DNA from: a virus
Lineage: Duplodnaviria; Caudoviricetes
Reading direction: 5' to 3' (one strand)
IMG/VR virus record: IMGVR_UViG_3300048819_000116
Coordinates: 1,570-65,569 of that record
DNA: 64,000 nt
In this document: one piece after another, positions 1-64,000 of the stretch
Position numbering within the stretch: position 1 is the stretch's first letter
Layout: each line of letters begins with the position of its first letter
Translations under genes and position numbers: made by a program
The notes under the pieces: generated by a model
Database searches by the model: none
What the model was told of the DNA's origin: nothing
Seen by the model: only the letters and a program-made list of their open reading frames with translations

Positions 1-211
1 CGCGGGCCATCTCGTCGGCGTCATAGCCCCGGGAGAAGGCACCTTGGCCTTGTGGCAGTCGGTATGAGGACGTTGGTCCAGAGAAGGCTTGGATCGTCGA
101 TGTCAGAAAATATGGCCAGCCGCTCATGGGGCTAAACGCTGCGGCGCACTTTCCTCGAAAGCAAGAAGTTTTTCCGGCCAAGCCTCTTTTTCCCTGCGGG
201 CTTTCGGGGAG

Positions 212-634
212 TCATGGGGAGCGGTAGAGTGCGGACACCCGCTCCGCGTAGTCGCGCATCTCGGGCGGGCTCCACTTCTTCAAGATCACCCTGACGGCCC
301 CGCCCTCGCCCCCGTTCCAGCAGAGCGCAAGGTTGTAGGCCGACGGCTCCAGGCGCCTCTCCAGGAGCTCGTAGCGCAGCCGCACCAGCCGGGCGCGGGC
401 AACGATGTCCGAGTAGGCGTCGTTCTCGGCGTGGGCGAACGGCAGGCCGCCGGCATCCTCGTCCCATGCGGCGCGCGTCATCTGGTACTTGCCGCGTTCC
501 CCGTGAGATCCCCGACGGTGCGACCCGCGGACACGCTCGACCTGCGCGATGGCGGCCAGCAGGCGTGAGAGGTCCACCGCGTGGGCGGAGGGGAAGGCGG
601 GGACTACGATTGAAGGCGGAGGCGTCATGCTCAT
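212..634 (-). CDS. lysozyme-like muramidase/transglycosylase (i-type lysozyme/destabilase-like)
   Basis: AIAQVE (candidate catalytic Glu), GERGKYQMTRAAW and LALCWNGG motifs match lysozyme-like superfamily signatures. Confidence 0.65.
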   Translation of the reverse strand: MSMTPPPSIVVPAFPSAHAVDLSRLLAAIAQVERVRGSHRRGSHGERGKYQMTRAAWDEDAGGLPFAHAENDAYSDIVARARLVRLRYELLERRLEPSAYNLALCWNGGEGGAVRVILKKWSPPEMRDYAERVSALYRSP

Positions 635-966
635 TTCCCCTTGGCCGTCAGGCCGATGGCGCGGAGGATGAGGCGTGCCGCTATCTCGCTTCGGTCCTCA
701 ACCATCGTGTGAAGCATGGCCTCGCGTGAGTTGATAACCTTGGCGACCTTCTCAACCAACCCCTCCAGCGCCTCCTTGCTGTGGTCGATGACGAGGACGG
801 GGTGATAGCAGTTCTCCAGATACGTCGGCTGCTTTGGAACGCATTCCAAGATGGCCTTGGGATTCGTGCCGACAGAACCGGGCGACCATTTCGCCCACAT
901 CCTCACAGGCCGCCGCACCTTGGGGCGTTGGGGGTGGGGGGTCATTTGGCGTACTCCTTGTACCAC
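631..966 (-). CDS. hypothetical phage protein
   Basis: 4-nt overlap with the downstream gene; natural composition. Confidence 0.5.
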   Translation of the reverse strand: MVQGVRQMTPHPQRPKVRRPVRMWAKWSPGSVGTNPKAILECVPKQPTYLENCYHPVLVIDHSKEALEGLVEKVAKVINSREAMLHTMVEDRSEIAARLILRAIGLTAKGK

Positions 967-1142
967 GGGTTTTCGGCCTCTAGGCGGTCCTCTAGCTCCG
1001 TTACTTGCCCCTCGATCTTGCGGAAAAGATCGAACAGCGCCTCGGGGTCTTTGTCGCGCAGGGCGAAGTCCATAAAGCCGAGAGTGGCTTGGAAGTCGTC
1101 CGATTCGGATGAAGGGAGTGCGGGATTGCTCATAAAAATCAC
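942..1142 (-). CDS. small acidic coiled-coil hypothetical protein
   Basis: Coupled to neighbours in the leftward operon. Confidence 0.5.
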   Translation of the reverse strand: MIFMSNPALPSSESDDFQATLGFMDFALRDKDPEALFDLFRKIEGQVTELEDRLEAENPWYKEYAK

Positions 1143-1504
1143 CCCTTCCCCTTGTCGGCGTGGGCGGCGAGGAGGGCTAGGCAGGCGGCAGCGCAGAAGG
1201 TGGGGCCATGCCCTTCGTCCTCAAAAAAGGAACGACTATCAGCCTTCCAAACTTTCACCTCCCATTGCCAGCCGATCTTCTCGCGGTGCATCCGTTGTAT
1301 CTCAACCATCCCCTCCTTCTCCAGCAGCGCGATAACCGCGTTGGCGTCGTTGAGGTAGTCGGAGGGCGTGGTAATCATAACGGGGCTTCCATCCATGTAT
1401 TTCATCAACGGGTGTGCGTGGGGCTTCCACCCCGCCACGCGCTCCGCCACCATCGCATTCACCTGCGCATCCGGGGGCCCCGCGCTCGTCTCCTGCGGCG
1501 TCAT
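1139..1504 (-). CDS. phage ABA-sandwich-like protein
   Basis: NAMVAERVAGW...PSDYLNDANAVIALLEK...W.V...TFCAAACLALL pattern; start moved to ATG 1504 (ATGA overlap). Confidence 0.55.
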   Translation of the reverse strand: MTPQETSAGPPDAQVNAMVAERVAGWKPHAHPLMKYMDGSPVMITTPSDYLNDANAVIALLEKEGMVEIQRMHREKIGWQWEVKVWKADSRSFFEDEGHGPTFCAAACLALLAAHADKGKG

Positions 1505-1686
1505 GGCTTGGGCCTTGCGTAGTGGGTGACTGTGCATTCGTCGTGCATCAGGTAAACGCGCTTGCATGAGAAACAGGTTTCCTCGCGCTCATCTTCATCG
1601 AAGTCCTCGGCCTCAGCTTGATAGGCGTGACCGCAATATGGACAGATGACATTGCAATCATCGGATGTCTCATCTGGCTCATTCAC
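1501..1686 (-). CDS. small zinc-ribbon protein
   Basis: CPYC...CFSC; GTG 1686 overlaps the upstream stop; this is the 3' end of the track ORF 1501..2097. Confidence 0.6.
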   Translation of the reverse strand: MNEPDETSDDCNVICPYCGHAYQAEAEDFDEDEREETCFSCKRVYLMHDECTVTHYARPKP

Positions 1687-2144
1687 GCATCCCCCCTCTG
1701 GCCGCTCGCGGCGGCGGCGGACGTGTTCAGGGCCACGCAGTCTAATATGCCGTCCACAGTGTTGGTAGCTAAAATTCGGTGTGCTCTCTGGATCGTTCCA
1801 GTGACGTATTTCCCCTCCTGCGGTTGAGCGTCGAAAGCTATTTCCTCTAAAGCGGCGTGACGCACAGCCTCTTGGTGGGTGATGAGTTCCTTGAGGCTCG
1901 CGTTGTCCCTCTCCCCCGCCTCCACGCGTACCTGCAAGGCGGCGAGGGCGGTTTCGGCGGCGTGCTTCAACTCTTTGAGGCGGGTTATCTCGGAGCGGTA
2001 GGATAGGGCCTCCGCGTCCGTATTCTCTATAAGGCGACGATAAGACTCCTCGTGGTTGAAGGCTCTGCTGCGAGCCTCGGCCAGTTCCTTGCGGCACTCG
2101 TCAAGCTGCGACTGGAGGTGGGCGATTGTCTCTTGGGGGGTCAT
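1683..2144 (-). CDS. coiled-coil hypothetical protein
   Basis: Heptad pattern; coupled on both sides. Confidence 0.55.
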   Translation of the reverse strand: MTPQETIAHLQSQLDECRKELAEARSRAFNHEESYRRLIENTDAEALSYRSEITRLKELKHAAETALAALQVRVEAGERDNASLKELITHQEAVRHAALEEIAFDAQPQEGKYVTGTIQRAHRILATNTVDGILDCVALNTSAAAASGQRGDA

Positions 2145-2512
2145 GCTAGTTTGTCTCCGTGCATAAAGGGGCGTTTTGCGTTGTAAGCCATCTTCTCCAA
2201 GATCACTTCCCCCAGCGGAAGGTTGTAGGCCCCGGCGTAGTCAAGGATGCGAATGATCGTGTCTGCCAGCTCGCACACCTCCATTGAACGCTCAGGCAGA
2301 TGGTCGTCCTTGAGGTTCTTGCGCACGCCTTCTAGGCACTCAGAAAGCTCGGAGTGCATGAGGGCGATGCGCGACAGCTTCCAAGTCACGCCGGATGGAT
2401 TCGGCTCGTCCTTCCAGAAGCCGTGAGCCTCCGAGTTGCGGTGGGCGAGAACAGCAAGAATGTTGATCTCCTTCACGAAATTTGGGACCAGATCGAATTG
2501 TGTAGTGCTCAT
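2141..2512 (-). CDS. MazG-like NTP pyrophosphohydrolase
   Basis: IALMHSELSECLEG...ELADTIIRILDY (ExxE...ExxD helices). Confidence 0.8.
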   Translation of the reverse strand: MSTTQFDLVPNFVKEINILAVLAHRNSEAHGFWKDEPNPSGVTWKLSRIALMHSELSECLEGVRKNLKDDHLPERSMEVCELADTIIRILDYAGAYNLPLGEVILEKMAYNAKRPFMHGDKLA

Positions 2513-2518
2513 AAAGTG

Positions 2519-2758
2519 TTACTGCGCCTGCCCCCTTTCGCCGCTAACGGCGGGCGGGGTGGATCGGTTTACGCTGATGCAGTTGTCGGATCGCGCTGGT
2601 GCCGACATTGAAAGTTGAAACCTATTTGGGTAGAAGTCGCATTGCTTTCTTTCGGCCCACGAGTACCCGAAAGCGAGACAGCGTTTAATATGGACGCAAT
2701 CGGCGCAGGTGTAGCCTTCCGGCAACTTCATTGAATCAGTCTTTTTGTCGGCGCTCAC
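2519..2758 (-). CDS. Cys-rich hypothetical phage protein
   Basis: LPEGYTCADCVHIKRC...CDFYP; GTG start overlapping the upstream stop. Confidence 0.55.
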   Translation of the reverse strand: MSADKKTDSMKLPEGYTCADCVHIKRCLAFGYSWAERKQCDFYPNRFQLSMSAPARSDNCISVNRSTPPAVSGERGQAQ

Positions 2759-3183
2759 GGCTTCCCTCCAGCCAGGGCGGGCGCGAGCGAGGCAGCGTCG
2801 ATTGCGGCTCGGAGTGTGACGTAGCTTTTGGTTCCCACGCCGCCGCCGAATCCGCCAGCGCCAGAAACCTGATAGGGTATAAGCCAAACTTGGGTTTCGC
2901 AGTCCCAATACGGCGCGTTGTTGTCCAAGGTTTCACAAAGGCGAATGTATACATCCAGCCTCGCCTTGTCCGCCCTTAGCGACTCGACCTCGGCGGCGAG
3001 GGCGGCGCGGAGCTTGTCCACTTCGTTCGCTTCGTTCGCTTGCCGACCTTCTTGGGCGCGTAGTGCGGCAGTATGCTCGTCTAGAGCGCGGGTCTGTTCA
3101 CGCACTTGAATATCGGCACAGGTGCAGACGCCGTAAATAGCGCCTGAGTCTGTGGCTCTCGTGCAACCGGGATAGTGGCTCAT
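2755..3183 (-). CDS. hypothetical phage protein
   Basis: Coupled overlaps; C-terminal LRAAIDAA ending common in small phage early genes. Confidence 0.55.
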   Translation of the reverse strand: MSHYPGCTRATDSGAIYGVCTCADIQVREQTRALDEHTAALRAQEGRQANEANEVDKLRAALAAEVESLRADKARLDVYIRLCETLDNNAPYWDCETQVWLIPYQVSGAGGFGGGVGTKSYVTLRAAIDAASLAPALAGGKP

Positions 3184-3446
3184 TGCTCGCCACCCGCCCT
3201 TCCCGCTTCGCGCAGCGCGGTGAGTTCGGCCACGGCGGTATTGCGCTCATCGCACCATTGGCATTGCCACGCCTGTTCGTGCCCATCTCTTTTCTCGTTC
3301 GGGCACCTAGCCACATAGAGCAGCTCCCTCAACCGCTCGTTCTCGGCCCTAAGCGATTCGCGGTCGGAGTCGGCCTGCTTGAGCCGGGAGGCCAGGTCAG
3401 CTATCACCTGTCCGTCGTATTCGTTTTGTGGTCCGGTGATGCTCAT
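3180..3446 (-). CDS. hypothetical protein with CPxx...CxWC motif
   Basis: Coupled overlaps. Confidence 0.5.
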   Translation of the reverse strand: MSITGPQNEYDGQVIADLASRLKQADSDRESLRAENERLRELLYVARCPNEKRDGHEQAWQCQWCDERNTAVAELTALREAGRAGGEQ

Positions 3447-3985
3447 ATTTTCTTTGGGCTGTTAGGCGGTGACTTGATGTCGTCCAAGGCGGCTTGAGCA
3501 ATGATGCCTTTTCCTACGTCGTAGGCTGACATTAGCTTCACCAGCGCGACGGCTCGGCTGGCGTGAATAGCGCCCTGCGACCAGAGCACGCGGTCCACGG
3601 CGTTGATTACTCCCTCCAACGAGAACACGCGGTCTTGGGCATGCTCACGCTGCTTGGCAAGTAGGCCGATGCGGACAGCCACGGTCCAGTCGCCCACGAA
3701 GTCTGGAAAGTGCGCGGTATCAATCTCGGCCTCGTCGAGCGCCGTCAGGCAGTTCTCGATCTTCTGCTCAAGTAACTTGAATGCCGCCAAGTAGGTGTCG
3801 CGCTCCTTCTCCAACGCCCCCACCGCCTGCGACACCGCTTGGCGGGTGTGGGCCTGAATCTCAGGAGCAAAATCAGGCAGCGAACCCGTGTGGCCCGTGA
3901 ACTCACGAACCCTTGCGTCGATTAGGTTGGCTAAGGCGGCGTCGCCGTCCGTCGCGGCTGGCGGGGGGGTGGGGGTGTTGCTCAT
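3443..3985 (-). CDS. hypothetical phage protein
   Basis: Coupled overlap; upstream GGAGGAG ribosome-binding-like site. Confidence 0.55.
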   Translation of the reverse strand: MSNTPTPPPAATDGDAALANLIDARVREFTGHTGSLPDFAPEIQAHTRQAVSQAVGALEKERDTYLAAFKLLEQKIENCLTALDEAEIDTAHFPDFVGDWTVAVRIGLLAKQREHAQDRVFSLEGVINAVDRVLWSQGAIHASRAVALVKLMSAYDVGKGIIAQAALDDIKSPPNSPKKI

Positions 3986-4104
3986 TTTGTTCTCCTCCTC
4001 TTTGGTTGTCTCCCTTGCAGCCCCGCCAGCATCTCCCGCAGGCTCTCGGCCTCCGCTAGTACGCGGCGGGCGGTGAGGAGGAACTTGCGGTGTGCGCGGG
4101 TCAT
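3982..4104 (-). CDS. 40-aa basic peptide (not in ORF track)
   Basis: MTRAHRKFLLTARRVLAEAESLREMLAG...; ATGA overlaps at both ends. Confidence 0.45.
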   Translation of the reverse strand: MTRAHRKFLLTARRVLAEAESLREMLAGLQGRQPKRRRTK

Positions 4105-4265
4105 GGCTTCCTGGCCGACGCTGCCGGCTGCGTGGTCCCGTCCGCCTTGAAGTGGTCGCCGAGGATGTGGTTAAGCTGCTTCACCAAGCTGCGCCCGTTC
4201 ACGTTGGCGGAAATGGCCAGCGCCTTTTGGTTTTCCCTGGTAAGGGCGATACGGTATTTGCTCAT
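4101..4265 (-). CDS. Arc-like ribbon-helix-helix DNA-binding protein, 54 aa (not in ORF track)
   Basis: MSKYRIALTRENQKALAISANVNGRSLVKQLNHIL: beta strand followed by the A..NGRS Arc/Mnt signature. Confidence 0.65.
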   Translation of the reverse strand: MSKYRIALTRENQKALAISANVNGRSLVKQLNHILGDHFKADGTTQPAASARKP

Positions 4266-4292
4266 GTGGGGCAGTATTTGGCCAGCTTTTGG

Positions 4293-4508
4293 CTAGTGGC
4301 AAGCGGATTCCGCGGGCTCCCCTAGGAGCTCCGCCATCGCCTTCTGGCAGCACGCCGGGCAGAGCCCGTGCGTCACGGGGACGGCTGGCTCCCTGGCCGC
4401 GAACGCCTCGACCTCGGCGCGGCCGGGGCAGGCGCTGCACACGCGGATGAGGAGCGTCCCGTGGGCGAGCTTGAAGCCGAGGAAGGCCGAGTTGAAGGCG
4501 GGGGTCAT
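4293..4508 (-). CDS. small zinc-binding protein
   Basis: RVCSAC...THGLCPAC; start moved to ATG 4508. Confidence 0.6.
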   Translation of the reverse strand: MTPAFNSAFLGFKLAHGTLLIRVCSACPGRAEVEAFAAREPAVPVTHGLCPACCQKAMAELLGEPAESACH

Positions 4509-4897
4509 TTGATGAACAGCGCGGCGATCTCGGCATCCACGTCCAGCGGGAGGTTGCGGCGGGCGGGGGCAACCAGCGAATGCAGGGCAGCGACCATGGA
4601 GGCCATGGGGAACTGCTGCTTTGTGTACCACCAGCGCAAGGGGTAGATTGGGTAATTCGGAGGGAGCTTGCCGCGTCGCTGCCACCACGAGAGGGCGGCG
4701 TATTCGACGACGGCCTTCGTGTACTCCTCACACTTCTTCGTGTGCTCGTCGATGAGCTCGGTGTCGTACCGCTTAGCTTCCTCCCATTTCTTCGCCTCCT
4801 CCGCGTTCCACTCACCGGCCAGCTTCTCCAGTTCGGTGATCTTGTCCTCGACGGCGCGCAGCCATTTGCGGGAAGGTTCCAGGTGTACGGTGCTCAT
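4505..4897 (-). CDS. hypothetical protein
   Basis: ATG 4897 overlaps the upstream stop. Confidence 0.5.
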   Translation of the reverse strand: MSTVHLEPSRKWLRAVEDKITELEKLAGEWNAEEAKKWEEAKRYDTELIDEHTKKCEEYTKAVVEYAALSWWQRRGKLPPNYPIYPLRWWYTKQQFPMASMVAALHSLVAPARRNLPLDVDAEIAALFIK

Positions 4898-5619
4898 GCG
4901 CCCTTCCCCGCGTTTTTGGAGGCGTCGATGGCGGCGAGCGTCTCCGTTGCGATGCGGCATGAATTGGAATGCGTTTTATACATCGGGTTGCCGATAGACA
5001 TTTCACAGAAGCATTGGCCCTCTCCCGAATACTTTTGCGCTAAAAGGGCGAATCGCAGCCGCGCCTTGTCCTCCCTGAGCGCCTCACATTCGGCGGAAAG
5101 GGCGGCGAGCTTGGCACGCAACTCTTTCAAATAAAGACCGCCAGCCCCGTTTACTATCGCATCGACATTCTCAGCCCTCGCCCGCTCCGCGTCAGCGCGT
5201 GCCGTGGCGAGTTGTGCGCGAAGGGCGTCCACCGGATAAAGAGCCGCCATTGACAGGACTTCGCTGTAATCCGACAGGCGCTTGGGTTCGGTGGTCAGGG
5301 GGTCCATCACCGTTCCGTTAGCGAGCAGAAGGACCGAATGGATCATGCTGGTTTTCACCTCGCATTCATGCAGGTCTGCCCACGGGGCCAGCGGCCACGG
5401 ATCGCGCTTCTGGTTGCCCGGTTGCATCGTCCCCCACTTGCGCTGAACAGCCCATCCGTTCTCGGAAATCGTCTGGTCCCAAACGTCACAGTAATAGGAG
5501 TGGCTGCGGCCTGTTTCACCTCCGAGCTTTTCGCAGGCTTCCTCGTAGGAGATTCCAAGGACCATAGCCAACGTCGCCGGAAGGCACCCAAGCGGGTCTT
5601 GCTGTAGAACGTGCTTCAC
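4894..5619 (-). CDS. papain-fold (peptidase C39-like) domain protein with coiled-coil C-terminus
   Basis: HVLQQDPLGCLPATLAMVLG (Q...C dyad region) and IHSVLL...VMDP (His/Asp); GTG 5619. Confidence 0.55.
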   Translation of the reverse strand: MKHVLQQDPLGCLPATLAMVLGISYEEACEKLGGETGRSHSYYCDVWDQTISENGWAVQRKWGTMQPGNQKRDPWPLAPWADLHECEVKTSMIHSVLLLANGTVMDPLTTEPKRLSDYSEVLSMAALYPVDALRAQLATARADAERARAENVDAIVNGAGGLYLKELRAKLAALSAECEALREDKARLRFALLAQKYSGEGQCFCEMSIGNPMYKTHSNSCRIATETLAAIDASKNAGKGA

Positions 5620-5927
5620 GACTCCCCACCCCTTTCGCCAGAGCGCAGGGCGGCGAGTTGGGATTCGGCCTGTCCACCTCGTTCCAGCAACGGCTTCGCT
5701 TCCGCGATCCAAGCGTTGACCTTGACTAGCGTTTCAGCCGCCCCGGGCTCGTTCTTCTCGCTCAAACTTTTCGCAGCGTAGGGGCGGTCCGCAACGTCGG
5801 GTTTCAAGAGCCAATGGGCGACGACGCCAAGCGTCTCGTCGAATCCCAGCCCGTCCGAGAGGAAGTCATGGCCAGCGACCGAATAGTAGCCGTCGGCCCC
5901 CTGCGTGATGATGATCGTTCGGCTCAT
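5616..5927 (-). CDS. hypothetical protein
   Basis: ATG 5927; coupled to the downstream gene. Confidence 0.45.
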   Translation of the reverse strand: MSRTIIITQGADGYYSVAGHDFLSDGLGFDETLGVVAHWLLKPDVADRPYAAKSLSEKNEPGAAETLVKVNAWIAEAKPLLERGGQAESQLAALRSGERGGES

Positions 5928-5928
5928 G

Positions 5929-6009
5929 TCAGAAGGCCCACGCCATCGCCGCGCCGATAAGGGCGCCGCAGAGGCAGCAGATTGCCAGGTCAATGAGGCG
6001 GTTTTTCAT
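5929..6009 (-). CDS. 26-aa membrane peptide
   Basis: MKNRLIDLAICCLCGALIGAAMAWAF; ATGA overlap. Confidence 0.45.
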   Translation of the reverse strand: MKNRLIDLAICCLCGALIGAAMAWAF

Positions 6010-6317
6010 GGCAGTACGAATCTCTGGATTGCCGCCCTTTCGTTCAGGTAGCGACAGCGGGCGGCGGCATAGACCTTCTTCCACTCCTCGTCGCTCCATG
6101 TGGCCTCCCACGCCGAATAGTCCGCGCTCACGTCGGCGTAGCGGAAGGCCCCACTGGCGACAGCCGACAGAACGTGGCGCATGGGCCAGCTGATGAGGAC
6201 ATGGCCGTGGTACGGCTTGTGGCGAAACCACACGTAGCCGCCCGCGACGGCGTGCCTCGTGAACTCGCCGAACGACCCGAAGCGCCGGCCTTGGATGTAT
6301 TTGCGGGGTGGTTTCAT
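6006..6317 (-). CDS. hypothetical protein
   Basis: ATG 6317 overlaps the upstream stop. Confidence 0.5.
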   Translation of the reverse strand: MKPPRKYIQGRRFGSFGEFTRHAVAGGYVWFRHKPYHGHVLISWPMRHVLSAVASGAFRYADVSADYSAWEATWSDEEWKKVYAAARCRYLNERAAIQRFVLP

Positions 6318-6541
6318 GCCGGTACGCTGCCCCCCGCCTTCCACTGTCGGTGCTGCTGGCTGTGGGCCACTTTCTGCCTGTCGGAGTTCGGATTCACGTT
6401 CACGGTGACGCCGTTAAAGACGAAGCGGCCCTTGCACCCGAATTGCCGTGCGTAGGCGATTGCCGCGTCCACCGCCTCGCCGATCTCGGACCCTGCCGGC
6501 GCGTACATCGTGAAGGCGTGGATTGGGAAGCGGGATTTCAC
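6314..6541 (-). CDS. hypothetical protein
   Basis: GTG 6541 in a GTGA overlap. Confidence 0.5.
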   Translation of the reverse strand: MKSRFPIHAFTMYAPAGSEIGEAVDAAIAYARQFGCKGRFVFNGVTVNVNPNSDRQKVAHSQQHRQWKAGGSVPA

Positions 6542-6714
6542 GGCGTGTTCCCCTTCCTTTGCATCCACCTCCACCTCGCCGTAGCACGCTCCATCTGGGC
6601 GAGCAGGCTGTCCGATGTCGCAAGCTGGCGGGGAGGCACGCGAAGGGCCAGGGCGGTGAGCGATTCGCGCTCGGCGCGGTTCCTGGCGGCGATGCGGGCG
6701 TGTGCGGCGCTCAT
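6538..6714 (-). CDS. small hypothetical protein
   Basis: ATGA overlap. Confidence 0.4.
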   Translation of the reverse strand: MSAAHARIAARNRAERESLTALALRVPPRQLATSDSLLAQMERATARWRWMQRKGNTP

Positions 6715-7505
6715 GGGGCGGCGGCTCCGGCCTTTTCCTCTGCGGCGCACCTCTCGATGTCGGCCATTGCGACCTCGTTTGTCTCAAAGAAACGAACGGG
6801 CGAGACTTGGATCGGACTCGATGCATGGCAAATCTGCATGGCCGCAAAGAGTGTTGAACTGGCATCTTCAAGGGCCTTGCCGCGAGCGCCAGCGAGGAAC
6901 ACAACCCACCCGGCGCGGCAATGCGTTGTCTCGCATGTGTGCCAGTTGCCCATGTCGAGTTTGTTGCCGTTGTCGGTCACGGCGGCGAGGACTGTTGAAT
7001 GCAGGCGCGGGATCACCGGAACGTCGAACCAAGACTTGCCGTGTTCGCCTGCCTTTTGGCCGTTCAGGTCACGCTTGCCGGAGCAGCGGGAGCAGTCGGA
7101 GCAGTCGGAGCAGCCGTAGCAGTCGGAGCAGTCGGAGCAGCCGTAGCAGTCGGAGCAGTCGGAGCAGTCGGAGCAGTCGTAGCAGTCGGAGCAGTCGGAG
7201 CAGCCGTAGCAGTCGGAGCAGTCGGAGCAGTCGGAGCAGTCGTAGCAGTCGGAGCAGTCGGAGCAGCGGGAGCAGTCGGAGCAGTCGGAGCAGCCGTAGC
7301 AGTCGGAGCAGTCGGAGCAGCCGGAGCAGTCGGAGCAGCCGTAGCAGTCGGAGCAGCGGGTTAAATTCCAGCAACCCCTGTTGCTGGAATTTTCTTTCGC
7401 GTAGCCGGGATGCTGGTCGGCAAACGCCTGCGAAACGCCGTTGGCGTCGCGGTCCTCGCGGTTACAGAAGGCCGAATAGTCGGCGAATACTTGTGTTTTG
7501 TTCAT
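6711..7505 (-). CDS. Cys-triplet repeat protein with C-terminal LDMxxWH-C-TTHCRAGW domain
   Basis: 31 consecutive C-x-x units; start moved to MNKTQVF (7505). Confidence 0.75.
   Translation of the reverse strand: MNKTQVFADYSAFCNREDRDANGVSQAFADQHPGYAKENSSNRGCWNLTRCSDCYGCSDCSGCSDCSDCYGCSDCSDCSRCSDCSDCYDCSDCSDCSDCYGCSDCSDCYDCSDCSDCSDCYGCSDCSDCYGCSDCSDCSRCSGKRDLNGQKAGEHGKSWFDVPVIPRLHSTVLAAVTDNGNKLDMGNWHTCETTHCRAGWVVFLAGARGKALEDASSTLFAAMQICHASSPIQVSPVRFFETNEVAMADIERCAAEEKAGAAAP
7077..7355 (-). repeat. 9-bp tandem repeat, 31 units (consensus TGCTCCGAC; variants TGCTACGGC, TGCTACGAC, TGCTCCCGC, TGCTCCGGC)
   Basis: Directly visible; 279 bp, frame-preserving. Confidence 0.97.
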
Positions 7506-7527
7506 TGGATGGAAGGGGTGATTGGGG

Positions 7528-7860
7528 TCATGGGGAAGGCTCCGCCTTCGCGATCGCGGCATCAATTACAGCCAGCGTGGCCAGTTCTCCGTAACGGCCA
7601 CAATAGGAGGCGCCGGCCAGTTCCTCGAGGCGCGCCTTGGCCACCCTGAGCGCGGCCAGGCAGGCGTCGCGGGCCTCGAGCTCGCGGGCAACGGACTTCC
7701 TCACGCGGTCCGCATGGAAGCTGTCGAGGCAGGCATGGCTGAGGCTGAAAAGGCCCCATTCGTGGCCGTACTCATAGGAGCGCGTCTCGTAGGAGCACAG
7801 CTTGAGCATCTCGGCCAGCGTGGGAACCGTGTCGGGTGGGCGCTCGCTGGAGGCGGTCAT
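7528..7860 (-). CDS. hypothetical phage protein
   Basis: Coupled overlap; ends IDAAIAKAE. Confidence 0.5.
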   Translation of the reverse strand: MTASSERPPDTVPTLAEMLKLCSYETRSYEYGHEWGLFSLSHACLDSFHADRVRKSVARELEARDACLAALRVAKARLEELAGASYCGRYGELATLAVIDAAIAKAEPSP

Positions 7861-8327
7861 GGGTCCAATGATTCGCGGCCTGTCTTAACACGCCCGCCGG
7901 TGATTACCATGGAGGGACACCAGCCTTCCTTCACGATCGCTTCGGCTTGGGCGCGTGTCCACTTCTCGGTTGACCCCTCCTCGCCGTCGGTCGAGCCGAC
8001 GTTTACAAGGTGGTCGATCAATTCCTCTGCGGTCGCAAACGCCGGGGTGCAGGGTGTGCCCTCGGTCACGCTCTCGTAAAGCTGCCACCAGTCGAGCGGC
8101 TTGCCCTCGTACTGCGTGTAGTCGTCCTTTATCGGGCCGCCGCCGTGGTGCTCCAGGGCTTCGCCCAGGCCCATCTCCTTGATGGCGGCCGCGAACTCGG
8201 CCAAGTGGCGGTCGTAGTCGTCGAAAAGCGGGATGAAGGTGCCCACGCGGTCGCGGTAGGTGGCCGTGTCCCGCGTGTAACGCGGATGCTGCCAATGGGC
8301 CGGAACCCTGCGGATCTCGCGGCTCAT
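7857..8327 (-). CDS. conserved hypothetical phage protein (MSREIRRVPxxWxHP type)
   Basis: Typical N-terminus and WWQLYESVTEGTP.TPAF motif; start moved to 8327. Confidence 0.6.
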   Translation of the reverse strand: MSREIRRVPAHWQHPRYTRDTATYRDRVGTFIPLFDDYDRHLAEFAAAIKEMGLGEALEHHGGGPIKDDYTQYEGKPLDWWQLYESVTEGTPCTPAFATAEELIDHLVNVGSTDGEEGSTEKWTRAQAEAIVKEGWCPSMVITGGRVKTGRESLDP

Positions 8328-8617
8328 GCCGTGCCTCCCGTGGCCTTGGCGATGCGGTTCTCCGCGACGGCGATTGTCCTGGCTGCGGCCATGTTGGTTT
8401 CCGGGTTTGCGCACGCCTCGCGGTAGCATTCCAGAAGCTCCTTCATGCCCTCCAGCAACTCCGGCGCGGCGGCGATCAGGCGGGCGTTAGCTTCTCTTTC
8501 GTCATCATTCAGGCGATCGGTACAGGTGCAGATGCGCATTGATCCTTTCTTATCAGGAATAACTTCGCCCCCAACAGCCATCCACGGCCCCGCCGTGTGT
8601 TTTGTTTGTGTGCTCAT
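8324..8617 (-). CDS. hypothetical phage protein (HTxGPW...ANARLIAAAPELL family)
   Basis: Widespread phage motif. Confidence 0.7.
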   Translation of the reverse strand: MSTQTKHTAGPWMAVGGEVIPDKKGSMRICTCTDRLNDDEREANARLIAAAPELLEGMKELLECYREACANPETNMAAARTIAVAENRIAKATGGTA

Positions 8618-8685
8618 GTTGTTTTGTCCCAGCCGGCCCGCGCCCTTTCAAGGGGTTTCGTCGCGGCTCCGACTAGGGAAGGGGG

Positions 8686-9084
8686 TTAGATTTCAGGGTT
8701 GAGTTCGCGGGCGATCTCCTCGGCGGCAAACCACGCCATCGCGTTGCGTATGATGTCGGCGTAGTCGCCGCGTCCGCTGAGGCCCTCGGAAATCCCGTAG
8801 GCGCTGAAGTTCGCGCCCAAGTTGCGCAGGCAGTTGAATCCGGCGATCATGGCAAAGGTGTCCTCGCCCAAGTCCCCGGCAAGGTTCTCGGCAAGGGCCA
8901 TGATGTCGGCCTTGTGCGCCTTGAAGAAGGCAACGGTGTCCGTGTAGTAGGTGAAGCCGGTCCAGCCCGCGTCCGCCCCATGGAGCGCAACGTCCGTCAG
9001 GCTTTCAACGTCGCCAATCTGGCGGATTACGGCGCGGGTGAGGCGCGGGAACCGCGTGTCGCTAACTTTGATGTCAGTTTTCAT
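8686..9084 (-). CDS. hypothetical early phage protein (G...GF.YY.DT..F family)
   Basis: HGADAGWTGFTYYTDTVAFFKAH motif. Confidence 0.6.
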   Translation of the reverse strand: MKTDIKVSDTRFPRLTRAVIRQIGDVESLTDVALHGADAGWTGFTYYTDTVAFFKAHKADIMALAENLAGDLGEDTFAMIAGFNCLRNLGANFSAYGISEGLSGRGDYADIIRNAMAWFAAEEIARELNPEI

Positions 9085-9166
9085 TTAGTCGGAGTCTATC
9101 GTTGGTTGGTTCGTCTCCCGCGCCCGCTTGCCAGCGTTCCGTAGCGCGTTCCGACGAGGAATGGGG

Positions 9167-9466
9167 TTAGGGGGTGACAGCTTCTCCCTTGCGCCTAGCA
9201 TGGCCTTGGGAGGCGTAAATCGCCTTGGCGCGATGGCCGTCTAAATTCGCTCGGCGCGTCCAATCGCAAGCCGCGTCATAAGGCGAGAGCGTTGACCTCC
9301 CAAGGACTGATTGGGTCTTCTGGGCCATTTCGCCGCCCTGCGGCCAGCTGGTCTCCGCGTACCATTCAATGAGACCTGTCTCATAGCCATGGTCCATTTG
9401 TTTGTGGTTAGTAACAGTGACTAGAACCGCCTCGTAAGGCTTGGCTGTGTCTTTTTCGTTTTTCAT
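9167..9466 (-). CDS. hypothetical early protein
   Basis: Standalone ORF between repeated intergenic elements. Confidence 0.5.
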   Translation of the reverse strand: MKNEKDTAKPYEAVLVTVTNHKQMDHGYETGLIEWYAETSWPQGGEMAQKTQSVLGRSTLSPYDAACDWTRRANLDGHRAKAIYASQGHARRKGEAVTP

Positions 9467-9491
9467 TTTCGTCGGAATGTGCTCGTAGCGG

Positions 9492-9686
9492 TTACTCGAA
9501 ATACTCGCGGCAGTTATAGCGATCCGCGAGGATCAGGATTGCCGATGTGGCCTCTCGGTGTGCGGGCGAGCCGAAAGGGTTGGCCTTCTGCGCGTCCTGC
9601 ATCGCAACAACTGCGGGCAGCTTGAAGAAGTCGCGCATTGAAATGCTCGGCTTCGCGGTGACTGTGGGGACTAGTGTCTGTGTCAT
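9492..9686 (-). CDS. small hypothetical protein, first gene of the leftward operon
   Basis: ATG 9686; 3' part of track ORF 9492..10076. Confidence 0.45.
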   Translation of the reverse strand: MTQTLVPTVTAKPSISMRDFFKLPAVVAMQDAQKANPFGSPAHREATSAILILADRYNCREYFE

Positions 9687-9924
9687 GTAGGTGTCAGCGG
9701 CTGGGGCCTCGGCGCGTTTGCGCCTCGCTTGCGGCTCAGAATGAGCACCCCGACCTACTGACGGACACAGTTGGAGCACCCTTTTTGGTTTCTGGCAATG
9801 CCAGAATACGCGGATGTTGATGGGCAAGGGGTTGGGATGCATTTTAGTTTTTGGGAGGCGTGGCTCGTTGCGTGCTGTGGGCAACTTTTTATTGGTCATT
9901 TGCCGCGCGCGCAGCGGTTCCAAA

Positions 9925-10341
9925 ATGCCAGCACTTGAACTCGTCGAAACCGAAGTTGAGGACGCCGAACTCCCGGCGATCCATGCCGGGGCCAGCCTCA
10001 CTGAAATGCTTGAGGCCCTGCCAGCGGTGCGCCGCCGGATCGCGGAGGCTTGGCTCGATGGCCTGACGGCAACCAAGTGGGCCTACGACATCGCTTCCAA
10101 GAAGCGGATCGTGGAGCCGGACCACAAGCTGCGCGTGGAGGCCGCCTCCAAGCTCGCCGCGTACCTCGAGGGCATGCCTGGTCAAACGCTGATCGTGAAG
10201 ACGCCGCGCGGCTCCGGGTCGGGCGGCCGGCTGGTGGGCGACGACCAGGAGGCCGCGTTTGACGCAGCGATGGCGGCAAGCCCCGCGCTCAGGGAGGCCA
10301 TGCGCAAGCGGCTGGAGCGGGCAGAGAGGGCGGCAAAGTGA
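9925..10341 (+). CDS. hypothetical protein, possibly terminase small subunit-like
   Basis: Helical; EPDHKLRVEAASKL and flexible tail resemble TerS-like proteins; start moved to ATG 9925. Confidence 0.4.
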   Translation: MPALELVETEVEDAELPAIHAGASLTEMLEALPAVRRRIAEAWLDGLTATKWAYDIASKKRIVEPDHKLRVEAASKLAAYLEGMPGQTLIVKTPRGSGSGGRLVGDDQEAAFDAAMAASPALREAMRKRLERAERAAK

Positions 10342-10428
10342 GAAACTCCCAACGACTTACGGAAGCCGGGCTTTCGTAGGCACGTCTGGAAAAAACTGAA
10401 GTGTTGGTGGGCAACGTTTTGCGTGCCT

Positions 10429-10456
10429 ACTTAACATAATGTAAATTGTGGAGCAC
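10429..10456 (-). other. dif-like XerC/XerD recombination site
   Basis: Minus strand GTGCTCCACAA-TTTACA-TTATGTTAAGT, an 11-6-11 layout; the XerD arm differs by 1 nt from E. coli TTATGTTAAAT. Confidence 0.65.
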
Positions 10457-10849
10457 GCTGGTTTCGACCCCACACAGGCCCCCGGATCTGCCATTAGCCG
10501 CTGAAACCTTGCACCCGGCGGCCGGCGCCGGGCCCTGATCCGACCAACCCCAACCGCGACCGCGGCGGGAGGTACCCATATACCCCAATAGGCGGCTCAT
10601 GCGCCCCCCGTTCCTATCGTTCCCCTGCCCTTCCTCCCTTCCCCTTCCTTATTGCCACCCACCTGCCATATCCCCTTTTTGGGTCCCCTTTGATCGCCGT
10701 TGGACCCCCGCCCCCGGTTCGACGCTGGCCTAGTTTCTTTCGTCGTGGCGGGGTTTTCTTGGCCTAGAAGGTATCTCGGTAGCCTTTTTGGGGTCGCGGG
10801 CCTTCTAGGCCATCTGCTGTGCCCATATCCCATTTTTGACCCCTTTTCC

Positions 10850-11020
10850 TGCCCGTTCTGCGTTCTGTTCTGAAATGCGCCCACCGAGAACGTGATGTTC
10901 TGGAAATTGGGTATGTTCTGTTCTGCTTCTCCCCTTTCCATGGGGAAAGCAGAACACCAATTCCAGAACACTCTCGTTCTGACGTTCCAGAACACCAATT
11001 ATAGAACACCAGAACATCCT
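10850..11020. repeat. iteron-like cluster of GTTCT/AGAAC pentamers around a central hairpin (putative origin)
   Basis: Mostly GTTCT left of and AGAAC right of the palindrome TTCTGCTTCTCCCC/GGGGAAAGCAGAA (~10921-10953); AGAACACCAATT occurs twice. Confidence 0.45.
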
Positions 11021-11033
11021 TGACAGACTTGCG

Positions 11034-11276
11034 TTGTCATATACCCCCAAAGTCACCATGAGTTTGAAGGCAATGAAGGCCGAGGCGGCCAATATGCCGC
11101 CCCTTTTCCACAACGATCCGGACGCCCTCCTTTTCGACATAAACCAAAGCGAGGTCGTCAAATGGTTGGTCGCGCAGCCCGGGATGAAGCTGTACGTCTT
11201 TGAGCGTGCGAAGGACACTGGGGCGATTGTCTTCGACCGCGAGACGAGGAAGTGGCGGGGTGCGTCGGTCCCGTAG
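11034..11276 (+). CDS. hypothetical protein
   Basis: Natural composition; actual start may be ATG 11058. Confidence 0.5.
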   Translation: MSYTPKVTMSLKAMKAEAANMPPLFHNDPDALLFDINQSEVVKWLVAQPGMKLYVFERAKDTGAIVFDRETRKWRGASVP

Positions 11277-11279
11277 GAC

Positions 11280-11486
11280 CTAGGCTGCGGGCGCCTCAAG
11301 TTCCTTTCCGGAGCCGTCCAGGAACGTCATGTCGTGCACCGTCGCCTTCTTCGTCGTGCACCTTGCGCAGGTCATGAGGACTGTCCTTGTCCCCACCGGG
11401 TCGATGTTCGACTTAGGGCGCTCCATCTGGCGCGAGCAGACGACGCACCTGATCGTTATCCCGCCTGCCATCATGCCTTGAGCCAA
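11280..11486 (-). CDS. zinc-ribbon protein
   Basis: CVVC...CARC. Confidence 0.55.
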   Translation of the reverse strand: MAQGMMAGGITIRCVVCSRQMERPKSNIDPVGTRTVLMTCARCTTKKATVHDMTFLDGSGKELEAPAA

Positions 11487-13144
11487 TACCTCGGCCTGCC
11501 CCTGTCGTCCTTCGACACCCCGAGCGCGCCGGCCTGAACCGCGTCGTCGATCACGCTGTAGAAGGCGCTGACGCCTATGGGCTTCATGTCCCTGGCCACG
11601 GCGTGGATGCGGCGGAACCCGGTTGCAGCCTCCTCGGCCTTCGGGAAGGCGTCCTTGTAGGTGGCGAAGGAGAACTGCCGCGGCGCGCCCGCACCCTTGC
11701 CGGCGCCGGCCTTTGTGGTCTCCTCTGCGTCGGGGGTGCGCGGCTCCCAGAAGATCGCCCGAAGGCGCTTCTTCCTGCCCGGCAGCTCGATCAGCTCCTC
11801 CGAGTGCCTGAGGTAGATGGAGGTCACGATCTCGTCCCTGACCCCGGCCCCCTGCGGGACCTCGCGCGTGACGCCGGCCCTGTTGCCGCGCTTGGCGAGG
11901 ACAAGCGTGAACTCCCCCTTCTGTCCCGCCGCCCGCAGGCTCATGATAGCCCTGGCCCAGTTGATGATCTCGGCGCCCCCGGCCATGTCGTACATGACCT
12001 CGTGCCAGAGGCGCTCGGCCCTCTCCTTGCCGGTCGCGGGTTTCGTCGTATGGTGGACGAGGACGAAGGCGAAGCTCGCCGGCTCATTCAGGCTGTTGAG
12101 TCCCGCCCGCAGGAAGTCGCCGAGATCCCGCCCGTCCGTCACGTCCCCCTCGATGTACGCCTGGAGGGGGTTCACCCACACGAGGTCCGGCTTGTGGCGG
12201 GCGATCAATCTGCGCAGGGCGTCGATGAACGAATGCCCGCGCCTCACCCGCTCCGTGACGATGAGGACGCGCTCCGCCACCAGCGCCTCCTCAGCCGTGG
12301 AGAGGCGCATCATGTGGCGAAGGGACTCCCATACCTCGCCGATGTCCCCGTCCGAGTCCTCGGCCTGCACGACGAGGGAGCGCAGGGGGCCGTTGGGCCG
12401 TATCCCCATGAAGGGTCGGCCAAGGGCGTAGCACACGGCCTGCTGGAGGGCGATCGACGACTTGCCCATCCCCGACGTGCTGGAGAGCACCATCCCGTCC
12501 CCGCGGTTGAGATACCGGTCGCCAAGGAGGACGGATTTGTCGGCCGGGTCCGGGACCCCGAACCTCGGGAGCGGGGTGGCGGGGTATTCCTCATTTCGGC
12601 TGCGAAGGGCCTCGATCCTCGAGGCGACCCCGCGAAGCGCGCCGTCGGGGCATTTCGAGAGCTCCAGGCCAAGCCTCTCCTTCTCGGCCGCGGCCCAGCG
12701 CCCGTCGACCTCCGCGTACCACTCCTTGAAGCCGAGCCCGAGCCCGCCCGACACCTGGACGCGCAGGATGTCGTTCGCCGTGAGCCCGGTGGCCTTCTCG
12801 AACGCCGCCTCGTCGGCCGAGAACCGGTGTCCCTCCTGCATCGCCTTCCAGATGGACCTCGCGTGCGGGTCATGGAACGCCTCGAGCGGCAGGTGCCGCG
12901 CCCTCGGCCAGAAGTTGCCCTCGATGTCGGTCATGCAGGACGAGACGAGCCTCTGCTCGGCGCCCGCCCCTTGCGCCGCATCCCCCGCCCCGTTCCTCCC
13001 ATGCGCCGGGACCGGCACGGCCCCCTCCTCTGGGAACGCCTCCGCGATCTCCTGCGGCGTCGGCTCGGCCTCCTTCACCACCTTCACCGGCAGCGCCGGG
13101 GCTGGCGCGGCCTGCGGGGGGTCGTCAGGGTCGAGCTCGATCAT
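11471..13144 (-). CDS. RepA/AAA_25-type replicative helicase with DnaB-N-like N-terminus and C-terminal winged helix
   Basis: Walker A STSGMGKS, VVQAED, VNPLQAY, LVHHTTKP; start moved to ATG 13144. Confidence 0.8.
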   Translation of the reverse strand: MIELDPDDPPQAAPAPALPVKVVKEAEPTPQEIAEAFPEEGAVPVPAHGRNGAGDAAQGAGAEQRLVSSCMTDIEGNFWPRARHLPLEAFHDPHARSIWKAMQEGHRFSADEAAFEKATGLTANDILRVQVSGGLGLGFKEWYAEVDGRWAAAEKERLGLELSKCPDGALRGVASRIEALRSRNEEYPATPLPRFGVPDPADKSVLLGDRYLNRGDGMVLSSTSGMGKSSIALQQAVCYALGRPFMGIRPNGPLRSLVVQAEDSDGDIGEVWESLRHMMRLSTAEEALVAERVLIVTERVRRGHSFIDALRRLIARHKPDLVWVNPLQAYIEGDVTDGRDLGDFLRAGLNSLNEPASFAFVLVHHTTKPATGKERAERLWHEVMYDMAGGAEIINWARAIMSLRAAGQKGEFTLVLAKRGNRAGVTREVPQGAGVRDEIVTSIYLRHSEELIELPGRKKRLRAIFWEPRTPDAEETTKAGAGKGAGAPRQFSFATYKDAFPKAEEAATGFRRIHAVARDMKPIGVSAFYSVIDDAVQAGALGVSKDDRGRPRYWLKA

Positions 13145-14268
13145 GGCGCGGCGTGCTTGAGGATTCGACGCCCGATCCACTCCGCGACGCTTGCCGTCAC
13201 GCCGTTTCCTATCTGCTTGTACCGGGGGCCGTCGGCCTGCTTCTGGGGCGTGGAGTCCTGAACGAGCCACTGGTTTCCCTCGAGGTGGATCTTGCGGCAT
13301 TTGCGCGCCGTGTGGCCGTCGGGCCAGCCCTGCAGGCGCTCGCATTCGGTCGGCGTCAGGCGGCGGACACCAGTGTTGCCCACGACGCCGTTCTGGCGGC
13401 GCGAACCGTTGTTGTCGGGACTCGTGATCTGCGTGGTGTCGAAGATGAGGTGGCCCGGCTTCGTATCGGAATCGACGCCCTCAGAGTCGCGCTCCTGTAG
13501 GCACCCGGCGACGTCGGGCAGGCCGTCTATCTGGACGCCGCCCGCTAGGTCGAAGTCGGTTCCGAGTCCGCCACCGCCTCGAGCGCGGTTCGCAAGGGTG
13601 CCGGTAACTCCTTCCCCCTTTTTTCGGCCCGGCGCAGAATCCCCGCGCACGCTCTCGGGCTCAAATAGTATTTCGACGCAACTTGCGCCTCCAAGACTGC
13701 CGACAAGGAACACACGGCGGCGGCGCTGGGGAACTCCGAAGTATTGGCTATCGAGAACACGCCAAGCGACGTTCCAGCGATTCGGATGCGCCGCTGGTGC
13801 AAATCCAGCATTGCCCCAACCCTCGGGAGGAACCGAAGGCGTGCAGCCCGTGAAGCTGCCGATGACAACCGCGAAGTCTCCTCCTTCATTGGAGGACAGA
13901 GCGCCGCCGACGTTCTCCCAGACGACGTGGCGTGGGCGAAGTGCTCGGCAAACTCGAACCATCTGGCGGAAAAGGCCGCTTCGCTCTCCAGATAGGCCCT
14001 TGCGCAGCCCGGCCACGGAAAGGTCCTGGCAGGGGCTTCCCCCGATGACGGCGAGAGGCCGGGCAGATCCGCTGGGGTGGTGGAATTTCTTGATGTCGGC
14101 ATAAACGGGGATGTCTGGATGGCGGTGGAGGAGCACGGAGGCGGCGTCGCGGTCGTTCTCGACGCGGCAGGCGCAGGTGAACCCGGCGTTGTCGAAGCCC
14201 AGGTCGGCCCCGCCCACGCCCGAGAAAAGGCTGAGGTAGGTGCGTGGCGCATCGTCGAGCTCGATCAT
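13141..14268 (-). CDS. DNA cytosine-5 methyltransferase
   Basis: LFSGVGG (motif I), GGSPCQD (IV), ENV (VI), QRRRRVF (VIII), RRLTPTECERLQG, GNGV (X). Confidence 0.92.
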   Translation of the reverse strand: MIELDDAPRTYLSLFSGVGGADLGFDNAGFTCACRVENDRDAASVLLHRHPDIPVYADIKKFHHPSGSARPLAVIGGSPCQDLSVAGLRKGLSGERSGLFRQMVRVCRALRPRHVVWENVGGALSSNEGGDFAVVIGSFTGCTPSVPPEGWGNAGFAPAAHPNRWNVAWRVLDSQYFGVPQRRRRVFLVGSLGGASCVEILFEPESVRGDSAPGRKKGEGVTGTLANRARGGGGLGTDFDLAGGVQIDGLPDVAGCLQERDSEGVDSDTKPGHLIFDTTQITSPDNNGSRRQNGVVGNTGVRRLTPTECERLQGWPDGHTARKCRKIHLEGNQWLVQDSTPQKQADGPRYKQIGNGVTASVAEWIGRRILKHAAP

Positions 14269-15485
14269 GTGAACAGGGGGCCTTGCGCCTCCGTTATCCT
14301 CGCGCGGGCGATCGCGGCATATGTAGGTTCGCGCTCTATACCCACAAAGCCGAATCCCTCAAGCGAGGCGCCGCGCCCTGTGCTGCCAGACCCAGCGAAT
14401 GGATCAAGCACCTTCCCTGCTGGGGGCGTCACCAGCCTGCAGAGCCAGCGCATCAAATCCGTCGGCTTCACCGTGGGGTGGTTGTTGCCACAAGGAGGAG
14501 GCGGAGCCGCGCCGTGCCGCCTCGTGATATGCTGGCCGCTCGTTTCCGATCGCATCCCAGATTCTAGTCTCGGCAAATCCTCGCAACCAGCATCGCGGTC
14601 ATCCCTGTCAGCCTTGGCGCAATAGAAAAAGCGGGCGGCGCTTCCTCTATCACCCCGCGCTACAGCGTCCCGGGCGGCAGGCATATCCCCGAAGATGCCA
14701 TTGGAAATCCGATCGCGGGAATGCCCGGCAAGGTCGCCTTGCTGGCCGTCCGAGTCCGGGAACGCGGCCAACGCCTCCTTGCTCCCATCATGGCACAGGT
14801 TCGCGGGCCACCGGCCTTCTAGGCGCACCACCGGCGTCTGTCCACCCGCGATCGTCGACAACCCCCAGCCGTCGCCAGTCTCGCGCTTGCCGCGCTCCAT
14901 CGTCCGAATCTGCGCCGCGTCCAGCCCCGCATCCACCGGCACCCGGCATCCTTTGATGTTAAGCGCACCCGTGCCGTGGCGCTCGACGTTCTCTGCCACC
15001 GTGCCGGACAACGGCTTTCGGGCGAGAACGATCGGTTCCCATGCGGGCTTGAGCGCCGTTCCCCACCCTTCACGCTCGCCATGCAGGTTTAGGGATTTCG
15101 GGAAACCAGACCCGTACACCCACGCAAGCTGGTCGCGGATCTCAAACCCGGCGTCCTCGATTGCGCAGACCATTCGGTGATAGGTGCGCGTCCCGCCGAA
15201 CGCGACAAGGTACGCGCCCGGCTTCAGCACGCGGAAAACCTCCCGCCATGTCTGCGGCCGGAAGGCCACGTCGCCGCCGTCCCACGTCTTGCCCATGAAG
15301 CCCGTCGAGATCATCGAGCGCCCAGCTGGCGAGTTCGGATTAACGGAAGCGTCGCCGGTACCGCCCTTTTTGTTCGCGGTGAGATGATACGGCGGATCGG
15401 TCACGCATGAGGCGAATGATTCGGGCTCGAACGTGGGCAACACGACGAGCGAATCCCCCTCGATAATCTGACATTCGCTGCTCAT
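14265..15485 (-). CDS. DNA N6-adenine/N4-cytosine methyltransferase (beta class)
   Basis: TDPPY, HPTVKP, VLDPFAGSGSTG; start moved to ATG 15485. Confidence 0.9.
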   Translation of the reverse strand: MSSECQIIEGDSLVVLPTFEPESFASCVTDPPYHLTANKKGGTGDASVNPNSPAGRSMISTGFMGKTWDGGDVAFRPQTWREVFRVLKPGAYLVAFGGTRTYHRMVCAIEDAGFEIRDQLAWVYGSGFPKSLNLHGEREGWGTALKPAWEPIVLARKPLSGTVAENVERHGTGALNIKGCRVPVDAGLDAAQIRTMERGKRETGDGWGLSTIAGGQTPVVRLEGRWPANLCHDGSKEALAAFPDSDGQQGDLAGHSRDRISNGIFGDMPAARDAVARGDRGSAARFFYCAKADRDDRDAGCEDLPRLESGMRSETSGQHITRRHGAAPPPPCGNNHPTVKPTDLMRWLCRLVTPPAGKVLDPFAGSGSTGRGASLEGFGFVGIEREPTYAAIARARITEAQGPLFT

Positions 15486-15686
15486 AAAAAACGGTCCCCT
15501 GCCCCAAGGCAAAGCTCCGCGCACGAAGTCTTCTGGCGACGCGCCGAAGGCAGGGCCAAGGAGCAGGGGAGAATCATTAGAAGAAAGCACGGGCGATATT
15601 GTGAGGCTGGAGCCCCGCGCTGACGTGACGAATGCAATGGGGTGTTTCCCCCGTCAACGAAATTGTTGCGCCCCGCGCGGAAAACA

Positions 15687-15721
15687 TTCCGGCTTGACCA
15701 GCGTCGCCGCGTCGGCACAGT
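15687..15721 (+). promoter_or_regulatory. promoter with TTCCGGCTTGACCAGC motif; probable leaderless mRNA for the XRE gene
   Basis: TTGACC 15694-15699, 16-nt spacer, CACAGT, ATG 7 nt later; the same 16-mer occurs at 36504. Confidence 0.5.
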
Positions 15722-15728
15722 GGCCCGC

Positions 15729-15980
15729 ATGTCCCCCCTCCTGCGCCGCCGCGAATGGACCAGCCGCTCGCCGATAGAGCTTGCGAAGTTCCGGAGCCGG
15801 CTCGGCAGGAAGCTGCGAATCCGCCGCGAGAGCCGCGAGATAAGCCAGACGCAATTAGCCGCGGCGATGGAGGTCTCGGTCAAGACGATCAACGGCATCG
15901 AGTGCGGGGAGAACCTGCCGTCGATGGGGCTGTACGCGAAGCTGTCCAAGTTCTTCGGTGCGGGGGAGCCGGGGCTGTGA
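15729..15980 (+). CDS. XRE-family HTH regulator
   Basis: LRIRRESREISQTQLAAAMEVSVKTINGIECGENLPS. Confidence 0.85.
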   Translation: MSPLLRRREWTSRSPIELAKFRSRLGRKLRIRRESREISQTQLAAAMEVSVKTINGIECGENLPSMGLYAKLSKFFGAGEPGL

Positions 15981-16147
15981 GCAACGTGTGTTTCAAGTCG
16001 GGCGTGCGCTACCGTGTGAAGAACCCGTTCCTGCGGCCTGCCGGCAGGCATCGCCGCGACATTGCGACCGAGAACCGATCGCTCGTCCCATATCAGCCGA
16101 AGGGCCGCGCCGCCGAGAGGCTGTCGGAACTGCGGCAGCCATTCTGA
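15977..16147 (+). CDS. small basic hypothetical protein
   Basis: GTGA and TGATG overlaps. Confidence 0.4.
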   Translation: MSNVCFKSGVRYRVKNPFLRPAGRHRRDIATENRSLVPYQPKGRAAERLSELRQPF

Positions 16148-16719
16148 TGAACCCCTGCGACCCTTCGCTGCGGGAGATCGACCACCGGGACGACCTGCCC
16201 GAATGGATGATTCTACATTACCGTAAAGTGGGCGTGGATATTCTGATGGAGCCGGTCGCCTTCATCGGCGTCCTGCACGCCGAGTACGAGCAGAAGTTCG
16301 CCGCATGGGGGCCGCTCTGCCACCTGATCGACCCATGGCACGCGCAGCCAGCGGACGTGTACCGCGACAGCCAGAACGCGCAGGCCCATCTGGAGAGCGC
16401 GTACTGGACGGCGAAGAACCGCCTGCCAAACGCGACGCTCCACCGGATGCTCTCCCTTGAGGCCGCTCCGCTTTTCGGGGACGCTTCGCTGTCCCTCGTC
16501 CATCTGGACGGCAACCATTCCCACGCCGCCGTCTCTGCCGACATCGCCGCGTGGTGGCCCAAGGTGCGCCCCGGCGGAATCCTGGCGGGCCATGATCTCT
16601 ACACCCGCCAGCGCGACGCCAACTCGGACGCGCTTAACGCCGTGCTCGATTTCGCGGAGCGGATAAACACGAGGCCGCATGTGACGTGGTGCACGTCTTA
16701 CTACTTCAGGAAGCCATGA
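16147..16719 (+). CDS. class I SAM methyltransferase (Methyltransf_24-like)
   Basis: LIDPW...LVHLDGNHSHAAVSADIAAWWPKVRPGGILAGHD; motif I region looks atypical. Confidence 0.8.
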   Translation: MNPCDPSLREIDHRDDLPEWMILHYRKVGVDILMEPVAFIGVLHAEYEQKFAAWGPLCHLIDPWHAQPADVYRDSQNAQAHLESAYWTAKNRLPNATLHRMLSLEAAPLFGDASLSLVHLDGNHSHAAVSADIAAWWPKVRPGGILAGHDLYTRQRDANSDALNAVLDFAERINTRPHVTWCTSYYFRKP

Positions 16720-16889
16720 TGCTGAGCATCACAATCATCTCCGTGGTCGCCGTCGCAGCCCTTGCCGGCATCGCGCACATGTTCCACGCGCCGTTCTTCG
16801 CGGTCCTCCTCGGCTTCCCGGTGGGCGTCTTCGCCGCAATCGGCGTCGTGATCGCGAATGTGACGATGCCGATCGACAAGGACGAATGA
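16716..16889 (+). CDS. small two-TM membrane protein
   Basis: Two hydrophobic stretches; coupled. Confidence 0.5.
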   Translation: MMLSITIISVVAVAALAGIAHMFHAPFFAVLLGFPVGVFAAIGVVIANVTMPIDKDE

Positions 16890-17059
16890 ATCCCCCTGCC
16901 CCGCCCTCCCGCGCCGAGAAGGTCATCCGCGAGGCGCGCACCTACCGTGGTCGCCGCGCAAAGGCCGCGTGGACCGCGCTCAAGGAAGCCGCCCCCTCCA
17001 ACCTGACCGTGACGCGCAGGGACGGGACAATCGTGTACCGGGAGGACAGGCTGAAGTGA
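16886..17059 (+). CDS. 57-aa basic protein (not in ORF track)
   Basis: MNPPAPPSRAEKVIREAR...; ATGA and GTGA overlaps. Confidence 0.45.
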   Translation: MNPPAPPSRAEKVIREARTYRGRRAKAAWTALKEAAPSNLTVTRRDGTIVYREDRLK

Positions 17060-18675
17060 AGACCGCCATCGCCGTCGTCGTCCCCGTCTGCCGGATGGAC
17101 TGGCATCTCGCCATCAAGATGCTGCGCCACCTTGGGCGGACGATGTGGTACTCGCAGGTCGATATCGACTACCCGCTCATCGTCCTGCACTCCTCAGACC
17201 TCACGCCCGCGCAGGTCTGGCGGCTCAACGACGCCTCGCGCTGGCACCCCAACCGCCACATGCGCGACGCCGCCGTGGCAGAGAAGGGCTACTTCGGGGG
17301 CACGCCGTCCTCCATGTGGAAGGCCGGGGCCGAGTACGTGGAGCAGTTCTTTCCCGGCCACGCCTTCCTCTACCTCGAGGCCGACTGCGCCGTGATCGGC
17401 GGCTGCTGGATGGACGAGCTCAGGAAGGAGTACGACGCCTGCGGCAAGCCCTTCCTCGGCGACCTCGTGATAGAGGGCCAGACGACCCCGCACATGACGG
17501 GTGTCGCCGTATATCCCCCCAACTGGCGCACCCTCGCCCCGTCCCTCGCCGCGCTGCCGGGCCCGAACGTGCAGATAGGGTGGGACAGTCAGTCCGCCCA
17601 TGAGACCTTCCCGCAGGCCGCTCAATCAAAGGCCATCCGGCAGGTCTGGCGGCCGGAGCCGTTCACTTGCACGAACCTGCGCCGCGTGCTCCCGCACGAC
17701 TGCTGGGTGTTCCACCAATGCAAGGACGGGACGATCTTCGACGCGCTGGACGAGGAGCGGACCAACAAGCCGATACCGCTCGACGCACCGATCGGCGAGG
17801 CCACCTACGAGGCCGAGAAGGCTGCGCTCTTTGGCGCGCAGGTCTTGGCCCCACGCCAGCTTCGCATCGGCATCCTCTGCGTCACCTTCCGGCGCGACGT
17901 CGAGTTCCTTCGCTACAGCCTCCAGGGGGTGCGCAAGTACGCCAAGGGCTTTACCGGCGTGACCGTCATGGTGCCGGACGTGGACCGAGAAATCTTCGCG
18001 TGGGTCGAGGGCGACGGGGCGACCTTAAAGACGTTCCATGAGGCGCCGGGCAAGGGAATGCTCGCACATGAGATCCAAGTCTGCCGCGCCGACGAGATCA
18101 TGCCGACCTGCGACGCCGTGATGCACCTCGACGCGGACTTCATGCCGTGGCGGAACTTCACGCCGGAGGACGTTGCGCCGGGAGGCAGGCCGCTCCTCGT
18201 GCGGGAACTGTACTCCGTCTGCGGGGTGAGAAACCCGAATCGCATGATATGGAAGGGGACGGTCACGGCGGCGTGCGGTCTCGTTCCCGAGTGGGAGACG
18301 ATGGTGCGCCACCCGCAGGTCCACATGGCGAACACGTACAAGCGGACGCGGGAGCTGGTCGAGAAGCACACGAAGATGCCGTTCGACGACTACGTGCTTT
18401 CCTGCCGCAACGAGTTCCCACAAGGCTTCGCGGAATTTCCCACGCTCGGTGCCGTCGCCATCCGGCACTTCTCTGGCGAGTACACGATGCTTGACTACGA
18501 CCACGACGCGGACGGCGTGAGGCACGGGCTGCCCAAGGAGGCCAGCTACCAGTACATCTACGACCGCAGGCGGGACATAGGTGTTGAGTTTTGGTCTAGG
18601 GCTGGCATCAAGGCATACGAAGCTGATGCGCGCAATTTCCTCAACGGGCAACTCCCCGCCTATTACGTCAAATGA
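17056..18675 (+). CDS. two-domain glycosyltransferase-like protein (tandem GT-A-like domains)
   Basis: Domain 1 IAVVVPV...LEADC; domain 2 IGILCVTFRRD...HLDADF; GTG 17056. Confidence 0.65.
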   Translation: MKTAIAVVVPVCRMDWHLAIKMLRHLGRTMWYSQVDIDYPLIVLHSSDLTPAQVWRLNDASRWHPNRHMRDAAVAEKGYFGGTPSSMWKAGAEYVEQFFPGHAFLYLEADCAVIGGCWMDELRKEYDACGKPFLGDLVIEGQTTPHMTGVAVYPPNWRTLAPSLAALPGPNVQIGWDSQSAHETFPQAAQSKAIRQVWRPEPFTCTNLRRVLPHDCWVFHQCKDGTIFDALDEERTNKPIPLDAPIGEATYEAEKAALFGAQVLAPRQLRIGILCVTFRRDVEFLRYSLQGVRKYAKGFTGVTVMVPDVDREIFAWVEGDGATLKTFHEAPGKGMLAHEIQVCRADEIMPTCDAVMHLDADFMPWRNFTPEDVAPGGRPLLVRELYSVCGVRNPNRMIWKGTVTAACGLVPEWETMVRHPQVHMANTYKRTRELVEKHTKMPFDDYVLSCRNEFPQGFAEFPTLGAVAIRHFSGEYTMLDYDHDADGVRHGLPKEASYQYIYDRRRDIGVEFWSRAGIKAYEADARNFLNGQLPAYYVK

Positions 18676-18712
18676 TTCGCTGGTAAATTTCGAAGTGAGT
18701 GAATGCATACCC

Positions 18713-19486
18713 ATGTCCGCTCCATTGATCGCTGGCACCCGGGATAGAAGGGTGTGCATCTACCTTTTTGAGAACCCTGAATCGTCTCTGGCATATGTCG
18801 GTTCCACACGGAATCTATATAAACGGTTTCACCAACACAGGGGTTCGCTTCGTCGGAATGAGCACAAGAACTGCCGCTTCCAACGCGAATACAACCGCCA
18901 TGGAGAGCACGCATTCATCTTTTACGTTGTGGAAGATTGCACGCTAAAAAACCTCATAGAGCGTGAGGATTATTGGTTGAAGCGTTTTATAAAAACAGGC
19001 CGAATGATGAACCTGCACGAATCCGCAAGTTATTCGGGAAACACATTCTGCGCTGAGTCCCGCCGGAAAATTTCTCAGGGGCTAATTAAACGCTGGCAGA
19101 CGCCCGGTGCAAGGGCCGCCATTTCTGCGAAGCTAATGGGGCATCCCGGGAACGGCCAAAAACCATTCAAGGTTATTGATCCGAATGGGAAGGTCCATGA
19201 GGGAATGAACCGCGCAAAATTCGCTAGAGAGCATGGATTAAGTAGCGGTCAATTCAGCGATCTGATGAATGGCAATAACAGGACGTGTAATGGTTGGTGC
19301 ACGCCAAGGGACCCGCATAGGGTGCGTAAACCCGGAGAGTTGTTTCACCCAGAGGACGTAAGGGAGATAAGAGCGCTCTTCGCCACCGGAAAATACAGGC
19401 AACTGGATTTGGCCGCTAAATTCAATACGAACAGGACCACCATACAACATATGGTAACTAGAGTAAATTGGGCTCACCTCACATGA
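18713..19486 (+). mobile_element. free-standing GIY-YIG homing endonuclease gene
   Basis: CIYLFEN...AYVGST..L..RF..H, NUMOD-like ESRRKIS and C-terminal HTH; visibly lower GC than flanks. Confidence 0.85.
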
Positions 19487-19530
19487 CCCCCTCCCCTGAG
19501 GGCCGCGTGCCGGCCTACTGGATCAAATGA
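19483..19530 (+). pseudogene. displaced original C-terminus of the 17056..18675 GT gene (15-codon mini-ORF)
   Basis: MTPSPEGRVPAYWIK* versus GT end NGQLPAYYVK*; both end TCAAATGA. Confidence 0.7.
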
Positions 19531-20213
19531 ATCAGTTCCTCATCAAGCGCCTCTCCTTCGGCCCGCTCTATCCCGGCGCGGACGGGGATTACCCGGTGAA
19601 CGCGGAACGGACGGGCCGCATCGACCATTGCCGGGACACGCCGAAACTCTGCGAGGCCGCGGGCGTCCAGCCCGGGGACGTCGTGATCGACGTCGGCGGC
19701 TTCATCGGGGACACGGCCCATGCGTTCGCCAAGGCGGGGGCGCGCGTCGTCATGTTCGAGCCCTTCATCGACTCGTTCACCTGCGCCCTCTACAACACGC
19801 ACGGGCTGGAGGTCCACTGTCACAACGCGCCCGTCGGGAACGGCGAATCCGTGAGGCTCGTCTACGACTGCCCGGGGACGAACCACGGGATGCGCCGAGT
19901 GGAGATTGCGGAGGGTGACGGGACGGTTGAGGCCGTCAGGCTCGACCGCTGCATGGACCCCTTCATCCGCCAGCACACGGTGAAACTCATCAAGATCGAC
20001 TGCGAGGGCTTTGAGATCCCGACCCTTCGCGGGGCCGCCAAACTGATCGCCGAGGACCGGCCATTCCTCTACGTGGAGCACTACGTCCAGGGCCAGCTCA
20101 ACTGCGGCTTCACGCCGGAGGAGCTTGTGGAGACGATCAAGGGGCTCGGCTACACGCTCGAAATGTGGGGCGAGCCGCCCCGCTGGGACTGGCTGGCAAG
20201 GCCGATCAAATAA
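19527..20213 (+). CDS. FkbM-family methyltransferase
   Basis: VIDVGGFIGD, FEP, VKLIKIDCEGFE. Confidence 0.88.
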   Translation: MNQFLIKRLSFGPLYPGADGDYPVNAERTGRIDHCRDTPKLCEAAGVQPGDVVIDVGGFIGDTAHAFAKAGARVVMFEPFIDSFTCALYNTHGLEVHCHNAPVGNGESVRLVYDCPGTNHGMRRVEIAEGDGTVEAVRLDRCMDPFIRQHTVKLIKIDCEGFEIPTLRGAAKLIAEDRPFLYVEHYVQGQLNCGFTPEELVETIKGLGYTLEMWGEPPRWDWLARPIK

Positions 20214-20217
20214 TCCT

Positions 20218-20931
20218 ATGCCGATATTGACCATCATCCCCTATCACGACGAGAACCGCGCCGCCGCGATTCGCCTCGCCAATTTCCTTCCGAAGCCTGC
20301 GGTCCAGTCGCATCTCTGGATGCTCGCCCGCTACGACTGCCGCGGTATCACGCCGTCGGAAATCGGGACGGCGGAGCACAAGCACGTCCGCACATATTAT
20401 TCGAAGTCCATGTCGGTCGGCACCGGGCACCCCGGGGGGCCGAACGCCATGTCCTTCGACCTTTTTGGTGCATGCAACTACCGCCGCCACCGCGAGTGGA
20501 GGGACGTGGACTGCCTCCTCCTCATGGAGCCCGATTGCGTCGTCATCTCCCGCACGTGGGCCGACGACCTGCTGAACGAGTGGAAGGCCGCGAAGCTGGC
20601 GAACCCCGAGGTCATCGTCGTCGGCTGCCACCGAAGCGCGGGCGTGGATGTGCCGCACGTGAACGGCAACGCGCTCTGGGCGATGGACACGGCGCAGAGG
20701 GTGCAGCTCTGCCCCACCTACGACAACCCGCCGGGGTGGGACAGCGCGCTTGCTTCGCAGATTGGGAGCCGCTATGCCTCCACCCCGCTGATAAACAACC
20801 TCTGGAGGGAAACCAACGTGAAGCGCGACCGCATGCTCAAGAACCCGTTCAGCGACGATCCCAGGACGCCAGTGATGATTCACGGGTGCCCGGATGATGC
20901 GTGGGGGCTGGCGTTTGAAAACTGCGGATGA
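20218..20931 (+). CDS. glycosyltransferase-like protein, paralog of domain 1 of 17056..18675
   Basis: LLMEPDC...W...L..EW...PHVNGNALW...GWD. Confidence 0.55.
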   Translation: MPILTIIPYHDENRAAAIRLANFLPKPAVQSHLWMLARYDCRGITPSEIGTAEHKHVRTYYSKSMSVGTGHPGGPNAMSFDLFGACNYRRHREWRDVDCLLLMEPDCVVISRTWADDLLNEWKAAKLANPEVIVVGCHRSAGVDVPHVNGNALWAMDTAQRVQLCPTYDNPPGWDSALASQIGSRYASTPLINNLWRETNVKRDRMLKNPFSDDPRTPVMIHGCPDDAWGLAFENCG

Positions 20932-21677
20932 CGACGGTGAATACATTCGAGCCGGTTTTCAGCATCCTGCACGCCAGCAAGGGACGCCCCGAGAAGGCGC
21001 TGGCAGCACGGCGCATGTGGTTCGACCGCGCCAAGGACCCCTCGCGGGTGGAGTACATCATGATCCTGAACGCGGGAGACCCGGCCTGCGATCAGATCAT
21101 GTCCGAGCCCGCGCCGAAATTTGGCAGAAGCCTCGTCTTCACGGCGATGGTCAGCTCCAGCGCCCCGGCATGGAACGCAGGCGCGGGACGCTCGACCGGC
21201 GACCTCCTGATACAGGCGCAGGACGACGTGGAGCCGATGGAGGCATGGGACACGGCCCTCCTCGACCGCCTGGAGCGCCGCCTTGGGCTGGAATGGGCCG
21301 ACGAGAAGGCCGTCGTCGCCGTGTCGGACGGATACCGCAAGGACGGGCTGCTATGCACGGCGATATGCACGCGGCCCTACTACAACCACGAGGGGTTCTT
21401 CCTCGACCCCGCTTTCGCCTCCGTCTTCAGCGACGACTCCTTCAGTATCCGCGCCTATGGGCAGGCCGCCGACAACGAGTGCTTCCTGATCGGCGCGAGG
21501 GAGTTGGTCTTCCGGCACCAGCACCACTACCACGTCAAGGACGACAAGGGGAACGCGCTCGTGCCGTGGGACGACACCTACCGCGACCAGAACGCCCCCG
21601 AACGCTACACCGCAGGCAAGCGGCTGTTCGAGGAGAAGAACGCGAGGTACATTAATCGCGGGTTCAAGACGTGGTGA
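20928..21677 (+). CDS. GT2-like glycosyltransferase
   Basis: SILHAS.GRP, WNAGA, LIQAQDD, FSDD, RHQHH. Confidence 0.8.
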   Translation: MTTVNTFEPVFSILHASKGRPEKALAARRMWFDRAKDPSRVEYIMILNAGDPACDQIMSEPAPKFGRSLVFTAMVSSSAPAWNAGAGRSTGDLLIQAQDDVEPMEAWDTALLDRLERRLGLEWADEKAVVAVSDGYRKDGLLCTAICTRPYYNHEGFFLDPAFASVFSDDSFSIRAYGQAADNECFLIGARELVFRHQHHYHVKDDKGNALVPWDDTYRDQNAPERYTAGKRLFEEKNARYINRGFKTW

Positions 21678-22394
21678 ATGACGACGCGCATATACATCGC
21701 CATCCCCGTCCGCGAGCGCGCACCCATAGCCGCCCTCTGTCTGCCCACCATCTTTGAGACCAAGGCGTCGCAGGATTTCATGGTGCTCTCGAACGACGGC
21801 TCCAAGGAGTTCACGAACGACTGGCTGTTCAAGTTCGGCGACCAGATACGCCAGTTCAACGAGCCGATCGGCATCCAGAACCAGCGGCGTCTCCACTTCC
21901 AGAATTTCTGGGAGCAACGCCACGCCTACACGCACTTATATTTTAGCGACTCGGATTGTTTTCACGACCCGGGCTGGAGGGCGCAGGCGCTCGGGCTTCA
22001 GGAGGAGAACGGCGGGGCGCTCACCTGCCTCTACAACACCAAGGCCCACACGGCGATGGTCGGCAACGTGCTCGAGAACGACCCGCTGAAGGACCACCTC
22101 TGGCAGAAGGTCGCGCCGGGCATCTCGTATCTCCTCACGCACGCGCACGTCGAGAAGGTGATGAAGGTGATCGACACGCTGGACCACTTCGACTGGACGG
22201 TCCCCTCCATCCTCGGCAACCGCTGCTGCATCTCGGCTGTCTCCTATTGTGACCACATCGGCTACGGAGGGGAGAGGCATCCTGCTGGGGCGGGGCTGGA
22301 CGGGGGGGATCGTGCGACCTCGCCGACACGCTGGCTGGTCGAGAAGCGCAAAGAAATCGTCGCCGCACTTGGAAAGGTTTACCGTGACGCCTGA
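21678..22394 (+). CDS. GT2-like glycosyltransferase
   Basis: IYIAIPVRER, LSNDGS, YFSDSDC, CDHIG. Confidence 0.75.
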   Translation: MTTRIYIAIPVRERAPIAALCLPTIFETKASQDFMVLSNDGSKEFTNDWLFKFGDQIRQFNEPIGIQNQRRLHFQNFWEQRHAYTHLYFSDSDCFHDPGWRAQALGLQEENGGALTCLYNTKAHTAMVGNVLENDPLKDHLWQKVAPGISYLLTHAHVEKVMKVIDTLDHFDWTVPSILGNRCCISAVSYCDHIGYGGERHPAGAGLDGGDRATSPTRWLVEKRKEIVAALGKVYRDA

Positions 22395-22899
22395 CCTCCT
22401 CCCCGACTCCGCCACATGGATCAGCACGGACGCCGAGTGCCTGCGGTGGGACTGGGTTATCGACGCGATGGAGATACAGGGCGTCTATGTCCATACGCCA
22501 CGCGAGACCGTCATCGAAGCCTTCAAGAACTCGCTCTGCTTCGGCCTCTACCCCGTGGACGCATGGACGCCGGGACCGGAAGGCCCTCCCGCGCCGCAGC
22601 TCGGCTTCGCCCGCGTCGTGACGGACGGCGTGCTGTTCTCGGCCATCCTGGATGTCGTCATCGACGAGCGCATACGCGGGCGGGGCTTGGGCGAGCGCCT
22701 GATGCGGGCCGTCCTCGGGCACCCGAAGGTGCGCGGGACAAACGTGACCCTCCACGCGCTTGAGGCGACGGGCTTCTACCTGAAGCTCGGCTTCACGCCG
22801 TCGGAGAACTTTTCCATGACGCGGCCAGCGCCGAAGATATTCAAGTCCACGCAGGGCGCTGACGAGCTTGCGAGGCGCTACATCGTCTCGCCGCAATGA
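22384..22899 (+). CDS. GNAT-family acetyltransferase
   Basis: GFARVVTD...ILDVVIDERIRGRGLGERL...FYLKLGF; GTG 22384. Confidence 0.88.
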   Translation: MTPDLLPDSATWISTDAECLRWDWVIDAMEIQGVYVHTPRETVIEAFKNSLCFGLYPVDAWTPGPEGPPAPQLGFARVVTDGVLFSAILDVVIDERIRGRGLGERLMRAVLGHPKVRGTNVTLHALEATGFYLKLGFTPSENFSMTRPAPKIFKSTQGADELARRYIVSPQ

Positions 22900-25754
22900 C
22901 CAAAACCGCCGAGCGCGCCCTCATCGACCACGCCATCCGCGAGGACTGCGGCGTCTGGTTTGAGTCCGGCTGCGCGAAGATTTGGGACAAGGACAGGAAG
23001 CTCATAAGCCCGACGCAGAACCACCTCCAGCGCCTCATCCGGCGCGTCCTTGGGCGCATGGAGGAGCTGGGCCTGCCGCTGCGCGTCATCGGCCTAAAGC
23101 CCCGCCAGAAGGGGAGCACCACCTACTTCGGGGCCGAGGACTACCACTGGATGCGGCGCCATGCGGCAAGCGTCTGCGTCATCGGCGGCCAGTACAGCCA
23201 GACGAACAGCCTCTGGTCGATTCTCCAGACGTACAACGACAACGATTCGTTCAACTGGGGCAACTCGGGCAAGATCCACGACTCCTTCGGCGAATGGACG
23301 AACGGCAGCAGGCTGACGAGCGAGACGGCGGGCGACAAATTGGCCGGCATCTCCAGCACCTTCCAAGTGCTGCACGCGACCGAGGTTGCCCGCTGGTCCA
23401 GCTACGGCGTCGCCAACGCGCCGACGGTCTTGGCGAACATCCTGAAGTGCGTGCCGCTGATCCCCAACAGCGTCGTCTTCCTTGAAAGCAGCGCGGAGGG
23501 AGCCTGCTTCGACGACACGACCGAAATCCTGACAGACAAGGGCTGGAGGCTATTCAAGGATTTGGCGGGCGACGAGGGAATCCTGACAAAAGACCCCGAA
23601 ACGAACGTAGCCTATTATCAGAAGGAATGGGAGCCAGTCGTTCATAAGTATAAAGGTCCGATGGTTCTTGCGGACACCCGCACGTGCAATTTTCTCGTCA
23701 CACCGAATCACAAGATTTGGACGACAAACTGGAAGAAGAAATGGGTGTTCCGCGAGGCGGGCGAACTGGCCATGCACACGGGAGGCCACAGCATCGACCG
23801 AGCTTTCAAATGGAAGAAGCCCGGGCTCACGCATGTCACGATACCACACTACACGCACATTCAGGGCAACGGATACAGGACGCTGCCCAACGTAGATGTG
23901 CCCATAGACATTTGGCTCAGATTCCTTGGACATTGGCTCACGGATGGCCATGTGACTTATATGTGTGGAAGGAAGGTCGTCGTGCTGACGCAGGTGAAGT
24001 ACACCGAGGAGTTCAGGGAGTCGATCACTGCCATCTCCAGATTCTTCGGCAGACCGCTTAAGGAAAATGCCCACGGCAACGGGCGTCGCTTCAATTTCTA
24101 TAGCGCGCAGCTTGCGAATTATCTACTGGCGTACTCAAAGCCAAAAAGAATACCAAGGGAGCTTTTGATGGGTCTTTCGTCGAGCCAATGCAAAGACCTT
24201 ATTGATTCGTGCTATCTTGGAGACGGGGGTAATTATAACCGAGACGCATACAAGATAGATCGCGGGATGATCTACGCCGGGCTGGACAAGGAATTTCAAG
24301 ACGACCTTCAGGAGCTCTCCCTGAAAGCGGGATATGCTTCCAGCGTGCACGGCCAGGTTCGCAATCGGAGGACCACGTACACATCTTCGATAAAGGCCCA
24401 TATAAGGCACAGCAATCCCCTAAAGATAATTCCCGAATATGAGGGCATCGTGTACTGCGTGACGCTACCACAGCATCACCTCCTAATGGTCCGCAGGAAG
24501 GGAATAGCCCATTGGTCGGGAAATTCGGGCTCCTTCCACGAGCGTTGGATCGAGGCGACCGACGCCGAGGACTTCCTATCCGGCGCGAAGGAGATCATGC
24601 CCGGCGACTACGTGCGGGTGTTCAGCCCGTGGTTCGAGTTCGGCGACTCGACAATGCGCCTCACGGAGCCCCAGAAGGAGGTCATCCGCTCCACCTTGGA
24701 CAGCGACCCCGACTTCGACGGGGAGAAGATGCTCCTCTCCCGCTACGGGCGCATCGACGAATCCGGCGTCCAGCGCCTCGGGGAAAGCGTGACGGAGCAC
24801 GACGCATGGGAGCAACTGGCGTGGAGGCGCTACGCCATCGCCAAGGAGTGCGGCAAGGACCGCCTCATCTTCGACCGCGACTACCCGCACTCTTGGCAGG
24901 ACGCCTTCATGAAGTCCGGCAACATGCGCTTCAGCCGCAGCGGGCTCAGTATCCTGCGCGACCGGATGCACGAGCGGGTGCCGCTCTACGGCACGCTCCA
25001 GGAGGCGCAGGGGCGCCCCGTCTTCCACCAGACGGACCCCTTGGAGGCGAAGGTTATCCTCTTTGAGCGGCCGATGCCGATGCGCCGGTACATCCTGTCC
25101 GTTGATCCCATGACGGGCGCCATGCAGGCGAGCGGCAAGGACCCCGACTTCCACGGCGTCTTCGTCATGCAGGGGGGCTTTCAGGACGGGACCGGCAAGT
25201 GGAACCCGCCTGCCGCGGTGGCGCGCGTCGTCCCCTGCCGGTGGGATATCGACGTCCTGGAGGAGACCATCTGGCGGCTGGCGCGGCACTACGGCGACAG
25301 TTCCGGCTGCAAGATCGTGGTCGAGATGAATCAGGACCGGGGGCTGACGGAGCTTTTGAAGCAGCGCGGGGCCGACCTCTACATGAGGGAGGTCTTCAAC
25401 CAGACCGAGTTCAAGACCACCAAGGCTTACGGCTATCTCACGATGGAAAAGAGCCGCGAGCGGGCCATCGAGTGCCTCGCGGCGGCGATACGCGACTGGG
25501 ACGAGCCGGGAGGGGGCGTTCGCCTGTGGGACGAGCACGCGATCCGCCAACTGGAGAACTTCATCAGGAAGGCCAACGGGCGCAGCGAGGCGGCGGACGG
25601 GCACCACGACGACGACGTGTTCAGCCTGGCCCTCGGCCTCCTCCTCATCGAGCACGCGACCATCTTCAACCCCAACGCGGGCATGTCGTACATCCCGCCG
25701 GACCTGCTGCCGATCATCGGCGGCGCGCAGGGGCTCCCGGGGCAGTTCAGTTAG
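22896..25754 (+). CDS. terL: terminase large subunit, interrupted by an intein
   Basis: LKPRQKGSTT (Walker A), LHATEVA (Walker B), ESSAEG, nuclease SVDP and HDDDVFS. Confidence 0.9.
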   Translation: MTKTAERALIDHAIREDCGVWFESGCAKIWDKDRKLISPTQNHLQRLIRRVLGRMEELGLPLRVIGLKPRQKGSTTYFGAEDYHWMRRHAASVCVIGGQYSQTNSLWSILQTYNDNDSFNWGNSGKIHDSFGEWTNGSRLTSETAGDKLAGISSTFQVLHATEVARWSSYGVANAPTVLANILKCVPLIPNSVVFLESSAEGACFDDTTEILTDKGWRLFKDLAGDEGILTKDPETNVAYYQKEWEPVVHKYKGPMVLADTRTCNFLVTPNHKIWTTNWKKKWVFREAGELAMHTGGHSIDRAFKWKKPGLTHVTIPHYTHIQGNGYRTLPNVDVPIDIWLRFLGHWLTDGHVTYMCGRKVVVLTQVKYTEEFRESITAISRFFGRPLKENAHGNGRRFNFYSAQLANYLLAYSKPKRIPRELLMGLSSSQCKDLIDSCYLGDGGNYNRDAYKIDRGMIYAGLDKEFQDDLQELSLKAGYASSVHGQVRNRRTTYTSSIKAHIRHSNPLKIIPEYEGIVYCVTLPQHHLLMVRRKGIAHWSGNSGSFHERWIEATDAEDFLSGAKEIMPGDYVRVFSPWFEFGDSTMRLTEPQKEVIRSTLDSDPDFDGEKMLLSRYGRIDESGVQRLGESVTEHDAWEQLAWRRYAIAKECGKDRLIFDRDYPHSWQDAFMKSGNMRFSRSGLSILRDRMHERVPLYGTLQEAQGRPVFHQTDPLEAKVILFERPMPMRRYILSVDPMTGAMQASGKDPDFHGVFVMQGGFQDGTGKWNPPAAVARVVPCRWDIDVLEETIWRLARHYGDSSGCKIVVEMNQDRGLTELLKQRGADLYMREVFNQTEFKTTKAYGYLTMEKSRERAIECLAAAIRDWDEPGGGVRLWDEHAIRQLENFIRKANGRSEAADGHHDDDVFSLALGLLLIEHATIFNPNAGMSYIPPDLLPIIGGAQGLPGQFS
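23505..24524 (+). mobile_element. intein with LAGLIDADG endonuclease (340 aa)
   Basis: Starts CFDDTTEILTDKGW; blocks FLGHWLTDG and SCYLGDG; ends VYCVTL...WSGN followed by Ser; AT-richer codons. Confidence 0.92.
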
Positions 25755-25758
25755 CAAC

Positions 25759-25787
25759 TTGACCGCGTGGGCGTCCCCGCCTACAAC
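25759..25787 (+). promoter_or_regulatory. sigma70-like promoter
   Basis: TTGACC-17 nt-TACAAC just after the terL stop. Confidence 0.6.
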
Positions 25788-25807
25788 GCCTCAACCCACT
25801 CCTCACC

Positions 25808-26050
25808 ATGGCTGTAAAACTAAGAATGCAGGGCGGCCAGGCGTTCAACTATCCGAACACCGGCAACTACACCGCCATTGAGCGGTATTTGACGGCGGCT
25901 CTCCCGCCCTCGCAGGACCACCGCAACAAGGTCGTCCTCGTCACGGATTCCACCTATGTTGACCCGGCGGGCACGGGCCTTCCCCCCATCGGTGGCGGGT
26001 CGAATCTCCAGCTCTGCTGGTCCGACGGCTTCACCTGGCGGGGACTCTAG
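25808..26050 (+). CDS. small putative virion protein
   Basis: Downstream of the promoter; ends CWSDGFTWR. Confidence 0.55.
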   Translation: MAVKLRMQGGQAFNYPNTGNYTAIERYLTAALPPSQDHRNKVVLVTDSTYVDPAGTGLPPIGGGSNLQLCWSDGFTWRGL

Positions 26051-26091
26051 GAATTTGACTTTGAGGCCCTTGGGCCATAGGCGCTTCTGCC

Positions 26092-29000
26092 ATGGCTGAT
26101 CCGGCTGACGACCCCGACAACGACGCGCGCGCTTCCGCAGCGGTCGCGGAGCCCGAGGAGCAGGACGCGCAGCAGCAGCCGCAGGCCCCTCGCGGCGGAG
26201 TCCCGGTAGGCCCGCAGCAGGCCCCCGGCACCTCGCAGGCCGACGTCGACCAGAGTTTCGCCGCAGCGGGCTATGGGAAGCCCTCCGCAGGCTACACGGG
26301 CGGCCCGCTTGCCCCTCCCGGGACACCGGACACGCCGCAGGTCCAGTCGCCGGAGGACCGCTACAAGGAAGCCTACGGGGCGGCGGACAAGCAGTTCAGC
26401 GACGCCTACTTCAAGGCCAACCCGTTCAAGACCAGCTTCGACCTGCCCGACACGCCGCGCAACTGGTACGCCGCAGCGGAGCGGGCGCAGGACCAGAAGG
26501 ACGCGCTTGCCCAGAGGCAGGCGCAGATAGCCGAGAGGCAGCAGGCCCTCCAGCAGAGGCAGCAGCGCGTGGCGACGGCGACGCAGAGGGAAAACGACAT
26601 GCGGGCGAACGGACAGAAGTTCTTCCGCGACCCCGAGGGCAACATCCAGCCGGTGCTCGAGCCCGGGACGGGGCGGCCCATCTACGACAAGACGCCGTGG
26701 GAGGAGGGGGTGGACCCGAAGACGGGGGCACCCGCGCTCGCCATGACGGACCAGTACGGCCAGCGCCAGTTCAAGAGCTTCCCCATCGTGCCAGGCGGCG
26801 ACCCGAACGACACGCAGCTTTACTACCGGATGCCGGACGGGACGACGAAGCCCGCGGGCGACGCGGCGGACTTGGCCAAGAGCCCCGACTACCAGACGGC
26901 GAAGGCCGCCAGGGAGACGCTTAAAAACGTCCACAAGAACCAGTGGAACGAGGCGCTTTCCGGCATGGCCGAGGTCGTCGGCAAGACGAAGGACGACATC
27001 GAGCAGGCGAACCAGCGTCTCACCGACCTGCAAAGCCAAAGCGACCAGAACGCGCAGGGAATCGCCGCGGCCAGCGCCGACCCGAACCTCAACGAGACGC
27101 AGGGCATCTTCGACTCCTCCCCATCCGACAAGTCGCTCAAGGCGCAGGCGCAGCTTACCATGCTGCAAAGGCAGCAGCAGGCCATCGAGAATGAGAGGCA
27201 GGGGCTCACGGCGTCGCTGAAGAAGGGCGGCCAGCTCTACGAGACGAACGCCGAGGCCAAGCTCCAGTATGCCATCCATCAGGACCTTTTCCGGCACGGG
27301 GCCTACCAGCACGCGATCGACCAGCGGGCGGCGGCGATCACGCACGCAGGCGGCGACCCCGCGAAGGACCCGATTCTCCAGCAACTCCAGATAGCGCAGG
27401 CGAACCACGCAAGCGGCGCCGCCTCCGGTGTCACCATGTCCGCCCAGCGTGCGCAGCAGCGGCAGGCGAACCCGCCAGTTGCCCCCGCACTTCCCGGCAC
27501 GCCCCCGCCCGACCAGCCGCCTCCGGCCGGTCCAGCAGCAGGTGGAGCGCCGCCCGCCCCCGGTTCCAGCCCTGCTCCCGCGCCGGGCACTCCTGCCGCC
27601 CCGCCGCCGTCCCAGACAGGAACGCCGACCCCTCCGCCGGGTCCCGCGCCACTTGTGGACCGCTTTGCGCAGACGCAGCAGGGGAAACAGCCGGTGGGAA
27701 TCCTTGGGGCGCTCATCAGCGCGAACCAGCGGGCCGAAAAGCCGCTTCCGATGATCGGGAGCGAGTCGGCTGGGACCAAGGGCGGCCTATTCACGATACC
27801 GAAGGTGTACGGCACGGGGGCCATTCCCGGTATCCTGAACGCAGCGAACGAGTTCACCGCTGGCCTCACATCGCCCGAGAACGCCGCCCTTCTGGCAACG
27901 ACGGGCGGCGCTGGCGTTGTCGGGGACATTGCCGCCGGTACGCGCCTCGCCTTGACCGTAAAGGGGGCGCAGGTAGCCGCCTTGGCGGGCTTCACGGCGC
28001 AGGGGGCAGGTGATACGATAGAAAAGACCAAGGCCGCCTATACCGTTCTCCATGACCCCAAGGCGACACGGGCCGACAAAGCCAAGGCGGTTGCCGCGGC
28101 CATCCTTTCCGGGGCCGTAACGGCAGCGGGAGCGCACGGCACAAGGGAATTGGCGACAGCCCCCAAGGGCCGCGTGATGCCCGAGAGCCCCGCCGCTGAG
28201 TTCCACCCCGAGGCCGGGACCGACCAAACGGGCAGGGCCGCGAAGCCGACGGTCGTCCCGACAGCCGCAACGCCGCCCCCTGCCGCTCCTCCGGCAGCCG
28301 CACCCCCCGCCGGGGAGCAGCCGTCGAATCCCGCTACCGCGCCGGGATCAACCCCCCTCCAGCCGACCCATGCCGAGTTCACGGACAACAGCCCAGAGGC
28401 GGTAGCCGCCCGCGCAAAGGCGAATGAGCCCCAGATGGACCCCGAGCTTCGCGCCGAGCTATTGAAGCAAGGCGTTCACCCACCCGAGGCCCCCGCCGCC
28501 GCCAAAGGCTCCCTTCCCCCGGACGCCAAGGTGACGTACCTCGGCAAGAAGGAGCCTGTGCTGAAGGGCGTGGGCCAGCCGGAGGACCACTGGCAGGTCG
28601 CGCTCCCCGGCGAGCCCCGCGGAGTCACCGTGACCCGCAGCGAATTAGAGAAGCAGGGAATCGACGTCAGCAAACTGCCGACCGACGAGGCGGCCAAACA
28701 AGGAGAACCAACCAATGCCCAAGAAACTGTTCAGCGCCCTAGCGAAAGCGGGGACAACGCCCGAGGCCCCGCCCCCCAAGGTGAGCCGAAAAACCCGCAA
28801 GCTGTTCGACAAGCGGACAGTGGAGGAGCAGCCGCCGTCGAGGCCGAACCACCTCGCGGAAATGTCGCACCACAGCCGGATGAAGGAGCACCACGAGAGG
28901 GCGGCGTATCACCGGAACGAGGCGGCGCACCACGAGAGGATGTTCCAAATGCACCGGCAGATGCACGAGGTGCAGAGCGTCCCGCAGAACCCGCCGGGGC

Positions 29001-32000
29001 CAGCACACCCGCCGGGGGTGACAGCGGAGCCGTCGGCGAAGGGGTAACGCCGAAGAAGGGCGAGCCCACCTGGCAGAAGTTCCCCGCAAGCGAGAAGTCC
29101 CTGGATGTTCCGAGGGGTGAGATGCCGCAGGTAAAGAGCGAGGACCGCCCCGCGCTAGTCGATGCGCTGAAGGAGAAGGGCATCGCGTCCAAGAACCGCA
29201 TGATGAAGGTCGCGGATTTGAAGCCCACGCAGGCCGAGTTCTCGCCCGAGAAGGTGCAGGCTGCGAGGGAGCACAAGGGGAGCGACCGGAAGATCCTCGT
29301 CTCCAAGGACGGCTACATCGTGGACGGGCACCATCAGTGGATGGCCGACAAGCAGGACGGATCAGATAACATCCCCGTCACGCAGATCGACGCGCCCATC
29401 CGCAAGCTGCTGCCGGAGGTGAGTGCCTTCGAGAAGGCCAAGACCGGCGAGGGTCCGAAGGAGACGCGGGCGCCGGAGGAGCAGCCGCACGCGGTCGTGG
29501 AGAAGGACGGCAAGGATACGAAGATCACGCCGACGCCCCACGCGGAAGCCGCCGTCTCGAAACTGGCCACCCCGAAGCAGATCAAGGCGCAGAAGGCGTT
29601 CCTTCAGGACGCGGTTGCCGAGGCGCTGAAAACGGCGAAGCCGGAGGCTGACTTCAAAGCGCCGCCGCGCCCGACGTTTCTAGACCCGAAGAAGCAGGCG
29701 AGGTACGACGCTGTGGCGGAAAAAGCCAAGGACCCCGGCAAGGTCACGTTCAGCGTGCCCGGAGACGGCGAGTACAAGATTCGCAACACGAAGGAGGCGA
29801 TCACCGAGTTTCAGAAGCGGCTGAAGTCATTCGGTGGCAGCGAACTGCGCCCGCCGACCATCCCCGCGAAGGCCGTACCGAAGCTGACGCCCGAGGAACT
29901 GGCGGAGCACAAGGTCGAGCCGGAGGTGCCGGGAGTCACCACCCCGGAGAAGGGCGTAGTCTCAGGCTCCAAGGCCGAGGCGTGGGCGGATAAGGTCATC
30001 AAGGCCGGGCAGGGCAAGGTGCGCAGCGGCGTGTCCCCCTCCGAGTTTGCAGCCTTCGCCGTCAAGGGCGTCGCAATAGCCGAGCGCGGCGTCCGCGACT
30101 TCGCCAAGTGGAGCGCCGAGATGGTGAAGGAGTTTGGCGATAAGATTCGCCCGCACCTGCAAGACCTGCACGACGCGATCATGAAGCACGCACCGGAGGA
30201 GGCCGCGCAGGCGCAGAAGCCGGAGCCCGTGCCGGGAAAGCCGGGGAAGTTCTACCGCAGCCTACCCGATACCGAGAGAAGCGCCAATGAGAACATCGTG
30301 CGGCAGGTGTATGAGCGCCGTTCGCAGAAGCCCGACTTGGACGCAGCGCAGGCGATCATCGACCACCACGGGCCTGAAAAGGCGATGGAGATTGCCATGG
30401 CGCGCGCCGACGACGGCGTGCCCTACCCGGTAAAGACCGCGATCTACGTGCGACTAGCCAAGGCCGCGAACGACCGCCTGATGGACGCCAAGACGCCGGA
30501 GGAGGCTGCGCAGGCCATCCGCGACAGGAACAAACTCTCCGCCATCCGCGCCCCGCACGAGACGGAGGTCGGGCAGGGAACCTCCATGCTCCAGAACCTC
30601 CAGGAGGGCGAGCGCCATGGGGCCATCGAGCGCCACCTGTCGGACGTCGCGCAGGAGCAGGACCGCAAACTCGGGAGCGACGGAAAGAAGGCGCTGGACG
30701 AGTCCCAGAAGGCGATTGAGGACGCGAAGGAGGAGGCGATCGAAAAGGCGAGCGATGAAATCCGCGACAAGCTAAGGACGCTGAAGATCGGCAAGCCCGC
30801 GTGGGAAAAGTACCGCGAGGACGCGGGCGACCGGATCGTCAAGATGATGGAGTCCCCCGCCGAGGCGAAGGAGCAGCCTGCGCTGAAGGAATTCACCGAC
30901 CGCGTGGTGGCCGAGGTTAAGGGGAGGCTGAAGGAGTTCATGCCGGAGCGCCCCGAGAGTGCCCCGCCGCCGACCCCGGGCGACATCCTGCGGGAGGCGC
31001 TGGACAACAAGGAGCGTTACGGTCAAGTGCTGACCAGCGTCCGAAACGCCGTGGCCAAGAAGTTCGGGGAAGGCACCCCGCCCGTGGACCTCCTCGACAC
31101 GGAACTCTCCAACCTCGGGGTGACGCCTTGGAGCGAGCGAATCCTGACAAAGGCGGTCAAGGGCGCGCACGACGCCATGGGCGAGAAGGTGTCGGAGATA
31201 GCGCGGGAGCACCTGTCCAAGACCGACAGGAAGGCTGGCGACATCGCAAACGCTCTCGTCAAGGACGCTGGCATCTCCGGCCCTGACGCGACCCGCCTGG
31301 AGTCGGACCTGACGGACAGGGCCAAGGAGCTCTACGCCGCCGCCCGCGACAAGGCGCTGGACGATCTCAAGAAGCGGTTCACCAACAAGGGCGGCGCGGG
31401 CAAGGTCTTCAGCGCGGTCCAGAAGGCGGTCAAGCTCTCCAACTTGGGCGCGATGGACAGGGCTGACCTGCACGACGCCGTTGTCAGCGAACTGGGGCTC
31501 CCCAAGGCGAGCCCGGAGCGCGTCCAGAAGATCGGTCAATTGGCCGACAAGGTGGAGCGGGCGCCGGATGCCGCTTCGCGTGCGCGCGCCACCTTGGACC
31601 TTGCGACGGAACTGCACGACGCCAAGAACCCGTCGAAGATGGGCAGGCACATCGACACGGCGACGAGCCTCTGGTACGCCAACATGCTCTCGGGGACGAC
31701 CGTCCCCATAAAGGCCCTTGGCGACATCACGAACGGGATGTTGCAGCTTGCGACCACCGTCATTGCCAACCCGGCCCACGCTGGCGACATCCTGAAGGGA
31801 TGGGCTTCCGGCGTGCCGGAGGGCTTGGAGCGGTTCGCGTCCGTGATGAAAACAGGCCGCGGATCAATCGACTTCGACGCATTGAAGGGGGGCGACACGA
31901 CCGAAAAGACGCTGCCTTCCGGCAAGAAGACGGTCACGGACCCACGCCCGGTGTCGGCGCTCGAGAACGTGAAGGACAAGCCGGGAGAGCCCGTTCTAAA

Positions 32001-33492
32001 CAAGCTGCGCACCTACCCGCAACTCATGAAGTACGTGCCGAGGGCCTTCCGCGCCATCGAGGCCATGTTCGCCGTGACGCACCGGGAAGCCTACGCGAGG
32101 CTTGCCGCGACGAAGCTCCTGGAGGGCCAGTACAAGGGGGCAGAACTGGCGGCCAAGGTGAAGGAAACGCTCGGCGTCACCCCGCAGCAATTCGAGGTGT
32201 TCCGCCAGCGCGCAGAGGCCGAAGGCTTCAAGGGTGCCGACGCGGGGCTCCGCGTGGCCCAAATGGTTGAGGAGCACCGGGAGGGCAGCGCCGCAGGGCG
32301 CGAGGTGAATGCGGTCTCCGACAAGTACATGCGCGAGGGCGTCTATGCGCAGGAGCCGACCGGGCTCCTCGGCATGATTTACCGCGTGGTGTCCGACGCC
32401 GTGAACAGCAAGGTCAAGGTCGCTGGCATCCCCATACTGAAGCCCGTGATCCCCTTCATGCGGACGCTGACGAACATGGTCAACGAGTCCGTCAATTACA
32501 CGCCGTGGGGGGCCAAGCGGGCGCTGCACGGGCAGTACGACGAGAACCGCGTCTATCAGAAGCCGGAGGGCGACGAGAGGAACCGCCTGCTCGTCAAGTC
32601 GGCGGCGGGAACGATGCTCATGGGCTCCCTCTACAATGCCGCCGTGAACCACGACCCCAAGGACCACACGGGCTTTGCGATCACCGGGGCGGGCCCGAGC
32701 GACTACGCGCACGCGACGCAGCTTCGCCAGCAGGGGGAGCGTGCGCACTCATGGCGCATCGCGGGGAAGTGGTACAACTACATGAACACGCCGCTCGCAG
32801 TGCCGCTGTCCATCATCGGCAACATGGCCGACGCGCACCGTTTCCAGAAGCAGAAGGGCGAGCTTCTTTTTGGCAACAAGGGCGTTGATGCCGTTGCCAG
32901 CGCCCTTGGGCGAAGCATCATCGACCAGCCGATGCTGGAGGGCCTGTCGAACATGGCCGAACTCGCCTCCGGCAAAACGACGCAGGCCAAGATCGGGCGC
33001 TTCCTCGCCAGCTCCGCAGCCTCTGCCGCCATCCCGGCGGATGCGTTGGTCCGCCAAATAGACCAAGCCTTCGACCCCCGGACGCGGGAAGCGAGTTCGC
33101 TTGGGGACATAGCGAAGGCCCAGATTCCCTTTGAGCGGCGGAGCCTGCCCGTCCGCACGGACGCCCTTGGGGACGCGATCACCTACTCCCCCGGTCAGCG
33201 GTTTGTCAGCACGGAGAAGAACGACCCGCTGCGCCGCGCCATGTCGGACCGCAACATCGCGCCCTCCGAGCCCGAGCGCCAGACGAAGCTCGGCAACCGG
33301 ACGATGACCGACAAGGAGTACAACTTCTACAAGACCGTGAGCGGTCGCCTCATAAAGGCGCGGCTTGACGCCCTGCGTCCCGGCTTCTACGGAAAGACGG
33401 ACGCCGCCGTGCAAAACGAGGTGCGCCGGGTCGAGGAAACGGAGAGGAAAAAGGTGAGGGAGCAGATTGGCCGCATGGCGGGCGTACACTAA
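26092..33492 (+). CDS. giant internal virion/ejection (large polyvalent) protein with ParB-like domain
   Basis: 2466 aa; Pro-rich linkers, Gly/Ala hydrophobic segment, DLKPTQ...ILVSKDGYIVDGHHQW (ParB/Srx-like), long helical C-terminal region with IPF.RT..N motif. Confidence 0.7.
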   Translation: MADPADDPDNDARASAAVAEPEEQDAQQQPQAPRGGVPVGPQQAPGTSQADVDQSFAAAGYGKPSAGYTGGPLAPPGTPDTPQVQSPEDRYKEAYGAADKQFSDAYFKANPFKTSFDLPDTPRNWYAAAERAQDQKDALAQRQAQIAERQQALQQRQQRVATATQRENDMRANGQKFFRDPEGNIQPVLEPGTGRPIYDKTPWEEGVDPKTGAPALAMTDQYGQRQFKSFPIVPGGDPNDTQLYYRMPDGTTKPAGDAADLAKSPDYQTAKAARETLKNVHKNQWNEALSGMAEVVGKTKDDIEQANQRLTDLQSQSDQNAQGIAAASADPNLNETQGIFDSSPSDKSLKAQAQLTMLQRQQQAIENERQGLTASLKKGGQLYETNAEAKLQYAIHQDLFRHGAYQHAIDQRAAAITHAGGDPAKDPILQQLQIAQANHASGAASGVTMSAQRAQQRQANPPVAPALPGTPPPDQPPPAGPAAGGAPPAPGSSPAPAPGTPAAPPPSQTGTPTPPPGPAPLVDRFAQTQQGKQPVGILGALISANQRAEKPLPMIGSESAGTKGGLFTIPKVYGTGAIPGILNAANEFTAGLTSPENAALLATTGGAGVVGDIAAGTRLALTVKGAQVAALAGFTAQGAGDTIEKTKAAYTVLHDPKATRADKAKAVAAAILSGAVTAAGAHGTRELATAPKGRVMPESPAAEFHPEAGTDQTGRAAKPTVVPTAATPPPAAPPAAAPPAGEQPSNPATAPGSTPLQPTHAEFTDNSPEAVAARAKANEPQMDPELRAELLKQGVHPPEAPAAAKGSLPPDAKVTYLGKKEPVLKGVGQPEDHWQVALPGEPRGVTVTRSELEKQGIDVSKLPTDEAAKQGEPTNAQETVQRPSESGDNARGPAPQGEPKNPQAVRQADSGGAAAVEAEPPRGNVAPQPDEGAPREGGVSPERGGAPREDVPNAPADARGAERPAEPAGASTPAGGDSGAVGEGVTPKKGEPTWQKFPASEKSLDVPRGEMPQVKSEDRPALVDALKEKGIASKNRMMKVADLKPTQAEFSPEKVQAAREHKGSDRKILVSKDGYIVDGHHQWMADKQDGSDNIPVTQIDAPIRKLLPEVSAFEKAKTGEGPKETRAPEEQPHAVVEKDGKDTKITPTPHAEAAVSKLATPKQIKAQKAFLQDAVAEALKTAKPEADFKAPPRPTFLDPKKQARYDAVAEKAKDPGKVTFSVPGDGEYKIRNTKEAITEFQKRLKSFGGSELRPPTIPAKAVPKLTPEELAEHKVEPEVPGVTTPEKGVVSGSKAEAWADKVIKAGQGKVRSGVSPSEFAAFAVKGVAIAERGVRDFAKWSAEMVKEFGDKIRPHLQDLHDAIMKHAPEEAAQAQKPEPVPGKPGKFYRSLPDTERSANENIVRQVYERRSQKPDLDAAQAIIDHHGPEKAMEIAMARADDGVPYPVKTAIYVRLAKAANDRLMDAKTPEEAAQAIRDRNKLSAIRAPHETEVGQGTSMLQNLQEGERHGAIERHLSDVAQEQDRKLGSDGKKALDESQKAIEDAKEEAIEKASDEIRDKLRTLKIGKPAWEKYREDAGDRIVKMMESPAEAKEQPALKEFTDRVVAEVKGRLKEFMPERPESAPPPTPGDILREALDNKERYGQVLTSVRNAVAKKFGEGTPPVDLLDTELSNLGVTPWSERILTKAVKGAHDAMGEKVSEIAREHLSKTDRKAGDIANALVKDAGISGPDATRLESDLTDRAKELYAAARDKALDDLKKRFTNKGGAGKVFSAVQKAVKLSNLGAMDRADLHDAVVSELGLPKASPERVQKIGQLADKVERAPDAASRARATLDLATELHDAKNPSKMGRHIDTATSLWYANMLSGTTVPIKALGDITNGMLQLATTVIANPAHAGDILKGWASGVPEGLERFASVMKTGRGSIDFDALKGGDTTEKTLPSGKKTVTDPRPVSALENVKDKPGEPVLNKLRTYPQLMKYVPRAFRAIEAMFAVTHREAYARLAATKLLEGQYKGAELAAKVKETLGVTPQQFEVFRQRAEAEGFKGADAGLRVAQMVEEHREGSAAGREVNAVSDKYMREGVYAQEPTGLLGMIYRVVSDAVNSKVKVAGIPILKPVIPFMRTLTNMVNESVNYTPWGAKRALHGQYDENRVYQKPEGDERNRLLVKSAAGTMLMGSLYNAAVNHDPKDHTGFAITGAGPSDYAHATQLRQQGERAHSWRIAGKWYNYMNTPLAVPLSIIGNMADAHRFQKQKGELLFGNKGVDAVASALGRSIIDQPMLEGLSNMAELASGKTTQAKIGRFLASSAASAAIPADALVRQIDQAFDPRTREASSLGDIAKAQIPFERRSLPVRTDALGDAITYSPGQRFVSTEKNDPLRRAMSDRNIAPSEPERQTKLGNRTMTDKEYNFYKTVSGRLIKARLDALRPGFYGKTDAAVQNEVRRVEETERKKVREQIGRMAGVH
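28715..29047 (+). CDS. nested out-of-frame His-rich 110-aa protein
   Basis: AAGGAGA 8 nt before ATG; third codon positions strongly G/C in this frame but often A/T in the host frame. Confidence 0.6.
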   Translation: MPKKLFSALAKAGTTPEAPPPKVSRKTRKLFDKRTVEEQPPSRPNHLAEMSHHSRMKEHHERAAYHRNEAAHHERMFQMHRQMHEVQSVPQNPPGPAHPPGVTAEPSAKG

Positions 33493-33493
33493 T

Positions 33494-35743
33494 ATGGATT
33501 CCCCAACCGCAGACTTCATCCACGACGCCGCGAAGGCGGCAGGGCCGATGCCACCCTCCGACCAGAAGGAGCCGCAGGTGCCGTTCCAGGGGGGCTTGAA
33601 GCTCACCCGGGAGCAGGAGACGCAGATGCTGGACCACGCCTTCCGCAGATTCAAGGACATCAGTAACGAGCTTGGCCGCGACCAGACACTTCAGCCGACT
33701 TGGTGGGCGAACCTCCAGCCGACGCCGAACCTTCAGGCGGCGGCGCAGGGGCTTCTCCCGGCGATGACGTTCCTCGGGAAAAGGAGCCGCTTCGACGCCA
33801 CCTTCATGAACGACGTGTCGTGGAGGCCCTACACGATGGGCGTCGAGAACATCTTCATGTCGTCCAACATCGCGGTGCCGCTCTCCCGGCGCATCTGCGC
33901 CCAGATGATCGCCCGCGCCAAGAAGGCGCTCTTTGGGAGCGACCCGTGGTTCTCCGCCGAACCGTGGCCGGGGCAGGCCGACCCGCTGGAGGACGCGCAG
34001 ATTGACCTCATCGAGCGTTACTGCCGCATGAAGGCCAAGGAGGGAAAGACGAAGGTCAACATGGGCCGCGCCATCACGCAGGCGCTGATCCTCGGCGAGT
34101 GCGCGGTCAAGACGACCTACGTGGTGCGCGACCAGATATTCGACACCGAGGCCCGCGTGCTGGTGGATGTCAACAGCGAGCCCGGCAAGGTTACGCCGAT
34201 GCGCGACCAGAAGGGCAACACGATAACGGAGGACGCCAAGTGGCAGGACAAGGAGGACGGGCTTGGCACGAAGGTCCTTGCCTCCGACGGCGTGACCCCG
34301 CAGCCGGACGCCCCGGTGTACCAGAAGGTGCCGCTCACCCGCCGGCAGGTGCTATTCGAGGGCGCGGTCAGCGAGCCTATCTACTACAAGGACTTTGGCC
34401 TCCCCCAGACGGCGGCAAGCGTGCAGGAGGCCGACACCTGCTACCATATCTACGACAAGCAGGTGGCCGAGTTCGTGGACCTGATCGTGAAGCGCGGGAT
34501 GGTGGACGACAACCCGCAGGGCCGTGCGAGTGCCACGCACAAGATGATCGCGCTCCTTCGCACGCTGGACCAGAACAGCCAGGAGCCCAAGGCCGCGGTG
34601 GACTTGGCCATCCGCCCGCTGGAGTCCATGACGCCGCTCCCCGCCACCCCCGGCGGCGGTCCCGGGCCCGTCGCGGAGTTCATCGAGTTCTACCTCTGGT
34701 GGGACGCGAACGGCGACGGGATCGCGGAGAACATCATGCTGATCGCGGACAGGGCTTCCCAGAAGCCCATCTTCTACGACCACGTTGCCAACGTGACGAC
34801 CGACGGCCTTCGCCCCATCGAGATCGTGAGGATCAAGCCCATCGAGGGCCGCTGGTACGGGCAGGGCATCATGGAGTACTTCGACTGCTACCAGACGATC
34901 GTGGATCTCATGGTGAACCGCTGGAACTTCAGCCAGTCGCGTGCGGGCTACGTCCTGTTCTGGAGCCCGAAGAACACGCTGGAGGGTGACCGCGACCCCT
35001 CGCTCAAGATGAACTTCGGCGGGACGTACACGAAGAAGCAGAACATGAAGGCGGAGGACTGCGTGGAGGTCGTTTACCTGAACGACACCAAGTTCGAGGC
35101 GCTCCACACGATGATCCAGTACTTCATGCAGCTTGCGATGAATGAGAGCGGCGTCACGAACGCGAACGACAATCAGGCGGCGGGGATGCAGTCAGCCAAG
35201 CTGGCGACGGGGATCATGCAGATCGAGCAGTCGGGCGACGAGCTGTTCATGCCGATTCTCGAGGACCTGACCGACCCGCTCACGGGGATACTCAACCGCG
35301 AGATCAGCGTCGTCCTTGCGAACCTTGACCCCGACGAGTTCCGCATCTTCTGCGAGGGCGTGACGGACGGGGTGGACATGATGACGGCGGACGACGTTCG
35401 CGGCCTTCGCCTCCGCTGCGACATCGAGCTAACGACACACAGGAACCAGCAGATTCTCCAGCTTTCGTCGCAGGCGGTCGCGCTCGTGAAGGACTACTAC
35501 ACCAACCCGCCGAACTTGCAACTGATCCTCTGCAACCTCTACCGCAGGCAGCTTCGCATCCTTGACCCGCAGGCGAACGCCGACGAGGTGATCGTGCCGC
35601 AGCAGGGGCCGGTCGGCGCACCCGGCCAGCAGCCTCCGGGCGGCAGCGACATCGGCAACGTCGGCAACGGCGTCGCCCCGGCACAGATGACGCAGGCGGC
35701 AAAGCCTGCCGGCGGCCTGTCGGCGGGGGCGCAGGCGGCATGA
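33494..35743 (+). CDS. portal protein (podovirus-like)
   Basis: 749 aa; WFSAEP, ALILGECAVK, WYGQGIMEY..YQ..VD...NR, SAKLATGI; start moved to ATG 33494. Confidence 0.75.
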   Translation: MDSPTADFIHDAAKAAGPMPPSDQKEPQVPFQGGLKLTREQETQMLDHAFRRFKDISNELGRDQTLQPTWWANLQPTPNLQAAAQGLLPAMTFLGKRSRFDATFMNDVSWRPYTMGVENIFMSSNIAVPLSRRICAQMIARAKKALFGSDPWFSAEPWPGQADPLEDAQIDLIERYCRMKAKEGKTKVNMGRAITQALILGECAVKTTYVVRDQIFDTEARVLVDVNSEPGKVTPMRDQKGNTITEDAKWQDKEDGLGTKVLASDGVTPQPDAPVYQKVPLTRRQVLFEGAVSEPIYYKDFGLPQTAASVQEADTCYHIYDKQVAEFVDLIVKRGMVDDNPQGRASATHKMIALLRTLDQNSQEPKAAVDLAIRPLESMTPLPATPGGGPGPVAEFIEFYLWWDANGDGIAENIMLIADRASQKPIFYDHVANVTTDGLRPIEIVRIKPIEGRWYGQGIMEYFDCYQTIVDLMVNRWNFSQSRAGYVLFWSPKNTLEGDRDPSLKMNFGGTYTKKQNMKAEDCVEVVYLNDTKFEALHTMIQYFMQLAMNESGVTNANDNQAAGMQSAKLATGIMQIEQSGDELFMPILEDLTDPLTGILNREISVVLANLDPDEFRIFCEGVTDGVDMMTADDVRGLRLRCDIELTTHRNQQILQLSSQAVALVKDYYTNPPNLQLILCNLYRRQLRILDPQANADEVIVPQQGPVGAPGQQPPGGSDIGNVGNGVAPAQMTQAAKPAGGLSAGAQAA

Positions 35744-35892
35744 CTTTCACCATCTCGCCGGATGCGCCGGCGCGTGACAGCAGGAAGCTGAAGGGGAAAC
35801 CCAAATTCTAAGGCAACTGCCGCGCTGTTTCATCGGAGGGCAGACCGACTGCCACACGGGCCTCGCGGCCGGGTAGCGACCCCGGCATGGTG

Positions 35893-36108
35893 CTATCTTC
35901 CAAACAGCCGCTTGGTCTTTTTCCTGCCGCCAAGCCCCTTCACGTTCGCGGCGAATCGGGCCATGTGGCGCAGGTGGGGATTGGCCGACTTGAGGGCGCC
36001 GGAGAGTTTGGAGGAGGGGATTTTCTCGCCCGATGGCACCCCGAGGGCGCGGTGAAGGCCGCCCTTGTTTTTCGAGACCCCGCTGGCCTGAATCCAGTTG
36101 TCAGCCAT
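35893..36108 (-). CDS. small basic phage protein (WIQ...GGLHRALGVP.GEKIP family)
   Basis: Recognisable motif; has its own promoter. Confidence 0.7.
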   Translation of the reverse strand: MADNWIQASGVSKNKGGLHRALGVPSGEKIPSSKLSGALKSANPHLRHMARFAANVKGLGGRKKTKRLFGR

Positions 36109-36114
36109 GGGACG

Positions 36115-36144
36115 GTTCTACGACAGGCGCGTGGAGCGAGTCAA
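36115..36144 (-). promoter_or_regulatory. promoter for a leaderless mRNA
   Basis: TTGACT-18 nt-TAGAAC, with ATG 36108 six nt downstream of the -10. Confidence 0.55.
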
Positions 36145-36151
36145 GATGGGG

Positions 36152-36456
36152 TTGATCCCTGAATTGAACGTGCAGGGCGCTACACCTGCGGGCTGTCACG
36201 TCTTGATTTCCAGCGCGTGCTGCTGCGTCTAGTTGGAGGGGCCACCGTAGCGGACACCCGTACAGACCGTTTTGGGACCGGTACCACGTTTGTACAGACG
36301 CCGCGCCCCGGTCCTAGGGCTGGCCTCCGCTGCGGGTACTTCCTTGCCAAGCGACATGGTAGCAACCAGAGCGCCCATGGGAGGGCCGCGCCCCACTCTG
36401 GCGCTGCGTCGTCTGGCAAGGATCGCTTACCCACCTACGTTCAATTCAGGGATCAA
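36152..36456 (-). ncRNA. putative structured ncRNA (~305 nt); alternatively a MITE
   Basis: 20-bp perfect terminal inverted repeat, several internal helices, upstream TTGACA-17-CACCTT promoter; no credible ORF. Confidence 0.5.
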
Positions 36457-36467
36457 AGAACGCCGGG

Positions 36468-36539
36468 AAGGTGCTCTGCCGGACTGCCGCTGTCAACGAA
36501 AGTTTCCGGCTTGACCAGCCTTCCCGCCCCTACCACGCT
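36468..36539. promoter_or_regulatory. back-to-back promoters
   Basis: Minus: TTGACA 36496-36491, 17 nt, CACCTT. Plus: TTGACC 36511-36516, 17 nt, CACGCT, then ATG 36548. Confidence 0.5.
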
Positions 36540-36547
36540 GCCGCCCG

Positions 36548-37693
36548 ATGCACGTTGTCACCCTCCCCGAAGAAATAGTCATCGACGCAGAGCAGACGAT
36601 CAAACCCGGCGAATACCTCTGCGAGGACATCACGGGGGCGCAGCTCATCAACCTATGCGGGGCGGGCAAAATGACGCCCCTCGTTGAGAGCCGCCCCTTC
36701 GACGACAATGCCGACTGGAACGGGAAGTCGGTCGTCATCGTGCGCGTAGGGGGCTTTGGCGACCTTACCAATCTCACCCCCGCCCTGCGCGAGATGAAGC
36801 GGCGCTGGCCGAGAATCGTCCTCACGGTGGCGACCATGCGCGACTACGGCGACGTGATGAAGGGACTCCCCTACGTGGACCACGTGGTGCGTTATCCGCT
36901 CACGAAGGCCGAGCACGCGAAGTACGACGCTTGGGTGTTCCTTGAGAACGCGATCGAGAACAACCCCCGCGCCGAGGACATCCCGATGGCCGACGTGTTC
37001 GCGGAAATGATCGGCATCGCCCACCCGAAGAAGGCGTGGCTCAAGGGGTCGAAGGACGACGTGAGCGAGTGGACGCCGAAGACCAGCGACCGAAAGCCCG
37101 AGTACCGCGTCAGCGACGACGAAGCCGCGTGGGCCAAGGTCCAGTACCCGCGCATCCCCAACGTGCGCCGCCTCTGCGTTCAGGTCGATGCCTCCATGTC
37201 GGGCCTCTGCCGCGTGTACCCCATGCAGCAGCTTGCGACCATCGTCGAGGCGTTCCAGAAGGAGACGGCGTGGGAGGTGTACCTGATCGGACGCAGGGAG
37301 AACCTTGAGCGCGTTCCCGACGGCCCGAACGTGCGCAACCTGTCCAGCCATGGGCTCTCCTTCCGAAAGACCGCCGCCGTGATCCAAGGCGCAAGCTGCT
37401 TCCTTGGCAGCGACTCGGCCTTCATCCACATCGCAGGCGCGCTGGACGTGCCCTCAGTGGGGCTCTTTGGCCCGTTCCCGTGGGCGCTGCGGACGGTCTA
37501 TTCGCCGTCGGTCTTCGGCATCCAGGGGCGCGGTAAATGCAGCCCATGCTTCTTCCACGAGAAGGGCGGGAGCGCCGTGCGCGCCAAGTTCCCCAAGGAC
37601 TGCCCGTCAAGGGAGCAGGGCCTCTGCGAGGTTCTGGCTGGCATCAAGCCCGAGACCGTGATCGCCAAGGTCAAGAAGATGGCGAGGGAGTAG
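36548..37693 (+). CDS. GT9-family (heptosyltransferase-like, GT-B) glycosyltransferase
   Basis: IVRVGGFGDL...ALREMKRRWP; LSFRKTAAVI..ASCFLGSDSAFIHIAGALDVPSVGLFGP. Confidence 0.9.
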   Translation: MHVVTLPEEIVIDAEQTIKPGEYLCEDITGAQLINLCGAGKMTPLVESRPFDDNADWNGKSVVIVRVGGFGDLTNLTPALREMKRRWPRIVLTVATMRDYGDVMKGLPYVDHVVRYPLTKAEHAKYDAWVFLENAIENNPRAEDIPMADVFAEMIGIAHPKKAWLKGSKDDVSEWTPKTSDRKPEYRVSDDEAAWAKVQYPRIPNVRRLCVQVDASMSGLCRVYPMQQLATIVEAFQKETAWEVYLIGRRENLERVPDGPNVRNLSSHGLSFRKTAAVIQGASCFLGSDSAFIHIAGALDVPSVGLFGPFPWALRTVYSPSVFGIQGRGKCSPCFFHEKGGSAVRAKFPKDCPSREQGLCEVLAGIKPETVIAKVKKMARE

Positions 37694-37696
37694 GCT

Positions 37697-38020
37697 GTGA
37701 GCGACCAAGTATTCCAGCCGGGCGACAAGGTGATGCGGGTGAGCGGAAATCGCCCTGATGGGGTTGTGATGAAGTATGAGCGTACATGCCCGCAATACGG
37801 GCAGGTTTACTGCGTCGAGGATTTCTGGCGCGGCCCTCGGTTTAATGTCGTCATGCTGGTTGGGTTCGGCGGCTGGAGATATGACAGCCATGGGCGCAAA
37901 GTCGGATGGGTGGCGTCGGCTTTCCGCAAGGTCGAGGAGATCAAGCTCTGCGTCGAGGCCGTCCGCAAGGTGCCGAAGCCGCTGGAGGAGGTTCCCGCCG
38001 ATGACCCAACAGGACGCTGA
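37697..38020 (+). CDS. SH3-like hypothetical protein
   Basis: FQPGDKVMRV...GQVYCV. Confidence 0.5.
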   Translation: MSDQVFQPGDKVMRVSGNRPDGVVMKYERTCPQYGQVYCVEDFWRGPRFNVVMLVGFGGWRYDSHGRKVGWVASAFRKVEEIKLCVEAVRKVPKPLEEVPADDPTGR

Positions 38021-38354
38021 CAACCTGCGGGCGCAGGAGATTTCGGCCCGCCGCGACCTTGAGGACATCCGCACGCTCCAGCGGACGGAAGCCTTCGACC
38101 GCTACTTCATGCGCCGCGTGAGAGACAAGTTCGCGCAGGCGGTCGAGGCGTACAACACCCGCCCCTCCAGCCTGATCTACCATGCGCCGGACACGAAGGA
38201 GAAGCCCTGCACGCCGGAGGAGCGCGAAATCCTGCGCGCGCAATGCGTGGTCCTGCGCGAACTGATCGACCTCGTTGACGAAGGCGAGAAGCAGATCCTT
38301 GGCGAACTCTCCCGTCTGTCGGGGACTCAATTCTCCCCGTCCGGCCCCTCGTAG
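38001..38354 (+). CDS. helical hypothetical protein
   Basis: ATG 38001; 3' part of track ORF 37776..38354. Confidence 0.55.
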   Translation: MTQQDADNLRAQEISARRDLEDIRTLQRTEAFDRYFMRRVRDKFAQAVEAYNTRPSSLIYHAPDTKEKPCTPEEREILRAQCVVLRELIDLVDEGEKQILGELSRLSGTQFSPSGPS

Positions 38355-39100
38355 TCCTCGTTCGAGACGCCCATCGTCCCCTTGGAGGCACCCGGCCCCA
38401 TGGACGCCTTGAGTCCAGTCACGCTCCCGGCAGGCGTCTGCCTCCCCTGAAAGAGCTTGGAGACAAAGCTGCGGTAGAGGCTGGCGCTGGTGGGGTTCGT
38501 GAAGCTCCTCTGGTACGCCCCGTCCCCCGCCGTGAGGCTGTCCCCCTGCGGGGTGTCGGCAGCGGTCGTGTCCGGCGCCGGACTCGCCTCGTTCCTAGGC
38601 TCCATGTCCTGCCCCTGCGGGACGGCGTTCCCCTTGGAACTGAATCCCATGGCCTTCCCCGGGTCCAAGGTCGGCTTCTCAACCGGGACAGAGGTTCCCG
38701 CCACCTGTGGAGCGCCGCCGCCGTTCGTCAGGGGATTCGCCCGCTCGGTCTGGTCCGGCCGGTTGGCCGGCGACGCCGATTGGAGGGTCGAAAGCTGCTG
38801 CGGCGACAGCCCGAAGCCGGTCGCCTGCGGTCCCTTGTAGCCCGCGTCGGGGGCGACGTACTTCAAGACCGCCCCCTTGTTGCCAGCCTGGATAATGCCG
38901 CCCGAACTCGGGGTGGCCTTGTACGCCGAGCGAAGGGGGGATGCCCCGCCCACGGCCTGCGGGGAGGGGTTTGCCGCGGTGCCAACCGGCCCGGGACCGC
39001 CGGGCATGCCGGAGAGCGTCACCTGCGGCTGCGAGGGCGTCCCAAGCCTGCGGGAGATCATGCTCCCGTCCCTGCGCATCGTCTGGGGGAATAGTGGCAT
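38327..39100 (-). CDS. low-complexity P/G/S/A-rich protein
   Basis: Last gene of the inverted block; 1 nt from the upstream stop. Confidence 0.55.
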   Translation of the reverse strand: MPLFPQTMRRDGSMISRRLGTPSQPQVTLSGMPGGPGPVGTAANPSPQAVGGASPLRSAYKATPSSGGIIQAGNKGAVLKYVAPDAGYKGPQATGFGLSPQQLSTLQSASPANRPDQTERANPLTNGGGAPQVAGTSVPVEKPTLDPGKAMGFSSKGNAVPQGQDMEPRNEASPAPDTTAADTPQGDSLTAGDGAYQRSFTNPTSASLYRSFVSKLFQGRQTPAGSVTGLKASMGPGASKGTMGVSNEDYEGPDGEN

Positions 39101-39101
39101 C

Positions 39102-40142
39102 TCAGGTTTCGACCCAAGGGGTCTTTTGCGTTCTTAGGTGTCCTATACACTCCCCTTGGGTCTCGTGTCCAGATGCTATTAGCGTGAACTCCGTCTCGCT
39201 GCCCCCCTTCTTCTTGGCCCAGATGACGTGATCGCAGGGGCAATGGGGGATGACGTTGATGCGCAGCCCGGCGGGCCACCAGCGCCTCCAGACGACGAAC
39301 AGGTCCTCCGTGCCGTTCCCGTCGTAGCCCTCGAAGTTGGCCAAGGCCAGAGCGTCCCGGCCCATGAGGGTGCAGCCGAAGCCGCACCAGTCCGACGGGA
39401 CGACCGAGCCCTTGCCGATCGCCGGGTACGCCTGATCCAGCCAGCCGCGCCGCCTCCAGCCGTGCTTGCCCATCACCTGAAAGACGTTCCCGTCCGGCGG
39501 GCACTTCCTCATCGCCTCGTCGTACTTCTTCCTGCGCTCGACGAACTCCGGCGGCAGCGCCGTGACCTTCTCGTCGTTGAACCGCTTGATCTCGACCTCG
39601 AGCGCCGCCTTCTCGGCCTTGAGCTCGTCCGTCAGCAGCCGCTCAGTCTCAAGGAAGTCCTCCGCGATGGGGTTCTGCGGGGTGCCGCGCCCCCCAAGGA
39701 ACGCCTCGTTGGGGTAGGGGCAGGTGGAGACGGCGTAGTAGCCCGCGTCGAAGCGAAGCATGTCCAGCATGCAGCGAAGCGCATTCGCCGGGGGCAGCGT
39801 GTCGCTGTCGAGGCTCCAGCAATGGTCGGCGCCCACCCTGCGGGCCTCCGAGAACGCCGCGCCCCGAAGCCTCGCTATAAGCATCTGCGCGCCCGCCTTA
39901 TAGTTCACGTCGTCCTTGTTCTCCTCCGCGACGTCGAGGTGGATGACCGCCCAGTGGTCGGGCAGCGCGTCCTTCCACGCCTTGACCGCATCCTTCACCT
40001 GCCTGCTGTTGTCGCCCGCGATGATGGCCGTCCCGCTGCCACTGTACCCCGCCGCGCTGAGGTTGGCCGCCACGCGCCGACCGAGAGTCTTCATCGCGTA
40101 GCAGTAGTTGGCGGTCGCGGCTACGGTTATGGCGAGCTTCAT
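39102..40142 (-). CDS. GT-A-like glycosyltransferase
   Basis: LAITVAAT, IIAGDNS, CWSLDSD (DxD), WCGFGCTLM, GTEDLF, CDH. Confidence 0.7.
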   Translation of the reverse strand: MKLAITVAATANYCYAMKTLGRRVAANLSAAGYSGSGTAIIAGDNSRQVKDAVKAWKDALPDHWAVIHLDVAEENKDDVNYKAGAQMLIARLRGAAFSEARRVGADHCWSLDSDTLPPANALRCMLDMLRFDAGYYAVSTCPYPNEAFLGGRGTPQNPIAEDFLETERLLTDELKAEKAALEVEIKRFNDEKVTALPPEFVERRKKYDEAMRKCPPDGNVFQVMGKHGWRRRGWLDQAYPAIGKGSVVPSDWCGFGCTLMGRDALALANFEGYDGNGTEDLFVVWRRWWPAGLRINVIPHCPCDHVIWAKKKGGSETEFTLIASGHETQGECIGHLRTQKTPWVET

Positions 40143-42121
40143 GTGGTCACGGGGAAGGCTGGGAAGGCGACGAAGGGATTGGGCTCCTGGGAACTGCTGG
40201 CCGAATACACCGCCGGAACCGTCTCTGCCGCCGCCCCTTGGCCCGAGGCCATAGAATAGGTCGAGTGGCCGGTGTCAAAGGTGGATTCGGTCGTCCCGGT
40301 GTTGGAGAAGCTGTCGCAGGTCGTTACCCGAAGGATGCCCACCGTCAGCGTGCCCTTGGTTGAGGTCGTCGATACCCAGTCGAAGCCCCCAAAGGCGGTC
40401 GTCGTAAGCTGGTTCACGTCCGTCGTCGGCACCGTGCCGGTCAGGATGTACGTCTCCGTCCCGGTCGGCACGGCCAAGGACACGGACGGCCAGCCGGAGC
40501 CGGTGGCCTCTATCGACGACGGGCCGCTGATGTTCGTCCCCACCGAGTTGTCTGCCCCGAAGCTGGAGGGCGTCGGCTGCCAGCCGGGCGGGATCGTCGA
40601 ATCCGTGACGGAGAGCATGGATTCAAAGGTGATCGTCGCCCCGCCGGGATCGACTGCGCTGGTGAAGGTCTGCGCGGCCTGTGCGCCGCTGGCGTAGGTC
40701 GAGGCCGAGGCGTTGGTCTGGCCGATAATGTCCACGCCGGAGGCAATCTGCGTCGTTGAGTTCGTCACGGTCACGGTCGAGGTTCCATTGATAAGCTGTA
40801 CCGTCTGGAAGGACGAGTAATCGCCATCGCCTATGAATATCGTCTCCGCCCCCTGCGGGTTGGCCCCGTTGGCCGACGGCTGCGTGTAGGTGACGAGCGT
40901 CGTCAGCGTGCCGCCCGCGCCAGTCGTCACAAACGTCCCGTCGGTCTGCGTGAAGACCGCCGTGACGCTCGTGCCGACATTGTAGGCGAAGGAGCTGGAG
41001 ACCGTCTGCTGGCTGCAATAGGTGAGCGTCGTTCCCTGCGTAGTCAGATACGTGATCGTCTCGGAGACGGTGCTTGTGAGGGGCAGCGCAGCGGCCACCG
41101 TCGTCCCGGTCGTGCTCCCGAAGGTGGTGGTCGTCGTCGTCGGGACCGCGCCCACGGCGTAGGTGGAACTCGTGCTGGCGCTGGTCGTGTAGGTGGTGGT
41201 CGTCGATTGGTAGCTTGAGGCCGACGTGTAGGTCACGGTCGCCAAGGTCGCCGTCGGGTTGTAGCTGCCGACAGGCACGGTCACGCTCCCGAAGGTGAAG
41301 CTGATGGTGGTCTGCGTGAACGAGGCCGCAACCGCCGTCGGGTCGCCGGGTCCTGCCGCCGTCAGCGACCACAGCCAGTCGGTCGATGCCGCGAGGACAA
41401 CGGTGTCGTAGAGGACGAACTGGTTCGCCGCCGAGGATGTGTTGTTGACCGTGGTCGTGAAGTTGGCGGTCGAGGTGACGGATACCGTGGCTGAATAGGT
41501 GCTGGATGAAAGGACGGTCGTCAGCGCCGAATAGGTGGTAGAGGTGGGCGTCCCTGTCGTCGTCTCCGTGAAGCTGGTTGTGGAGGTGTTGGGATAGGTC
41601 GCCCCCAAGGTCGAGGTCGCCGTCGTCACAACCGGGGTGTTCGTGGTTGAGGTCTGAGTGGAATAGACGTAGCTCTGCGTGAACGTCGGGGCCGAGACGG
41701 TGACGAGCGTCGTGTGCGTGGAGGTCCCCGTGACGGACGTCGTGGCGTTCGTCAGTCCGGCCGAGTTGGTGAGGTTCGAGATCGTGAGGGCGCTGAACTG
41801 GGAATGGCTGTGCGTGGACGTGCTGCTGTTGACCGGCCCGAAGGACGTCGAGTTGCTGCCGACGACAGTCCCGCTCTCGATGTGGACGAAGGTCACGTTC
41901 TGGTACACCACGAAGTCCTGAACGGAGGACCACTCCTGCGTCGCGCCTGCCTCGCTGGAGGTGGCCGACATGAAGCTCGAAGCCGTGGACTGCGACGCGC
42001 CGACAGGGGTCTCCGTGAAGACGGTCGTTGAGCCGTTGACGGTCGCGCTAGACGTCTCGGTTGACGAATAGCTGGACGTCCCGGCCAAGACCGCCGCCCG
42101 CGTTGTCTCCCATGTCCACAT
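40139..42121 (-). CDS. extremely Ser/Thr-rich 660-aa putative structural protein
   Basis: 27 of the first 60 residues are S/T; almost no Lys/Arg; coupled to the GT by an ATGA overlap. Confidence 0.7.
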   Translation of the reverse strand: MWTWETTRAAVLAGTSSYSSTETSSATVNGSTTVFTETPVGASQSTASSFMSATSSEAGATQEWSSVQDFVVYQNVTFVHIESGTVVGSNSTSFGPVNSSTSTHSHSQFSALTISNLTNSAGLTNATTSVTGTSTHTTLVTVSAPTFTQSYVYSTQTSTTNTPVVTTATSTLGATYPNTSTTSFTETTTGTPTSTTYSALTTVLSSSTYSATVSVTSTANFTTTVNNTSSAANQFVLYDTVVLAASTDWLWSLTAAGPGDPTAVAASFTQTTISFTFGSVTVPVGSYNPTATLATVTYTSASSYQSTTTTYTTSASTSSTYAVGAVPTTTTTTFGSTTGTTVAAALPLTSTVSETITYLTTQGTTLTYCSQQTVSSSFAYNVGTSVTAVFTQTDGTFVTTGAGGTLTTLVTYTQPSANGANPQGAETIFIGDGDYSSFQTVQLINGTSTVTVTNSTTQIASGVDIIGQTNASASTYASGAQAAQTFTSAVDPGGATITFESMLSVTDSTIPPGWQPTPSSFGADNSVGTNISGPSSIEATGSGWPSVSLAVPTGTETYILTGTVPTTDVNQLTTTAFGGFDWVSTTSTKGTLTVGILRVTTCDSFSNTGTTESTFDTGHSTYSMASGQGAAAETVPAVYSASSSQEPNPFVAFPAFPVTT

Positions 42122-42125
42122 GGCG

Positions 42126-42722
42126 CTAGACCTGCTCGATCAGCCAGGTGTACCAGTTGTCGAACGGCAGCGTGCCCGGCGACGGGGAAGCCTTGTTCGT
42201 CTGGTACTGCAAGGCCCCGATGGCGAACAGGCTCCCGGGGGCGATGCAGCGGAACCAAGTGCCCCCTCCCGCGCCGTTCGTTATGAGGATGCCGAGGAGG
42301 AAGCTGAACGACGTAGGCGGCTGGCCCATGTTGACCGGGATGGCCGCGGGCGCGCTCCCGGCGAAGTTGAGGGCCGCGCTCGCTATCTGGCCGGACGACG
42401 CCGTGCAGTCCAACTGGAGGTAATAGGTGGTGGACGGCGTGAGCGTGAAGGTGCTGGCGTAATTGGAGGGCAGGAGCCCGCTCATGGTGCCCGGCTGCAC
42501 CGTGAAGCTGGACGTGCCGGCCGAGATGACGTCGAAGGGATAGACCGCCGTCCCCCCGCCACCACCCCCGGAGACGGGGCTTAGTATCTGGTCAATCTGG
42601 CGGTCGAACTGCGTCGGCAGGCGGTCGGGCGGATAGACGAGGCGGTTGACTGTGAAGTCGTCGGCCATGGCCGCGAAATCGGCCTCGATGTCCCTCCTCG
42701 ACCTTTCAAGCGGCGATTCCAT
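42126..42722 (-). CDS. putative virion structural protein
   Basis: Gly linker then beta-rich domain (VYPFDVI...TYYLQLD). Confidence 0.55.
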   Translation of the reverse strand: MESPLERSRRDIEADFAAMADDFTVNRLVYPPDRLPTQFDRQIDQILSPVSGGGGGGTAVYPFDVISAGTSSFTVQPGTMSGLLPSNYASTFTLTPSTTYYLQLDCTASSGQIASAALNFAGSAPAAIPVNMGQPPTSFSFLLGILITNGAGGGTWFRCIAPGSLFAIGALQYQTNKASPSPGTLPFDNWYTWLIEQV

Positions 42723-44896
42723 TAGAAGCTGTAGGTGGTCACGATCGACTCATAGACGATGGTGCCTGCGGTGCTGACGAGATAGACGCGGTTCTCGACG
42801 TCGATCGGGGTCGGGCCCGAGGGCGGGGACGACGGCGTGCTCCCGGCAATCGTGTAGCTGTAGGCGCTGACCGGGATGTTGTTGAAGGTGGCGCTGCCCC
42901 CGCTGCCGCCGGTCGCGCCCGAGAGGTAGCCCGTGCATCCCTGCTGGCCGCCGACGCCCACGGAACTGCCGACGGGCGTGTAGCCGTAATTGATGGCCGC
43001 CCACGCCTTGATGGTGAAGGGCGTTGTCGAGACCTGCGTCGTTGGGTACGTGTAGGTCTGCGTCGCCAGGATGTCCATGTTGACCGGGGGGACGAAGACC
43101 CAGCCGGGGTTCGGGGACGTGAGTTCAATCTGACCCGGCATCGAAAACTTGATGCGGCGAAGAAGGGCGATCCCGGTCGGCGGCTTCTTGTAGGTCGCCC
43201 GGTTGACGACGTAGCCCGGCCCTTGCGTCTGCTGGAGGTCGATCAGATAGGCCGTGCCGCTGCCGGGATAGGCGGGCGTGGAGGCCGCCGCCGTGTTGGT
43301 CGTCACCTCGTAGAGGAGCGCGCCGTCGGATTCCCCGCGCGTCGTGATGTTCGTCTGGCCGTTGCCCTCAGCCCAGCGGTAGTCGTAAACGAGCCAGCCA
43401 TTCTCGTTCCTCACCTCGCTCTCCACCAAGACGACGGTGCCCCCGATGGTGGCCGACGGCGTGGAGGGCGCCGTGCCGAGGCCGACGATCCGGTAGCGGA
43501 CGAGTGCGCCCGTCTCAACGGTGTCCACCTCGGAGAAGACTGTGCCCGCGCCCTTCACCCAGACGGTCTTCCAAAAACCGTATCCTTCCGCGTCCTCGTA
43601 GCTCTTGCTTACCAGCACGGTGCCCGAAGGCCCGGATGTCGGCTGGATGGTGGCCCCGGCGGAGACGATGTAGCGGTAGGTCGTCCTCGTGACGCCGTTC
43701 GTCCCGGTATCGACCGATTGCAGGTACTCGGTATCGACGGAAATCTGAGCGCCGGTTGATCCGCCAGCGGACTCAGCCCACTTGTACGTGTAGATGACGG
43801 TGCCGTCCTCGAAGCGCGTGCCGTTGCGGACGTCGGTCGAGATGAGCGCAAGCGTGCCGCCGATGGCCGGGGACGGCGCGGACGGCGCGGAGTTGATCGC
43901 CGTGATGGTCGTTATCTGGAGCTTGTCGTTCAGGCGAATCTCGACCTCGGTGGCGATGGTGCCTTGGCCAAAACTATAGATGCCCGACCAAAGTCGGTAT
44001 CCGTCCTGCTCCTCGTAGGAGATGCTGATCTCCTCGTAGCCTCCGGGCGTCGATATGGGGTTCGACGATCCGGGCGCGGCGATGTAGCGTATCGTCTGAA
44101 CGGTTACGCCGGTCGTGCCTTGGTCCGGGGACAGCCGGTACTCCGTTTGCAGCGAGATTTGGCCGAGGCCCTTGGCAAAAGTATATTGGTAAAGAGCGTT
44201 CCCGTTCGGGTGATCGACCTTCGCATCAATCAGAACAGCGCCGCTTGGTGTCGGCGGGACTTCGTTCACATAGACGAGCGTCGTAAGGACCAGCGCGCCG
44301 TTGAACTTGTCGGTGATCGTTTGTGAAATCTCCCCCTTGGAAATATAGTGCCGCTCGATCCGTTGGAGGGTTCCGTCGTCGGTTCGTATCTCCTCCTTGA
44401 GGACGCAAGTCGCGCCCGGCTCGGAAGTGATGGATGACGTGCCCGGCGTCAGGAAGGTCGGGGTGATCCCGCTGACCGATACGGAGAACTGGAGGAAGTG
44501 CTGGGTTACTTCTACAAGGCCGTCTTGGTCGATGGTCGTGTCGTCGTCGCCGACTTTGGTTTCTCCGGTCGCGCTTATCTGCTCGTAAACCCTCGTGAGC
44601 GTCGGGAAGATCGTGTTTGGATTATCGCCGGGGCCGTTCAACTCAAACTGCCCCTCGATGGTCTGCTTTATCAGCAGGCAGTTCGAATACGAGGAACCCT
44701 CAGAGGGTGGCACTGAGTCCGCGCTGCCCCACGGCAAAGTGTACGCGCTGACGCCCGGTTGTGTCGTTCCTGCCGTCTGGAATTTCGGCACCTCCCCGAG
44801 GATGTCGTAAACGCGAGTGATTCGCTGGCGCAGGTCGGGCAGCGTCTCGACTTTGGGCGCACGATTACGCAAATCCGGGGCCTTGTAGTTTGCCAC
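42722..44896 (-). CDS. beta-rich virion-like protein with internal ~60-70-aa repeats
   Basis: Recurring [YW]xx(K/E)GxGxI...G.L/V units; start moved to GTG 44896 because the rest of the track ORF is antisense to the scaffold gene. Confidence 0.65.
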   Translation of the reverse strand: MANYKAPDLRNRAPKVETLPDLRQRITRVYDILGEVPKFQTAGTTQPGVSAYTLPWGSADSVPPSEGSSYSNCLLIKQTIEGQFELNGPGDNPNTIFPTLTRVYEQISATGETKVGDDDTTIDQDGLVEVTQHFLQFSVSVSGITPTFLTPGTSSITSEPGATCVLKEEIRTDDGTLQRIERHYISKGEISQTITDKFNGALVLTTLVYVNEVPPTPSGAVLIDAKVDHPNGNALYQYTFAKGLGQISLQTEYRLSPDQGTTGVTVQTIRYIAAPGSSNPISTPGGYEEISISYEEQDGYRLWSGIYSFGQGTIATEVEIRLNDKLQITTITAINSAPSAPSPAIGGTLALISTDVRNGTRFEDGTVIYTYKWAESAGGSTGAQISVDTEYLQSVDTGTNGVTRTTYRYIVSAGATIQPTSGPSGTVLVSKSYEDAEGYGFWKTVWVKGAGTVFSEVDTVETGALVRYRIVGLGTAPSTPSATIGGTVVLVESEVRNENGWLVYDYRWAEGNGQTNITTRGESDGALLYEVTTNTAAASTPAYPGSGTAYLIDLQQTQGPGYVVNRATYKKPPTGIALLRRIKFSMPGQIELTSPNPGWVFVPPVNMDILATQTYTYPTTQVSTTPFTIKAWAAINYGYTPVGSSVGVGGQQGCTGYLSGATGGSGGSATFNNIPVSAYSYTIAGSTPSSPPSGPTPIDVENRVYLVSTAGTIVYESIVTTYSF

Positions 44897-44944
44897 GCCC
44901 CCGCCATGCCACGAACGGCCCGTTATTACAAGTTCCCAACGGCT

Positions 44945-44995
44945 CCTAATGGTTAATAGGTATTGACAACAAAAATTAACCGTTAATAACGGCCC
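44945..44995. promoter_or_regulatory. AT-rich divergent control region
   Basis: TTGACA 44963-44968; inverted repeats GGTTAAT/ATTAACC and TTAAC-C-GTTAA. Confidence 0.5.
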
Positions 44996-44999
44996 CCAT

Positions 45000-46181
45000 A
45001 TGGTAGCCACAGAACCGCGGGTCAGCTCCGGTTCCGCCCCACAGGCAGAACCTGCACAGCCGGTCAAACCGGCAAGTTCATTGCAGACATCCCAGGCAGA
45101 GCAGGAAAAGGCGACGATGGCGCTTCTCGGGTCAGCGAACAATCCCAAGGGGGTCTTAGACCTCGTGAAGGAGCTGACAAAGCAGGCGCCACGAAAGGAC
45201 CCCCCTCCGACCCCGGAGGACGGCACGTTCCCGGTTGAACCCGAGACGCCAGCCGCCCCGGAAGCCGCACCAGCCACGCCCGACGCGGGGACTCCCCCGG
45301 AAGGCGAGCCAGCGGCCCCGGCGGAAGGGGCAGAGCCCGCAGAGCCAGCCGCGCAAGCGGAACCCGACCCAGAGCCCGAACCGTCCGGCGAGGTAACACC
45401 CGTCAAGGCGGACAGGGCGCGCATCCGTCTCAACGAGAAGGATGAGGTCGGTCGGCTCGCAGCAGCCTACCAGATACGGAACCGCGACTGGACCCTCGAA
45501 CAGTGTCTCGCGGCGGCGAAGGAAAAGCTCGGCGTATCGCCAGCCACCCCCGCAGCCCCGGCGCCCGAGGCCCCCGCGCCCGTAGGCGACCCAAAGCTCC
45601 CGCGCACGATCAGCGAGGTTGACTCCACGATCGAGAGGCTGGAAGCCGACAAGGTCCAGGCAGCTAAGGACATCGACATGGCGAAAGTCAGCGAGATCGA
45701 CGTCCAATTGCGCAGGCTCGACCGCCAGAGGACCGCCCTTGAAAGGGCCGAGGAACGCGGAGCAACGCAGCAGGCAGCGGCCTACGACCGGCAATTCGCC
45801 GACTCGGAGACACGCGCCGCAGAATTTTACCCGTTCGTCTCGGACAAGGACAGCCCCCTTCGCCAGCGCATGATCGAGATCGAGGAATCACTGGAGGCCC
45901 TTTCGGACCCCCTGTTCCACGACCCGAACAAGCCGCTCCTCATCGCCCAGATGGTTGCGAAGGAAAACTCCATCGCGCCCAAGAAGGCATCTGCCGCCAG
46001 AGTCGCCGCGCCGGCCCAGCCCGCGGCACCGCGCCCGCCGCCCAAGGGGGTCCTCCCCTCCGGGTCGTCGCGCTCGGCCGCAGCCCCGCAAGTCAACCCC
46101 GTTGACGCGGCCATTTCCTCTATCAAGACCCAGGGTGACGTCCAGAAACTCATGAAGTCGCTAGGTGTAAGGCAGTTCTAA
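45000..46181 (+). CDS. capsid scaffolding protein
   Basis: Acidic P/A/E-rich N-terminus, coiled coil, PPPKGVLPSG tail; lies directly before the capsid gene. Confidence 0.65.
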   Translation: MVATEPRVSSGSAPQAEPAQPVKPASSLQTSQAEQEKATMALLGSANNPKGVLDLVKELTKQAPRKDPPPTPEDGTFPVEPETPAAPEAAPATPDAGTPPEGEPAAPAEGAEPAEPAAQAEPDPEPEPSGEVTPVKADRARIRLNEKDEVGRLAAAYQIRNRDWTLEQCLAAAKEKLGVSPATPAAPAPEAPAPVGDPKLPRTISEVDSTIERLEADKVQAAKDIDMAKVSEIDVQLRRLDRQRTALERAEERGATQQAAAYDRQFADSETRAAEFYPFVSDKDSPLRQRMIEIEESLEALSDPLFHDPNKPLLIAQMVAKENSIAPKKASAARVAAPAQPAAPRPPPKGVLPSGSSRSAAAPQVNPVDAAISSIKTQGDVQKLMKSLGVRQF

Positions 46182-46198
46182 TCACCCGGTTAAGGCAG

Positions 46199-46263
46199 GG
46201 AAGTGAACGCTAAGACGGCCCTCACACGGAGGGATTCCGTGCATCCATCAGCGTTTCACTTCC
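46199..46263 (+). promoter_or_regulatory. rod-like hairpin in the capsid gene 5' UTR
   Basis: GGAAGTGAACGCT pairs with AGCGTTTCACTTCC, ending at the base before ATG; inner ACGG/CCGT and CCCTC/GAGGG helices. Confidence 0.55.
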
Positions 46264-47748
46264 ATGACAAATTTCCAACTCGGCACACCGAACACAGGCT
46301 TGGCGCTCGCCAACATGAGCCCGGCCTCGGTGCGCCAAATCTGGCAGAAGGTCGTCGATGTCTTCGAGCAGTCCGAGGACTTCTGGCAGCAGTTCGAGGG
46401 GACGAGCAAGCACTCGCCCATCTGGGTCATCAATGACACCGCGGTCGGCAAGGGCCTGACCTTCAACGTTACGGCGCGCGCGGGCTACTACGGCCCGGGC
46501 AAGCTCGGGGACAACCTGTTCAATGTCCAGAGCGACTTCGAGACCGACGTCATCAACAACAACCAGATGGTCGCGGACTACCTGCGCAATGCGACGAGCA
46601 TCACGCAGAGGACCGACGAGTATCTCGGCATGCAGGGCGAGCTCGCCTCGGGCCAGGCTGAGGAGCTTGGCAAGTGGATGGGCCGCGAGAAGTCGGCGAG
46701 GGTCTTCATGACCATCCGGCTCCTGGGGCAGGCGAACAACTACTTCAACTCCAACGGCAAGTCGTCCGTCGGCGTCCTGAAGACAGCCGACGTCCTGACC
46801 TACAACGACATCCTGATGATGGGCCAGGCCCTGAAGCCGAAGGGTGGCACCCCCTGCGAGGTGGGCACCATTCGCGGGACCCCGGTTCGCAAGTACTGCG
46901 TCGTCGGGACGACCCCGGGCCTCTACGGGCTCAAGCAGGACCCGAACTACCAGCTCATCCTCCAGAACGCGGCCCCCCGCGAGAAGTGGGACGAGAACCC
47001 GCTCTTTCAGGGCGGCTACGCGGAACTGGACGGCCACTCCATCCGGGAGTACAACCCGGTTGACGCCGACGGCTACGCGGTCGCGGGCTCCGGGTTCAAC
47101 CCGAAGGCTTACCTCGGCACCGCCATCACGGCGGGGACAGGGGCCTTCGCGGTCGCGGGCGGCGGTTCGGCTGCGGCGGCTGCGGTCACAACCACGCAGT
47201 ACTTCAGGTACTTCGGCAACTACGCCTTCCCGTTCACGTCCCTGAACACGTACTCGCCGGGTTCGGCCGTGCAGTACTTCCTCGTCATCAACGCGCCCAG
47301 CGATCCCTACGGAAGCGGCGTCTCGATGTACGCCTACACGACCGGCAACAACGGCAACACGATCACGATCACGCAGCGCCTCGCTGCGGTGCAGAATGGT
47401 CCGGTCGCGCTCTCCACGGTCGGCAACGTCACATGGAACACCGGCCCCTGGGCGGGTCTCTGCAACGAGAACCACTCCATCGGCTCGACGATCGTCCAAT
47501 GCAACGCCTACGGCGTGCCGATCGGTCAGTCGGTCATGTTCGGCTCGGGCTTCATGCTCCGCGGCTACGGCTCCATGAGGAACCAGCGTTCCCAGTGGGT
47601 CGTGGACGGCGGGTTCGAGACCAGGAAGTACATCACGTCCGTCTTCGGCCAGCAGCTGCGGCAGAACACGAACGGGACCTATCCCGGCTTCGTCTGCATG
47701 ACGCACGCCCTCTCCTACCCGGAGCTCGGCCTGCCGGCGATCACGTAA
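46264..47748 (+). CDS. major capsid protein (HK97 fold, N4 gp56/DUF4043-like) with inserted domain
   Basis: Position after the scaffold; GKGLTFNV...G.G..GD, LTYNDI.......LKP, LFQGG..ELDG, MFGSG. Confidence 0.75.
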   Translation: MTNFQLGTPNTGLALANMSPASVRQIWQKVVDVFEQSEDFWQQFEGTSKHSPIWVINDTAVGKGLTFNVTARAGYYGPGKLGDNLFNVQSDFETDVINNNQMVADYLRNATSITQRTDEYLGMQGELASGQAEELGKWMGREKSARVFMTIRLLGQANNYFNSNGKSSVGVLKTADVLTYNDILMMGQALKPKGGTPCEVGTIRGTPVRKYCVVGTTPGLYGLKQDPNYQLILQNAAPREKWDENPLFQGGYAELDGHSIREYNPVDADGYAVAGSGFNPKAYLGTAITAGTGAFAVAGGGSAAAAAVTTTQYFRYFGNYAFPFTSLNTYSPGSAVQYFLVINAPSDPYGSGVSMYAYTTGNNGNTITITQRLAAVQNGPVALSTVGNVTWNTGPWAGLCNENHSIGSTIVQCNAYGVPIGQSVMFGSGFMLRGYGSMRNQRSQWVVDGGFETRKYITSVFGQQLRQNTNGTYPGFVCMTHALSYPELGLPAIT

Positions 47749-47766
47749 GAGCCTCGTGGCCTTATC

Positions 47767-47790
47767 GAGCCCCTCTGCAAAGGGGGGCTC
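47767..47790 (+). terminator. GC-rich hairpin with GCAA tetraloop after the capsid gene
   Basis: GAGCCCCTCT-GCAA-AGGGGGGCTC; no U-tract, so possibly only a stability element. Confidence 0.4.
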
Positions 47791-47817
47791 CATTAAGGGC
47801 ATAGGCCCATACGAACC

Positions 47818-48162
47818 ATGCGATTCCTATTCTCCGTGCCCGGCTCCCCCGTTGTCGGGGGCATGCGAAAGGGCGACTATGCGTGGAACCCCAAATATGG
47901 GAAGTTCCTCTACAAGGGCGAGCCAACCGACATCGCCGACTTCGATCGGGTCTCGAAGCTCTGCTTCGGCTCCCCCCTCTGCAAGATCCTGCCCCCCACG
48001 GTCTGCCGGTGCCCCGACGACCCGCCGGAGGCTCCCCCTGTCGGCCTGGGCCTCGAGCCCGGCGAGATCGGCCTCGACGAGGCCCTCGACGTCGTGGAGC
48101 GCCTTGCCCCCCACCGCCTGAAGGCCAAGACCGGGCCGAAGCCAGTCATGGCGACCGCGTGA
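47818..48162 (+). CDS. hypothetical protein
   Basis: Sits between the capsid and adaptor genes. Confidence 0.55.
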   Translation: MRFLFSVPGSPVVGGMRKGDYAWNPKYGKFLYKGEPTDIADFDRVSKLCFGSPLCKILPPTVCRCPDDPPEAPPVGLGLEPGEIGLDEALDVVERLAPHRLKAKTGPKPVMATA

Positions 48163-48163
48163 A

Positions 48164-48910
48164 ATGCCCGGCCTCACAATACAGCAAGCCGCAAACGACC
48201 TCCTCTCCAAGCTGGGGATCGAGGGGACCGACCCCACCGTAGCCCCTACGCTGGCGCAGCAGGACGTCATCATCGCCCTCAACTGGGCCGGACAGACGCT
48301 CCAGAGGGCCGGGCAGGATTACTTCACCCGGGCGACGCTCACGGTGGGCCTGTCGGCGGGGACCAGCATGTACGCCATCGCCCAGCCCATCCAGGAGGTG
48401 CTGGGCCCGATTCGGCTCAACGGGCAGGTGCCCTTGAACGCCCTCCTGTCCCGGGGCGAACTTGACCAGTTTGCCCGCATCTTCCTCGGGGAGAAGCTCT
48501 ACGGGACCGATACCGGGGTGCCGATCGCCTACTGGGTCGAGTACCTGAACAATCAGGCCGGGCAGGGGGACATCGAGCAGATCAACATCTACTTGGCGCC
48601 TACCCCCGGCGTCTTGGGTCCCGTCGTCCCCCTACCCGGAACCATCGTTGTCGAATGCGTTTACGCATGGACGAACTACGCCGTGGCCTCCATCGGGTCG
48701 ACGAACGTGCTGCCCATCGCCCGCCTCTACACGGAGTCCATCTTCCTTCCCCTTGCCCGCCGTGCCATCACCCGCAGCAGCCAGTTCAGCCGCAAGGACC
48801 TGCTGGCCCAGATCGAGGCCGACGGCGACGTTGCCATGCAGACCCTTGGGACGGGCGGCGGATTCCCGAACGTGCTCCAGCCCGAACCTGAACGGAGGGT
48901 CACGGCATGA
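48164..48910 (+). CDS. head-tail adaptor-like protein 1
   Basis: N-terminal helices DVIIALN.A, GTSMYAI, GVPIAYW, IYLAPTP, ESIFLP.A. Confidence 0.6.
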   Translation: MPGLTIQQAANDLLSKLGIEGTDPTVAPTLAQQDVIIALNWAGQTLQRAGQDYFTRATLTVGLSAGTSMYAIAQPIQEVLGPIRLNGQVPLNALLSRGELDQFARIFLGEKLYGTDTGVPIAYWVEYLNNQAGQGDIEQINIYLAPTPGVLGPVVPLPGTIVVECVYAWTNYAVASIGSTNVLPIARLYTESIFLPLARRAITRSSQFSRKDLLAQIEADGDVAMQTLGTGGGFPNVLQPEPERRVTA

Positions 48911-49797
48911 CGACCGTCCAATACCTTGAGCGCGTGGCCCGCAGGACGAAGCAGGGGCTCCTTACGAGCCTTTCCCTGACGGAGCAGAACGATGTCCTTC
49001 AGGCGGCAAATGCGGCCCTGATGAGGCTCTACAACGCCCTCCCTGAGTACCTGCGGGAGCAGACGCAGGGCTTCACCCTGGCGGCGCCGGTCACGCTCAC
49101 CAACATCTCGGTCACGGCGGGCTCGACCGCGGTCTCATCCGGCGTCTTCAGTCCCACGCAAATCGGCTGCTCGGTGCTGATCGCGGGCGACCCGTCCTAC
49201 AACCAGATTCTCGGCACCTCCCAGCTGCGCAACCCCTACAACGGGCCGAGCGGGGTCGCTGCGACGGTGACTGTATATGGCGACGCCCTCTATTCGACGA
49301 CCTACCCCTTCGACCGGGTTATCGGCAACCCGACCTACACGAACACCGGACAGGTCTCCCTCTCCCCCATGAACATCGGCCGGCAGAACGGGGAGGCCAA
49401 CTGGATTCTCAACACCGGCCCGGCCATGCCGCGCGCGTGGTGGATGCAGTACCTTGGCAACTCGCAGGGGGCGCTCCCGGGGGCGGTGCTCAAGTTCCTC
49501 CCCTTCCCGGACCAGGCGTACCCGATCAAGATACGCATGTCCTTCTGGCCGCTGCGGCTCCTCCAGCAGGACATTCAGGCGGCGACGACGCTCACCGTGC
49601 CGGACCAGTTCCTCGAGACCGCGCTCATTCCCATGGCGGTCAAGGATCTCATGGGCACCGCTTCTTGGAACTCGATTTCCAAGGAGAGCGATGCCATGGC
49701 TATACAGAGTGACAAGGACGCCATGTACTTTCTGAAAGACCAAATCGCCGACCCGGCAGCGCCCGCGAACGGCCAATACTGCCCGATAGGCTTCTAA
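48907..49797 (+). CDS. head-tail adaptor-like protein 2
   Basis: DVLQAANAA, AMPRAWW, LKFLPFPD, ETALIPMA. Confidence 0.6.
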   Translation: MTTVQYLERVARRTKQGLLTSLSLTEQNDVLQAANAALMRLYNALPEYLREQTQGFTLAAPVTLTNISVTAGSTAVSSGVFSPTQIGCSVLIAGDPSYNQILGTSQLRNPYNGPSGVAATVTVYGDALYSTTYPFDRVIGNPTYTNTGQVSLSPMNIGRQNGEANWILNTGPAMPRAWWMQYLGNSQGALPGAVLKFLPFPDQAYPIKIRMSFWPLRLLQQDIQAATTLTVPDQFLETALIPMAVKDLMGTASWNSISKESDAMAIQSDKDAMYFLKDQIADPAAPANGQYCPIGF

Positions 49798-49817
49798 CCA
49801 TCCAACCACCACCCGCC

Positions 49818-50144
49818 ATGGGAGCACCAAAAATCTACACGCCAAGCGCCCTCCAAGTCGTCGACACCAACCTCCCCGGCGAGGGTGACAGCGACTTCAT
49901 CAGCGACACGAACGTCCACTACGGCAGCTGGTACGGCTTTCTCGCCACCGCCGCCGTCTCGGGATGCGACCTCACGGGCGGGAGCGTGAACGGCACCGTG
50001 ACAAGCGTCCCCATCCCGGCGGGCGCTTGGGTGCCGGGCCGCTTCAGCTACATCAAGCTCGCTGGCGGCAGCGTCGTCGCCTACCGCAACCCGACGCAGA
50101 CCAACCCGTCGAGCCCGACCGTCCCGCCGCCCGACCCCGAGTAA
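49818..50144 (+). CDS. small virion/decoration-like protein
   Basis: Jelly-roll-like end IPAGAWVPGRFSYIKLAGGSVVAY. Confidence 0.5.
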   Translation: MGAPKIYTPSALQVVDTNLPGEGDSDFISDTNVHYGSWYGFLATAAVSGCDLTGGSVNGTVTSVPIPAGAWVPGRFSYIKLAGGSVVAYRNPTQTNPSSPTVPPPDPE

Positions 50145-50201
50145 GCAACTTGCAAGGCCCACAATAACCGCTAAACCGTCCGAAGAAGGACGACCCACCA
50201 C

Positions 50202-51224
50202 ATGCCCTTTTCAAACGTCCCCCAGCCCCCGTTCACCGGCGTCATCGGCACCGACGACCAGATCAACATCAAGCGGTCGAACGGCATCCTGTTCAACGAA
50301 CTGGGCGGCGTGCCGATCGGGAGCATCCTGGCCTTGGCCTCGACGCTGCCCAACTTCTCGCCGGAGCTGGGGGTCTCGGCGGGCGCGTCGGCGGGCAGCT
50401 TCTCGGCCCTCACCTTCTCGAACTCGAACGGGGTATCGTTTGGCATCTCAAACGGCGTCGTGACGGGGACCGTCCAGTCCACCGGCCTCGCCTCGGAGTG
50501 GAACCCCCCGGCCTTCGGAAGCTCCATCGTCAGCAATTCGTCCTTGGGCCAGAACTCCATCTACTTCGCGCCGTTCGACATCGAGGAGCCGCTGAATGCC
50601 TTCCGCCTGAACCTGTTCGCCTCGGTCGGCACGTCGTCGGGGCAGGCGTCGAACTCGACATGGGGCGTCGGCTTCACAGGCAGCGCCGCCCTCTACCAGC
50701 GCGACGTCGGCACGAACTCGACGCAGGCGACCTCCTTCTGGAGCGGAAGCTTCTTCTTCAGCGCGCAGGGGAGCAGCAACAGCAACATGACGATGACGGT
50801 GCCGATCGGCATCCTCAACTCGACGGCGATGCAGACGACGACAGGGCAGTCGTCCTCCTACCTTGCGTCCAGCGTGGGCGGCTTCCGCGCCATCCCGATG
50901 CCCATGTCGCTGACGCTGTTCCCGGGGCGCTACATCCTCGCGTTCGCCAACAGCAGCTCGACCTCGAATCTGGCGAACACCCTTGCCTTGACCTTCATGC
51001 AGCAGACGTTCGGACAGCTCCAGTTCCGGCCACTCGGCACGTCGTCCGCCGCGTCGAACGCCAGCTTCTTCGATCCCAACGGGGGCTTCGGCACGTTCAG
51101 CGCGACGTCGAACGCCTTCCCGGGCAGCGTGGCCCTGAACTCGAACTCGATCCTTGCCGCGACCGCCGCCACCCGAATCATGTTCAACTTCTCCGGCTAC
51201 ACCACGGGCACGAACGTCCTGTAA
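50202..51224 (+). CDS. tail fibre/spike-like protein A
   Basis: Ser-rich; one FSNSNGVSFG unit; C-terminal domain paralogous to that of 51242..53524. Confidence 0.6.
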   Translation: MPFSNVPQPPFTGVIGTDDQINIKRSNGILFNELGGVPIGSILALASTLPNFSPELGVSAGASAGSFSALTFSNSNGVSFGISNGVVTGTVQSTGLASEWNPPAFGSSIVSNSSLGQNSIYFAPFDIEEPLNAFRLNLFASVGTSSGQASNSTWGVGFTGSAALYQRDVGTNSTQATSFWSGSFFFSAQGSSNSNMTMTVPIGILNSTAMQTTTGQSSSYLASSVGGFRAIPMPMSLTLFPGRYILAFANSSSTSNLANTLALTFMQQTFGQLQFRPLGTSSAASNASFFDPNGGFGTFSATSNAFPGSVALNSNSILAATAATRIMFNFSGYTTGTNVL

Positions 51225-51241
51225 GGCGGGCCACCCCCTAG

Positions 51242-53524
51242 ATGGACACCCGGCCCGGCAGCGCAGCCTACAATCCGCCCCCGGCGTTCACGAACAACAC
51301 GCCGACGGTGGACCCGGGCGTGCGTTCGCAGACGGACCTCATCAACGTCTCGACCGTCCTCCTCGTCCCGCCGGTCCTGAAGCTCTGGGTTGATTCGACG
51401 ACGAACACCCTTCAGGCGTGGACGCTACAGGCGGACGCCCTTGGCCTCCTTCCGGCCGACTACAACGCGGTCAGCAACGTCAAGAGCTGGCACCAGAACC
51501 CTGCGGTCCAGTTTGTCGCGGGCGGCGTGACCTCCCCCGTCGCGGGGCAGTTCTTCTTCTCGAACAGCAACGGGGTGAGTTTCGGCCTAAGTGGGTCCAC
51601 CATGACGGCCTCCATCGTGGGCGGGGCCGCAGGCGGTGCGGCGCTGTCAGCAGGCACGCAGCTTGCCTCCAGCGGGACGGTCGTTTTCTCAAACTCCAAC
51701 GGGATCACCTTCGGCATGTCGAACAGCTCAGTCTTGACCGCCAGCTTCTCGGCGCCCCCGGCGCAGACAGCCTACGTGTTCAGCAACTCCAACAACGTCA
51801 CGTTCGGGACGAACGGCAGCACGCTGACGGCCTCGGCGTCGTTCCCAGCGGCCACCGCGTTCGTCCTGTCCAACTCGAACGGCGTCAGCTTCGGCACCAA
51901 CGGAAGCACGGTGACGGCCAGCGTTGCGGCGCAGACTTCGGTCGTCTTCTCGAACTCGAACAACGTCTCCTTTGGCGTCAACGCGGGCACCCTCACCGCC
52001 TCGGCCTCCGTCGCCAGCAGCCAGGGGAGCATCACGGTCAGCGGCGGGGCAAGCTCGGCGGCGCTATCGGCCCTGACGTTCTCAAACTCCAATGGAGTGT
52101 CCTTTGGTCTAAGCACAGGCGCAGGCGTCGGCACGATGACGGCCAGCCATGCGCTGAACGTCTCGGCAAACGGGGGGACATCAAACGCGCTCAGCGCGAT
52201 CACGTTCAGCAACTCAAACAACGTGTCGTTCGGGCTATTGACCGGCGCAGGGGTGGGGACAATGACGGCCTCCATCGCCACTTCACTGACGAACGTCTTT
52301 GTGAGCGCAGGGGCGTCCAGCCTCAGCCTCTCGGCCATCACCTTCTCGAACAGCAACAACGTCTCCTTCGGTCTCTCGGGCAACTCCGTCATGACGGCCT
52401 CCGTGACCGTCGCGTCCACGCAGGGGAGCGTGAAGATGAGCGCCGGGGCAAGCAGCGCCTCAATGAGCGCCGTGACGTTCAGCAACTCGAACAACGTGAG
52501 CTTCGGCTTCTCCACCGGAGCGGGAGTTGGAACGATGACCGGCAGCTATGCCTTGAATGTATCCGCAGGGGGCGGTACATCGAACGCCCTGTCGGCGCTG
52601 ACCTTCGCGAACAGCAATGGCGTGACCTTTGGCCTCTCGACTGGAGCCGGGGTCGGGACGATGACGGCCAGCCATGCAATCAACGTCTCGGCGGGCAGCA
52701 CGTCGAACAACCTGTCCGCGATCACGTTCTCGAACAGCAACGGGATCAGCTTTGGGCTGAACGGCAGCGTGGTGACGGCGGCGGGGGCGTCATTATCGAA
52801 CTTCGAGGCACCGGCTGCGATGATTTCACAAGCTGGCGCCGTGGATGTTGCATCCGCAAATTTAATGTATTTCAGCCCCTTCGTTGCTCCTATGGGGGTT
52901 TCTTTTTCTCGCATAAATCAATTCGGGACAGTGACCATGTTCGGCGCAAGCAGCGCCGTGGGCACCAGCGGGCAGCAGGGTTTCACCCAAGGCTTTGCCT
53001 TGTATTCTCGGTCCGCTACTGGCGTTGCTGGGAGCACAAATATAGTTAGCTTCTTTACGACATCGGCCACCTATTCAGGGGCGTGGTCATGCTCGGCAAC
53101 GAGCATCTCAATGACCTATGGCTGGCAGACTGGAAGCACCAATGGTAGCTCTAGCATTTCTTTTAGCGGCCAGACAACCGGCCTGACGAATGCCAATTTC
53201 GCGGGGGTCGCCAATCTTTCGTTGGGAGGGACAGGAACATTTGGCGCTGGGGAATACTGGATGGCATATTCGGCATCGAGTTCGTCGGCTGGCGGAGCGT
53301 CAGCCAGTTCGATCATGCGATTTTCCCTCGGCATGTTCGCGTTCCCAGCTTCAACGGTTTACTTGCCGGGGTACGGACAGGCGCCCGGCCAAAGTTCTCC
53401 GCTTGTGGGCGTGGGTGTATATTCGGCCACGTCGGCAGCATTCCCGGCTACTGTCGCCTTGAGTGCCGTGGTTTTATCCGGCAACGGGAACCAGAGCCGT
53501 ATTTACGCGAACTTCCAAGCCTGA
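51242..53524 (+). CDS. tail fibre-like protein B with 11 FSNSN(G/N)VSFG-type repeats
   Basis: Repeats directly visible; S/T/G/A-rich; lower-GC C-terminal domain. Confidence 0.7.
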   Translation: MDTRPGSAAYNPPPAFTNNTPTVDPGVRSQTDLINVSTVLLVPPVLKLWVDSTTNTLQAWTLQADALGLLPADYNAVSNVKSWHQNPAVQFVAGGVTSPVAGQFFFSNSNGVSFGLSGSTMTASIVGGAAGGAALSAGTQLASSGTVVFSNSNGITFGMSNSSVLTASFSAPPAQTAYVFSNSNNVTFGTNGSTLTASASFPAATAFVLSNSNGVSFGTNGSTVTASVAAQTSVVFSNSNNVSFGVNAGTLTASASVASSQGSITVSGGASSAALSALTFSNSNGVSFGLSTGAGVGTMTASHALNVSANGGTSNALSAITFSNSNNVSFGLLTGAGVGTMTASIATSLTNVFVSAGASSLSLSAITFSNSNNVSFGLSGNSVMTASVTVASTQGSVKMSAGASSASMSAVTFSNSNNVSFGFSTGAGVGTMTGSYALNVSAGGGTSNALSALTFANSNGVTFGLSTGAGVGTMTASHAINVSAGSTSNNLSAITFSNSNGISFGLNGSVVTAAGASLSNFEAPAAMISQAGAVDVASANLMYFSPFVAPMGVSFSRINQFGTVTMFGASSAVGTSGQQGFTQGFALYSRSATGVAGSTNIVSFFTTSATYSGAWSCSATSISMTYGWQTGSTNGSSSISFSGQTTGLTNANFAGVANLSLGGTGTFGAGEYWMAYSASSSSAGGASASSIMRFSLGMFAFPASTVYLPGYGQAPGQSSPLVGVGVYSATSAAFPATVALSAVVLSGNGNQSRIYANFQA

Positions 53525-53585
53525 TTCTATTTAAGCCGGAAAAGTGCTTGACTTGATTCCGCCGCTGTAGGAGCGTTGCCGCGCC

Positions 53586-54122
53586 ATGAAAAACATACTA
53601 AGGTCAGTTCTTATCGCCGCAGCCATCGCGCTGTGCGGCTCGCTCAGTCTCAACGCTCAAACATACGGGGGCGCCGTCTCGATCCCGTTCTATGCACCGG
53701 CGAACAACGTCATCACCCCGAAGGGTTCGAGTACCGCGCAGCCCTTTTTCGTCGGCGGTATCCTGGCGACATCGACGCAAGTCTTCGATGCCACTGGCTA
53801 TACGCAGGCGCGAGTCCTGTACGGGACGAACGGCAGCGGCATCTATGCGCCCTACTCGGGCGTGAAGTTGCTCGTGCGCTATCTGCCCGTCACGGGGGCC
53901 ACGTTCAAAGACAACACCTTCACGGACTACCTGCCCCTCGGCTTGGGAGGTTCTGATGTTTCGTCCACCACCACCGGAGTCACCCAGGAAATCGAGATTG
54001 GACAGTGGACGGACTTGGACGCAGGTGCCATCGGCAACGACGCCCTGATCTTGGGCATCGTGGACCCATCGAACTCGAACAAGCAAATGATGGTCCTAAA
54101 CATGGTGATCCAGTTTCGCTGA
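53586..54122 (+). CDS. protein with N-terminal signal peptide
   Basis: MKNILRSVLIAAAIALCGSLSLNA-Q. Confidence 0.55.
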   Translation: MKNILRSVLIAAAIALCGSLSLNAQTYGGAVSIPFYAPANNVITPKGSSTAQPFFVGGILATSTQVFDATGYTQARVLYGTNGSGIYAPYSGVKLLVRYLPVTGATFKDNTFTDYLPLGLGGSDVSSTTTGVTQEIEIGQWTDLDAGAIGNDALILGIVDPSNSNKQMMVLNMVIQFR

Positions 54123-54123
54123 G

Positions 54124-54158
54124 TTCCGGCTTGACTAGCGAATGGCGGGGGCGATTCT
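54124..54158 (+). promoter_or_regulatory. third copy of the TTCCGGCTTGAC promoter motif
   Basis: TTCCGGCTTGACTAGC; TTGACT-16-GATTCT; ATG 54169. Confidence 0.45.
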
Positions 54159-54168
54159 GGGGCCGAAG

Positions 54169-54906
54169 ATGCCCCCGGAGATCAAACCCGCCATCATAGT
54201 CCCCCACAACGCAGGGGCGCAGAATGACGACATAGCGAAGGCCCAGGCCCGCCTCGACGCCAGCCGCTCCTACAAGAACCTCTCGACCGTCATAGTCTGC
54301 CCGACAAGGGGCGGTCGCTCCCTCTGCCCGAGGTTCGTCAGCGCCATGCAGGGCCTCATGCGCCCGATGAACCAGATGGTCTGGGGCCCGATCTTCATGG
54401 AGGGGATGGAGGTCGGCGCGGCGTACAACGCGGCGATAGACATGATTCTCGCCAACCCGCAATTGGCCAAGTTCAAGTACCTCCTGACGGTCGAGGACGA
54501 CAACCTGCCGCCCCCCGACGGCCTCCTGAAACTCTACGAGGGGATGCGCGACTACGACGCCGTGGGCGGGCTCTACTGGACGAAGGGCGACCTTGGGCAG
54601 CCCATGATCTACGGCGACCCCAAGGTGCAGCCGCTCAACTTCGTGCCGCAGCGCCCGGTCGAGAACACGATACAGCCGACGAACGGCCTTGGCATGGGCT
54701 TCACGCTCTTTCGCATGGAGTGCTTTAGGAAGCTGCCGCGTCCGTGGTTCGTCTCGAAGCAGAGTTGGGACCCTGCGGAGGGGGCCAAGGCGTACACGCA
54801 GGACCTCTACTTCTTCGAGAACGCTGCGAGAGCGGGGATGAAGGTCGCATGCGATACGAGGGTGCGTGTCGGGCACCTGGACATCGAAAATTCGGTCGTT
54901 TATTGA
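54169..54906 (+). CDS. GT2-like glycosyltransferase
   Basis: VIVCPTRG, AYNAAI, LLTVEDD, GLGMGFTLF, YTQDLYF, VGH. Confidence 0.8.
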   Translation: MPPEIKPAIIVPHNAGAQNDDIAKAQARLDASRSYKNLSTVIVCPTRGGRSLCPRFVSAMQGLMRPMNQMVWGPIFMEGMEVGAAYNAAIDMILANPQLAKFKYLLTVEDDNLPPPDGLLKLYEGMRDYDAVGGLYWTKGDLGQPMIYGDPKVQPLNFVPQRPVENTIQPTNGLGMGFTLFRMECFRKLPRPWFVSKQSWDPAEGAKAYTQDLYFFENAARAGMKVACDTRVRVGHLDIENSVVY

Positions 54907-54916
54907 AGCAAATTCT

Positions 54917-55507
54917 ATGAGCAAGAAAACCAAAAGGCAGACGCCGGAACCGCCCGAACTGAAATATGACCTTGGGTGCGGCAGAAATTGCGTCCCTGGC
55001 TACATCGGGGTGGATCTCTACGCGCCCGACGTCGCGGTGAAGGCCGACCTGTTCAAGCTGCCGTGGACCTTCGCCAAGGAGGGGACCGTCACGGAGTTTC
55101 ACGCCAGCCATTTCCTCGAGCACGTTCCGCGCGAGCTGCGCTGGCCGATGATGGAGGAGGCGTGGCGGCTCCTCAAGGTTGGAGGGACGTTCCGTATCGC
55201 GGTGCCGAACTGGAAAAGCGAGAGGGCCATCGGTGACATGACCCACGTACCTCCAAGCGTGTGCGCCTTCTTCTTCTACTACCTCCACAAGGGGTGGAGG
55301 GACGCAAACAAGCTGACCTACGGGCCGTATGATTTGAAGTGCAACTACGATCACGCGATGGGACCCGCAGGGATCAGGATGCCATGGGCGCAGAAAAGTC
55401 AGGACGCGCAGCAGTATGCGTGCTCCCACCTGCTTGAGACTTTCGATGACATGTGGGTCGTGCTCACGAAAAGGCCGCTCGACTACGTGCTGCCGCCGCC
55501 GACCTGA
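54917..55507 (+). CDS. class I SAM methyltransferase (Methyltransf_11-like)
   Basis: YDLGCG...GVDL...ASHFLEHVP...WRLLKVGG. Confidence 0.85.
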   Translation: MSKKTKRQTPEPPELKYDLGCGRNCVPGYIGVDLYAPDVAVKADLFKLPWTFAKEGTVTEFHASHFLEHVPRELRWPMMEEAWRLLKVGGTFRIAVPNWKSERAIGDMTHVPPSVCAFFFYYLHKGWRDANKLTYGPYDLKCNYDHAMGPAGIRMPWAQKSQDAQQYACSHLLETFDDMWVVLTKRPLDYVLPPPT

Positions 55508-55508
55508 C

Positions 55509-56381
55509 ATGGGCATCGACCTCCTTATCGCCGCGCTTGTGCTGATGCTCGGGGGGTCCTCCGCCGCCGCCTTGAAGGAGCGCAGCCAGTTGAAGGACGC
55601 GCACACGCAGGCTGTGGCCCTCGCCGGCACGGTCGATTCCCTCAAGAGCGCGGAGGCGGCTCAGGCTGCGGCGATTGCGCGTGAGGACGCCGATCGCAAG
55701 TCCAAGGAGGCCGACATTGCGAGGCAGGCCCAGATACGCGGCACCTACCACGTTGCGACCGGGCGGGCGCTCAAGGCGGTGCCTCCCGACGTCCCTGCGG
55801 CCCTCCAGTTCAATACCCTCGCCATCGGCGCGGACGACCCGCTTTCGGCCCTCGCAGAGGCGCAGGGAGAGGCCCTGGCTGCCGCGACGGAGGCGAGGCA
55901 GGCGCAGCTAATAGCCGACCTACAGGCGCAGCTTGCCGAGGTCAAGGGCGACAACGAAGCCAAGACCGCCGCGCTTGCCGTGGACGTAAAGGACCGCGTG
56001 GCGGCGACGGCGCAGATAGGCACGCTCACAGGCTCGGTTGCGGTGGCGACCTCGAAACTGGAGGAGACGACCGCAGAGAAGACGGACCTTCTTTCCAAGC
56101 TGTCCCTCCTCACCGCCAAGTACGGCCAGTGGGTGTTCTGGTCGGCTGTCGTTGGCGCCATCATCTTCGTCCTAGCCCACGTCGGGCTGTTCACGCACCT
56201 CTCGACCGTAAAGAAGCTGAACACCGTGACGGCGGCGCATACGGCTGCGGTGGCGACGATTGCCACGCAGGCGGCCACCATCCAAGCGCACGTACAGACC
56301 ATCTCGGCTCTTGCCTTGGCGCCCCCGTCTGTTACCCTGTCAGCCAACCCGCAAAGCACGTTCATCCCGCAAAACACATGA
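55509..56381 (+). CDS. membrane-anchored coiled-coil protein (spanin-like)
   Basis: N- and C-terminal hydrophobic helices flank a long Ala-rich coiled coil. Confidence 0.45.
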   Translation: MGIDLLIAALVLMLGGSSAAALKERSQLKDAHTQAVALAGTVDSLKSAEAAQAAAIAREDADRKSKEADIARQAQIRGTYHVATGRALKAVPPDVPAALQFNTLAIGADDPLSALAEAQGEALAAATEARQAQLIADLQAQLAEVKGDNEAKTAALAVDVKDRVAATAQIGTLTGSVAVATSKLEETTAEKTDLLSKLSLLTAKYGQWVFWSAVVGAIIFVLAHVGLFTHLSTVKKLNTVTAAHTAAVATIATQAATIQAHVQTISALALAPPSVTLSANPQSTFIPQNT

Positions 56382-56638
56382 CCATCATAGAAATAGTCCT
56401 CCTCGTGGTCGCCATCCTCGGCGGCCTCCTCGCATATCAAGCCAAGCACAACGGCCTCACGATCGCAGCGCAGGCCAAGGCCGACGTCGCGGACGCAAAG
56501 GCTGAGGCAACGACACTGGCGCATGACCTGGAGGTGCGCGTGGTCGCCCTCGAGACGAAGGTCGGCCTGATCCACGCCGCGCCCGCGCCGACTCCCGCAC
56601 CTGCCCCGACGCCCGCTGCCACGCCTCCGGCAGCCTAA
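56378..56638 (+). CDS. small membrane protein with Pro/Ala tail (lysis-module candidate)
   Basis: N-terminal TM IIEIVLLVVAILGGLLAY. Confidence 0.5.
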   Translation: MTIIEIVLLVVAILGGLLAYQAKHNGLTIAAQAKADVADAKAEATTLAHDLEVRVVALETKVGLIHAAPAPTPAPAPTPAATPPAA

Positions 56639-56682
56639 CGACATTTCCTCCATACTACGACTCCGGGTCGCTCCCGGCGATC

Positions 56683-56714
56683 GGCCCCCTCTCGGACGCG
56701 GGAGGGGGCCTTTT
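56683..56714 (+). terminator. intrinsic terminator
   Basis: GGCCCCCTC...GAGGGGGCC followed by TTTT. Confidence 0.75.
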
Positions 56715-56804
56715 GCGTTTTGGCGAGTTCCTTTTTCGCGTGAAAAGGCGTACTCTTTGTAACTTGCTTGGCTATGGGGTTAAGTACTTACTCACCCTAT
56801 TGCC

Positions 56805-57254
56805 ATGCCAAGCGCGGCCTACGAACGAAAGCCGGATTTCTCCTCCTCACCTGCGGACCGGATCGCGTCAAGGGTTGGCAGCGTTGCCTTCAAGTGGGCG
56901 CTGAAGGGCATCCTTGGCGCGGTCGGCTGCCTCCTTTTGGCGGGCTTGGTTTACCTCTCCGCCAAGACCGCGAGCTTCAATCCCGACGTCGTGGCGGCCA
57001 AGGCCGATGTGGACGCCCTGAAGGCGCAGCTAAAGCAGGTGTCGGCCATCGCGGATGGCCATACGGCGATCCTGGTCGGGGTCACGGCGAGGCAGGACCA
57101 GACGAGCGCGGTCGAGGAGCGAATATTCGCGGCGGTGAAGCAGGTGGGCGCCGACGTCCACGCGCTCGACGTCAAGGTGGCTACCGTTGACCAGAAGGTG
57201 ACGGACCAAGGCGAGCGAATGTCGGAACTGACATCGCGGCCAACCCCGCGCTAA
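56805..57254 (+). CDS. single-TM coiled-coil protein (holin-like)
   Basis: WALKGILGAVGCLLLAGLVYL followed by heptads. Confidence 0.45.
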   Translation: MPSAAYERKPDFSSSPADRIASRVGSVAFKWALKGILGAVGCLLLAGLVYLSAKTASFNPDVVAAKADVDALKAQLKQVSAIADGHTAILVGVTARQDQTSAVEERIFAAVKQVGADVHALDVKVATVDQKVTDQGERMSELTSRPTPR

Positions 57255-57266
57255 CCGGCCCACCCC

Positions 57267-57506
57267 ATGCCGAAGAAGCCAAAGACGGACTGGGGGGTGG
57301 TGGAGCAAACACCCCATTGGCGGGCTTTTCAGAAATGGGCACGATTGCTGGCCATGAAGCCATATTCACCGCCGCCAGCCGAGCTTATGCCCAAGATGCT
57401 CACCCACGACGAGAAAACGGGACGGATTGTGCCGATGTTCCCCGAGGCCGCGCGCAAGGTGCAGCCGCTTCCGCTGCGGTCGCTAAAGACGCAGGCGGCT
57501 AGGTAG
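57267..57506 (+). CDS. hypothetical protein
   Basis: Last rightward ORF before the convergent operon. Confidence 0.4.
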   Translation: MPKKPKTDWGVVEQTPHWRAFQKWARLLAMKPYSPPPAELMPKMLTHDEKTGRIVPMFPEAARKVQPLPLRSLKTQAAR

Positions 57507-57789
57507 CCCCCGGCAGCGGCGGAAACCCGCGCCCCTTGGGCCTCGGATAGAAGGTCGTCCTGACCGCCTCCTGCGTGCCGAAATCCTCCTCCTTCCGGCA
57601 GTCCGCGCAGACGTGCTCCACGTGCTCGATCGTGGTTTCCGAGACCCCCGGGGCCATGACCTGCATCTTGCGGGCAACGGCGGCCACGCTGCGCCTGCGC
57701 CCGTCCTCCCCGCAGCCGCGGCTCCAGTCCTTGCAGAGGAACGCCCCGCAGCGGTCGCAGTAGAGGCTTATGGCTATCCGAAGGCTCAC
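57499..57789 (-). CDS. zinc-binding hypothetical protein
   Basis: YCDRC...HVCADC; GTG 57789 overlap. Confidence 0.55.
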   Translation of the reverse strand: MSLRIAISLYCDRCGAFLCKDWSRGCGEDGRRRSVAAVARKMQVMAPGVSETTIEHVEHVCADCRKEEDFGTQEAVRTTFYPRPKGRGFPPLPGAT

Positions 57790-58493
57790 CGCGGGAGAGC
57801 CAAGGCGTCCCACTGGTCGCTTCCCTCGGACCCGCTGCACGCCGCGTACTTGTACTGCGCGCCCGACAGCCGCGCCAGCAGCTCCTCGGTGAGAATCGCC
57901 TGCTTCTGGAGCTGGCCCTGGTTCACCTCCAGCATGAGGACCGGCCGGAAGCGTGCCAGGGTCTTTGTCGCCCCGTCCAGGATGAACGGTTCGAAGCCCT
58001 CGGCGTCGATCTTCACGAAGTCGAGGCGCTTGAGCCAACCGGGGTTCGCCGCCACGAAGTCGTCCAGCGTCACGGTACGGACGTCGCCGGTCGATCCCTC
58101 GGTGGCCCGCGTCAGGTGGGATGCCCCCACGTTGGCGTCCCGCTCCAGCCATGCCGTGCCGGTGGAATCCGAGAGCCCCGCCTCGACGACCAGCACGTTG
58201 GGGTAGCCTGCCATGTTGCGGCGAAGGCACTCCGCGCTGTCGGGGTTGGGCTCGAAGGCGATGACCTTGCCGGTCGGCCCCACGAAGTCGGCGTAGGTCG
58301 CCGTGTGGTCGCCCAAGGACGCCCCGACGTCGATCACCGTGCCGCCAACAGGGATGTACTTCTGGAAGGGGAGGAGTTCCCCCACCGCGATGTCGAGGCG
58401 GCGGTGGTGCTCGATCCATCGGCTGAGGTGGGTGTCGTGGCGCAGCACCCACCAGTTCTCGGCGGTCTGCATGAGGTTACTTTCGTTGTGCAT
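57786..58493 (-). CDS. FkbM-family methyltransferase 2
   Basis: VIDVGASLGDHT, AFEPNP, LDFVKIDAEGFE; start moved to ATG 58493. Confidence 0.88.
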   Translation of the reverse strand: MHNESNLMQTAENWWVLRHDTHLSRWIEHHRRLDIAVGELLPFQKYIPVGGTVIDVGASLGDHTATYADFVGPTGKVIAFEPNPDSAECLRRNMAGYPNVLVVEAGLSDSTGTAWLERDANVGASHLTRATEGSTGDVRTVTLDDFVAANPGWLKRLDFVKIDAEGFEPFILDGATKTLARFRPVLMLEVNQGQLQKQAILTEELLARLSGAQYKYAACSGSEGSDQWDALALPR

Positions 58494-60225
58494 GGCGGTT
58501 CTTCTTTTCGGATAGCAGCGCGTCGATGGTGGCCGTGGCGTCCCGCTGCGAGAGGACGACGGCCTTCTCGCGGTCAAAGCCAAGCTGCGCGAGAAAGTGA
58601 AGCTGGTGGGGCGTCGCTAGGTCCATCCTGAACCTGTTCGTTATGCGGGCTATCATCTCCCTAGCCAGCCCAAAGCAGGTGACTTGGCTGACGTCGATAC
58701 GCTGGCGGCGAAGGAAGTTGAGCATCCCCTCGGTCGGGGGACGTCTCTCCAGCTCCGTCTCGGGCTCGTAGGCGGCAAGTCGGGCGTCGCCCAGTTCCAC
58801 CGCCCACGCCAGCGGGTCAAGCGTCCTCGCGGCCTTCCTCGCGTGCTTCTTGGCCGCCTCCTGTAGCGACACAAGCAGGTCGCGGGACGCCGTTGCCTCA
58901 AGGTCCAGGAGGTCCGTTATCCCCGTCCTCTCAGCCGTCTCCTCCGCCTGCTTGCGAAGGTCGGGGCGCTGGATAACGAGGTCCACCGGCTTAACTAGGT
59001 CAAGGCGCGTTGACACCCATGTGAAATCCAAAATTAGCATCATTCTTTTGGCGGACTTGGCGATGGCCGCAAGCCTCTCCGCCGCTGTCTCCAGCCCGTC
59101 AATGACACCAGGCAGCACGCGCATCCCGCGACCCATGGCCTGCGCCAGTAGGCTGCGGATCGTGGTGACGCGAAGCATGCAGCCGCAGTCGACGTCCACG
59201 ATATCCACCCCCTCCGTGAGCAGCATGGCGTTGCACATGACGGAGCCAGGTCCTGCCTGCCTGAACGCCTCGATCTTCTCCGCCCTGTCCGGGCATTCGC
59301 CCGAGACGAAATTGGCTTTGAGGCCGGTGGCGGCAAGAGCCTCGGAGAGCCTTCGGGCGCTGTCGATCGACGGAAGCCACACGATTGTCTTTCGGTCCCA
59401 CGCCTCGATCCTTATCTGGCGTGCTATCTCGTTCAGGAGCGGCGTCAGCCTTTCCGCGACCTCCTGCGAGTCCAAGTCCCGCCCCCGCATCTTCACGCCC
59501 TCGACGTCGATCTTGAGGGGGAGCAGCTTGGCAACTGGACGCACCAGATAGCCCTCGCGGCATGCCTCCAGCAGGCCAAACTCGCACTCGCGGGGGCAAT
59601 GATCGTAGATCTGGCCGAGATTGCGCCTGTCCCCACGATCCGCCGTTGCGGTGAATCCAAGGATGCGGGCAAATCTCTCGCACGGTTCGCCGGGAAGGGG
59701 GGCAACCCAGTCGGGGTCCAAACTGCGCTCGCCAAAGTGAAAGTAATTAATGACGCGCAGGTGCGTCACACTCAGACTTCTGTGGCATTCGTCTATGATT
59801 ACGAGGCCGAAGTGGTCCTGCGGAAATCCAAGGAGGCGGTTCTCCCGCGAGAGGGTCTGGATGGATGCGACAACAACGGAGTCGGACGCACTCGCATACT
59901 CATCGGCCTTCTCTATGCCCGCGACGATTCCCGTGCAACGAAGCAGCTTGTCGGCGGCCTGCGCGATCAACTCCTCAGTGTGGCAAACGATGACGACCTT
60001 GCGGCCACGCCGCACCTCGTCCTGCGCGATCTTGGAGAAGGTCACGGTTTTTCCCGTGCCCGTCGCCATGACGACAAGCTGCCTCTTGTACGTCGCCCAC
60101 CCGTCCTCGACCGCAAGGATGGCCCGCTTCTGGTAGTCCCGCAGCGTCATGCCTCCCGGGATAGGCAGGTCCACCTCGCCGGGTTCTATCTCCCCCTCCG
60201 GCTCCTCCAGTTCAAGGTAGGGCAT
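58477..60225 (-). CDS. superfamily 2 DEAD/H-box helicase
   Basis: LRDYQ, MATGTGKT, DECH, FTATADR, LTEGVD, QAMGRGMR. Confidence 0.92.
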   Translation of the reverse strand: MPYLELEEPEGEIEPGEVDLPIPGGMTLRDYQKRAILAVEDGWATYKRQLVVMATGTGKTVTFSKIAQDEVRRGRKVVIVCHTEELIAQAADKLLRCTGIVAGIEKADEYASASDSVVVASIQTLSRENRLLGFPQDHFGLVIIDECHRSLSVTHLRVINYFHFGERSLDPDWVAPLPGEPCERFARILGFTATADRGDRRNLGQIYDHCPRECEFGLLEACREGYLVRPVAKLLPLKIDVEGVKMRGRDLDSQEVAERLTPLLNEIARQIRIEAWDRKTIVWLPSIDSARRLSEALAATGLKANFVSGECPDRAEKIEAFRQAGPGSVMCNAMLLTEGVDIVDVDCGCMLRVTTIRSLLAQAMGRGMRVLPGVIDGLETAAERLAAIAKSAKRMMLILDFTWVSTRLDLVKPVDLVIQRPDLRKQAEETAERTGITDLLDLEATASRDLLVSLQEAAKKHARKAARTLDPLAWAVELGDARLAAYEPETELERRPPTEGMLNFLRRQRIDVSQVTCFGLAREMIARITNRFRMDLATPHQLHFLAQLGFDREKAVVLSQRDATATIDALLSEKKNRHAQRK

Positions 60226-60234
60226 GGGTGGGCC

Positions 60235-60729
60235 TCACGGCAGCACGATCTGCTCCTGCCACGTGCAGTCGTCGAGCCAGACGAGGGCGAAAACAAAGAA
60301 GGGGTAGGTGTGCGCCGCGACCTTCAGGTTCTCGAAGCCCCCGCGAAACACCTTTGGGCCTTTGACCTCGTAGAAGGTGCCGAAATGGTAGTCCCCCATG
60401 CAGGCCACGGTGGGCGTGAAGAAGTCTGGCCGGTAGGCTATTCCATTGCCGAGGCGCAGGCTGATGGCCTGAACGAGAACCATGCTTGGCAGGAGTGTCC
60501 GCGTCAGATGCTCATAGAATGCCGTCTCCAGCTTGTTCATCAGCGGCTTCGTGGACTGGCGCAGGCGCTTCTTGGGGGCTGCGGCCCCGAACGGCGAGTT
60601 CTTATATAGGAGATCGCCCACTTCCTTCGGCGATGGAAGGCTTTTCACGGACTCGTTAAGCATCGCTGCGATCTGCGCTTGGTAGCGCGCGGGCAGGTCG
60701 GCGGCGGATATGCGGTTCTTGCCACTCAT
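60235..60729 (-). CDS. PD-(D/E)XK endonuclease
   Basis: MNKLE...YRPDF...EVKG. Confidence 0.7.
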   Translation of the reverse strand: MSGKNRISAADLPARYQAQIAAMLNESVKSLPSPKEVGDLLYKNSPFGAAAPKKRLRQSTKPLMNKLETAFYEHLTRTLLPSMVLVQAISLRLGNGIAYRPDFFTPTVACMGDYHFGTFYEVKGPKVFRGGFENLKVAAHTYPFFVFALVWLDDCTWQEQIVLP

Positions 60730-61877
60730 CCAAAATGCAGCAGCTTCCTCGTCTTGGCCTTGAGGAACGCGGCGAACCGGGCCTCGAAGAAGCCCTTGGC
60801 GGTCACGGCGCTCTTGCCCCCGAGCGGGATCTTGAGCGCCTCCGAGAGCGCCTTCTTGATCTTCGTGCCCGAGTACGAGAGCGCGGGCCCCATCTGCTCC
60901 GGGGAGAGGACCGCCGTCATCTCGCGGTACATCCCCGCCGGGTCCACGACGTCGAAGCCGCTCGGCTCCTCGGAGAGGCGGGCGGTGCCGCCCTCGTAGG
61001 CTATCGGCCCGCTGGCCTCGATGCGCTCCTTGAGAAGCGCCGCAGCGTCGTCTATCGGCTTCGTGAGCGTCCTGCCGCGAATCACCCAGTCAACGAGCGT
61101 TGCGTCGTCGGGGGTCGCCCGGATGGTGCCCAAGGCTTCGGGCGTCAGCGTCATTTTCATAAGTTCGATCTCCTCGCGGATTGCGGGACAGTTTTGGCCC
61201 ACACAGTATTTGCATTGCGAAACGCCCGTTTCAACCTCCATCGGCCTGTCGAGGGCCGCATTGACCGCACCCTCCAGTTCGTCGCAGAGGGCGTCCAGCG
61301 CCTCCGCTCCGCTGATCTCGGAAAGGCTTACGCGCTCGTCGAAGTCGTCGTCGTTCCACGGCTGGGCGATGCGAAACTGGGACGCCATTATGCCATAGAC
61401 CTTGCGGCGCAGGACTTGGTAGCCGCGCACCTGCCAGTTCTCGTCTGCGGCGTCCACCGCGATGCGGCCACACTTCCAGTCGAAGTCGCGGGCGATTGCG
61501 CCGTCGGGCGACGTGCCCGCGCAGTCGATGTGGCCGGTGAGGACGAAGCGCGGGAACTCCCATTCAAGCTCCGTCTCGACCTCAAGCGCGTAGAAGGAGG
61601 GTATGTGCTCCTCCACCTGCGAGACGCACCAGGGAACGATCCACTTGACGCTATCCGAGAGCCTGTAGGCTGGCAGGATGGTGGCGATGTCGCCCAAGTC
61701 CGGCGCGGTCGCCTTCATCTCGCGCACGAGATGCTGGGCAATCATCCAGTGGAGCGCCGTTCCCTCCTTGGCGTCGTCGCCTCCCCTGCGCTCCACGATG
61801 GCCCGCAGCGTCCGGCTGCCGGGGCAGCGGATGAGGGAGTCTAACTCACTCGCACGGATGCGTGGCTTGGCGCTCAT
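60726..61877 (-). CDS. Cas4/AddB-like PD-(D/E)XK exonuclease
   Basis: RASEL..LIRCPGS, GT..H, LTGHID, DWKCG, C-terminal CKYC...C. Confidence 0.75.
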   Translation of the reverse strand: MSAKPRIRASELDSLIRCPGSRTLRAIVERRGGDDAKEGTALHWMIAQHLVREMKATAPDLGDIATILPAYRLSDSVKWIVPWCVSQVEEHIPSFYALEVETELEWEFPRFVLTGHIDCAGTSPDGAIARDFDWKCGRIAVDAADENWQVRGYQVLRRKVYGIMASQFRIAQPWNDDDFDERVSLSEISGAEALDALCDELEGAVNAALDRPMEVETGVSQCKYCVGQNCPAIREEIELMKMTLTPEALGTIRATPDDATLVDWVIRGRTLTKPIDDAAALLKERIEASGPIAYEGGTARLSEEPSGFDVVDPAGMYREMTAVLSPEQMGPALSYSGTKIKKALSEALKIPLGGKSAVTAKGFFEARFAAFLKAKTRKLLHFG

Positions 61878-62260
61878 TCTCCCGATTCGATAAACTTACG
61901 GTCCTCGTCTGTGAGCGCCGGGTGGTCCAGTATCTCCATGTAACGGAGCACGCTATTAAGACCGCTCAGGACGATCCTCATTCGCTGCGCCCGGTCGTTG
62001 GCGACCTTCGTTTCATGCTTCGCAGCGCGGTAGCCCTCGACGTATTCCAGCGCCGCGCCGCACAGATCCTTGCGATCAACCATGATCGTCGGGACGTGAC
62101 TGTAGAGGAATGGCTCCTTGCCGAAATAAGACAGGTCTGTGATTGGGCCACCAGCGACCTCGGCGCGTTGCGCCATGCGCCAATTCTCGCCGCTACCCGG
62201 CTCGGCGGATAGGCGCAGAAGCGTGGCAAGGACCCTCTCAGGTATTCTAGGCTCGCTCAT
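61874..62260 (-). CDS. hypothetical protein
   Basis: Coupled overlap. Confidence 0.5.
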   Translation of the reverse strand: MSEPRIPERVLATLLRLSAEPGSGENWRMAQRAEVAGGPITDLSYFGKEPFLYSHVPTIMVDRKDLCGAALEYVEGYRAAKHETKVANDRAQRMRIVLSGLNSVLRYMEILDHPALTDEDRKFIESGE

Positions 62261-62504
62261 ATTGTGTCACCTCCAGCCCAACGTCGTTGCTCCCCACCTG
62301 CCTGTACCCCGGGTGGCATTTCTGGCGCCCGAAGTGCTGGCCTTCCAAGAGGGAGGGGTCGCGCTCAAGGCGGATGCCGCGAAGCAGGTTCTTTGTCCGC
62401 ATGAAGTCCCCGCGACCAATCTGCGGCACGTCGCGCAGGAAGTGGCCCATCAGGTCCAGTACAGCGGGCGTGACCTCGGGGGCGGTTAGGGTTTCGGGGA
62501 TCAT
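62247..62504 (-). CDS. hypothetical protein
   Basis: Adjacent to the upstream stop. Confidence 0.45.
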   Translation of the reverse strand: MIPETLTAPEVTPAVLDLMGHFLRDVPQIGRGDFMRTKNLLRGIRLERDPSLLEGQHFGRQKCHPGYRQVGSNDVGLEVTQYERA

Positions 62505-63407
62505 CTATATCCTCTGCCTCGTACTCGCCGCGCTCCGCTCCACCTCAAACGTGACGCCGGGGCAGACGGGCAGCGCGTCACCGTCCTTCCATCCGTTGCA
62601 GAAGGTCGCCCTGATCCCCGCCATGTTCGCCGTCTTGGTGATGAACGGCTCCGGCAGCTTGGCGACGTCCACGCTGGCAATCTTGAGGGTCGCACGCATG
62701 GCCACCCCCTGCGGTCTGGCTGCGACGGGCGCGGGGGCGTGAAGCGCGGCTTCAAGGGCAACCTGCGCCTGCGACTTCGGGGCCGGAGGCGGGGGTTCCT
62801 CCATGTCGGGCTCCGGCTCGTCCTCCTCCAGGGTGAGCGGGACGGACTCCCCTGCGGCAAGGCGTTTCCTCTGCTCCTCGGCCTCGGCGGCGTCAGCCTT
62901 CTCTTTGGCTATGCGGGCAGCTTCCGCCTCCCTTGCGGCCTTCTCGGCAGCCAAGCGGCGCTCACGCTCCTCCCTCTCGGCCTGCTCCCGGAGCCTGCGT
63001 ATCTCGGCCTCCCTCGCCTCCTGCTCCCTTCTCACCCGCAGCCTCTCGGCCTCGATCCAGCCGACCTGCGCCTGTCCGAGCGCGGCCTTGGCCTTCTCGA
63101 TCCGCTCCTCCGGCGCGGCAAGGGCAGCGTCGATCGCCCTTGTGGCCGCAAGGTGCGGCTCCTTCGCGGCGGCGCGGGCCTTCTTCAAGTCCTGCCCGGC
63201 TGTCGTAACCCGCCTTTGCAGGTCGCTCGCCGTCTGGGCCGAGGCACCGTCCACGATTTTCAGCGAGAGGACGCGCTCCTCTATGCGGTCGAGCGCGGCC
63301 AGCCAGCCGCCGTCCAGGAGCGGCAGGTTGCCGGTGCGGATCGCGGGGACCAGCGCAACGATGCCGGAAGCGCCTTCGGCCTCGGAGGGTTCTAGGTCGA
63401 GGGGCAT
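62505..63407 (-). CDS. long coiled-coil protein
   Basis: E/R/A-rich heptads with a small C-terminal beta domain. Confidence 0.6.
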   Translation of the reverse strand: MPLDLEPSEAEGASGIVALVPAIRTGNLPLLDGGWLAALDRIEERVLSLKIVDGASAQTASDLQRRVTTAGQDLKKARAAAKEPHLAATRAIDAALAAPEERIEKAKAALGQAQVGWIEAERLRVRREQEAREAEIRRLREQAEREERERRLAAEKAAREAEAARIAKEKADAAEAEEQRKRLAAGESVPLTLEEDEPEPDMEEPPPPAPKSQAQVALEAALHAPAPVAARPQGVAMRATLKIASVDVAKLPEPFITKTANMAGIRATFCNGWKDGDALPVCPGVTFEVERSAASTRQRI

Positions 63408-63679
63408 GGCTTGGAGCGGGCGGCGAGCATGGCGTCGGCCATTCTATAGCAGCTTTTGGCGTGCATCAAAACGGCGTCGGTTTTTGTCCATCCAAGGGTC
63501 GATTCCCAATCGCTTGATGCCAAGGCCAGCCCCGCGAAGTAATCGCGCAGGGACATGCCGCCCAACGTAACGATTCGCGCTGGGTGAGCATATTTTTGAT
63601 CGCCCACGAAGAAGGGCTGATATGCCTCCTCCCACTCGCTCACAGGAAACGCAGGTCCTCCGTCGTTGGCCTTGCTCAT
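63392..63679 (-). CDS. hypothetical phage protein (GGPAFP...GMSLRDYFA family)
   Basis: Widespread phage motif. Confidence 0.75.
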   Translation of the reverse strand: MSKANDGGPAFPVSEWEEAYQPFFVGDQKYAHPARIVTLGGMSLRDYFAGLALASSDWESTLGWTKTDAVLMHAKSCYRMADAMLAARSKPCPST

Positions 63680-63682
63680 GGC

Positions 63683-64000
63683 CTACGCCTCCAGCCCCAA
63701 CCCCTGCGCCTCCTGCTCCTCGGCCTTGGGCTTCTCCTCCTGCGGCGCGATGGGCGTGACCTTCGTGACAAGCACGATGACGCCGTGGGCCTTTGATCCG
63801 CGTCCCTCGACCTCAAGCGCGACGCCTGCGCCGTTCGCCCAGACGGGCAGAAGCTCGGCCTTCACGCCGTCGGCTCCGGCGACCATGTGGGCGCCAGCCA
63901 TGTCGTAGACCTTACCCTCGTACTGCGGGCTGCGTATGTCCGCGATGCAGCCGGGCTTGCCCGGGCCGCCAAGGTCGTCCACGACTGCGGAGATGATGGC
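63683..64000 (-). CDS. 5'-truncated hypothetical protein
   Basis: Frame stays open to the window edge. Confidence 0.5.
   Translation of the reverse strand, partial: AIISAVVDDLGGPGKPGCIADIRSPQYEGKVYDMAGAHMVAGADGVKAELLPVWANGAGVALEVEGRGSKAHGVIVLVTKVTPIAPQEEKPKAEEQEAQGLGLEA

Follow-up and report, generated by a model that had tools for sequence, protein, structure and literature searches.

A nested gene, probably protein-coding, in the +1 frame of a giant DarB-like phage virion gene

Can a giant phage virion gene carry a second, out-of-frame gene inside it, and which of the two frames does selection then act on? The question is raised by a 2466-aa ORF in a 64,000-nt stretch of a Caudoviricetes record (IMGVR_UViG_3300048819_000116), referred to below as the window, in which a nested gene had been proposed from the sequence at 28696-29047. 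Our analysis indicates that 28715-29047 is very likely a true protein-coding gene, read in the +1 frame of a disordered linker of a giant DarB-like virion gene. The proposed span was right at its end and too long at its start, where it took in the leader; the ATG lies at 28715 and the TAA ends at 29047. The nested frame is wholly inside the host ORF and on the same strand (Table 1).

Table 1. Features of the nested gene and its host ORF; positions are those of the window.
Feature	Position	Strand	Basis
Host ORF, 2466 aa, DarB-like polyvalent virion protein	26092..33492	+	PHROG hits, DNA matches, homologue names
Host-frame module, about 74 aa, inherited with the nested gene	28493..28714	+	Start, at 28493, of homology to L002, L003 and the X10 contig
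Shine-Dalgarno-like AAGGAGA	28700..28706	+	8 nt 5' of nested ATG; invariant in 9/9 variants
Nested gene, 110 aa	28715..29047	+	ORF call, codon usage, selection, stop conservation, relatives
N-terminal basic part, aa 1-31; putative remnant of MPFKSKAQ-family helical-hairpin domain	28715..28807	+	DNA alignment with L007/L013 type
His/Met-rich amphipathic helix (predicted), aa 45-87, His 52, 59, 66, 73, 80	28847..28975	+	AlphaFold2, heptad register, N:S counts
Nested stop codon; also recombination junction of host protein	29045..29047	+	TAA x2, TGA x4, TAG x3; three host modules follow
DdrB-like ParB domain of host, downstream of overlap	29086..29532	+	phrog_2859, phrog_11358, ParB-like PHROGs at aa 999-1147

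The host ORF has the features of a polyvalent protein: it is giant and multi-domain, with ParB-like hits and homologues that bear the names PLxRFG, LPD38 or DarB-like, its DNA matches DarB-like genes of Bcep22-like and Ralstonia phages, and in the relative L013 an SU10-type portal is the next gene after it. In its multi-domain size, DdrB-like ParB domain and adjoining portal it resembles P1 DarB/DdrB and Bcep22 gp75 as treated in the passages on polyvalent proteins of Iyer et al. (2017; PMC5512222), from which the name of the ParB domain is taken; those passages describe no embedded genes in linkers. The overlap falls in a disordered Gly/Ala/Pro/Glu linker ahead of this domain. In the distant homologues P0010 and P0011 a single polypeptide likewise runs from module through linker to ParB domain, with the module upstream of the overlap kept at about 40% identity and the ParB domain also aligning.

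The AAGGAGA that had been reported 8 nt before the nested ATG is present, and it is invariant while three bases of the spacer between it and the ATG vary across relatives. Taken alone it is poor support, because AGGAG is common in the window (222 sites, 36 of which then have an ORF start). Nor is the length of the open +1 frame significant by itself, since the host peptide and genome codon usage would give one as long 66% of the time; the signal comes from codon usage and from comparison with relatives. A scan of 27800-29800 for promoters and terminators found none on the + strand and no promoter-like site close by. Peat metatranscriptome contigs from two studies cover 28654-28885 and 28684-28834, a weak indication of transcription, as their strand, frame and ends are not readable and DNA carry-over is possible; the gaps in this cover (runs X18 and X19) are uninformative either way.

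Codon usage changes sharply at the overlap. The GC3 of the host frame, 0.84 over the whole ORF, falls to 0.41-0.51 across 28702-29030, and GC at host codon position 1, which is nested position 3, climbs to 0.82-0.92 across the overlap. A codon-similarity index referenced to 43 genes of the genome (mean 0.70, sd 0.06, minimum 0.59) puts the nested frame at 0.70 and the host frame of that span at 0.365; nowhere else in the giant ORF does +1 clearly outscore the host frame. The original prediction had assigned the codon bias to the nested frame and had proposed a per-frame GC3 calculation; the excess does sit in that frame, and its claim of a nested out-of-frame gene is upheld both by this genome-typical codon usage and by the pattern of selection.

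The comparison took in nine sequences, drawn from assemblies in IMG/VR and ENA: the window, L002, L003, L007-L011 and L013. Because independent assemblies of peat, lake-water and soil metagenomes show the same arrangement, an assembly artefact was rejected; a reading as two compensating frameshifts within the giant ORF was set aside as well, the nested frame being bounded by stops and having its own conserved start. Both frames are open in all nine, which share the Shine-Dalgarno sequence, the ATG and one stop position, and indels within the nested gene are all multiples of three (3, 21, 21 and 39 nt). Relatives with a stop in the nested frame and an intact host frame, which would have spoken against the gene, are thus absent from the set. 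The nine are close relatives (93-98% identity in the module), so that the substitution counts are small and not fully independent, and from NHLAEM to the stop the nested frame has 7 nonsynonymous to 13 synonymous differences (7 N : 13 S; ratio about 0.14, binomial p = 2e-5) versus 15 N : 5 S in the host frame (ratio 1.2). The same division is seen in the His core (nested 1 N : 8 S, host 9 N : 0 S) and, among window-type sequences, in the N-terminal 31 codons (nested 3 N : 7 S, host 11 N : 1 S), while the host-only flank at 28493-28714 has a normal pattern, with variable sites at host codon positions in the proportion 8:3:17. By these counts the nested frame is under purifying selection along its length. 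The host-frame amino acids across the overlap change as if unimportant, yet their frame is never interrupted, and each of three different modules downstream is joined to it in phase, so that the giant frame, too, is maintained.

A relationship that the original prediction had not mentioned concerns the N-terminal part of the protein, which may link it to a widespread phage family. In the sister lineage (L007, L008, L013) the nested protein begins MPFKSKAQ, and the L007-type locus is about 98% identical to that of its sister L013 at the DNA level. The L007-type protein scores 63.8 bits against a profile built from 103 IMG/VR members of an MPFKSKAQ family (shuffled controls, 11 bits or less) and matches phrog_1375 at E = 1e-3; stand-alone family members match the same PHROG at E = 3e-7. 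The window protein had no match to the family profile (1.8 bits, where shuffled controls reach 8.4), and relative to the L007/L013 type its DNA has two 21-nt deletions and one 3-nt indel. The two types nonetheless occupy the same locus, use the same Shine-Dalgarno sequence and ATG and share the C-terminal region; the window protein, unseen by the profile and a positional orthologue of the L007 type, is therefore best described as a derived orthologue and not as a recognizable member, and its putative family link rests on that orthology.

Members of this family are 40-55 aa long and very basic, with an MPFKSKAQ start, a helical hairpin and a Lys-rich tail. A pattern scan of IMG/VR found the family in at least 120 contigs, among which 68 members are embedded, all of them in the +1 frame (68/68), and 31 stand alone, so that the search for free-standing homologues of the small gene was successful. 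Homologues span 31-66% GC. The embedding hosts are scaffold-position genes or giant virion genes, and single-base codon differences in the embedded set divide into 1450 N : 2578 S when read in the nested frame and 4011 N : 1155 S when read in that of the host. Stand-alone members start at exactly the Met of the nested gene, with nothing upstream. In GenBank, 68 Flavobacterium Elemovirus phages and the podovirus ctfjg026 have a matching +1-frame ORF, and in the two records examined (Elemovirus MT497078 and ctfjg026) the giant gene alone is annotated over it. The 142 protein clusters found for the family are all named "hypothetical", and it has no Pfam entry. No member was found near the ParB domain in Bcep22 gp75, Ralstonia YL4, Itty13 or L014, and the scaffold-position hosts of about 400 aa and the longer family fusions gave no informative match in Pfam or PHROGs. 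With a 43-aa stand-alone member as query, tblastn against phages gave no hit at E ≤ 0.1, an outcome that the shortness and lysine richness of the query probably explain.

The C-terminal part of the protein is of a different kind. A helical peptide with a histidine periodicity had been expected, and AlphaFold2 gives one long helix (pLDDT up to about 90), spanning residues 52-87 in the window protein and 60-99 in the L007 type, along which the five histidines are spaced at exactly seven residues and several HxxM/MxxH pairs occur; it also predicts a helical hairpin at residues 6-26 (pLDDT 82-95). The His-helix region is near-invariant across all variants. This His-stripe helix is clade-specific and strongly selected, belonging to an extension of about 80 aa that is absent from the family ORFs of the at least 120 contigs listed; the window copy also differs from the phrog_1375-like family in that the defining N-terminal motif is gone. 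Searches with the window protein found no match in Pfam or PHROGs, nothing outside the close clade in tblastn of 50,697 phage records or in a metagenome contig scan, and no entry in ESM Atlas or PDB sequences. A profile search of 1.84 billion representatives returned the query's own cluster and P0008, a tandem-repeat protein whose match was rejected as spurious. We found no paper on the nested gene in the literature. It is tentatively suggested, with low confidence, that the small protein could be a head-assembly or virion-associated basic protein whose His/Met helix might bind a transition metal or form a pH-sensitive coiled coil.

Several other explanations could be offered for these observations. 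It is improbable that the giant ORF swallowed a small gene that is now an untranslated relic, its codon usage and conservation reflecting only a recent event. The closeness of the relatives in the module, the loss from the window type of the family's most conserved N-terminal motif, and metatranscriptome contigs that do not resolve the frame all sit comfortably with a relic, but a dead frame under a live host should show the opposite of the observed bias, in which substitutions strongly favor nested-frame synonymous sites. The stop position, moreover, is held through three different codons, the ATG and Shine-Dalgarno sequence are held while the spacer varies, and the nested frame survives five indels and three recombinant contexts. 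The overlap itself might be illusory, if three genes stand in succession (one upstream, the small gene, and one for the ParB domain that begins at ATG 29122) and the host frame is open by chance. This we judge very improbable. In its favor, the host-frame amino acids evolve neutrally across the overlap, the probability that this frame is open with the nested protein fixed is 0.075, too large to neglect, and the ATG at 29122 is in frame, is preceded by GAGGGG and is where gene callers begin the downstream gene on short contigs. However, ribosomes coming from the upstream frame meet no stop until 33492 and must therefore continue across the overlap; that frame is unbroken in nine of nine variants, with three downstream modules all in phase, and P0010 and P0011 hold the module, linker and ParB domain in one polypeptide.

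Programmed +1 frameshifting from the giant ORF, which would end the protein early, at about 985 aa, with a His-rich tail, is more doubtful still. Inspection by eye found no slippery or hungry-codon site between 28649 and 28715, the nested ATG is invariant and is exactly where stand-alone family members begin, and an 8-nt Shine-Dalgarno spacing is the geometry of initiation and not that of prfB. In prfB an SD-like element upstream of the shift site stimulates +1 frameshifting, and the presence of such an element here, together with a nested frame that is open for 22 codons before its ATG, is what lends the idea some appeal. An explanation of the conservation by a nucleic-acid element (an RNA structure or a recombination site, for instance) in place of a second protein is scarcely credible: the variation has a three-base periodicity in the nested frame, the start and stop are maintained, and protein-level homologues extend across 31-66% GC, even if the nested stop coincides with a module junction and the module is unusually conserved relative to its flanks.

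We therefore return to a translated nested gene. Ribosomes would start independently at the internal Shine-Dalgarno sequence and ATG on the late mRNA of the giant gene, as in lambda Rz1 within Rz, so that the nested and giant proteins would be made at the same time. The nested gene may descend from the widespread small basic family, with the canonical orthologue in sister phages. Since the family is also free-standing and that orthologue is canonical, the giant ORF, or elsewhere the scaffold-position gene, would have come to read through the small gene, using its other frame merely as a linker. Codon usage and stand-alone homologues, though not a rooted phylogeny, suggest that the small gene is the older partner. 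Within this clade its product would have gained a C-terminal 36-residue helix with a five-His stripe and several HxxM/MxxH pairs, and in the window lineage the ancestral N-terminal motif would then have been largely deleted. The original prediction had asked whether both proteins are made or the giant ORF grew through a captured small gene; both frames being open in nine sequences and the stand-alone homologues lend support to each, and only the either/or fails, as the two are not exclusive.

Same-strand +1 embedded genes with their own start, both products being made, are represented by lambda Rz1 in Rz and T7 18.7 in 18.5. The nested gene is like Rz1 in being fully contained, at +1 and on the same strand, within a larger phage gene and in having its own start. 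It differs in that Rz1 is an outer-membrane lipoprotein spanin, whereas the nested protein lacks a signal peptide and a lipobox, contains neither Cys nor a hydrophobic signal and is not an Rz1-like o-spanin; in that Rz is a lysis protein and the host here is a virion polyvalent protein; and in that the embedded gene here appears to be the older partner. Out-of-frame genes embedded in morphogenesis genes are also found in phiX174 (E in D, B in A), and the position of the wider small family in scaffold-position genes may be compared with that of E inside the external scaffold gene D. HxxM and MxxH are Ag/Cu-binding motifs in SilE/PcoE-type peptides, and such pairs lie on the helix of the nested protein; the likeness is a resemblance only, as the protein has no signal-like N-terminus and no sequence similarity or family match to them. 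Overprinting models hold the embedded frame to be usually young, with atypical codon usage (PMC3494269), whereas here it is the embedded frame that is genome-typical and has free-standing homologues, and the host frame that is atypical.

The locus is thus a clean, statistically supported case in which all selection at the protein level falls on the embedded frame and the DNA serves the giant gene as a spacer; the usual picture of overprinting is inverted. More broadly, we consider it an evenly balanced proposition that this family is hidden systematically at +1 in acidic or disordered linkers of scaffold-position and giant polyvalent genes from 31 to 66% GC, large genes having been laid over small ones, and that this clade's copy has been remade as a His-stripe helix with a new function. 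The data point to a family-wide rule, always +1 and always in the charged linkers of head genes, in a setting where standard gene callers drop embedded genes. If this is true, the overlap would give the small protein a fixed co-expression with head assembly, and should the small protein prove to be a virion or assembly factor, models of head assembly and of how anti-defense polyvalent proteins are delivered would be lacking a component.

An out-of-frame gene within the giant virion ORF had been proposed from the sequence, and both the ORF and its Shine-Dalgarno-like AAGGAGA were found in place (see table). The open frame by itself is compatible with chance, since the +1 frame was stop-free in 66% of re-codings of the host peptide with genome codon usage; from stop to stop it runs 132 codons, and AGGAG sites are frequent (222). 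The claim that codon bias belongs to the nested frame held up on calculation by frame: host-frame GC3 falls from 0.84 to 0.41 at the overlap, GC at nested position 3 (host position 1) reaches 0.9, and the nested frame has a codon-similarity index of 0.70, against 0.365 for the host frame (43 reference genes: mean 0.70, sd 0.06, minimum 0.59). This composition signal is real, and by codon index the nested gene is the only clear stretch along the entire giant ORF where the +1 frame exceeds the host frame. We consider it very likely that 28715-29047 is a real embedded gene. In a Pro/Ala-rich linker at 27412-27760, where a 108-codon +1 ORF with a GTG start is open at 27428-27754, indices were alike in all three plus-strand frames (0.54-0.65), an ambiguous pattern that is probably a low-complexity effect.

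Coordinates of the embedded gene, its ribosome-binding motif and the ORF that contains it
Feature	Position in window	Strand	Description
Host (giant) ORF	26092-33492	+	2466 aa
AAGGAGA	28700-28706	+	8 nt upstream of nested ATG
Nested ORF	28715-29047	+	110 aa, +1 frame of host ORF

Selection was compared by frame in nine sequences, the window and eight further sequences of the module: IMG/VR contigs L002 and L003, five short ENA contigs (L007-L011) where gene callers had picked the nested frame, and L013, a 66.9-kb ENA contig. The AAGGAGA, ATG and stop position are kept in all nine, although the stop codon at that one site is variously TAA (two sequences), TGA (four) or TAG (three), and the host frame is open in every sequence; indels are 3, 21, 21 and 39 nt. 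Synonymous changes predominated in the nested frame, non-synonymous ones in the host frame: from NHLAEM to the stop, non-synonymous to synonymous counts were 7:13 for nested (ratio 0.14, p = 2e-5) and 15:5 for host (ratio 1.2); in the His core they were 1:8 and 9:0, and in the N-terminal 31 codons of the window type, one of two forms of the protein, 3:7 and 11:1. The host-only 222 nt directly upstream have the normal third-position excess (8:3:17 by host codon position). Between the window and L003 there are 0 host-synonymous differences in 107 conserved overlap codons, compared with 10-35 per 100 codons elsewhere, a low divergence that is in part that of a recently shared module. Together these counts therefore indicate protein-level selection on the nested frame, with host residues free to change.

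The window covers nearly the whole of a 65.6-kb IMG/VR virus record (GC 64%). Family matches to the host protein are PHROGs at aa 999-1147 only, ParB-like ones among them, and at the DNA level this region matches "DarB-like antirestriction" genes of Bcep22-like Burkholderia phages and of Ralstonia phages. Homologues of the host protein are giant proteins with LPD domains, named PLxRFG, LPD38 or DarB-like, and judged by sequence it is a member of the "polyvalent protein" class with a DdrB-like ParB domain, as described by Iyer et al. (2017; PMC5512222). The gene following the giant ORF in L013 is an SU10-type portal gene. Just upstream of the ParB domain, an in-frame ATG at 29122-29124 is preceded by GAGGGG; gene callers started the downstream gene of L009 and L010 there, and it is a possible internal start of a shorter ParB-domain product. 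L009 has a host-frame stop codon within the ParB domain and in L013 the giant ORF is split across three frames upstream of the nested gene (L013:3752-6028); these are either assembly errors or truly broken copies.

The original prediction allowed that both proteins are made or that the giant ORF grew by reading through a captured small gene, and the evidence bears on each. With the nested protein fixed, chance alone would leave the host frame without a stop in 7.5% of cases. Downstream of the nested stop the host frame continues into one of three different modules, each joined in frame: in the window type the ParB domain comes at once, L013 has an additional module of ~100 aa and L007 an unrelated one. 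Two distant homologues of the host protein, P0010 and P0011 (~40% identity), have a small module, a linker of ~110-135 aa and the ParB domain in one polypeptide, in the same order as the window. Because of these observations and the open host frame in all nine sequences, we conclude that each frame is preserved; in the host frame, all that is retained is an unbroken, flexible linker. As to read-through, codon usage resembling the genome is what usually identifies the older member of a pair of overlapping frames (PMC3494269), and here it marks the nested frame; this, with the existence of free-standing homologues, suggests that the small gene was there first and that the large ones later extended their reading through it. 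The giant protein has sharp mosaic boundaries at 28493 and 29047-29050. L002, L003 and a 46-kb soil contig share homology with the window from 28493 onward, DNA contigs from lake-water and soil metagenomes carry the module with the same left boundary, and the small module and nested gene move together as one unit.

The window protein itself was an orphan in direct searches of Pfam, PHROGs, phage records, metagenome contigs, the ESM Atlas and PDB sequences. L007, L008 and L013 carry an orthologue of it that shares its start and opens with MPFKSKAQ, and across all variants the C-terminal His-helix region hardly changes. Against a profile of 103 MPFKSKAQ-family members the L007 type reached 63.8 bits, where shuffled controls stayed at or below 11, and the window type gave 1.8 bits. 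DNA alignment accounts for this gap: two 21-nt deletions, which with one 3-nt indel distinguish the types, took out the motif in the window type. In 68 Flavobacterium Elemovirus phages the MPFKSKAQ N-terminus matches the +1 frame within an 11-kb "structural protein" gene, and podovirus ctfjg026 has such a match within a gene of 11.6 kb; the two entries examined, MT497078 and ctfjg026, annotate the giant gene alone there.

At least 120 IMG/VR contigs match a degenerate DNA pattern for MPFKSKAQ, with about 2 chance matches estimated. Among the matches listed, family ORFs are 37-57 aa and very basic with a Lys-rich tail; 68 lie wholly within a longer open frame (300 aa or more), all 68 in its +1 frame, 31 stand alone, and a few form the N-terminal domain of a longer protein. 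Single-base codon differences in the embedded set among these matches were 1450 non-synonymous to 2578 synonymous in the nested frame and 4011 to 1155 in the host frame, and where host GC is 45% or lower, runs of the nested length or more elsewhere in the +1 frame account for 1.3% of runs. Stand-alone members match phrog_1375 (function unknown; E = 3e-7), and all 142 family clusters in a large protein database are "hypothetical", none with a Pfam domain. A second family copy was not found in the window.

The embedding hosts are of two kinds, giant ORFs (950-3100 aa) and acidic proteins ~400 aa long. One of the latter, on contig L017, occupies the scaffold position, with the portal gene on one side and a gene for a capsid-like structural protein on the other. 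The acidic hosts at L017:9451-10647 and similar loci (L033, L044, L049, L057, L066) have in common, directly upstream of the embedded gene, a host-frame motif of the type G-V-Y-K-V-D-L-S-K-P-P, to which I-D-V-S-K-L-P in the window is faintly similar; these sequences hint at a shared cassette. A nested Lys codon AAG would read as Glu GAA in the host frame, turning a Lys-rich tail into an acidic linker, and a host-frame stop would require T at nested position 3, where it is rare. This mapping may be a code-level reason for the exclusive +1 arrangement.

Embedded +1 genes are classic in phages, as in Rz/Rz1 and phiX174 E in D. Our literature search found no paper that treats the MPFKSKAQ family or describes a gene lying inside a polyvalent or scaffold-position gene, and a term search of Iyer et al. 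(PMC5512222) gave "reading frame" only once. In the linker before the ParB domain of P0010 (aa ~1100-1200; L014:3801-4100, ~40% identity), a 66-aa +1 ORF starts in the equivalent place, at an ATG formed by host "NA" (AAT GCC); host GC3 dips there to 0.45 from 0.77 overall, and the peptide is unrelated to the MPFKSKAQ family. The corresponding linker of Bcep22 gp75 (L137:3579-3760; GenBank AY349011) has a host GC3 dip to 0.55-0.61 and a 54-codon +1 ORF starting at an "ANA" ATG, which may be another embedded gene at a site of like kind.

Two peat metatranscriptome studies yielded contigs that span 28654-28885 and 28684-28834; these are weak evidence of expression, since strand and frame are absent and DNA carry-over is possible. 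For the L007 type, AlphaFold2 with the family alignment predicted that residues 6-26 fold into a helical hairpin (pLDDT 82-95), and gave in addition a disordered Pro-rich stretch and one long helix at 60-99 (pLDDT ~80-93). The same long helix was predicted by AlphaFold2 at residues 52-87 of the window type, in keeping with the helical peptide originally suggested, and on it His 52, 59, 66, 73 and 80 form a single stripe, with five HxxM or MxxH pairs. A natural 39-nt in-frame deletion between two direct repeats encoding HHER (L011:235-528) removes 13 residues from this His helix. The N-terminal half is strongly basic (pI 10.7) and the helix near neutral. We infer that the nested product may be a small head-associated protein, whose added helix would bind metal or pair in a pH-dependent manner.

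Follow-up and report, generated by a model that had tools for sequence, protein, structure and literature searches.

A 305-nt inverted-repeat-bounded unit present or absent as a block between two phage genes: a candidate accessory RNA cassette

Between two divergent genes of a phage from peat lies a 305-nt unit whose ends are perfect inverted copies of each other. Does this locus encode a structured RNA, does it carry a small mobile element, or is it a DNA palindrome without function? The original prediction, made from the letters of the DNA, had named the first two readings. We followed it up in the window, a stretch of 64,000 nucleotides that makes up nearly all of an IMG/VR virus record of 65,569 bp that came from peat and is rated complete. 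The phage genome has a G+C content of about 64% and encodes several glycosyltransferases. The unit sits in a 439-nt gap separating the gene of a 71-aa basic protein (minus strand) from the divergent gene of a family 9 glycosyltransferase (GT9; plus strand), and the features of the locus are listed in Table 1.

Table 1. Features of the locus, in window coordinates
Feature	Position	Strand	Remark
SU10-type portal gene	33467-35743		
71-aa basic protein gene, left neighbor	35893-36108	-	Downstream of the unit on the minus strand
Promoter-like P1 of the 71-aa gene	36115-36144	-	TTGACT-N18-TAGAAC-N6-ATG, leaderless-type geometry
Inverted-repeat-bounded non-coding unit, allele A	36152-36456	-	305 nt; missing en bloc in empty alleles
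Left arm (3' arm of closing stem; left terminal inverted repeat)	36152-36171	-	
Small hairpin GCAGG-N8-CCTGC adjoining the closing stem	36172-36189	-	Two pairs double-changed between alleles
Small hairpin CAGC-N7-GCTG	36211-36225	-	Two pairs double-changed between alleles
Domain I, long irregular hairpin closed by GUGGGUA/UACCCGC	36332-36434	-	Interior replaced in allele B
Right arm (5' arm of closing stem in a minus-strand RNA; right terminal inverted repeat)	36437-36456	-	
Boundary 8-mer AGAACGCC abutting the unit	36457-36464		Common to filled and both empty alleles
Promoter-like P2	36468-36496	-	-35 TTGACA 36496-36491, 17-nt spacer, -10 CACCTT 36473-36468
GT9 (family 9 glycosyltransferase) gene, right neighbor	36548-37693	+	Promoter motif TTCCGGCTTGAC at 36504-36515

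The closing inverted repeat

The perfect 20-bp closing stem that had been predicted is borne out by the sequence: the left arm, TTGATCCCTGAATTGAACGT, is the exact reverse complement of the right arm (20 nt, 100% identity, 265 nt apart). These arms form the sole perfect long-range inverted repeat of at least 14 nt across the 64-kb window, and by our own arithmetic the chance expectation is about 3e-5. Every internal complementary pair named in the original prediction is also present where it had been placed, and so is the minus-strand TTGACA-17-CACCTT, listed as P2 in Table 1. The -35 element of the 71-aa gene's promoter follows 7 nt downstream of the end of the left arm.

The unit is present or absent as a block

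The allele sample consisted of contigs with GT9 proteins of at least 90% identity and contigs encoding the 71-aa protein. The filled allele A was carried by the window, L016/L004, L017/L005 and L041, with differences at 1-2 positions, and the filled allele B by L037 (1131-1422, 292 nt) and L043. An empty allele, E1, in which the gap measures 82 nt versus 439 nt, was found in L038, L039, L048 and L049, and by gene coordinates also in the P0002 contig and in the Logan contig encoding P0092, a protein that is also recorded on a 66.9-kb contig. The 71-aa protein of L049 is identical to that of the window.

A second empty allele, E2, was found in L044 and L045. On the minus strand it reads GGCGTTCT followed directly by CCATCTTGACT, and the filled alleles read GGCGTTCT, the unit, C(C) and CCATCTTGACT. 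The difference between E2 and the filled sequences is therefore exactly the inverted-repeat-bounded unit plus 1-2 C, the extra bases standing at the left junction of the filled allele. The comparison shows that the cassette has been exchanged, gained or lost as a block and that the ends of this block coincide with the inverted repeat. It also shows that the unit is dispensable for this phage, as near-identical phages carry an empty site. Since near-identical phages lack it, the unit does not serve as an origin or packaging site, nor as an essential regulator, and an essential origin or pac site was rejected as a candidate on this ground.

One filled copy is incomplete. In L043 (1-38, reverse strand) the allele-B copy leaves the unit after GCTTACC (about 36431) and continues into unrelated sequence with a CTTGAC box; the right arm and P2 are missing, and only 38 nt are available. 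Either recombination cut this copy within the unit or the break is an assembly end.

Alternative contents of the slot

Among relatives, the slot that lies between the portal gene and GT9 holds one of at least five different contents. The different contents indicate that the slot is a mosaic hot spot and, again, that the unit is dispensable. In L040 another gene occupies the slot. Among more distant relatives, L019 has a small reverse ORF there and L018 has coding genes; no homologue of the unit was found in such relatives. The slot of L022, a 510-nt gap without an ORF, was rejected as a homologue, its fold giving z-scores of +0.50 and -0.68 against shuffled sequences.

The replacement in L040, a relative at 90% identity or higher, covers its positions 1-156, where a different upstream sequence with a plus-strand ORF stands in place of the 71-aa gene and the unit. 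Homology resumes at the GT9 TTCCGGCTTGAC box, which marks the GT9 promoter as a recombination boundary. The 71-aa protein (MADNWI...KRLFGR) has relatives of 36-70% identity in at least 12 otherwise unrelated viral contigs of 6-103 kb, and Pfam and PHROG give no family for it. No comparable repeat was found upstream of the relatives of its gene in other phages.

A slot of this kind could produce a palindrome without any function. The unit would then be left over from illegitimate recombination at a hyper-mosaic place between genes, its arms kept complementary by intrastrand templated correction and its loss caused by replication slippage at the base of the hairpin. We regard this as unlikely, though it accounts for part of the evidence. 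The hot spot with its five or more alternative contents speaks for it, and the L043 copy, cut off within the unit and without a right arm, agrees with it. Against it, the deletion end points, in the comparison of E2 with the filled alleles, have no flanking microhomology.

The unit is non-coding and matches no known RNA family

The claim that the unit is non-coding held up in the comparison of alleles A and B, in which no frame had an excess of synonymous change. A plus-strand frame and a minus-strand ORF of 48-50 codons are open in both alleles, yet neither shows coding constraint, and a coding ORF was rejected. At most 6 of 25 changed codons were synonymous in any frame on either strand, 76-92% of the changed codons being non-synonymous in every frame. 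The A/B substitutions showed no 3-nt periodicity, and the 13-nt length difference of the variable domain shifts the reading frame.

The absence of known RNA hallmarks was likewise confirmed. A search of both strands of the window and its relatives matched no Rfam family at the gathering score; RNase P, tmRNA, 6S, Y RNA, group I/II introns, ribozymes, riboswitches and GOLLD/ROOL were among the families covered. With E-values of up to 10 allowed, the search returned only noise (E 0.3-10; 10.7-16.4 bits versus cut-offs of 36.5-50). A scan for tRNA and tmRNA genes found none. A retron was rejected, as the reverse transcriptase model PF00078 had no match in the 65.6-kb genome.

Other copies and the signs of a mobile element

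The second reading in the original prediction was a MITE with 14-bp terminal inverted repeats, a GATC target duplication and a TTGATCAA empty site. To search for other copies, we scanned IMG/VR for exact patterns of the 18-nt arm, a degenerate arm and a 20-nt interior block, JGI metagenomes for the interior block, and 185,579 species genomes (one each) for the 18-nt arm. The scans matched only close relatives at the same locus, plus chance-level singletons with unrelated flanks. Only one relative was matched in the JGI metagenomes, and the species genomes gave 10 singleton 18-mer matches with unrelated flanks, where we estimate a chance expectation of about 17. Arm matches in five other viral contigs were set aside as chance because their flanks are unrelated, and a match of L042 to the 20-mer was set aside for its unrelated context. 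GenBank phage records held nothing similar to the unit.

The exact-pattern scans of viral, prokaryotic and metagenome collections thus revealed none of the dispersed copies that a MITE would have led one to look for. The unit occurs once in the phage genome, and in all 8 carrier contigs it stands between the 71-aa gene and GT9, so that the collections scanned hold a single locus and no independent sites.

The empty sites also speak to the MITE model. E2 joins GGCGTTCT to CCATC without a direct repeat, a TTGATCAA or a GATC, so there is no target-site duplication around the unit, and the E1 sites likewise show no duplication and no TTGATCAA. The model of 14-bp repeats fails because the 20-bp arms are missing in full from the empty sites, which also have no TTGATCAA. 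The GATC-duplication MITE model is refuted; the only defining MITE feature found is the repeats themselves, 20-bp perfect terminal inverted repeats with the indel boundaries at their outer ends.

A broader form of the mobile reading is a non-autonomous inverted-repeat-bounded element, MITE- or MPME-like, inserted between two promoters. The arms would be transposase-binding ends, and any transcript would be incidental read-through from P2. The presence/absence boundaries fall at the outer repeat ends to within 1-2 C, the unit is small and non-coding, and its interior evolves neutrally (see below), all of which speaks for such an element. The mycobacteriophage elements called MPMEs are alike in having inverted repeats, no target duplication and extra junction bases (PMC3029335). 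On the other side, there is one copy per genome, both alleles occupy the same site in every carrier, and the arm and interior patterns occur at this locus only, with chance singletons elsewhere. Neither a target-site duplication nor a TTGATCAA empty site accompanies the unit, and a hairpin-guided deletion could equally yield the empty allele. We therefore consider a mobile element of this kind improbable, at about the same level as the functionless palindrome.

The genes of the phage point in the same direction. Four Pfam models (resolvase, phage integrase, RVT_1 and Y1_Tnp) had no match in the phage, which counts against the mobile element, and no transposase domain was found among the 27 phage ORFs scanned. 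An inverton was rejected because the phage has no serine or tyrosine recombinase and the unit has the same orientation in all assembled carriers; contigs of four runs contained no strand-changing joints, contigs being assemblies that drop rare variants. An element of the IS200/IS605-type PATE kind was rejected because the Y1 transposase is absent from the phage. The target of ISDra2 is TTGAT, and the first bases of the unit match TTGAT. To our knowledge, IS200/IS605-type elements have no long terminal repeats, and the match is for this reason a lead only.

The fold of the unit

To explore the fold of the unit, we compared it with shuffled sequences. The fold of the whole unit was more stable than the shuffles on both strands (z -5.05 and -4.81). 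The 265-nt interior alone showed no extra stability (z -0.63 on the plus strand and +0.06 on the minus strand). Because the interior alone is no better than shuffles, the fold signal of the whole unit is that of the closing stem. The only interior sub-domain with unusual stability was domain I (z -3.7 on the minus strand and -4.1 on the plus strand), which contains the pairs CCTTGCCA/TGGCAAGG, CCAGAG/CTCTGG and GGGTA/TACCC. The internal pairs of the original prediction survived in part: CCAGAG/CTCTGG and GGGTA/TACCC lie in this stable sub-domain, and CGCTAC/GTAGCG is not kept in allele B. The GGAGG and CCTCC blocks, which had been proposed as pseudoknot partners, are invariant across the alleles.

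In allele B, the interior of domain I, about 100 nt in length, is swapped for unalignable sequence that is 13 nt shorter, and a hairpin is formed again. On the minus strand, the z-score of domain I was -3.67 in allele A and -2.76 in allele B; on the plus strand it was -4.06 in allele A and only -1.06 in allele B. In the closing helix of the domain, a U.G pair of allele A becomes C-G in allele B on the minus strand; on the plus strand this would be A.C. A functionless palindrome leaves unexplained why the replaced domain is still a hairpin in both alleles and why it is strand-asymmetric.

All 20 pairs of the closing stem of allele A are Watson-Crick, with no G.U. This counts in favor of the palindrome and against an RNA cassette, since the complete absence of G.U pairs is commoner in DNA-level repeats than in RNA helices.

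Divergence between the filled alleles

In the alignable interior, about 20% of positions distinguish allele A from allele B, and the GT9 genes of the window and L037 differ at 24% of fourfold-degenerate sites. The similar values suggest that the primary sequence of the interior is near neutral. Near-neutral divergence and the lack of unusual interior stability agree with a palindrome without function. Conserved A/B blocks of 16-22 nt were rejected as signs of constraint, such blocks being expected by chance at 20% divergence by our own arithmetic. Allele A is near-invariant not only within the unit but also in the promoter region beside it and in the first part of GT9, and since the near-identity extends into the flanks and GT9, we attribute it to recent recombination tracts and not to constraint.

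The arms are more conserved, with 3 of 40 positions differing between A and B (binomial P = 0.03), and the closing stem has 20 of 20 complementary positions in A and 19 of 20 in B. In allele B, 36437 A>C occurs together with 36171 T>G, a compensatory change that turns the innermost pair from U-A into G-C; 36447 C>A leaves one mismatch. A compensatory change in both arms is unexpected of transposase-binding ends and weighs against the mobile element. Read on the minus strand, the L016 variant 36168 A>G makes an A.C mismatch; read on the plus strand it makes a G.U pair, so that this arm variant fits the plus strand better and stands against a minus-strand RNA. DNA run X4 adds a third allele of the right end, marked by 36437 A>C together with 36440 T>C, its left arm unseen. 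The C at 36440 in X4, opposite the G at 36168 in L016, may be a second compensatory pair.

The two small hairpins also have pairs changed on both sides. In hairpin 36172-36189 an A-U pair became C-G and a G-C pair became A-U, and in hairpin 36211-36225 a C-G pair became U-A and an A-U pair became G-C, with one further pair becoming a wobble. The consensus fold of the 160 alignable interior nucleotides gave z -2.2 against column shuffles on the minus strand (5/300) and z -1.8 on the plus strand (18/300). The consensus structure has 7 double-changed pairs and 99.2% of cells paired, versus 1.8 in shuffles and 0-1 in slid controls, a count that leans toward the structure because it was fitted to the same sequences that it scores. 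Counted without bias in every helix common to both alleles, compensatory pairs were no more frequent than in column shuffles, at 9 on the plus strand (null 9.5) and 7 on the minus strand (null 7.2). All the covariation figures rest on two diverged alleles.

Promoter-like sites around the unit

P2 would start transcription at about 36459-36461, 3-5 nt before the stem. In allele B its -35 element is TTGACG, the -10 element is identical and the spacer is still 17 nt. Within the spacer 6 of 17 bases differ between A and B, and from the -10 element to the stem all 11 nt are unchanged. This is the pattern of conservation expected of a working promoter, and the geometry of P2 is that of the other promoter-like sites of the phage: CTTGAC(C/T), 17-18 nt and a hexamer 6-9 nt before an ATG. 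On the opposite strand, the unit has a single CTTGAT box, which is disrupted in allele B. A functionless palindrome leaves unexplained why the P2 hexamers, which point at the stem, are conserved.

Along the minus strand, P2 is followed by the unit, P1 and the 71-aa gene, and no terminator-like site lies between them; past the stem, no recognizable terminator was found. This arrangement would suit a cis-acting structured 5' leader, in which a P2 transcript runs through the unit into the 71-aa gene and its fold controls mRNA stability, processing or translation, beside a leaderless transcript from P1. However, in every allele the 71-aa gene has its own full promoter at leaderless distance, P1 being kept in the E2 allele and in allele B, and the gene is identical in phages without the unit. 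We consider a leader distinctly unlikely.

Contigs in RNA libraries

The stretch around the locus occurs in metagenomes from peat, from lake or freshwater and from soil, and in part in six RNA libraries from peat. The contigs of four runs were compared with a 1.3-kb stretch; those of the RNA libraries are of low depth and strandless, and DNA carry-over is possible. Two peat RNA libraries from different studies (X16 and X17) contained a single contig each, and both contigs lie inside the unit. They span 36195-36426 and 36227-36427 and stop within 1 nt of each other, at a place where the contig of a DNA run continues. The confinement of these RNA-library contigs to the unit interior is a weak hint of transcription, and it is left unexplained by a palindrome without function.

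In the third RNA library, X10, the flanks were covered and the unit interior was uncovered; such holes in contig cover, the X10 interior and the X16 and X17 flanks alike, prove nothing. One X10 contig (35839-36167) runs from the 71-aa gene into the 3' arm, joining the two as a leader would. Its end at 36167 was rejected as an RNA end: it lies one base before the A/G polymorphism at 36168, where a 31-mer assembly graph breaks, so that the end is an assembly break. The contig is therefore silent on RNA ends.

A candidate accessory RNA cassette

Taken with the block-wise presence and absence of the unit, the retained stem, the domain I hairpin, the conserved P2 and the strand asymmetry favor an RNA cassette. 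Our best explanation, which we hold tentatively as quite possible, is that the unit encodes, on the minus strand, a structured accessory RNA of about 300 nt, in a cassette that is dispensable, non-coding and promoter-driven. Transcription would begin at the sigma-70-like P2, its start a few bases beyond the stem. The two ends of the RNA would pair over 20 bp and close a multi-branched fold holding one long, sequence-variable hairpin (domain I) and several short hairpins. The terminal 20-bp duplex may protect both termini or act as an RNase III-type processing site, and processing at the stem would free the RNA from read-through into the 71-aa gene, which has its own P1. As to function, an accessory regulatory or host-interference RNA would be our guess. 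Against such a cassette stand the ordinary stability of the interior as a whole, its near-neutral primary sequence, the missing terminator past the stem and the negative search for homologues in more distant relatives.

The ncRNA claim of the original prediction stands in some parts. The hexamers and spacing of P2, the closing stem with one compensatory pair and the kept hairpin of domain I support it, as do the RNA contigs that cover the interior. The covariation, at 9 versus 9.5 and 7 versus 7.2 under the null, is not decisive.

The RNA and mobile readings could also be combined. The unit would then be a new ultra-small phage mobile unit, a self-contained RNA gene, made up of a promoter and a hairpin-closed RNA of about 300 nt, whose 20-bp duplex is both the RNA stem and a DNA insertion/excision signal, with neither a target duplication nor a transposase of its own. 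We rate this combination as very unlikely.

If the minus-strand RNA is real, it would represent an unclassified family of phage accessory RNAs in a lineage of phages of about 65 kb, and natural isogenic genomes with and without the unit exist as a ready comparison for the role of the RNA. The clean gain or loss of an inverted-repeat-bounded unit, with no duplication left behind, is also relevant to the movement of small non-coding modules among phage genomes. If the unit is only a palindromic relic, it would be an ordinary by-product of mosaic recombination.

Comparison with known systems

The phi29 pRNA and Y-RNA-like RNAs are structured phage or bacterial ncRNAs in which the 5' and 3' ends pair, and stems processed by RNase III flank rRNAs and T7 early RNAs. 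The candidate RNA would share with end-paired phage ncRNAs a promoter of its own, a terminal duplex and variable peripheral hairpins on a conserved scaffold. Its stem, however, is longer and more perfect, it has no Rfam match, and no partner protein has been identified. Retron msr-msd RNAs resemble the unit in being ncRNAs of 150-300 nt with an a1/a2 inverted-repeat stem at their ends and a strain-variable accessory distribution; unlike a retron, the unit resides in a phage genome without a reverse transcriptase, and the downstream gene encodes the 71-aa basic protein.

With MITEs the unit shares a length of about 300 bp, the lack of coding sequence, perfect terminal inverted repeats, boundaries at the repeat ends and a presence that varies among close relatives. 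In contrast to MITEs, it has no target-site duplication, no dispersed copies in the collections searched and no cognate transposase, it stands at one locus, its arms show a compensatory double change, and a conserved promoter is aimed into it.

In MPMEs the repeats are imperfect and short, about 11 bp, and a small ORF is present. The unit has no constrained ORF, perfect 20-bp arms and a single site, and in these points it differs from them; it is like them in being phage-borne, a few hundred base pairs long, bounded by inverted repeats, free of a duplication and accompanied by extra bases at one junction. MPME1 and MPME2 are mycobacteriophage elements of 439-440 bp found at different sites in different phages, with inverted repeats, precise insertion without duplication and a few extra bases at one junction, and they are absent from near-identical sister phages (PMC3029335).

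Other cassettes and promoter-like repeats

Further indels were seen near the locus. A 311-nt segment right after the GT9 stop codon (37690-38000) is absent from L016, L037, L038, L040 and L041, in which GT9 overlaps the next gene by ATGA, and in L017 the place is taken by 708 nt. The segment reads in the window as an additional small ORF with an ATGA overlap at its end. No repeats flank this cassette indel, which is the size of a gene. Two more cassette indels lie on the other side of the unit: at 35743/35744, the end of the portal gene, where L017/L021 carry an additional 487 nt, and at 35892/35893, where L016 has 1,544 extra nt directly past the stop codon of the 71-aa gene.

Promoter-like repeats occur in the window at 15693, 25758, 36510, 53547 and 54130 on the plus strand and at 36145 on the minus strand. 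They consist of CTTGAC(C/T), 17-18 nt and a hexamer, with 6-20 nt to an ATG and without a Shine-Dalgarno sequence. This arrangement suggests that many mRNAs of the phage may be leaderless or near-leaderless and that the host would translate such mRNAs. The longer box TTCCGGCTTGAC is present at three sites (15687, 36504 and 54124).

What the first reader, a model, noticed from the sequence alone, without database searches (positions are those of the whole stretch)
39102..42121. GT translationally coupled to a mucin-like Ser/Thr-rich protein: candidate enzyme-substrate pair
The 660-aa protein is about 45% S/T at its N-terminus (27 of the first 60), nearly lacks Lys/Arg and has many N-x-S/T triplets, although those are expected by chance at this composition. 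Its stop overlaps the start of a DxD-bearing GT-A-like gene. Stoichiometric coupling suggests a dedicated modifier, by analogy with bacterial serine-rich-repeat adhesin/GT loci (inference).
Basis: partly seen in the sequence, partly recalled or inferred. Interest (0 to 1): 0.72.

Follow-up and report, generated by a model that had tools for sequence, protein, structure and literature searches.

The report
Phage sugar-transferase paired with Thr/Ser-rich fibre protein
An uncultured phage of Planctomycetes/Verrucomicrobia-type bacteria carries an unannotated sugar-adding enzyme that, across dozens of distant relatives, always sits beside the most threonine/serine-rich large protein of the particle-gene region, so the phage probably sugar-coats that protein, though no experiment shows it.

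Summary
On the minus strand, a 660-aa protein (40139-42121) is 40% Ser+Thr with 1 Lys and 2 Arg. Its stop overlaps (ATGA) the start of a 346-aa gene (39102-40142) with an invariant DSD motif. N-x-S/T triplets are not enriched (14 vs 9.6 expected).

The 660-aa protein is not mucin-like or serine-rich-repeat-like. It has no repeats, 4% Pro and evenly spread hydrophobic residues, and it is under purifying selection without indels. It looks like a hypervariable fibre-type virion protein with a conserved N-terminal tip (MWTW).

- In 32 of 36 distinct loci the enzyme lies next to a large protein with at least 25% Ser+Thr, always the richest in the locus, in four gene orientations.
- Sister phages lacking the enzyme also lack this protein and the 198-aa gene before it.

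An enzyme-substrate pair is therefore the best reading (about 45%), but co-inheritance as a swappable cassette is not excluded. Translational coupling adds little. Earlier notes of this scan report a similar pairing in other phages, attributed to a plant-like (GT95/96-type) enzyme; I did not compare the two.

The parts
40139..42121 (-). ST660: 660-aa Thr/Ser-rich (40%), nearly Lys/Arg-free, acidic protein. It has a conserved N-terminal tip (MWTW...), a hypervariable body of about 500 aa, and a C-terminal domain of about 155 aa (residues 505-659) conserved among nearer relatives. Candidate fibre-type virion protein and candidate glycosylation substrate.
   Evidence: composition, no repeats; only 27 representatives, with the C-terminal 155 aa as the conserved part; dN/dS 0.156, no indels; N-terminal motif; AF2 pLDDT 40, all-beta, fold unresolved; no family hit.
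39102..40142 (-). GT346: 346-aa soluble GT-A-fold glycosyltransferase of an unannotated family. Invariant residues are D44, D112-S-D114, E279-D280 and a Cys/His cluster (C253, C257, H300, C301, C303, H305).
40139..40142 (-). ATGA stop/start overlap between ST660 and GT346.
   Evidence: It is generic in this genome and kept in about half of the tandem relatives.
42126..42722 (-). p198: conserved 198-aa protein directly upstream of ST660 (core motifs GGGG...PFD...PGTxNGLLPSNY...YYTW). It is the third member of the cassette that is present or absent together with ST660 and GT346. Candidate adaptor for the fibre (inference).
   Evidence: 17 of 17 p198 loci also carry GT346; absent where GT346 is absent.
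42722..44890 (-). p903: large virion-module protein upstream of p198. Homology to relatives starts at about residue 182 of the listed 903-aa ORF, so the true start is near 44890. It is kept in relatives both with and without GT346.
38327..39100 (-). p257: Pro/Gly/Ser/Ala-rich 257-aa protein, last gene of the tightly packed minus-strand operon. Weakly conserved, role unknown.
36548..37693 (+). GT9-family (heptosyltransferase-like) glycosyltransferase between the portal gene and the minus-strand block. It is retained in relatives that lack GT346/ST660, so it is not tied to this pair.

Best explanation
The window is a complete 65.6-kb genome of an uncultured podovirus-like phage whose relatives are binned with Planctomycetota and Verrucomicrobiota. 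A late operon on the minus strand (p903, p198, ST660, GT346, p257) lies between the portal and capsid genes. GT346 is a soluble, cytoplasmic, metal-dependent GT-A glycosyltransferase. The most likely reading is that it transfers a sugar from a nucleotide-sugar donor onto Ser/Thr hydroxyls of ST660 before or during virion assembly. ST660 would be a folded, beta-rich, hypervariable fibre-type particle protein anchored through its conserved N-terminal tip, possibly to p198. Other phage glycosyltransferases and FkbM-type methyltransferases may then extend or cap the glycan. Shown: the fold and conserved catalytic-type residues of GT346; the composition and selective constraint of ST660; and the conserved adjacency and joint presence or absence of p198, ST660 and GT346. 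Inferred: that ST660 is the acceptor, that it is a virion fibre, the O-linkage, the donor sugar and the biological purpose (shielding, stability or adhesion).
Against: There is no direct evidence of modification. The three genes may simply be co-inherited as a host-range cassette, so the presence/absence correlation is confounded by linkage and shared ancestry. High S/T is common in phage fibres, and two other S/T-rich, charge-poor proteins of this genome (p760, p340) are not next to GT346. In the most distant group the partner has only 21-26% S/T. Four loci lack an adjacent S/T-rich ORF: L003 and L053 have one 1-2 genes away, L024 is borderline at 24.9%, and L032 has none. The fold search cannot tell protein acceptors from glycan or lipid acceptors, and many top VIA matches act on glycans or lipid carriers. 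The ST660 model is unusable (pLDDT 40), so its fold and virion role are inferred from context only. No fused GT-substrate form was found.
Confidence: 0.45

Rival explanations
1. GT346 acts on a non-protein acceptor, such as a host envelope glycan or receptor or a lipid-linked intermediate. It would travel with the receptor-binding fibre gene because enzyme and fibre concern the same host surface structure. From memory, tailspike genes adjoin O-antigen conversion genes in P22-like phages; this was not checked here.
For: Many of the best structural matches are glycan or lipid-carrier GT-A enzymes: WrtF, GtrB, ArnC, TarS, hyaluronan and chondroitin synthases. p198, ST660 and GT346 behave as one swappable cassette, as host-range modules do. 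The partner is hypervariable like a receptor-binding protein.
Against: GT346 has no membrane segment visible in its sequence or model. It is a core gene as conserved as the capsid rather than an accessory moron. No integrase or lysogeny module was noticed, although that was not searched systematically. This reading does not explain why the partner's only conserved property is extreme S/T content.
Confidence: 0.22
2. The adjacency is only synteny. ST660 is an ordinary unglycosylated beta-rich fibre, and GT346 belongs to a general phage glycan pathway whose target is another virion protein (capsid, p760, p340) or several proteins at once.
For: Other S/T-rich, charge-poor virion proteins exist in this genome. 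Glycan genes are dispersed over the genome. Phage structural gene order is conserved by descent. Tight gene packing is generic here.
Against: Adjacency persists through inversions and relocation, and in a locus without detectable virion genes (L054). GT9 stays when the trio is lost, so the trio is a unit of its own. The GT is always next to the single most S/T-rich large ORF.
Confidence: 0.2
3. GT346 is a catalytically inactive GT-fold protein that serves as an assembly chaperone or structural partner of the fibre.
For: Its position directly after a fibre-like gene resembles tail-fibre chaperone genes (established knowledge of phage gene order). It also has a family-specific helical insert (residues 172-212) and a Cys/His cluster.
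Against: The nucleotide- and metal-binding and candidate base residues (D44, D112, D114, E279, D280) are invariant over 25 homologues down to 55% identity. That is not expected of a pseudo-enzyme.
Confidence: 0.06
4. GT346 glycosylates phage DNA bases.
For: A TET-associated glycosyltransferase appears among weaker viral fold matches (E 1e-4). The genome has two DNA methylases.
Against: The gene lies inside the virion module, not with the replication or modification genes. No hydroxymethylase or base-modification partner was seen next to it. The link to an S/T-rich protein would be unexplained.
Confidence: 0.03

Closest known systems
Mycobacteriophage virion glycosylation (Che8, Corndog, Myrna; Freeman et al. 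2023, Cell Host Microbe 31:1216, read only through PMC12363180)
   Same: Phage-encoded glycosyltransferases modify the phage's own particle proteins in the host cytoplasm. This is the only experimentally shown bacterial-virus case I could cite.
   Different: The targets there are capsid and tail-tube proteins. GT346 has no sequence match in 50,697 deposited phage genomes, the collection expected to hold those phages. The hosts are PVC bacteria rather than actinobacteria. Here the candidate target is a whole 600-800-aa S/T-rich fibre-type protein encoded next to the enzyme.
Autotransporter heptosyltransferase-adhesin pairs TibC/TibA and AAH/AIDA-I (BAHT family; PMC4358343)
   Same: A dedicated glycosyltransferase hyper-glycosylates Ser/Thr residues of an adhesin in the cytoplasm. 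That the enzyme and adhesin genes are adjacent is recalled from memory, not checked here.
   Different: BAHTs are heptosyltransferases, whereas GT346 is GT-A. The substrate there is a repeat-built secreted adhesin, and ST660 has no repeats or signal peptide. The window's own GT9 gene is not linked to ST660.
Serine-rich-repeat adhesin loci with GtfA/GtfB
   Same: An S/T-rich surface protein with a dedicated O-glycosyltransferase encoded in the same locus.
   Different: No serine-rich tandem repeats. GT346 has a GT-A, not a GT-B, fold. ST660 has no LPXTG anchor at its C-terminus, and no accessory Sec genes were noticed in the window, though they were not searched for.
Chlorovirus PBCV-1 and giant-virus capsid/fibril glycosylation by virus-encoded GTs and methyltransferases (PMC7826918, PMC9614988, PMC10117803)
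   Same: The virus carries its own multi-enzyme glycan machinery (GT-A domains plus methyltransferases) for particle proteins, independent of host glycosylation.
   Different: Those are eukaryotic giant viruses with N-linked atypical glycans on the major capsid protein, and no enzyme-substrate gene adjacency.
GT-A structural neighbours: COLGALT1/GT25, WrtF, SpsA, TarS, GtrB, ArnC
   Same: Rossmann-like GT-A core. The DxD follows strand 4 and an Asp follows strand 2.
   Different: Only 10-17% identity and no Pfam family hit. Family-specific features are a helical hairpin (172-212), a disordered conserved loop (137-154) and a Cys/His cluster.
Earlier notes of this scan: GT95/GT96-like phage glycosyltransferase next to poly-Thr-tagged virion proteins (e.g. 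e1-5407906, e1-5368847)
   Same: The same theme: an unannotated phage GT encoded beside Thr-rich particle proteins across unrelated phages.
   Different: By those notes it is a different enzyme family, paired with short poly-Thr/Pro tags or linkers. Here the enzyme is a distinct GT-A family and the whole protein is S/T-rich. I did not compare the two enzyme families directly; a sequence look-up found no look-alike window.

Membership tests
GT-A fold glycosyltransferase superfamily | Single Rossmann-like alpha/beta/alpha nucleotide-binding domain matching solved GT-A enzymes | tested here: met
GT-A fold glycosyltransferase superfamily | DxD metal/nucleotide-sugar motif after strand 4, conserved in the family | tested here: met
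   D112-S-D114 directly follows strand 107-112 of the model and is invariant in 25 homologues. D44 after strand 2 is also invariant.
GT-A fold glycosyltransferase superfamily | Glycosyl-transfer activity | not testable with these tools
   Needs an enzyme assay.
Named sequence families (Pfam Glycos_transf_2, Glyco_transf_25 and others; NCBIfam; PHROGs) | Significant profile-HMM match | tested here: not met
   No hit at E <= 0.1 in Pfam, none at E <= 0.01 in PHROGs, none at E <= 0.1 in NCBIfam. A profile search against PDB sequences found nothing relevant.
Serine-rich-repeat adhesin / GtfAB system | Long tandem Ser-rich repeats in the substrate | tested here: not met
   Self-BLAST finds no internal repeat, and the longest S/T run is 6 residues.
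Serine-rich-repeat adhesin / GtfAB system | GT-B (GT4-type) GtfA/GtfB enzyme pair | tested here: not met
   GT346 is a single GT-A domain.
Mucin-like domain | Pro/Thr/Ser-rich low-complexity, largely disordered tracts, poor in aromatic and hydrophobic residues, tolerant of indels | tested here: not met
   Pro 4.2%, aromatics 8.9%, and the longest stretch without V/I/L/F/Y/W/M is 15 aa. dN/dS is 0.156 with no indel over 660 codons. The AF2 model is all-beta but of low confidence.
Phage self-glycosylation of virion proteins (mycobacteriophage type) | Phage-encoded glycosyltransferase(s) | tested here: met
   GT346, GT9 and a PHROG glycosyltransferase at 20928-21677.
Phage self-glycosylation of virion proteins (mycobacteriophage type) | The acceptor is a virion structural protein | tested here: inconclusive
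   ST660 lies between the portal and capsid genes in an operon with large conserved proteins. It has no family or fold assignment.
Phage self-glycosylation of virion proteins (mycobacteriophage type) | Glycans detected on the particle protein | not testable with these tools
   Needs mass spectrometry or glycan staining. The phage is uncultured, with no match in deposited phage genomes.
BAHT-type enzyme-adhesin pair (TibC/TibA) | Heptosyltransferase enzyme (GT9-like by my recollection) dedicated to the adjacent adhesin | tested here: not met
   The adjacent enzyme is GT-A. The window's GT9 gene is three genes away on the other strand and persists in relatives without the S/T protein.

The most novel reading that the evidence does not exclude
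An unannotated GT-A family with more than 650 members is a core gene of a widespread uncultured phage lineage of Planctomycetota/Verrucomicrobiota. It exists to hyper-glycosylate a hypervariable Thr/Ser-rich receptor-binding fibre. The sugar coat, rather than the fast-changing peptide surface, would then be a constant functional feature of the host-recognition organelle, serving as shield, stabiliser or ligand. The three-gene cassette (adaptor, fibre, glycosyltransferase) would be exchanged as a unit between very different phage backbones.
Probability: 0.3. Interest if true: 0.72.

Novelty: new variant of a known kind. Interest (0 to 1): 0.56.

Why it matters
Self-glycosylation of bacteriophage particles has, as far as I could find, been shown experimentally only in mycobacteriophages, where it alters antibody recognition. 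If GT346 glycosylates its neighbour, phage-encoded particle glycosylation extends to a different host phylum, a different enzyme family and a different target (a fibre-type protein rather than capsid or tail tube). It would then be a core trait, not an accessory one. Together with the other GT/Thr-rich pairings noted by this scan, it suggests that sugar-coated phage particles are under-recognised. That matters for host-range prediction, phage stability and phage immunogenicity.

Tried and rejected
- Pfam, PHROGs and NCBIfam on ST660, GT346, p198, p903 and p257 gave nothing usable. The only hit was a sub-threshold choice-of-anchor R match for p198.
- Pfam on 32 positional orthologues of ST660 gave nothing beyond one weak Big_9 hit.
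- tblastn of GT346, p903 and the portal against 50,697 deposited phage genomes found no match, so there is no cultured relative.
- PDB sequence searches with profiles of GT346, p198 and ST660 and with p760 gave nothing meaningful. The GT9 protein had no PDB hit at E <= 0.01, so a TibC-type relationship could not be tested.
- The ESM Atlas gave no usable hit for ST660 or p903.
- The AlphaFold model of ST660 with a 28-sequence alignment had pLDDT 40, so I ran no fold search on it.
- A search for long fused forms of GT346 found none; this is weak evidence.
- Hydrophobic periodicity in ST660 was not significant. S/T shows only a weak lag-2 signal (z 2.2).
- N-glycosylation sequon enrichment is rejected.
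- A GC3-filtered automatic gene call wrongly dropped true S/T-rich ORFs and was replaced by an unfiltered adjacency test.
Loci came from the search for related loci instead.
- The first alignments of p198 and of the ST660 C-terminal domain were too divergent for pattern scans and were narrowed.
Full report
**What is there**

The window covers bases 1570-65569 of a single 65,569-bp contig. It has an SU10-type portal (33467-35743), a major head protein (46264-47748), a terminase (22896-25754), a 2466-codon virion gene, helicases and DNA methylases. It is therefore a phage genome of about 64% GC.

Between the portal and the scaffold/capsid genes lies a tightly packed minus-strand operon: p903 (42722 to about 44890), p198 (42126-42722), ST660 (40139-42121), GT346 (39102-40142) and p257 (38327-39100).

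**Check of the observation**

- ST660 has 24.5% Thr and 15.6% Ser, with 27 S/T in its first 60 residues.
- It has 1 Lys and 2 Arg against 30 acidic residues.
- Its stop overlaps the GT346 start as ATGA.
- GT346 has a single DxD (D112-S-D114).
- N-x-S/T triplets number 14, against 9.6 +/- 2.4 in composition-preserving shuffles (p about 0.06), so they carry no signal.

The reading frame is real and constrained. Against a 93%-identical relative (L002), dN/dS is 0.156 at dS 0.31, with no indel in 660 codons. That is similar to p198 (0.15) and GT346 (0.11).

A public protein atlas holds this protein only from Met51. However, codons 1-50 are conserved, with a single amino-acid difference from L002 in the first 50 residues. 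The first residues (MWTW...) recur in distant positional orthologues. Met1 is therefore the likely start.

**What GT346 is**

GT346 matches no Pfam, PHROG or NCBIfam model and nothing in deposited phage genomes. It nevertheless has at least 658 homologues at 55-99% identity, every one unnamed or called 'hypothetical protein' by its source.

An AlphaFold model built from 25 homologues has pLDDT 79.
- Foldseek's top PDB hit is the collagen hydroxylysine galactosyltransferase COLGALT1 (E 1e-6), followed by chondroitin polymerase, SpsA, TarS and ArnC.
- Viral GT-A proteins match too.

The invariant residues sit where GT-A enzymes bind nucleotide and metal: D44 after strand 2 and DSD after strand 4, with E279-D280 as a candidate base.

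Family-specific features are a conserved low-confidence loop (137-154), a helical hairpin (172-212) and an invariant Cys/His cluster (C253, C257, H300, C301, C303, H305). That the cluster binds a metal is my inference. No membrane segment is apparent.

The fold shows that GT346 is a GT-A glycosyltransferase. It does not reveal the acceptor.

**What ST660 is**

ST660 is not mucin-like and not a serine-rich-repeat protein.
- It has no internal repeats.
- Pro is 4.2% and aromatics are 8.9%.
- Hydrophobic residues occur at least every 15 residues, and the longest S/T run is six.
- Selective constraint is uniform along its length.

A reading of 1.84 billion representative proteins found only 27 relatives. 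In most of them only the C-terminal ~155 residues (505-659) match, and a few align over most of the length at 33-39% identity. The body of about 500 residues is hypervariable.

The AlphaFold model is all-beta but unreliable (pLDDT 40), so the fold is unresolved.

Three features fit a fibre- or receptor-binding-type virion protein: its position in the virion module, its hypervariability between two conserved flanking genes, and its conserved N-terminal tip. This is an inference from context.

The composition is not unique in this genome. p760 (28.8% S/T, 1.2% K+R, 1.2% D+E) and p340 (25.9% S/T) share the S/T-rich, charge-poor style.

**Is the pairing conserved?**

Loci came from scans of viral, genome and metagenome contigs, using GT346, p198, the ST660 C-terminal domain and the capsid as queries.

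Of 36 distinct GT346 loci, 32 have a directly adjacent ORF of 381-1681 aa with 25-43% S/T. In all 32 it is the most S/T-rich large ORF of the 4-21 kb fetched. Locus GC ranges from 0.27 to 0.65.

The four exceptions are:
- L003, where a 773-aa, 42% S/T protein lies one gene away;
- L053, with a 24% S/T protein two genes away;
- L024, borderline at 24.9%;
- L032, with none.

The orientation varies. Most loci are tandem. Three groups are convergent (L018/L033, L029, L050/L051). One locus is divergent (L054), and one has the partner downstream (L056).

L054 lies on a 1.19-Mb Planctomycetaceae contig. There the neighbour is a 1681-aa protein whose first 600 residues are 30-55% S/T. The surrounding genes encode ankyrin, Ser/Thr kinase and ThiF/JAB domains rather than recognisable virion proteins.

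In the L093-L099 group (capsid 41% identical) the trio sits on the other side of the portal gene. The partner there has 21-26% S/T.

All 17 p198 loci carry GT346. All new ST660 homologues with flanking DNA have GT346 immediately downstream (L066, L067).

**The informative contrast**

Capsid-anchored loci revealed sister phages with capsids 60-65% identical to the window's: L075, L076, L077, L080/81, L085 and L087, plus the more distant L103 (40%). They keep portal, GT9, p903, scaffold and capsid in the same order, except that L103 shows no p903 or scaffold match. They lack p198, the S/T-rich protein and GT346 together. The proteins that follow p903 there are 350-720 aa with 15-20% S/T.

L074 (the same contig as L006) has the same capsid divergence but carries GT346, and its partner has 43% S/T.

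The three genes therefore come and go as a unit, and hyper-S/T composition tracks the enzyme. This is what an enzyme-substrate pair predicts. It is equally what linkage inside a swappable host-range cassette predicts, and the loci are not phylogenetically independent.

GT9 persists without the trio, so it is not the dedicated partner of ST660.

**Translational coupling**

The ATGA overlap is real but weak as an argument.
- Four or more other gene junctions in the window have the same 4-nt overlap (coordinates).
- All five genes of this operon are packed within 0-4 nt.
- Only about half of the tandem relatives keep the overlap; the rest have gaps of 0-40 nt.
- Several loci have the genes on opposite strands.

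**Mechanism proposed**

ST660 and GT346 are made together late in infection. GT346 is soluble and cytoplasmic. It would use a nucleotide sugar with a divalent metal at the DSD motif to O-glycosylate Ser/Thr of ST660.

Further phage enzymes could extend or methylate the glycan. Candidates are GT9, a PHROG glycosyltransferase at 20928-21677, two FkbM methyltransferases and a Methyltransf_24.

The modified protein would then be mounted on the particle through its N-terminal tip, perhaps via p198.

Shown: the enzyme fold and its conserved residues, the composition and constraint of the partner, and the conserved adjacency and co-occurrence. Inferred: the acceptor, the linkage, the donor, virion location and purpose. 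I put this reading at about 0.45.

The rivals are:
- a non-protein (host envelope) acceptor, with linkage to the fibre gene (0.22);
- mere synteny, with other virion proteins as targets (0.20);
- a non-catalytic chaperone (0.06), disfavoured by the invariant catalytic-type residues;
- DNA glycosylation (0.03).

**Comparison with what is known**

The nearest functional precedent is mycobacteriophage virion glycosylation, where capsid and tail-tube proteins are modified by phage glycosyltransferases (Freeman 2023, read through PMC12363180).

For an adhesin hyper-glycosylated by a dedicated enzyme, the precedent is TibC/TibA and AAH/AIDA-I (PMC4358343). That those enzyme and adhesin genes are adjacent is my recollection.

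For a virus-encoded multi-enzyme glycan machinery with methyltransferases, the precedent is the chloroviruses and giant viruses (PMC7826918, PMC9614988, PMC10117803).

This case differs from each in enzyme family, target type and host. The serine-rich-repeat analogy fails its defining features.

Earlier notes of this scan describe a similar theme in other phages, with a GT95/96-like enzyme next to poly-Thr tags. No window with a GT346 look-alike is on record, and I did not test those notes.

Another note on this genome lists a dispersed set of GT and methyltransferase genes. I confirmed it in part.

**Verdict**

This is a new variant of a known kind: phage self-glycosylation by a new GT-A family with a neighbouring fibre-type acceptor. 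It is moderately interesting and directly testable by two-gene co-expression.

Noticed in passing
window 50202-51224 (+) and 51242-53524 (+): Two further virion-module proteins, p340 and p760, are S/T-rich (25.9% and 28.8%) and almost uncharged (K+R 2.4% and 1.2%; D+E 2.9% and 1.2%). They have no family or PDB match. Near-absence of charged residues in several outer particle proteins of one phage is unusual and unexplained.
   Followed up: partly
window 42100-42121 (-), N-terminus of ST660; loci L006, L007, L023, L025, L028, L034, L066 and others: A short N-terminal tip (MWTW / MWSY / MxxTW) is conserved in positional orthologues that otherwise share no detectable sequence. This suggests an anchoring peptide. 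A public atlas record starts this protein at Met51, which would cut the tip off.
   Followed up: partly
window 39102-40142 (-), residues 251-257 and 300-305 of GT346: Motifs DWCGFGC and HCPCDH form an invariant Cys/His cluster, possibly a zinc site. This is not a standard feature of GT-A enzymes as far as I know. It was not examined in the model's coordinates.
   Followed up: no
L054:4856-11083 (Planctomycetaceae MAG contig JAWKUB010000002.1): A 59%-identical GT346 homologue lies divergently next to a 1681-aa protein whose first 600 residues are 30-55% S/T. The neighbours are ankyrin-repeat, Ser/Thr kinase, ThiF and JAB genes, and no virion genes were detected. This may be a cellular or remnant-prophage use of the same pairing.
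   Followed up: partly
L053-L060 (genome contigs): GT346 homologues in binned genomes all come from Planctomycetota and Verrucomicrobiota (Rariglobus, Opitutales, Chthoniobacteraceae), which points to PVC bacteria as hosts of this phage lineage. One Chthoniobacteraceae contig holds two partial copies about 45 kb apart.
   Followed up: no
L075, L076, L077, L080, L085, L087, L103: Sister phages replace the p198-ST-GT346 trio with unrelated genes encoding proteins of 350-720 aa, while keeping portal, GT9, p903 (not detected in L103), scaffold and capsid. This is a clean example of cassette exchange at a presumed host-recognition locus.
   Followed up: partly
window 22896-25754 (+): The 952-aa terminase-like protein has its terminase PHROG match only at residues 807-913. 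It also has a weak match to a PHROG labelled thymidylate synthase at residues 203-278. The long N-terminal part is unexplained.
   Followed up: no
window 44890-45433 (-) versus 45000-46181 (+): The listed 903-aa ORF has a Gly/Ser/Ala-rich 5' extension of about 180 codons that overlaps the scaffold-like gene p393 on the other strand and has no counterpart in relatives. It is probably not translated.
   Followed up: partly
L003:5448-10004: One relative carries two large genes between p198 and GT346: a 773-aa, 42% S/T protein with the ST660-type C-terminal domain, followed by a 740-aa, 20% S/T, K/R-poor protein with a signal-peptide-like N-terminus.
   Followed up: no
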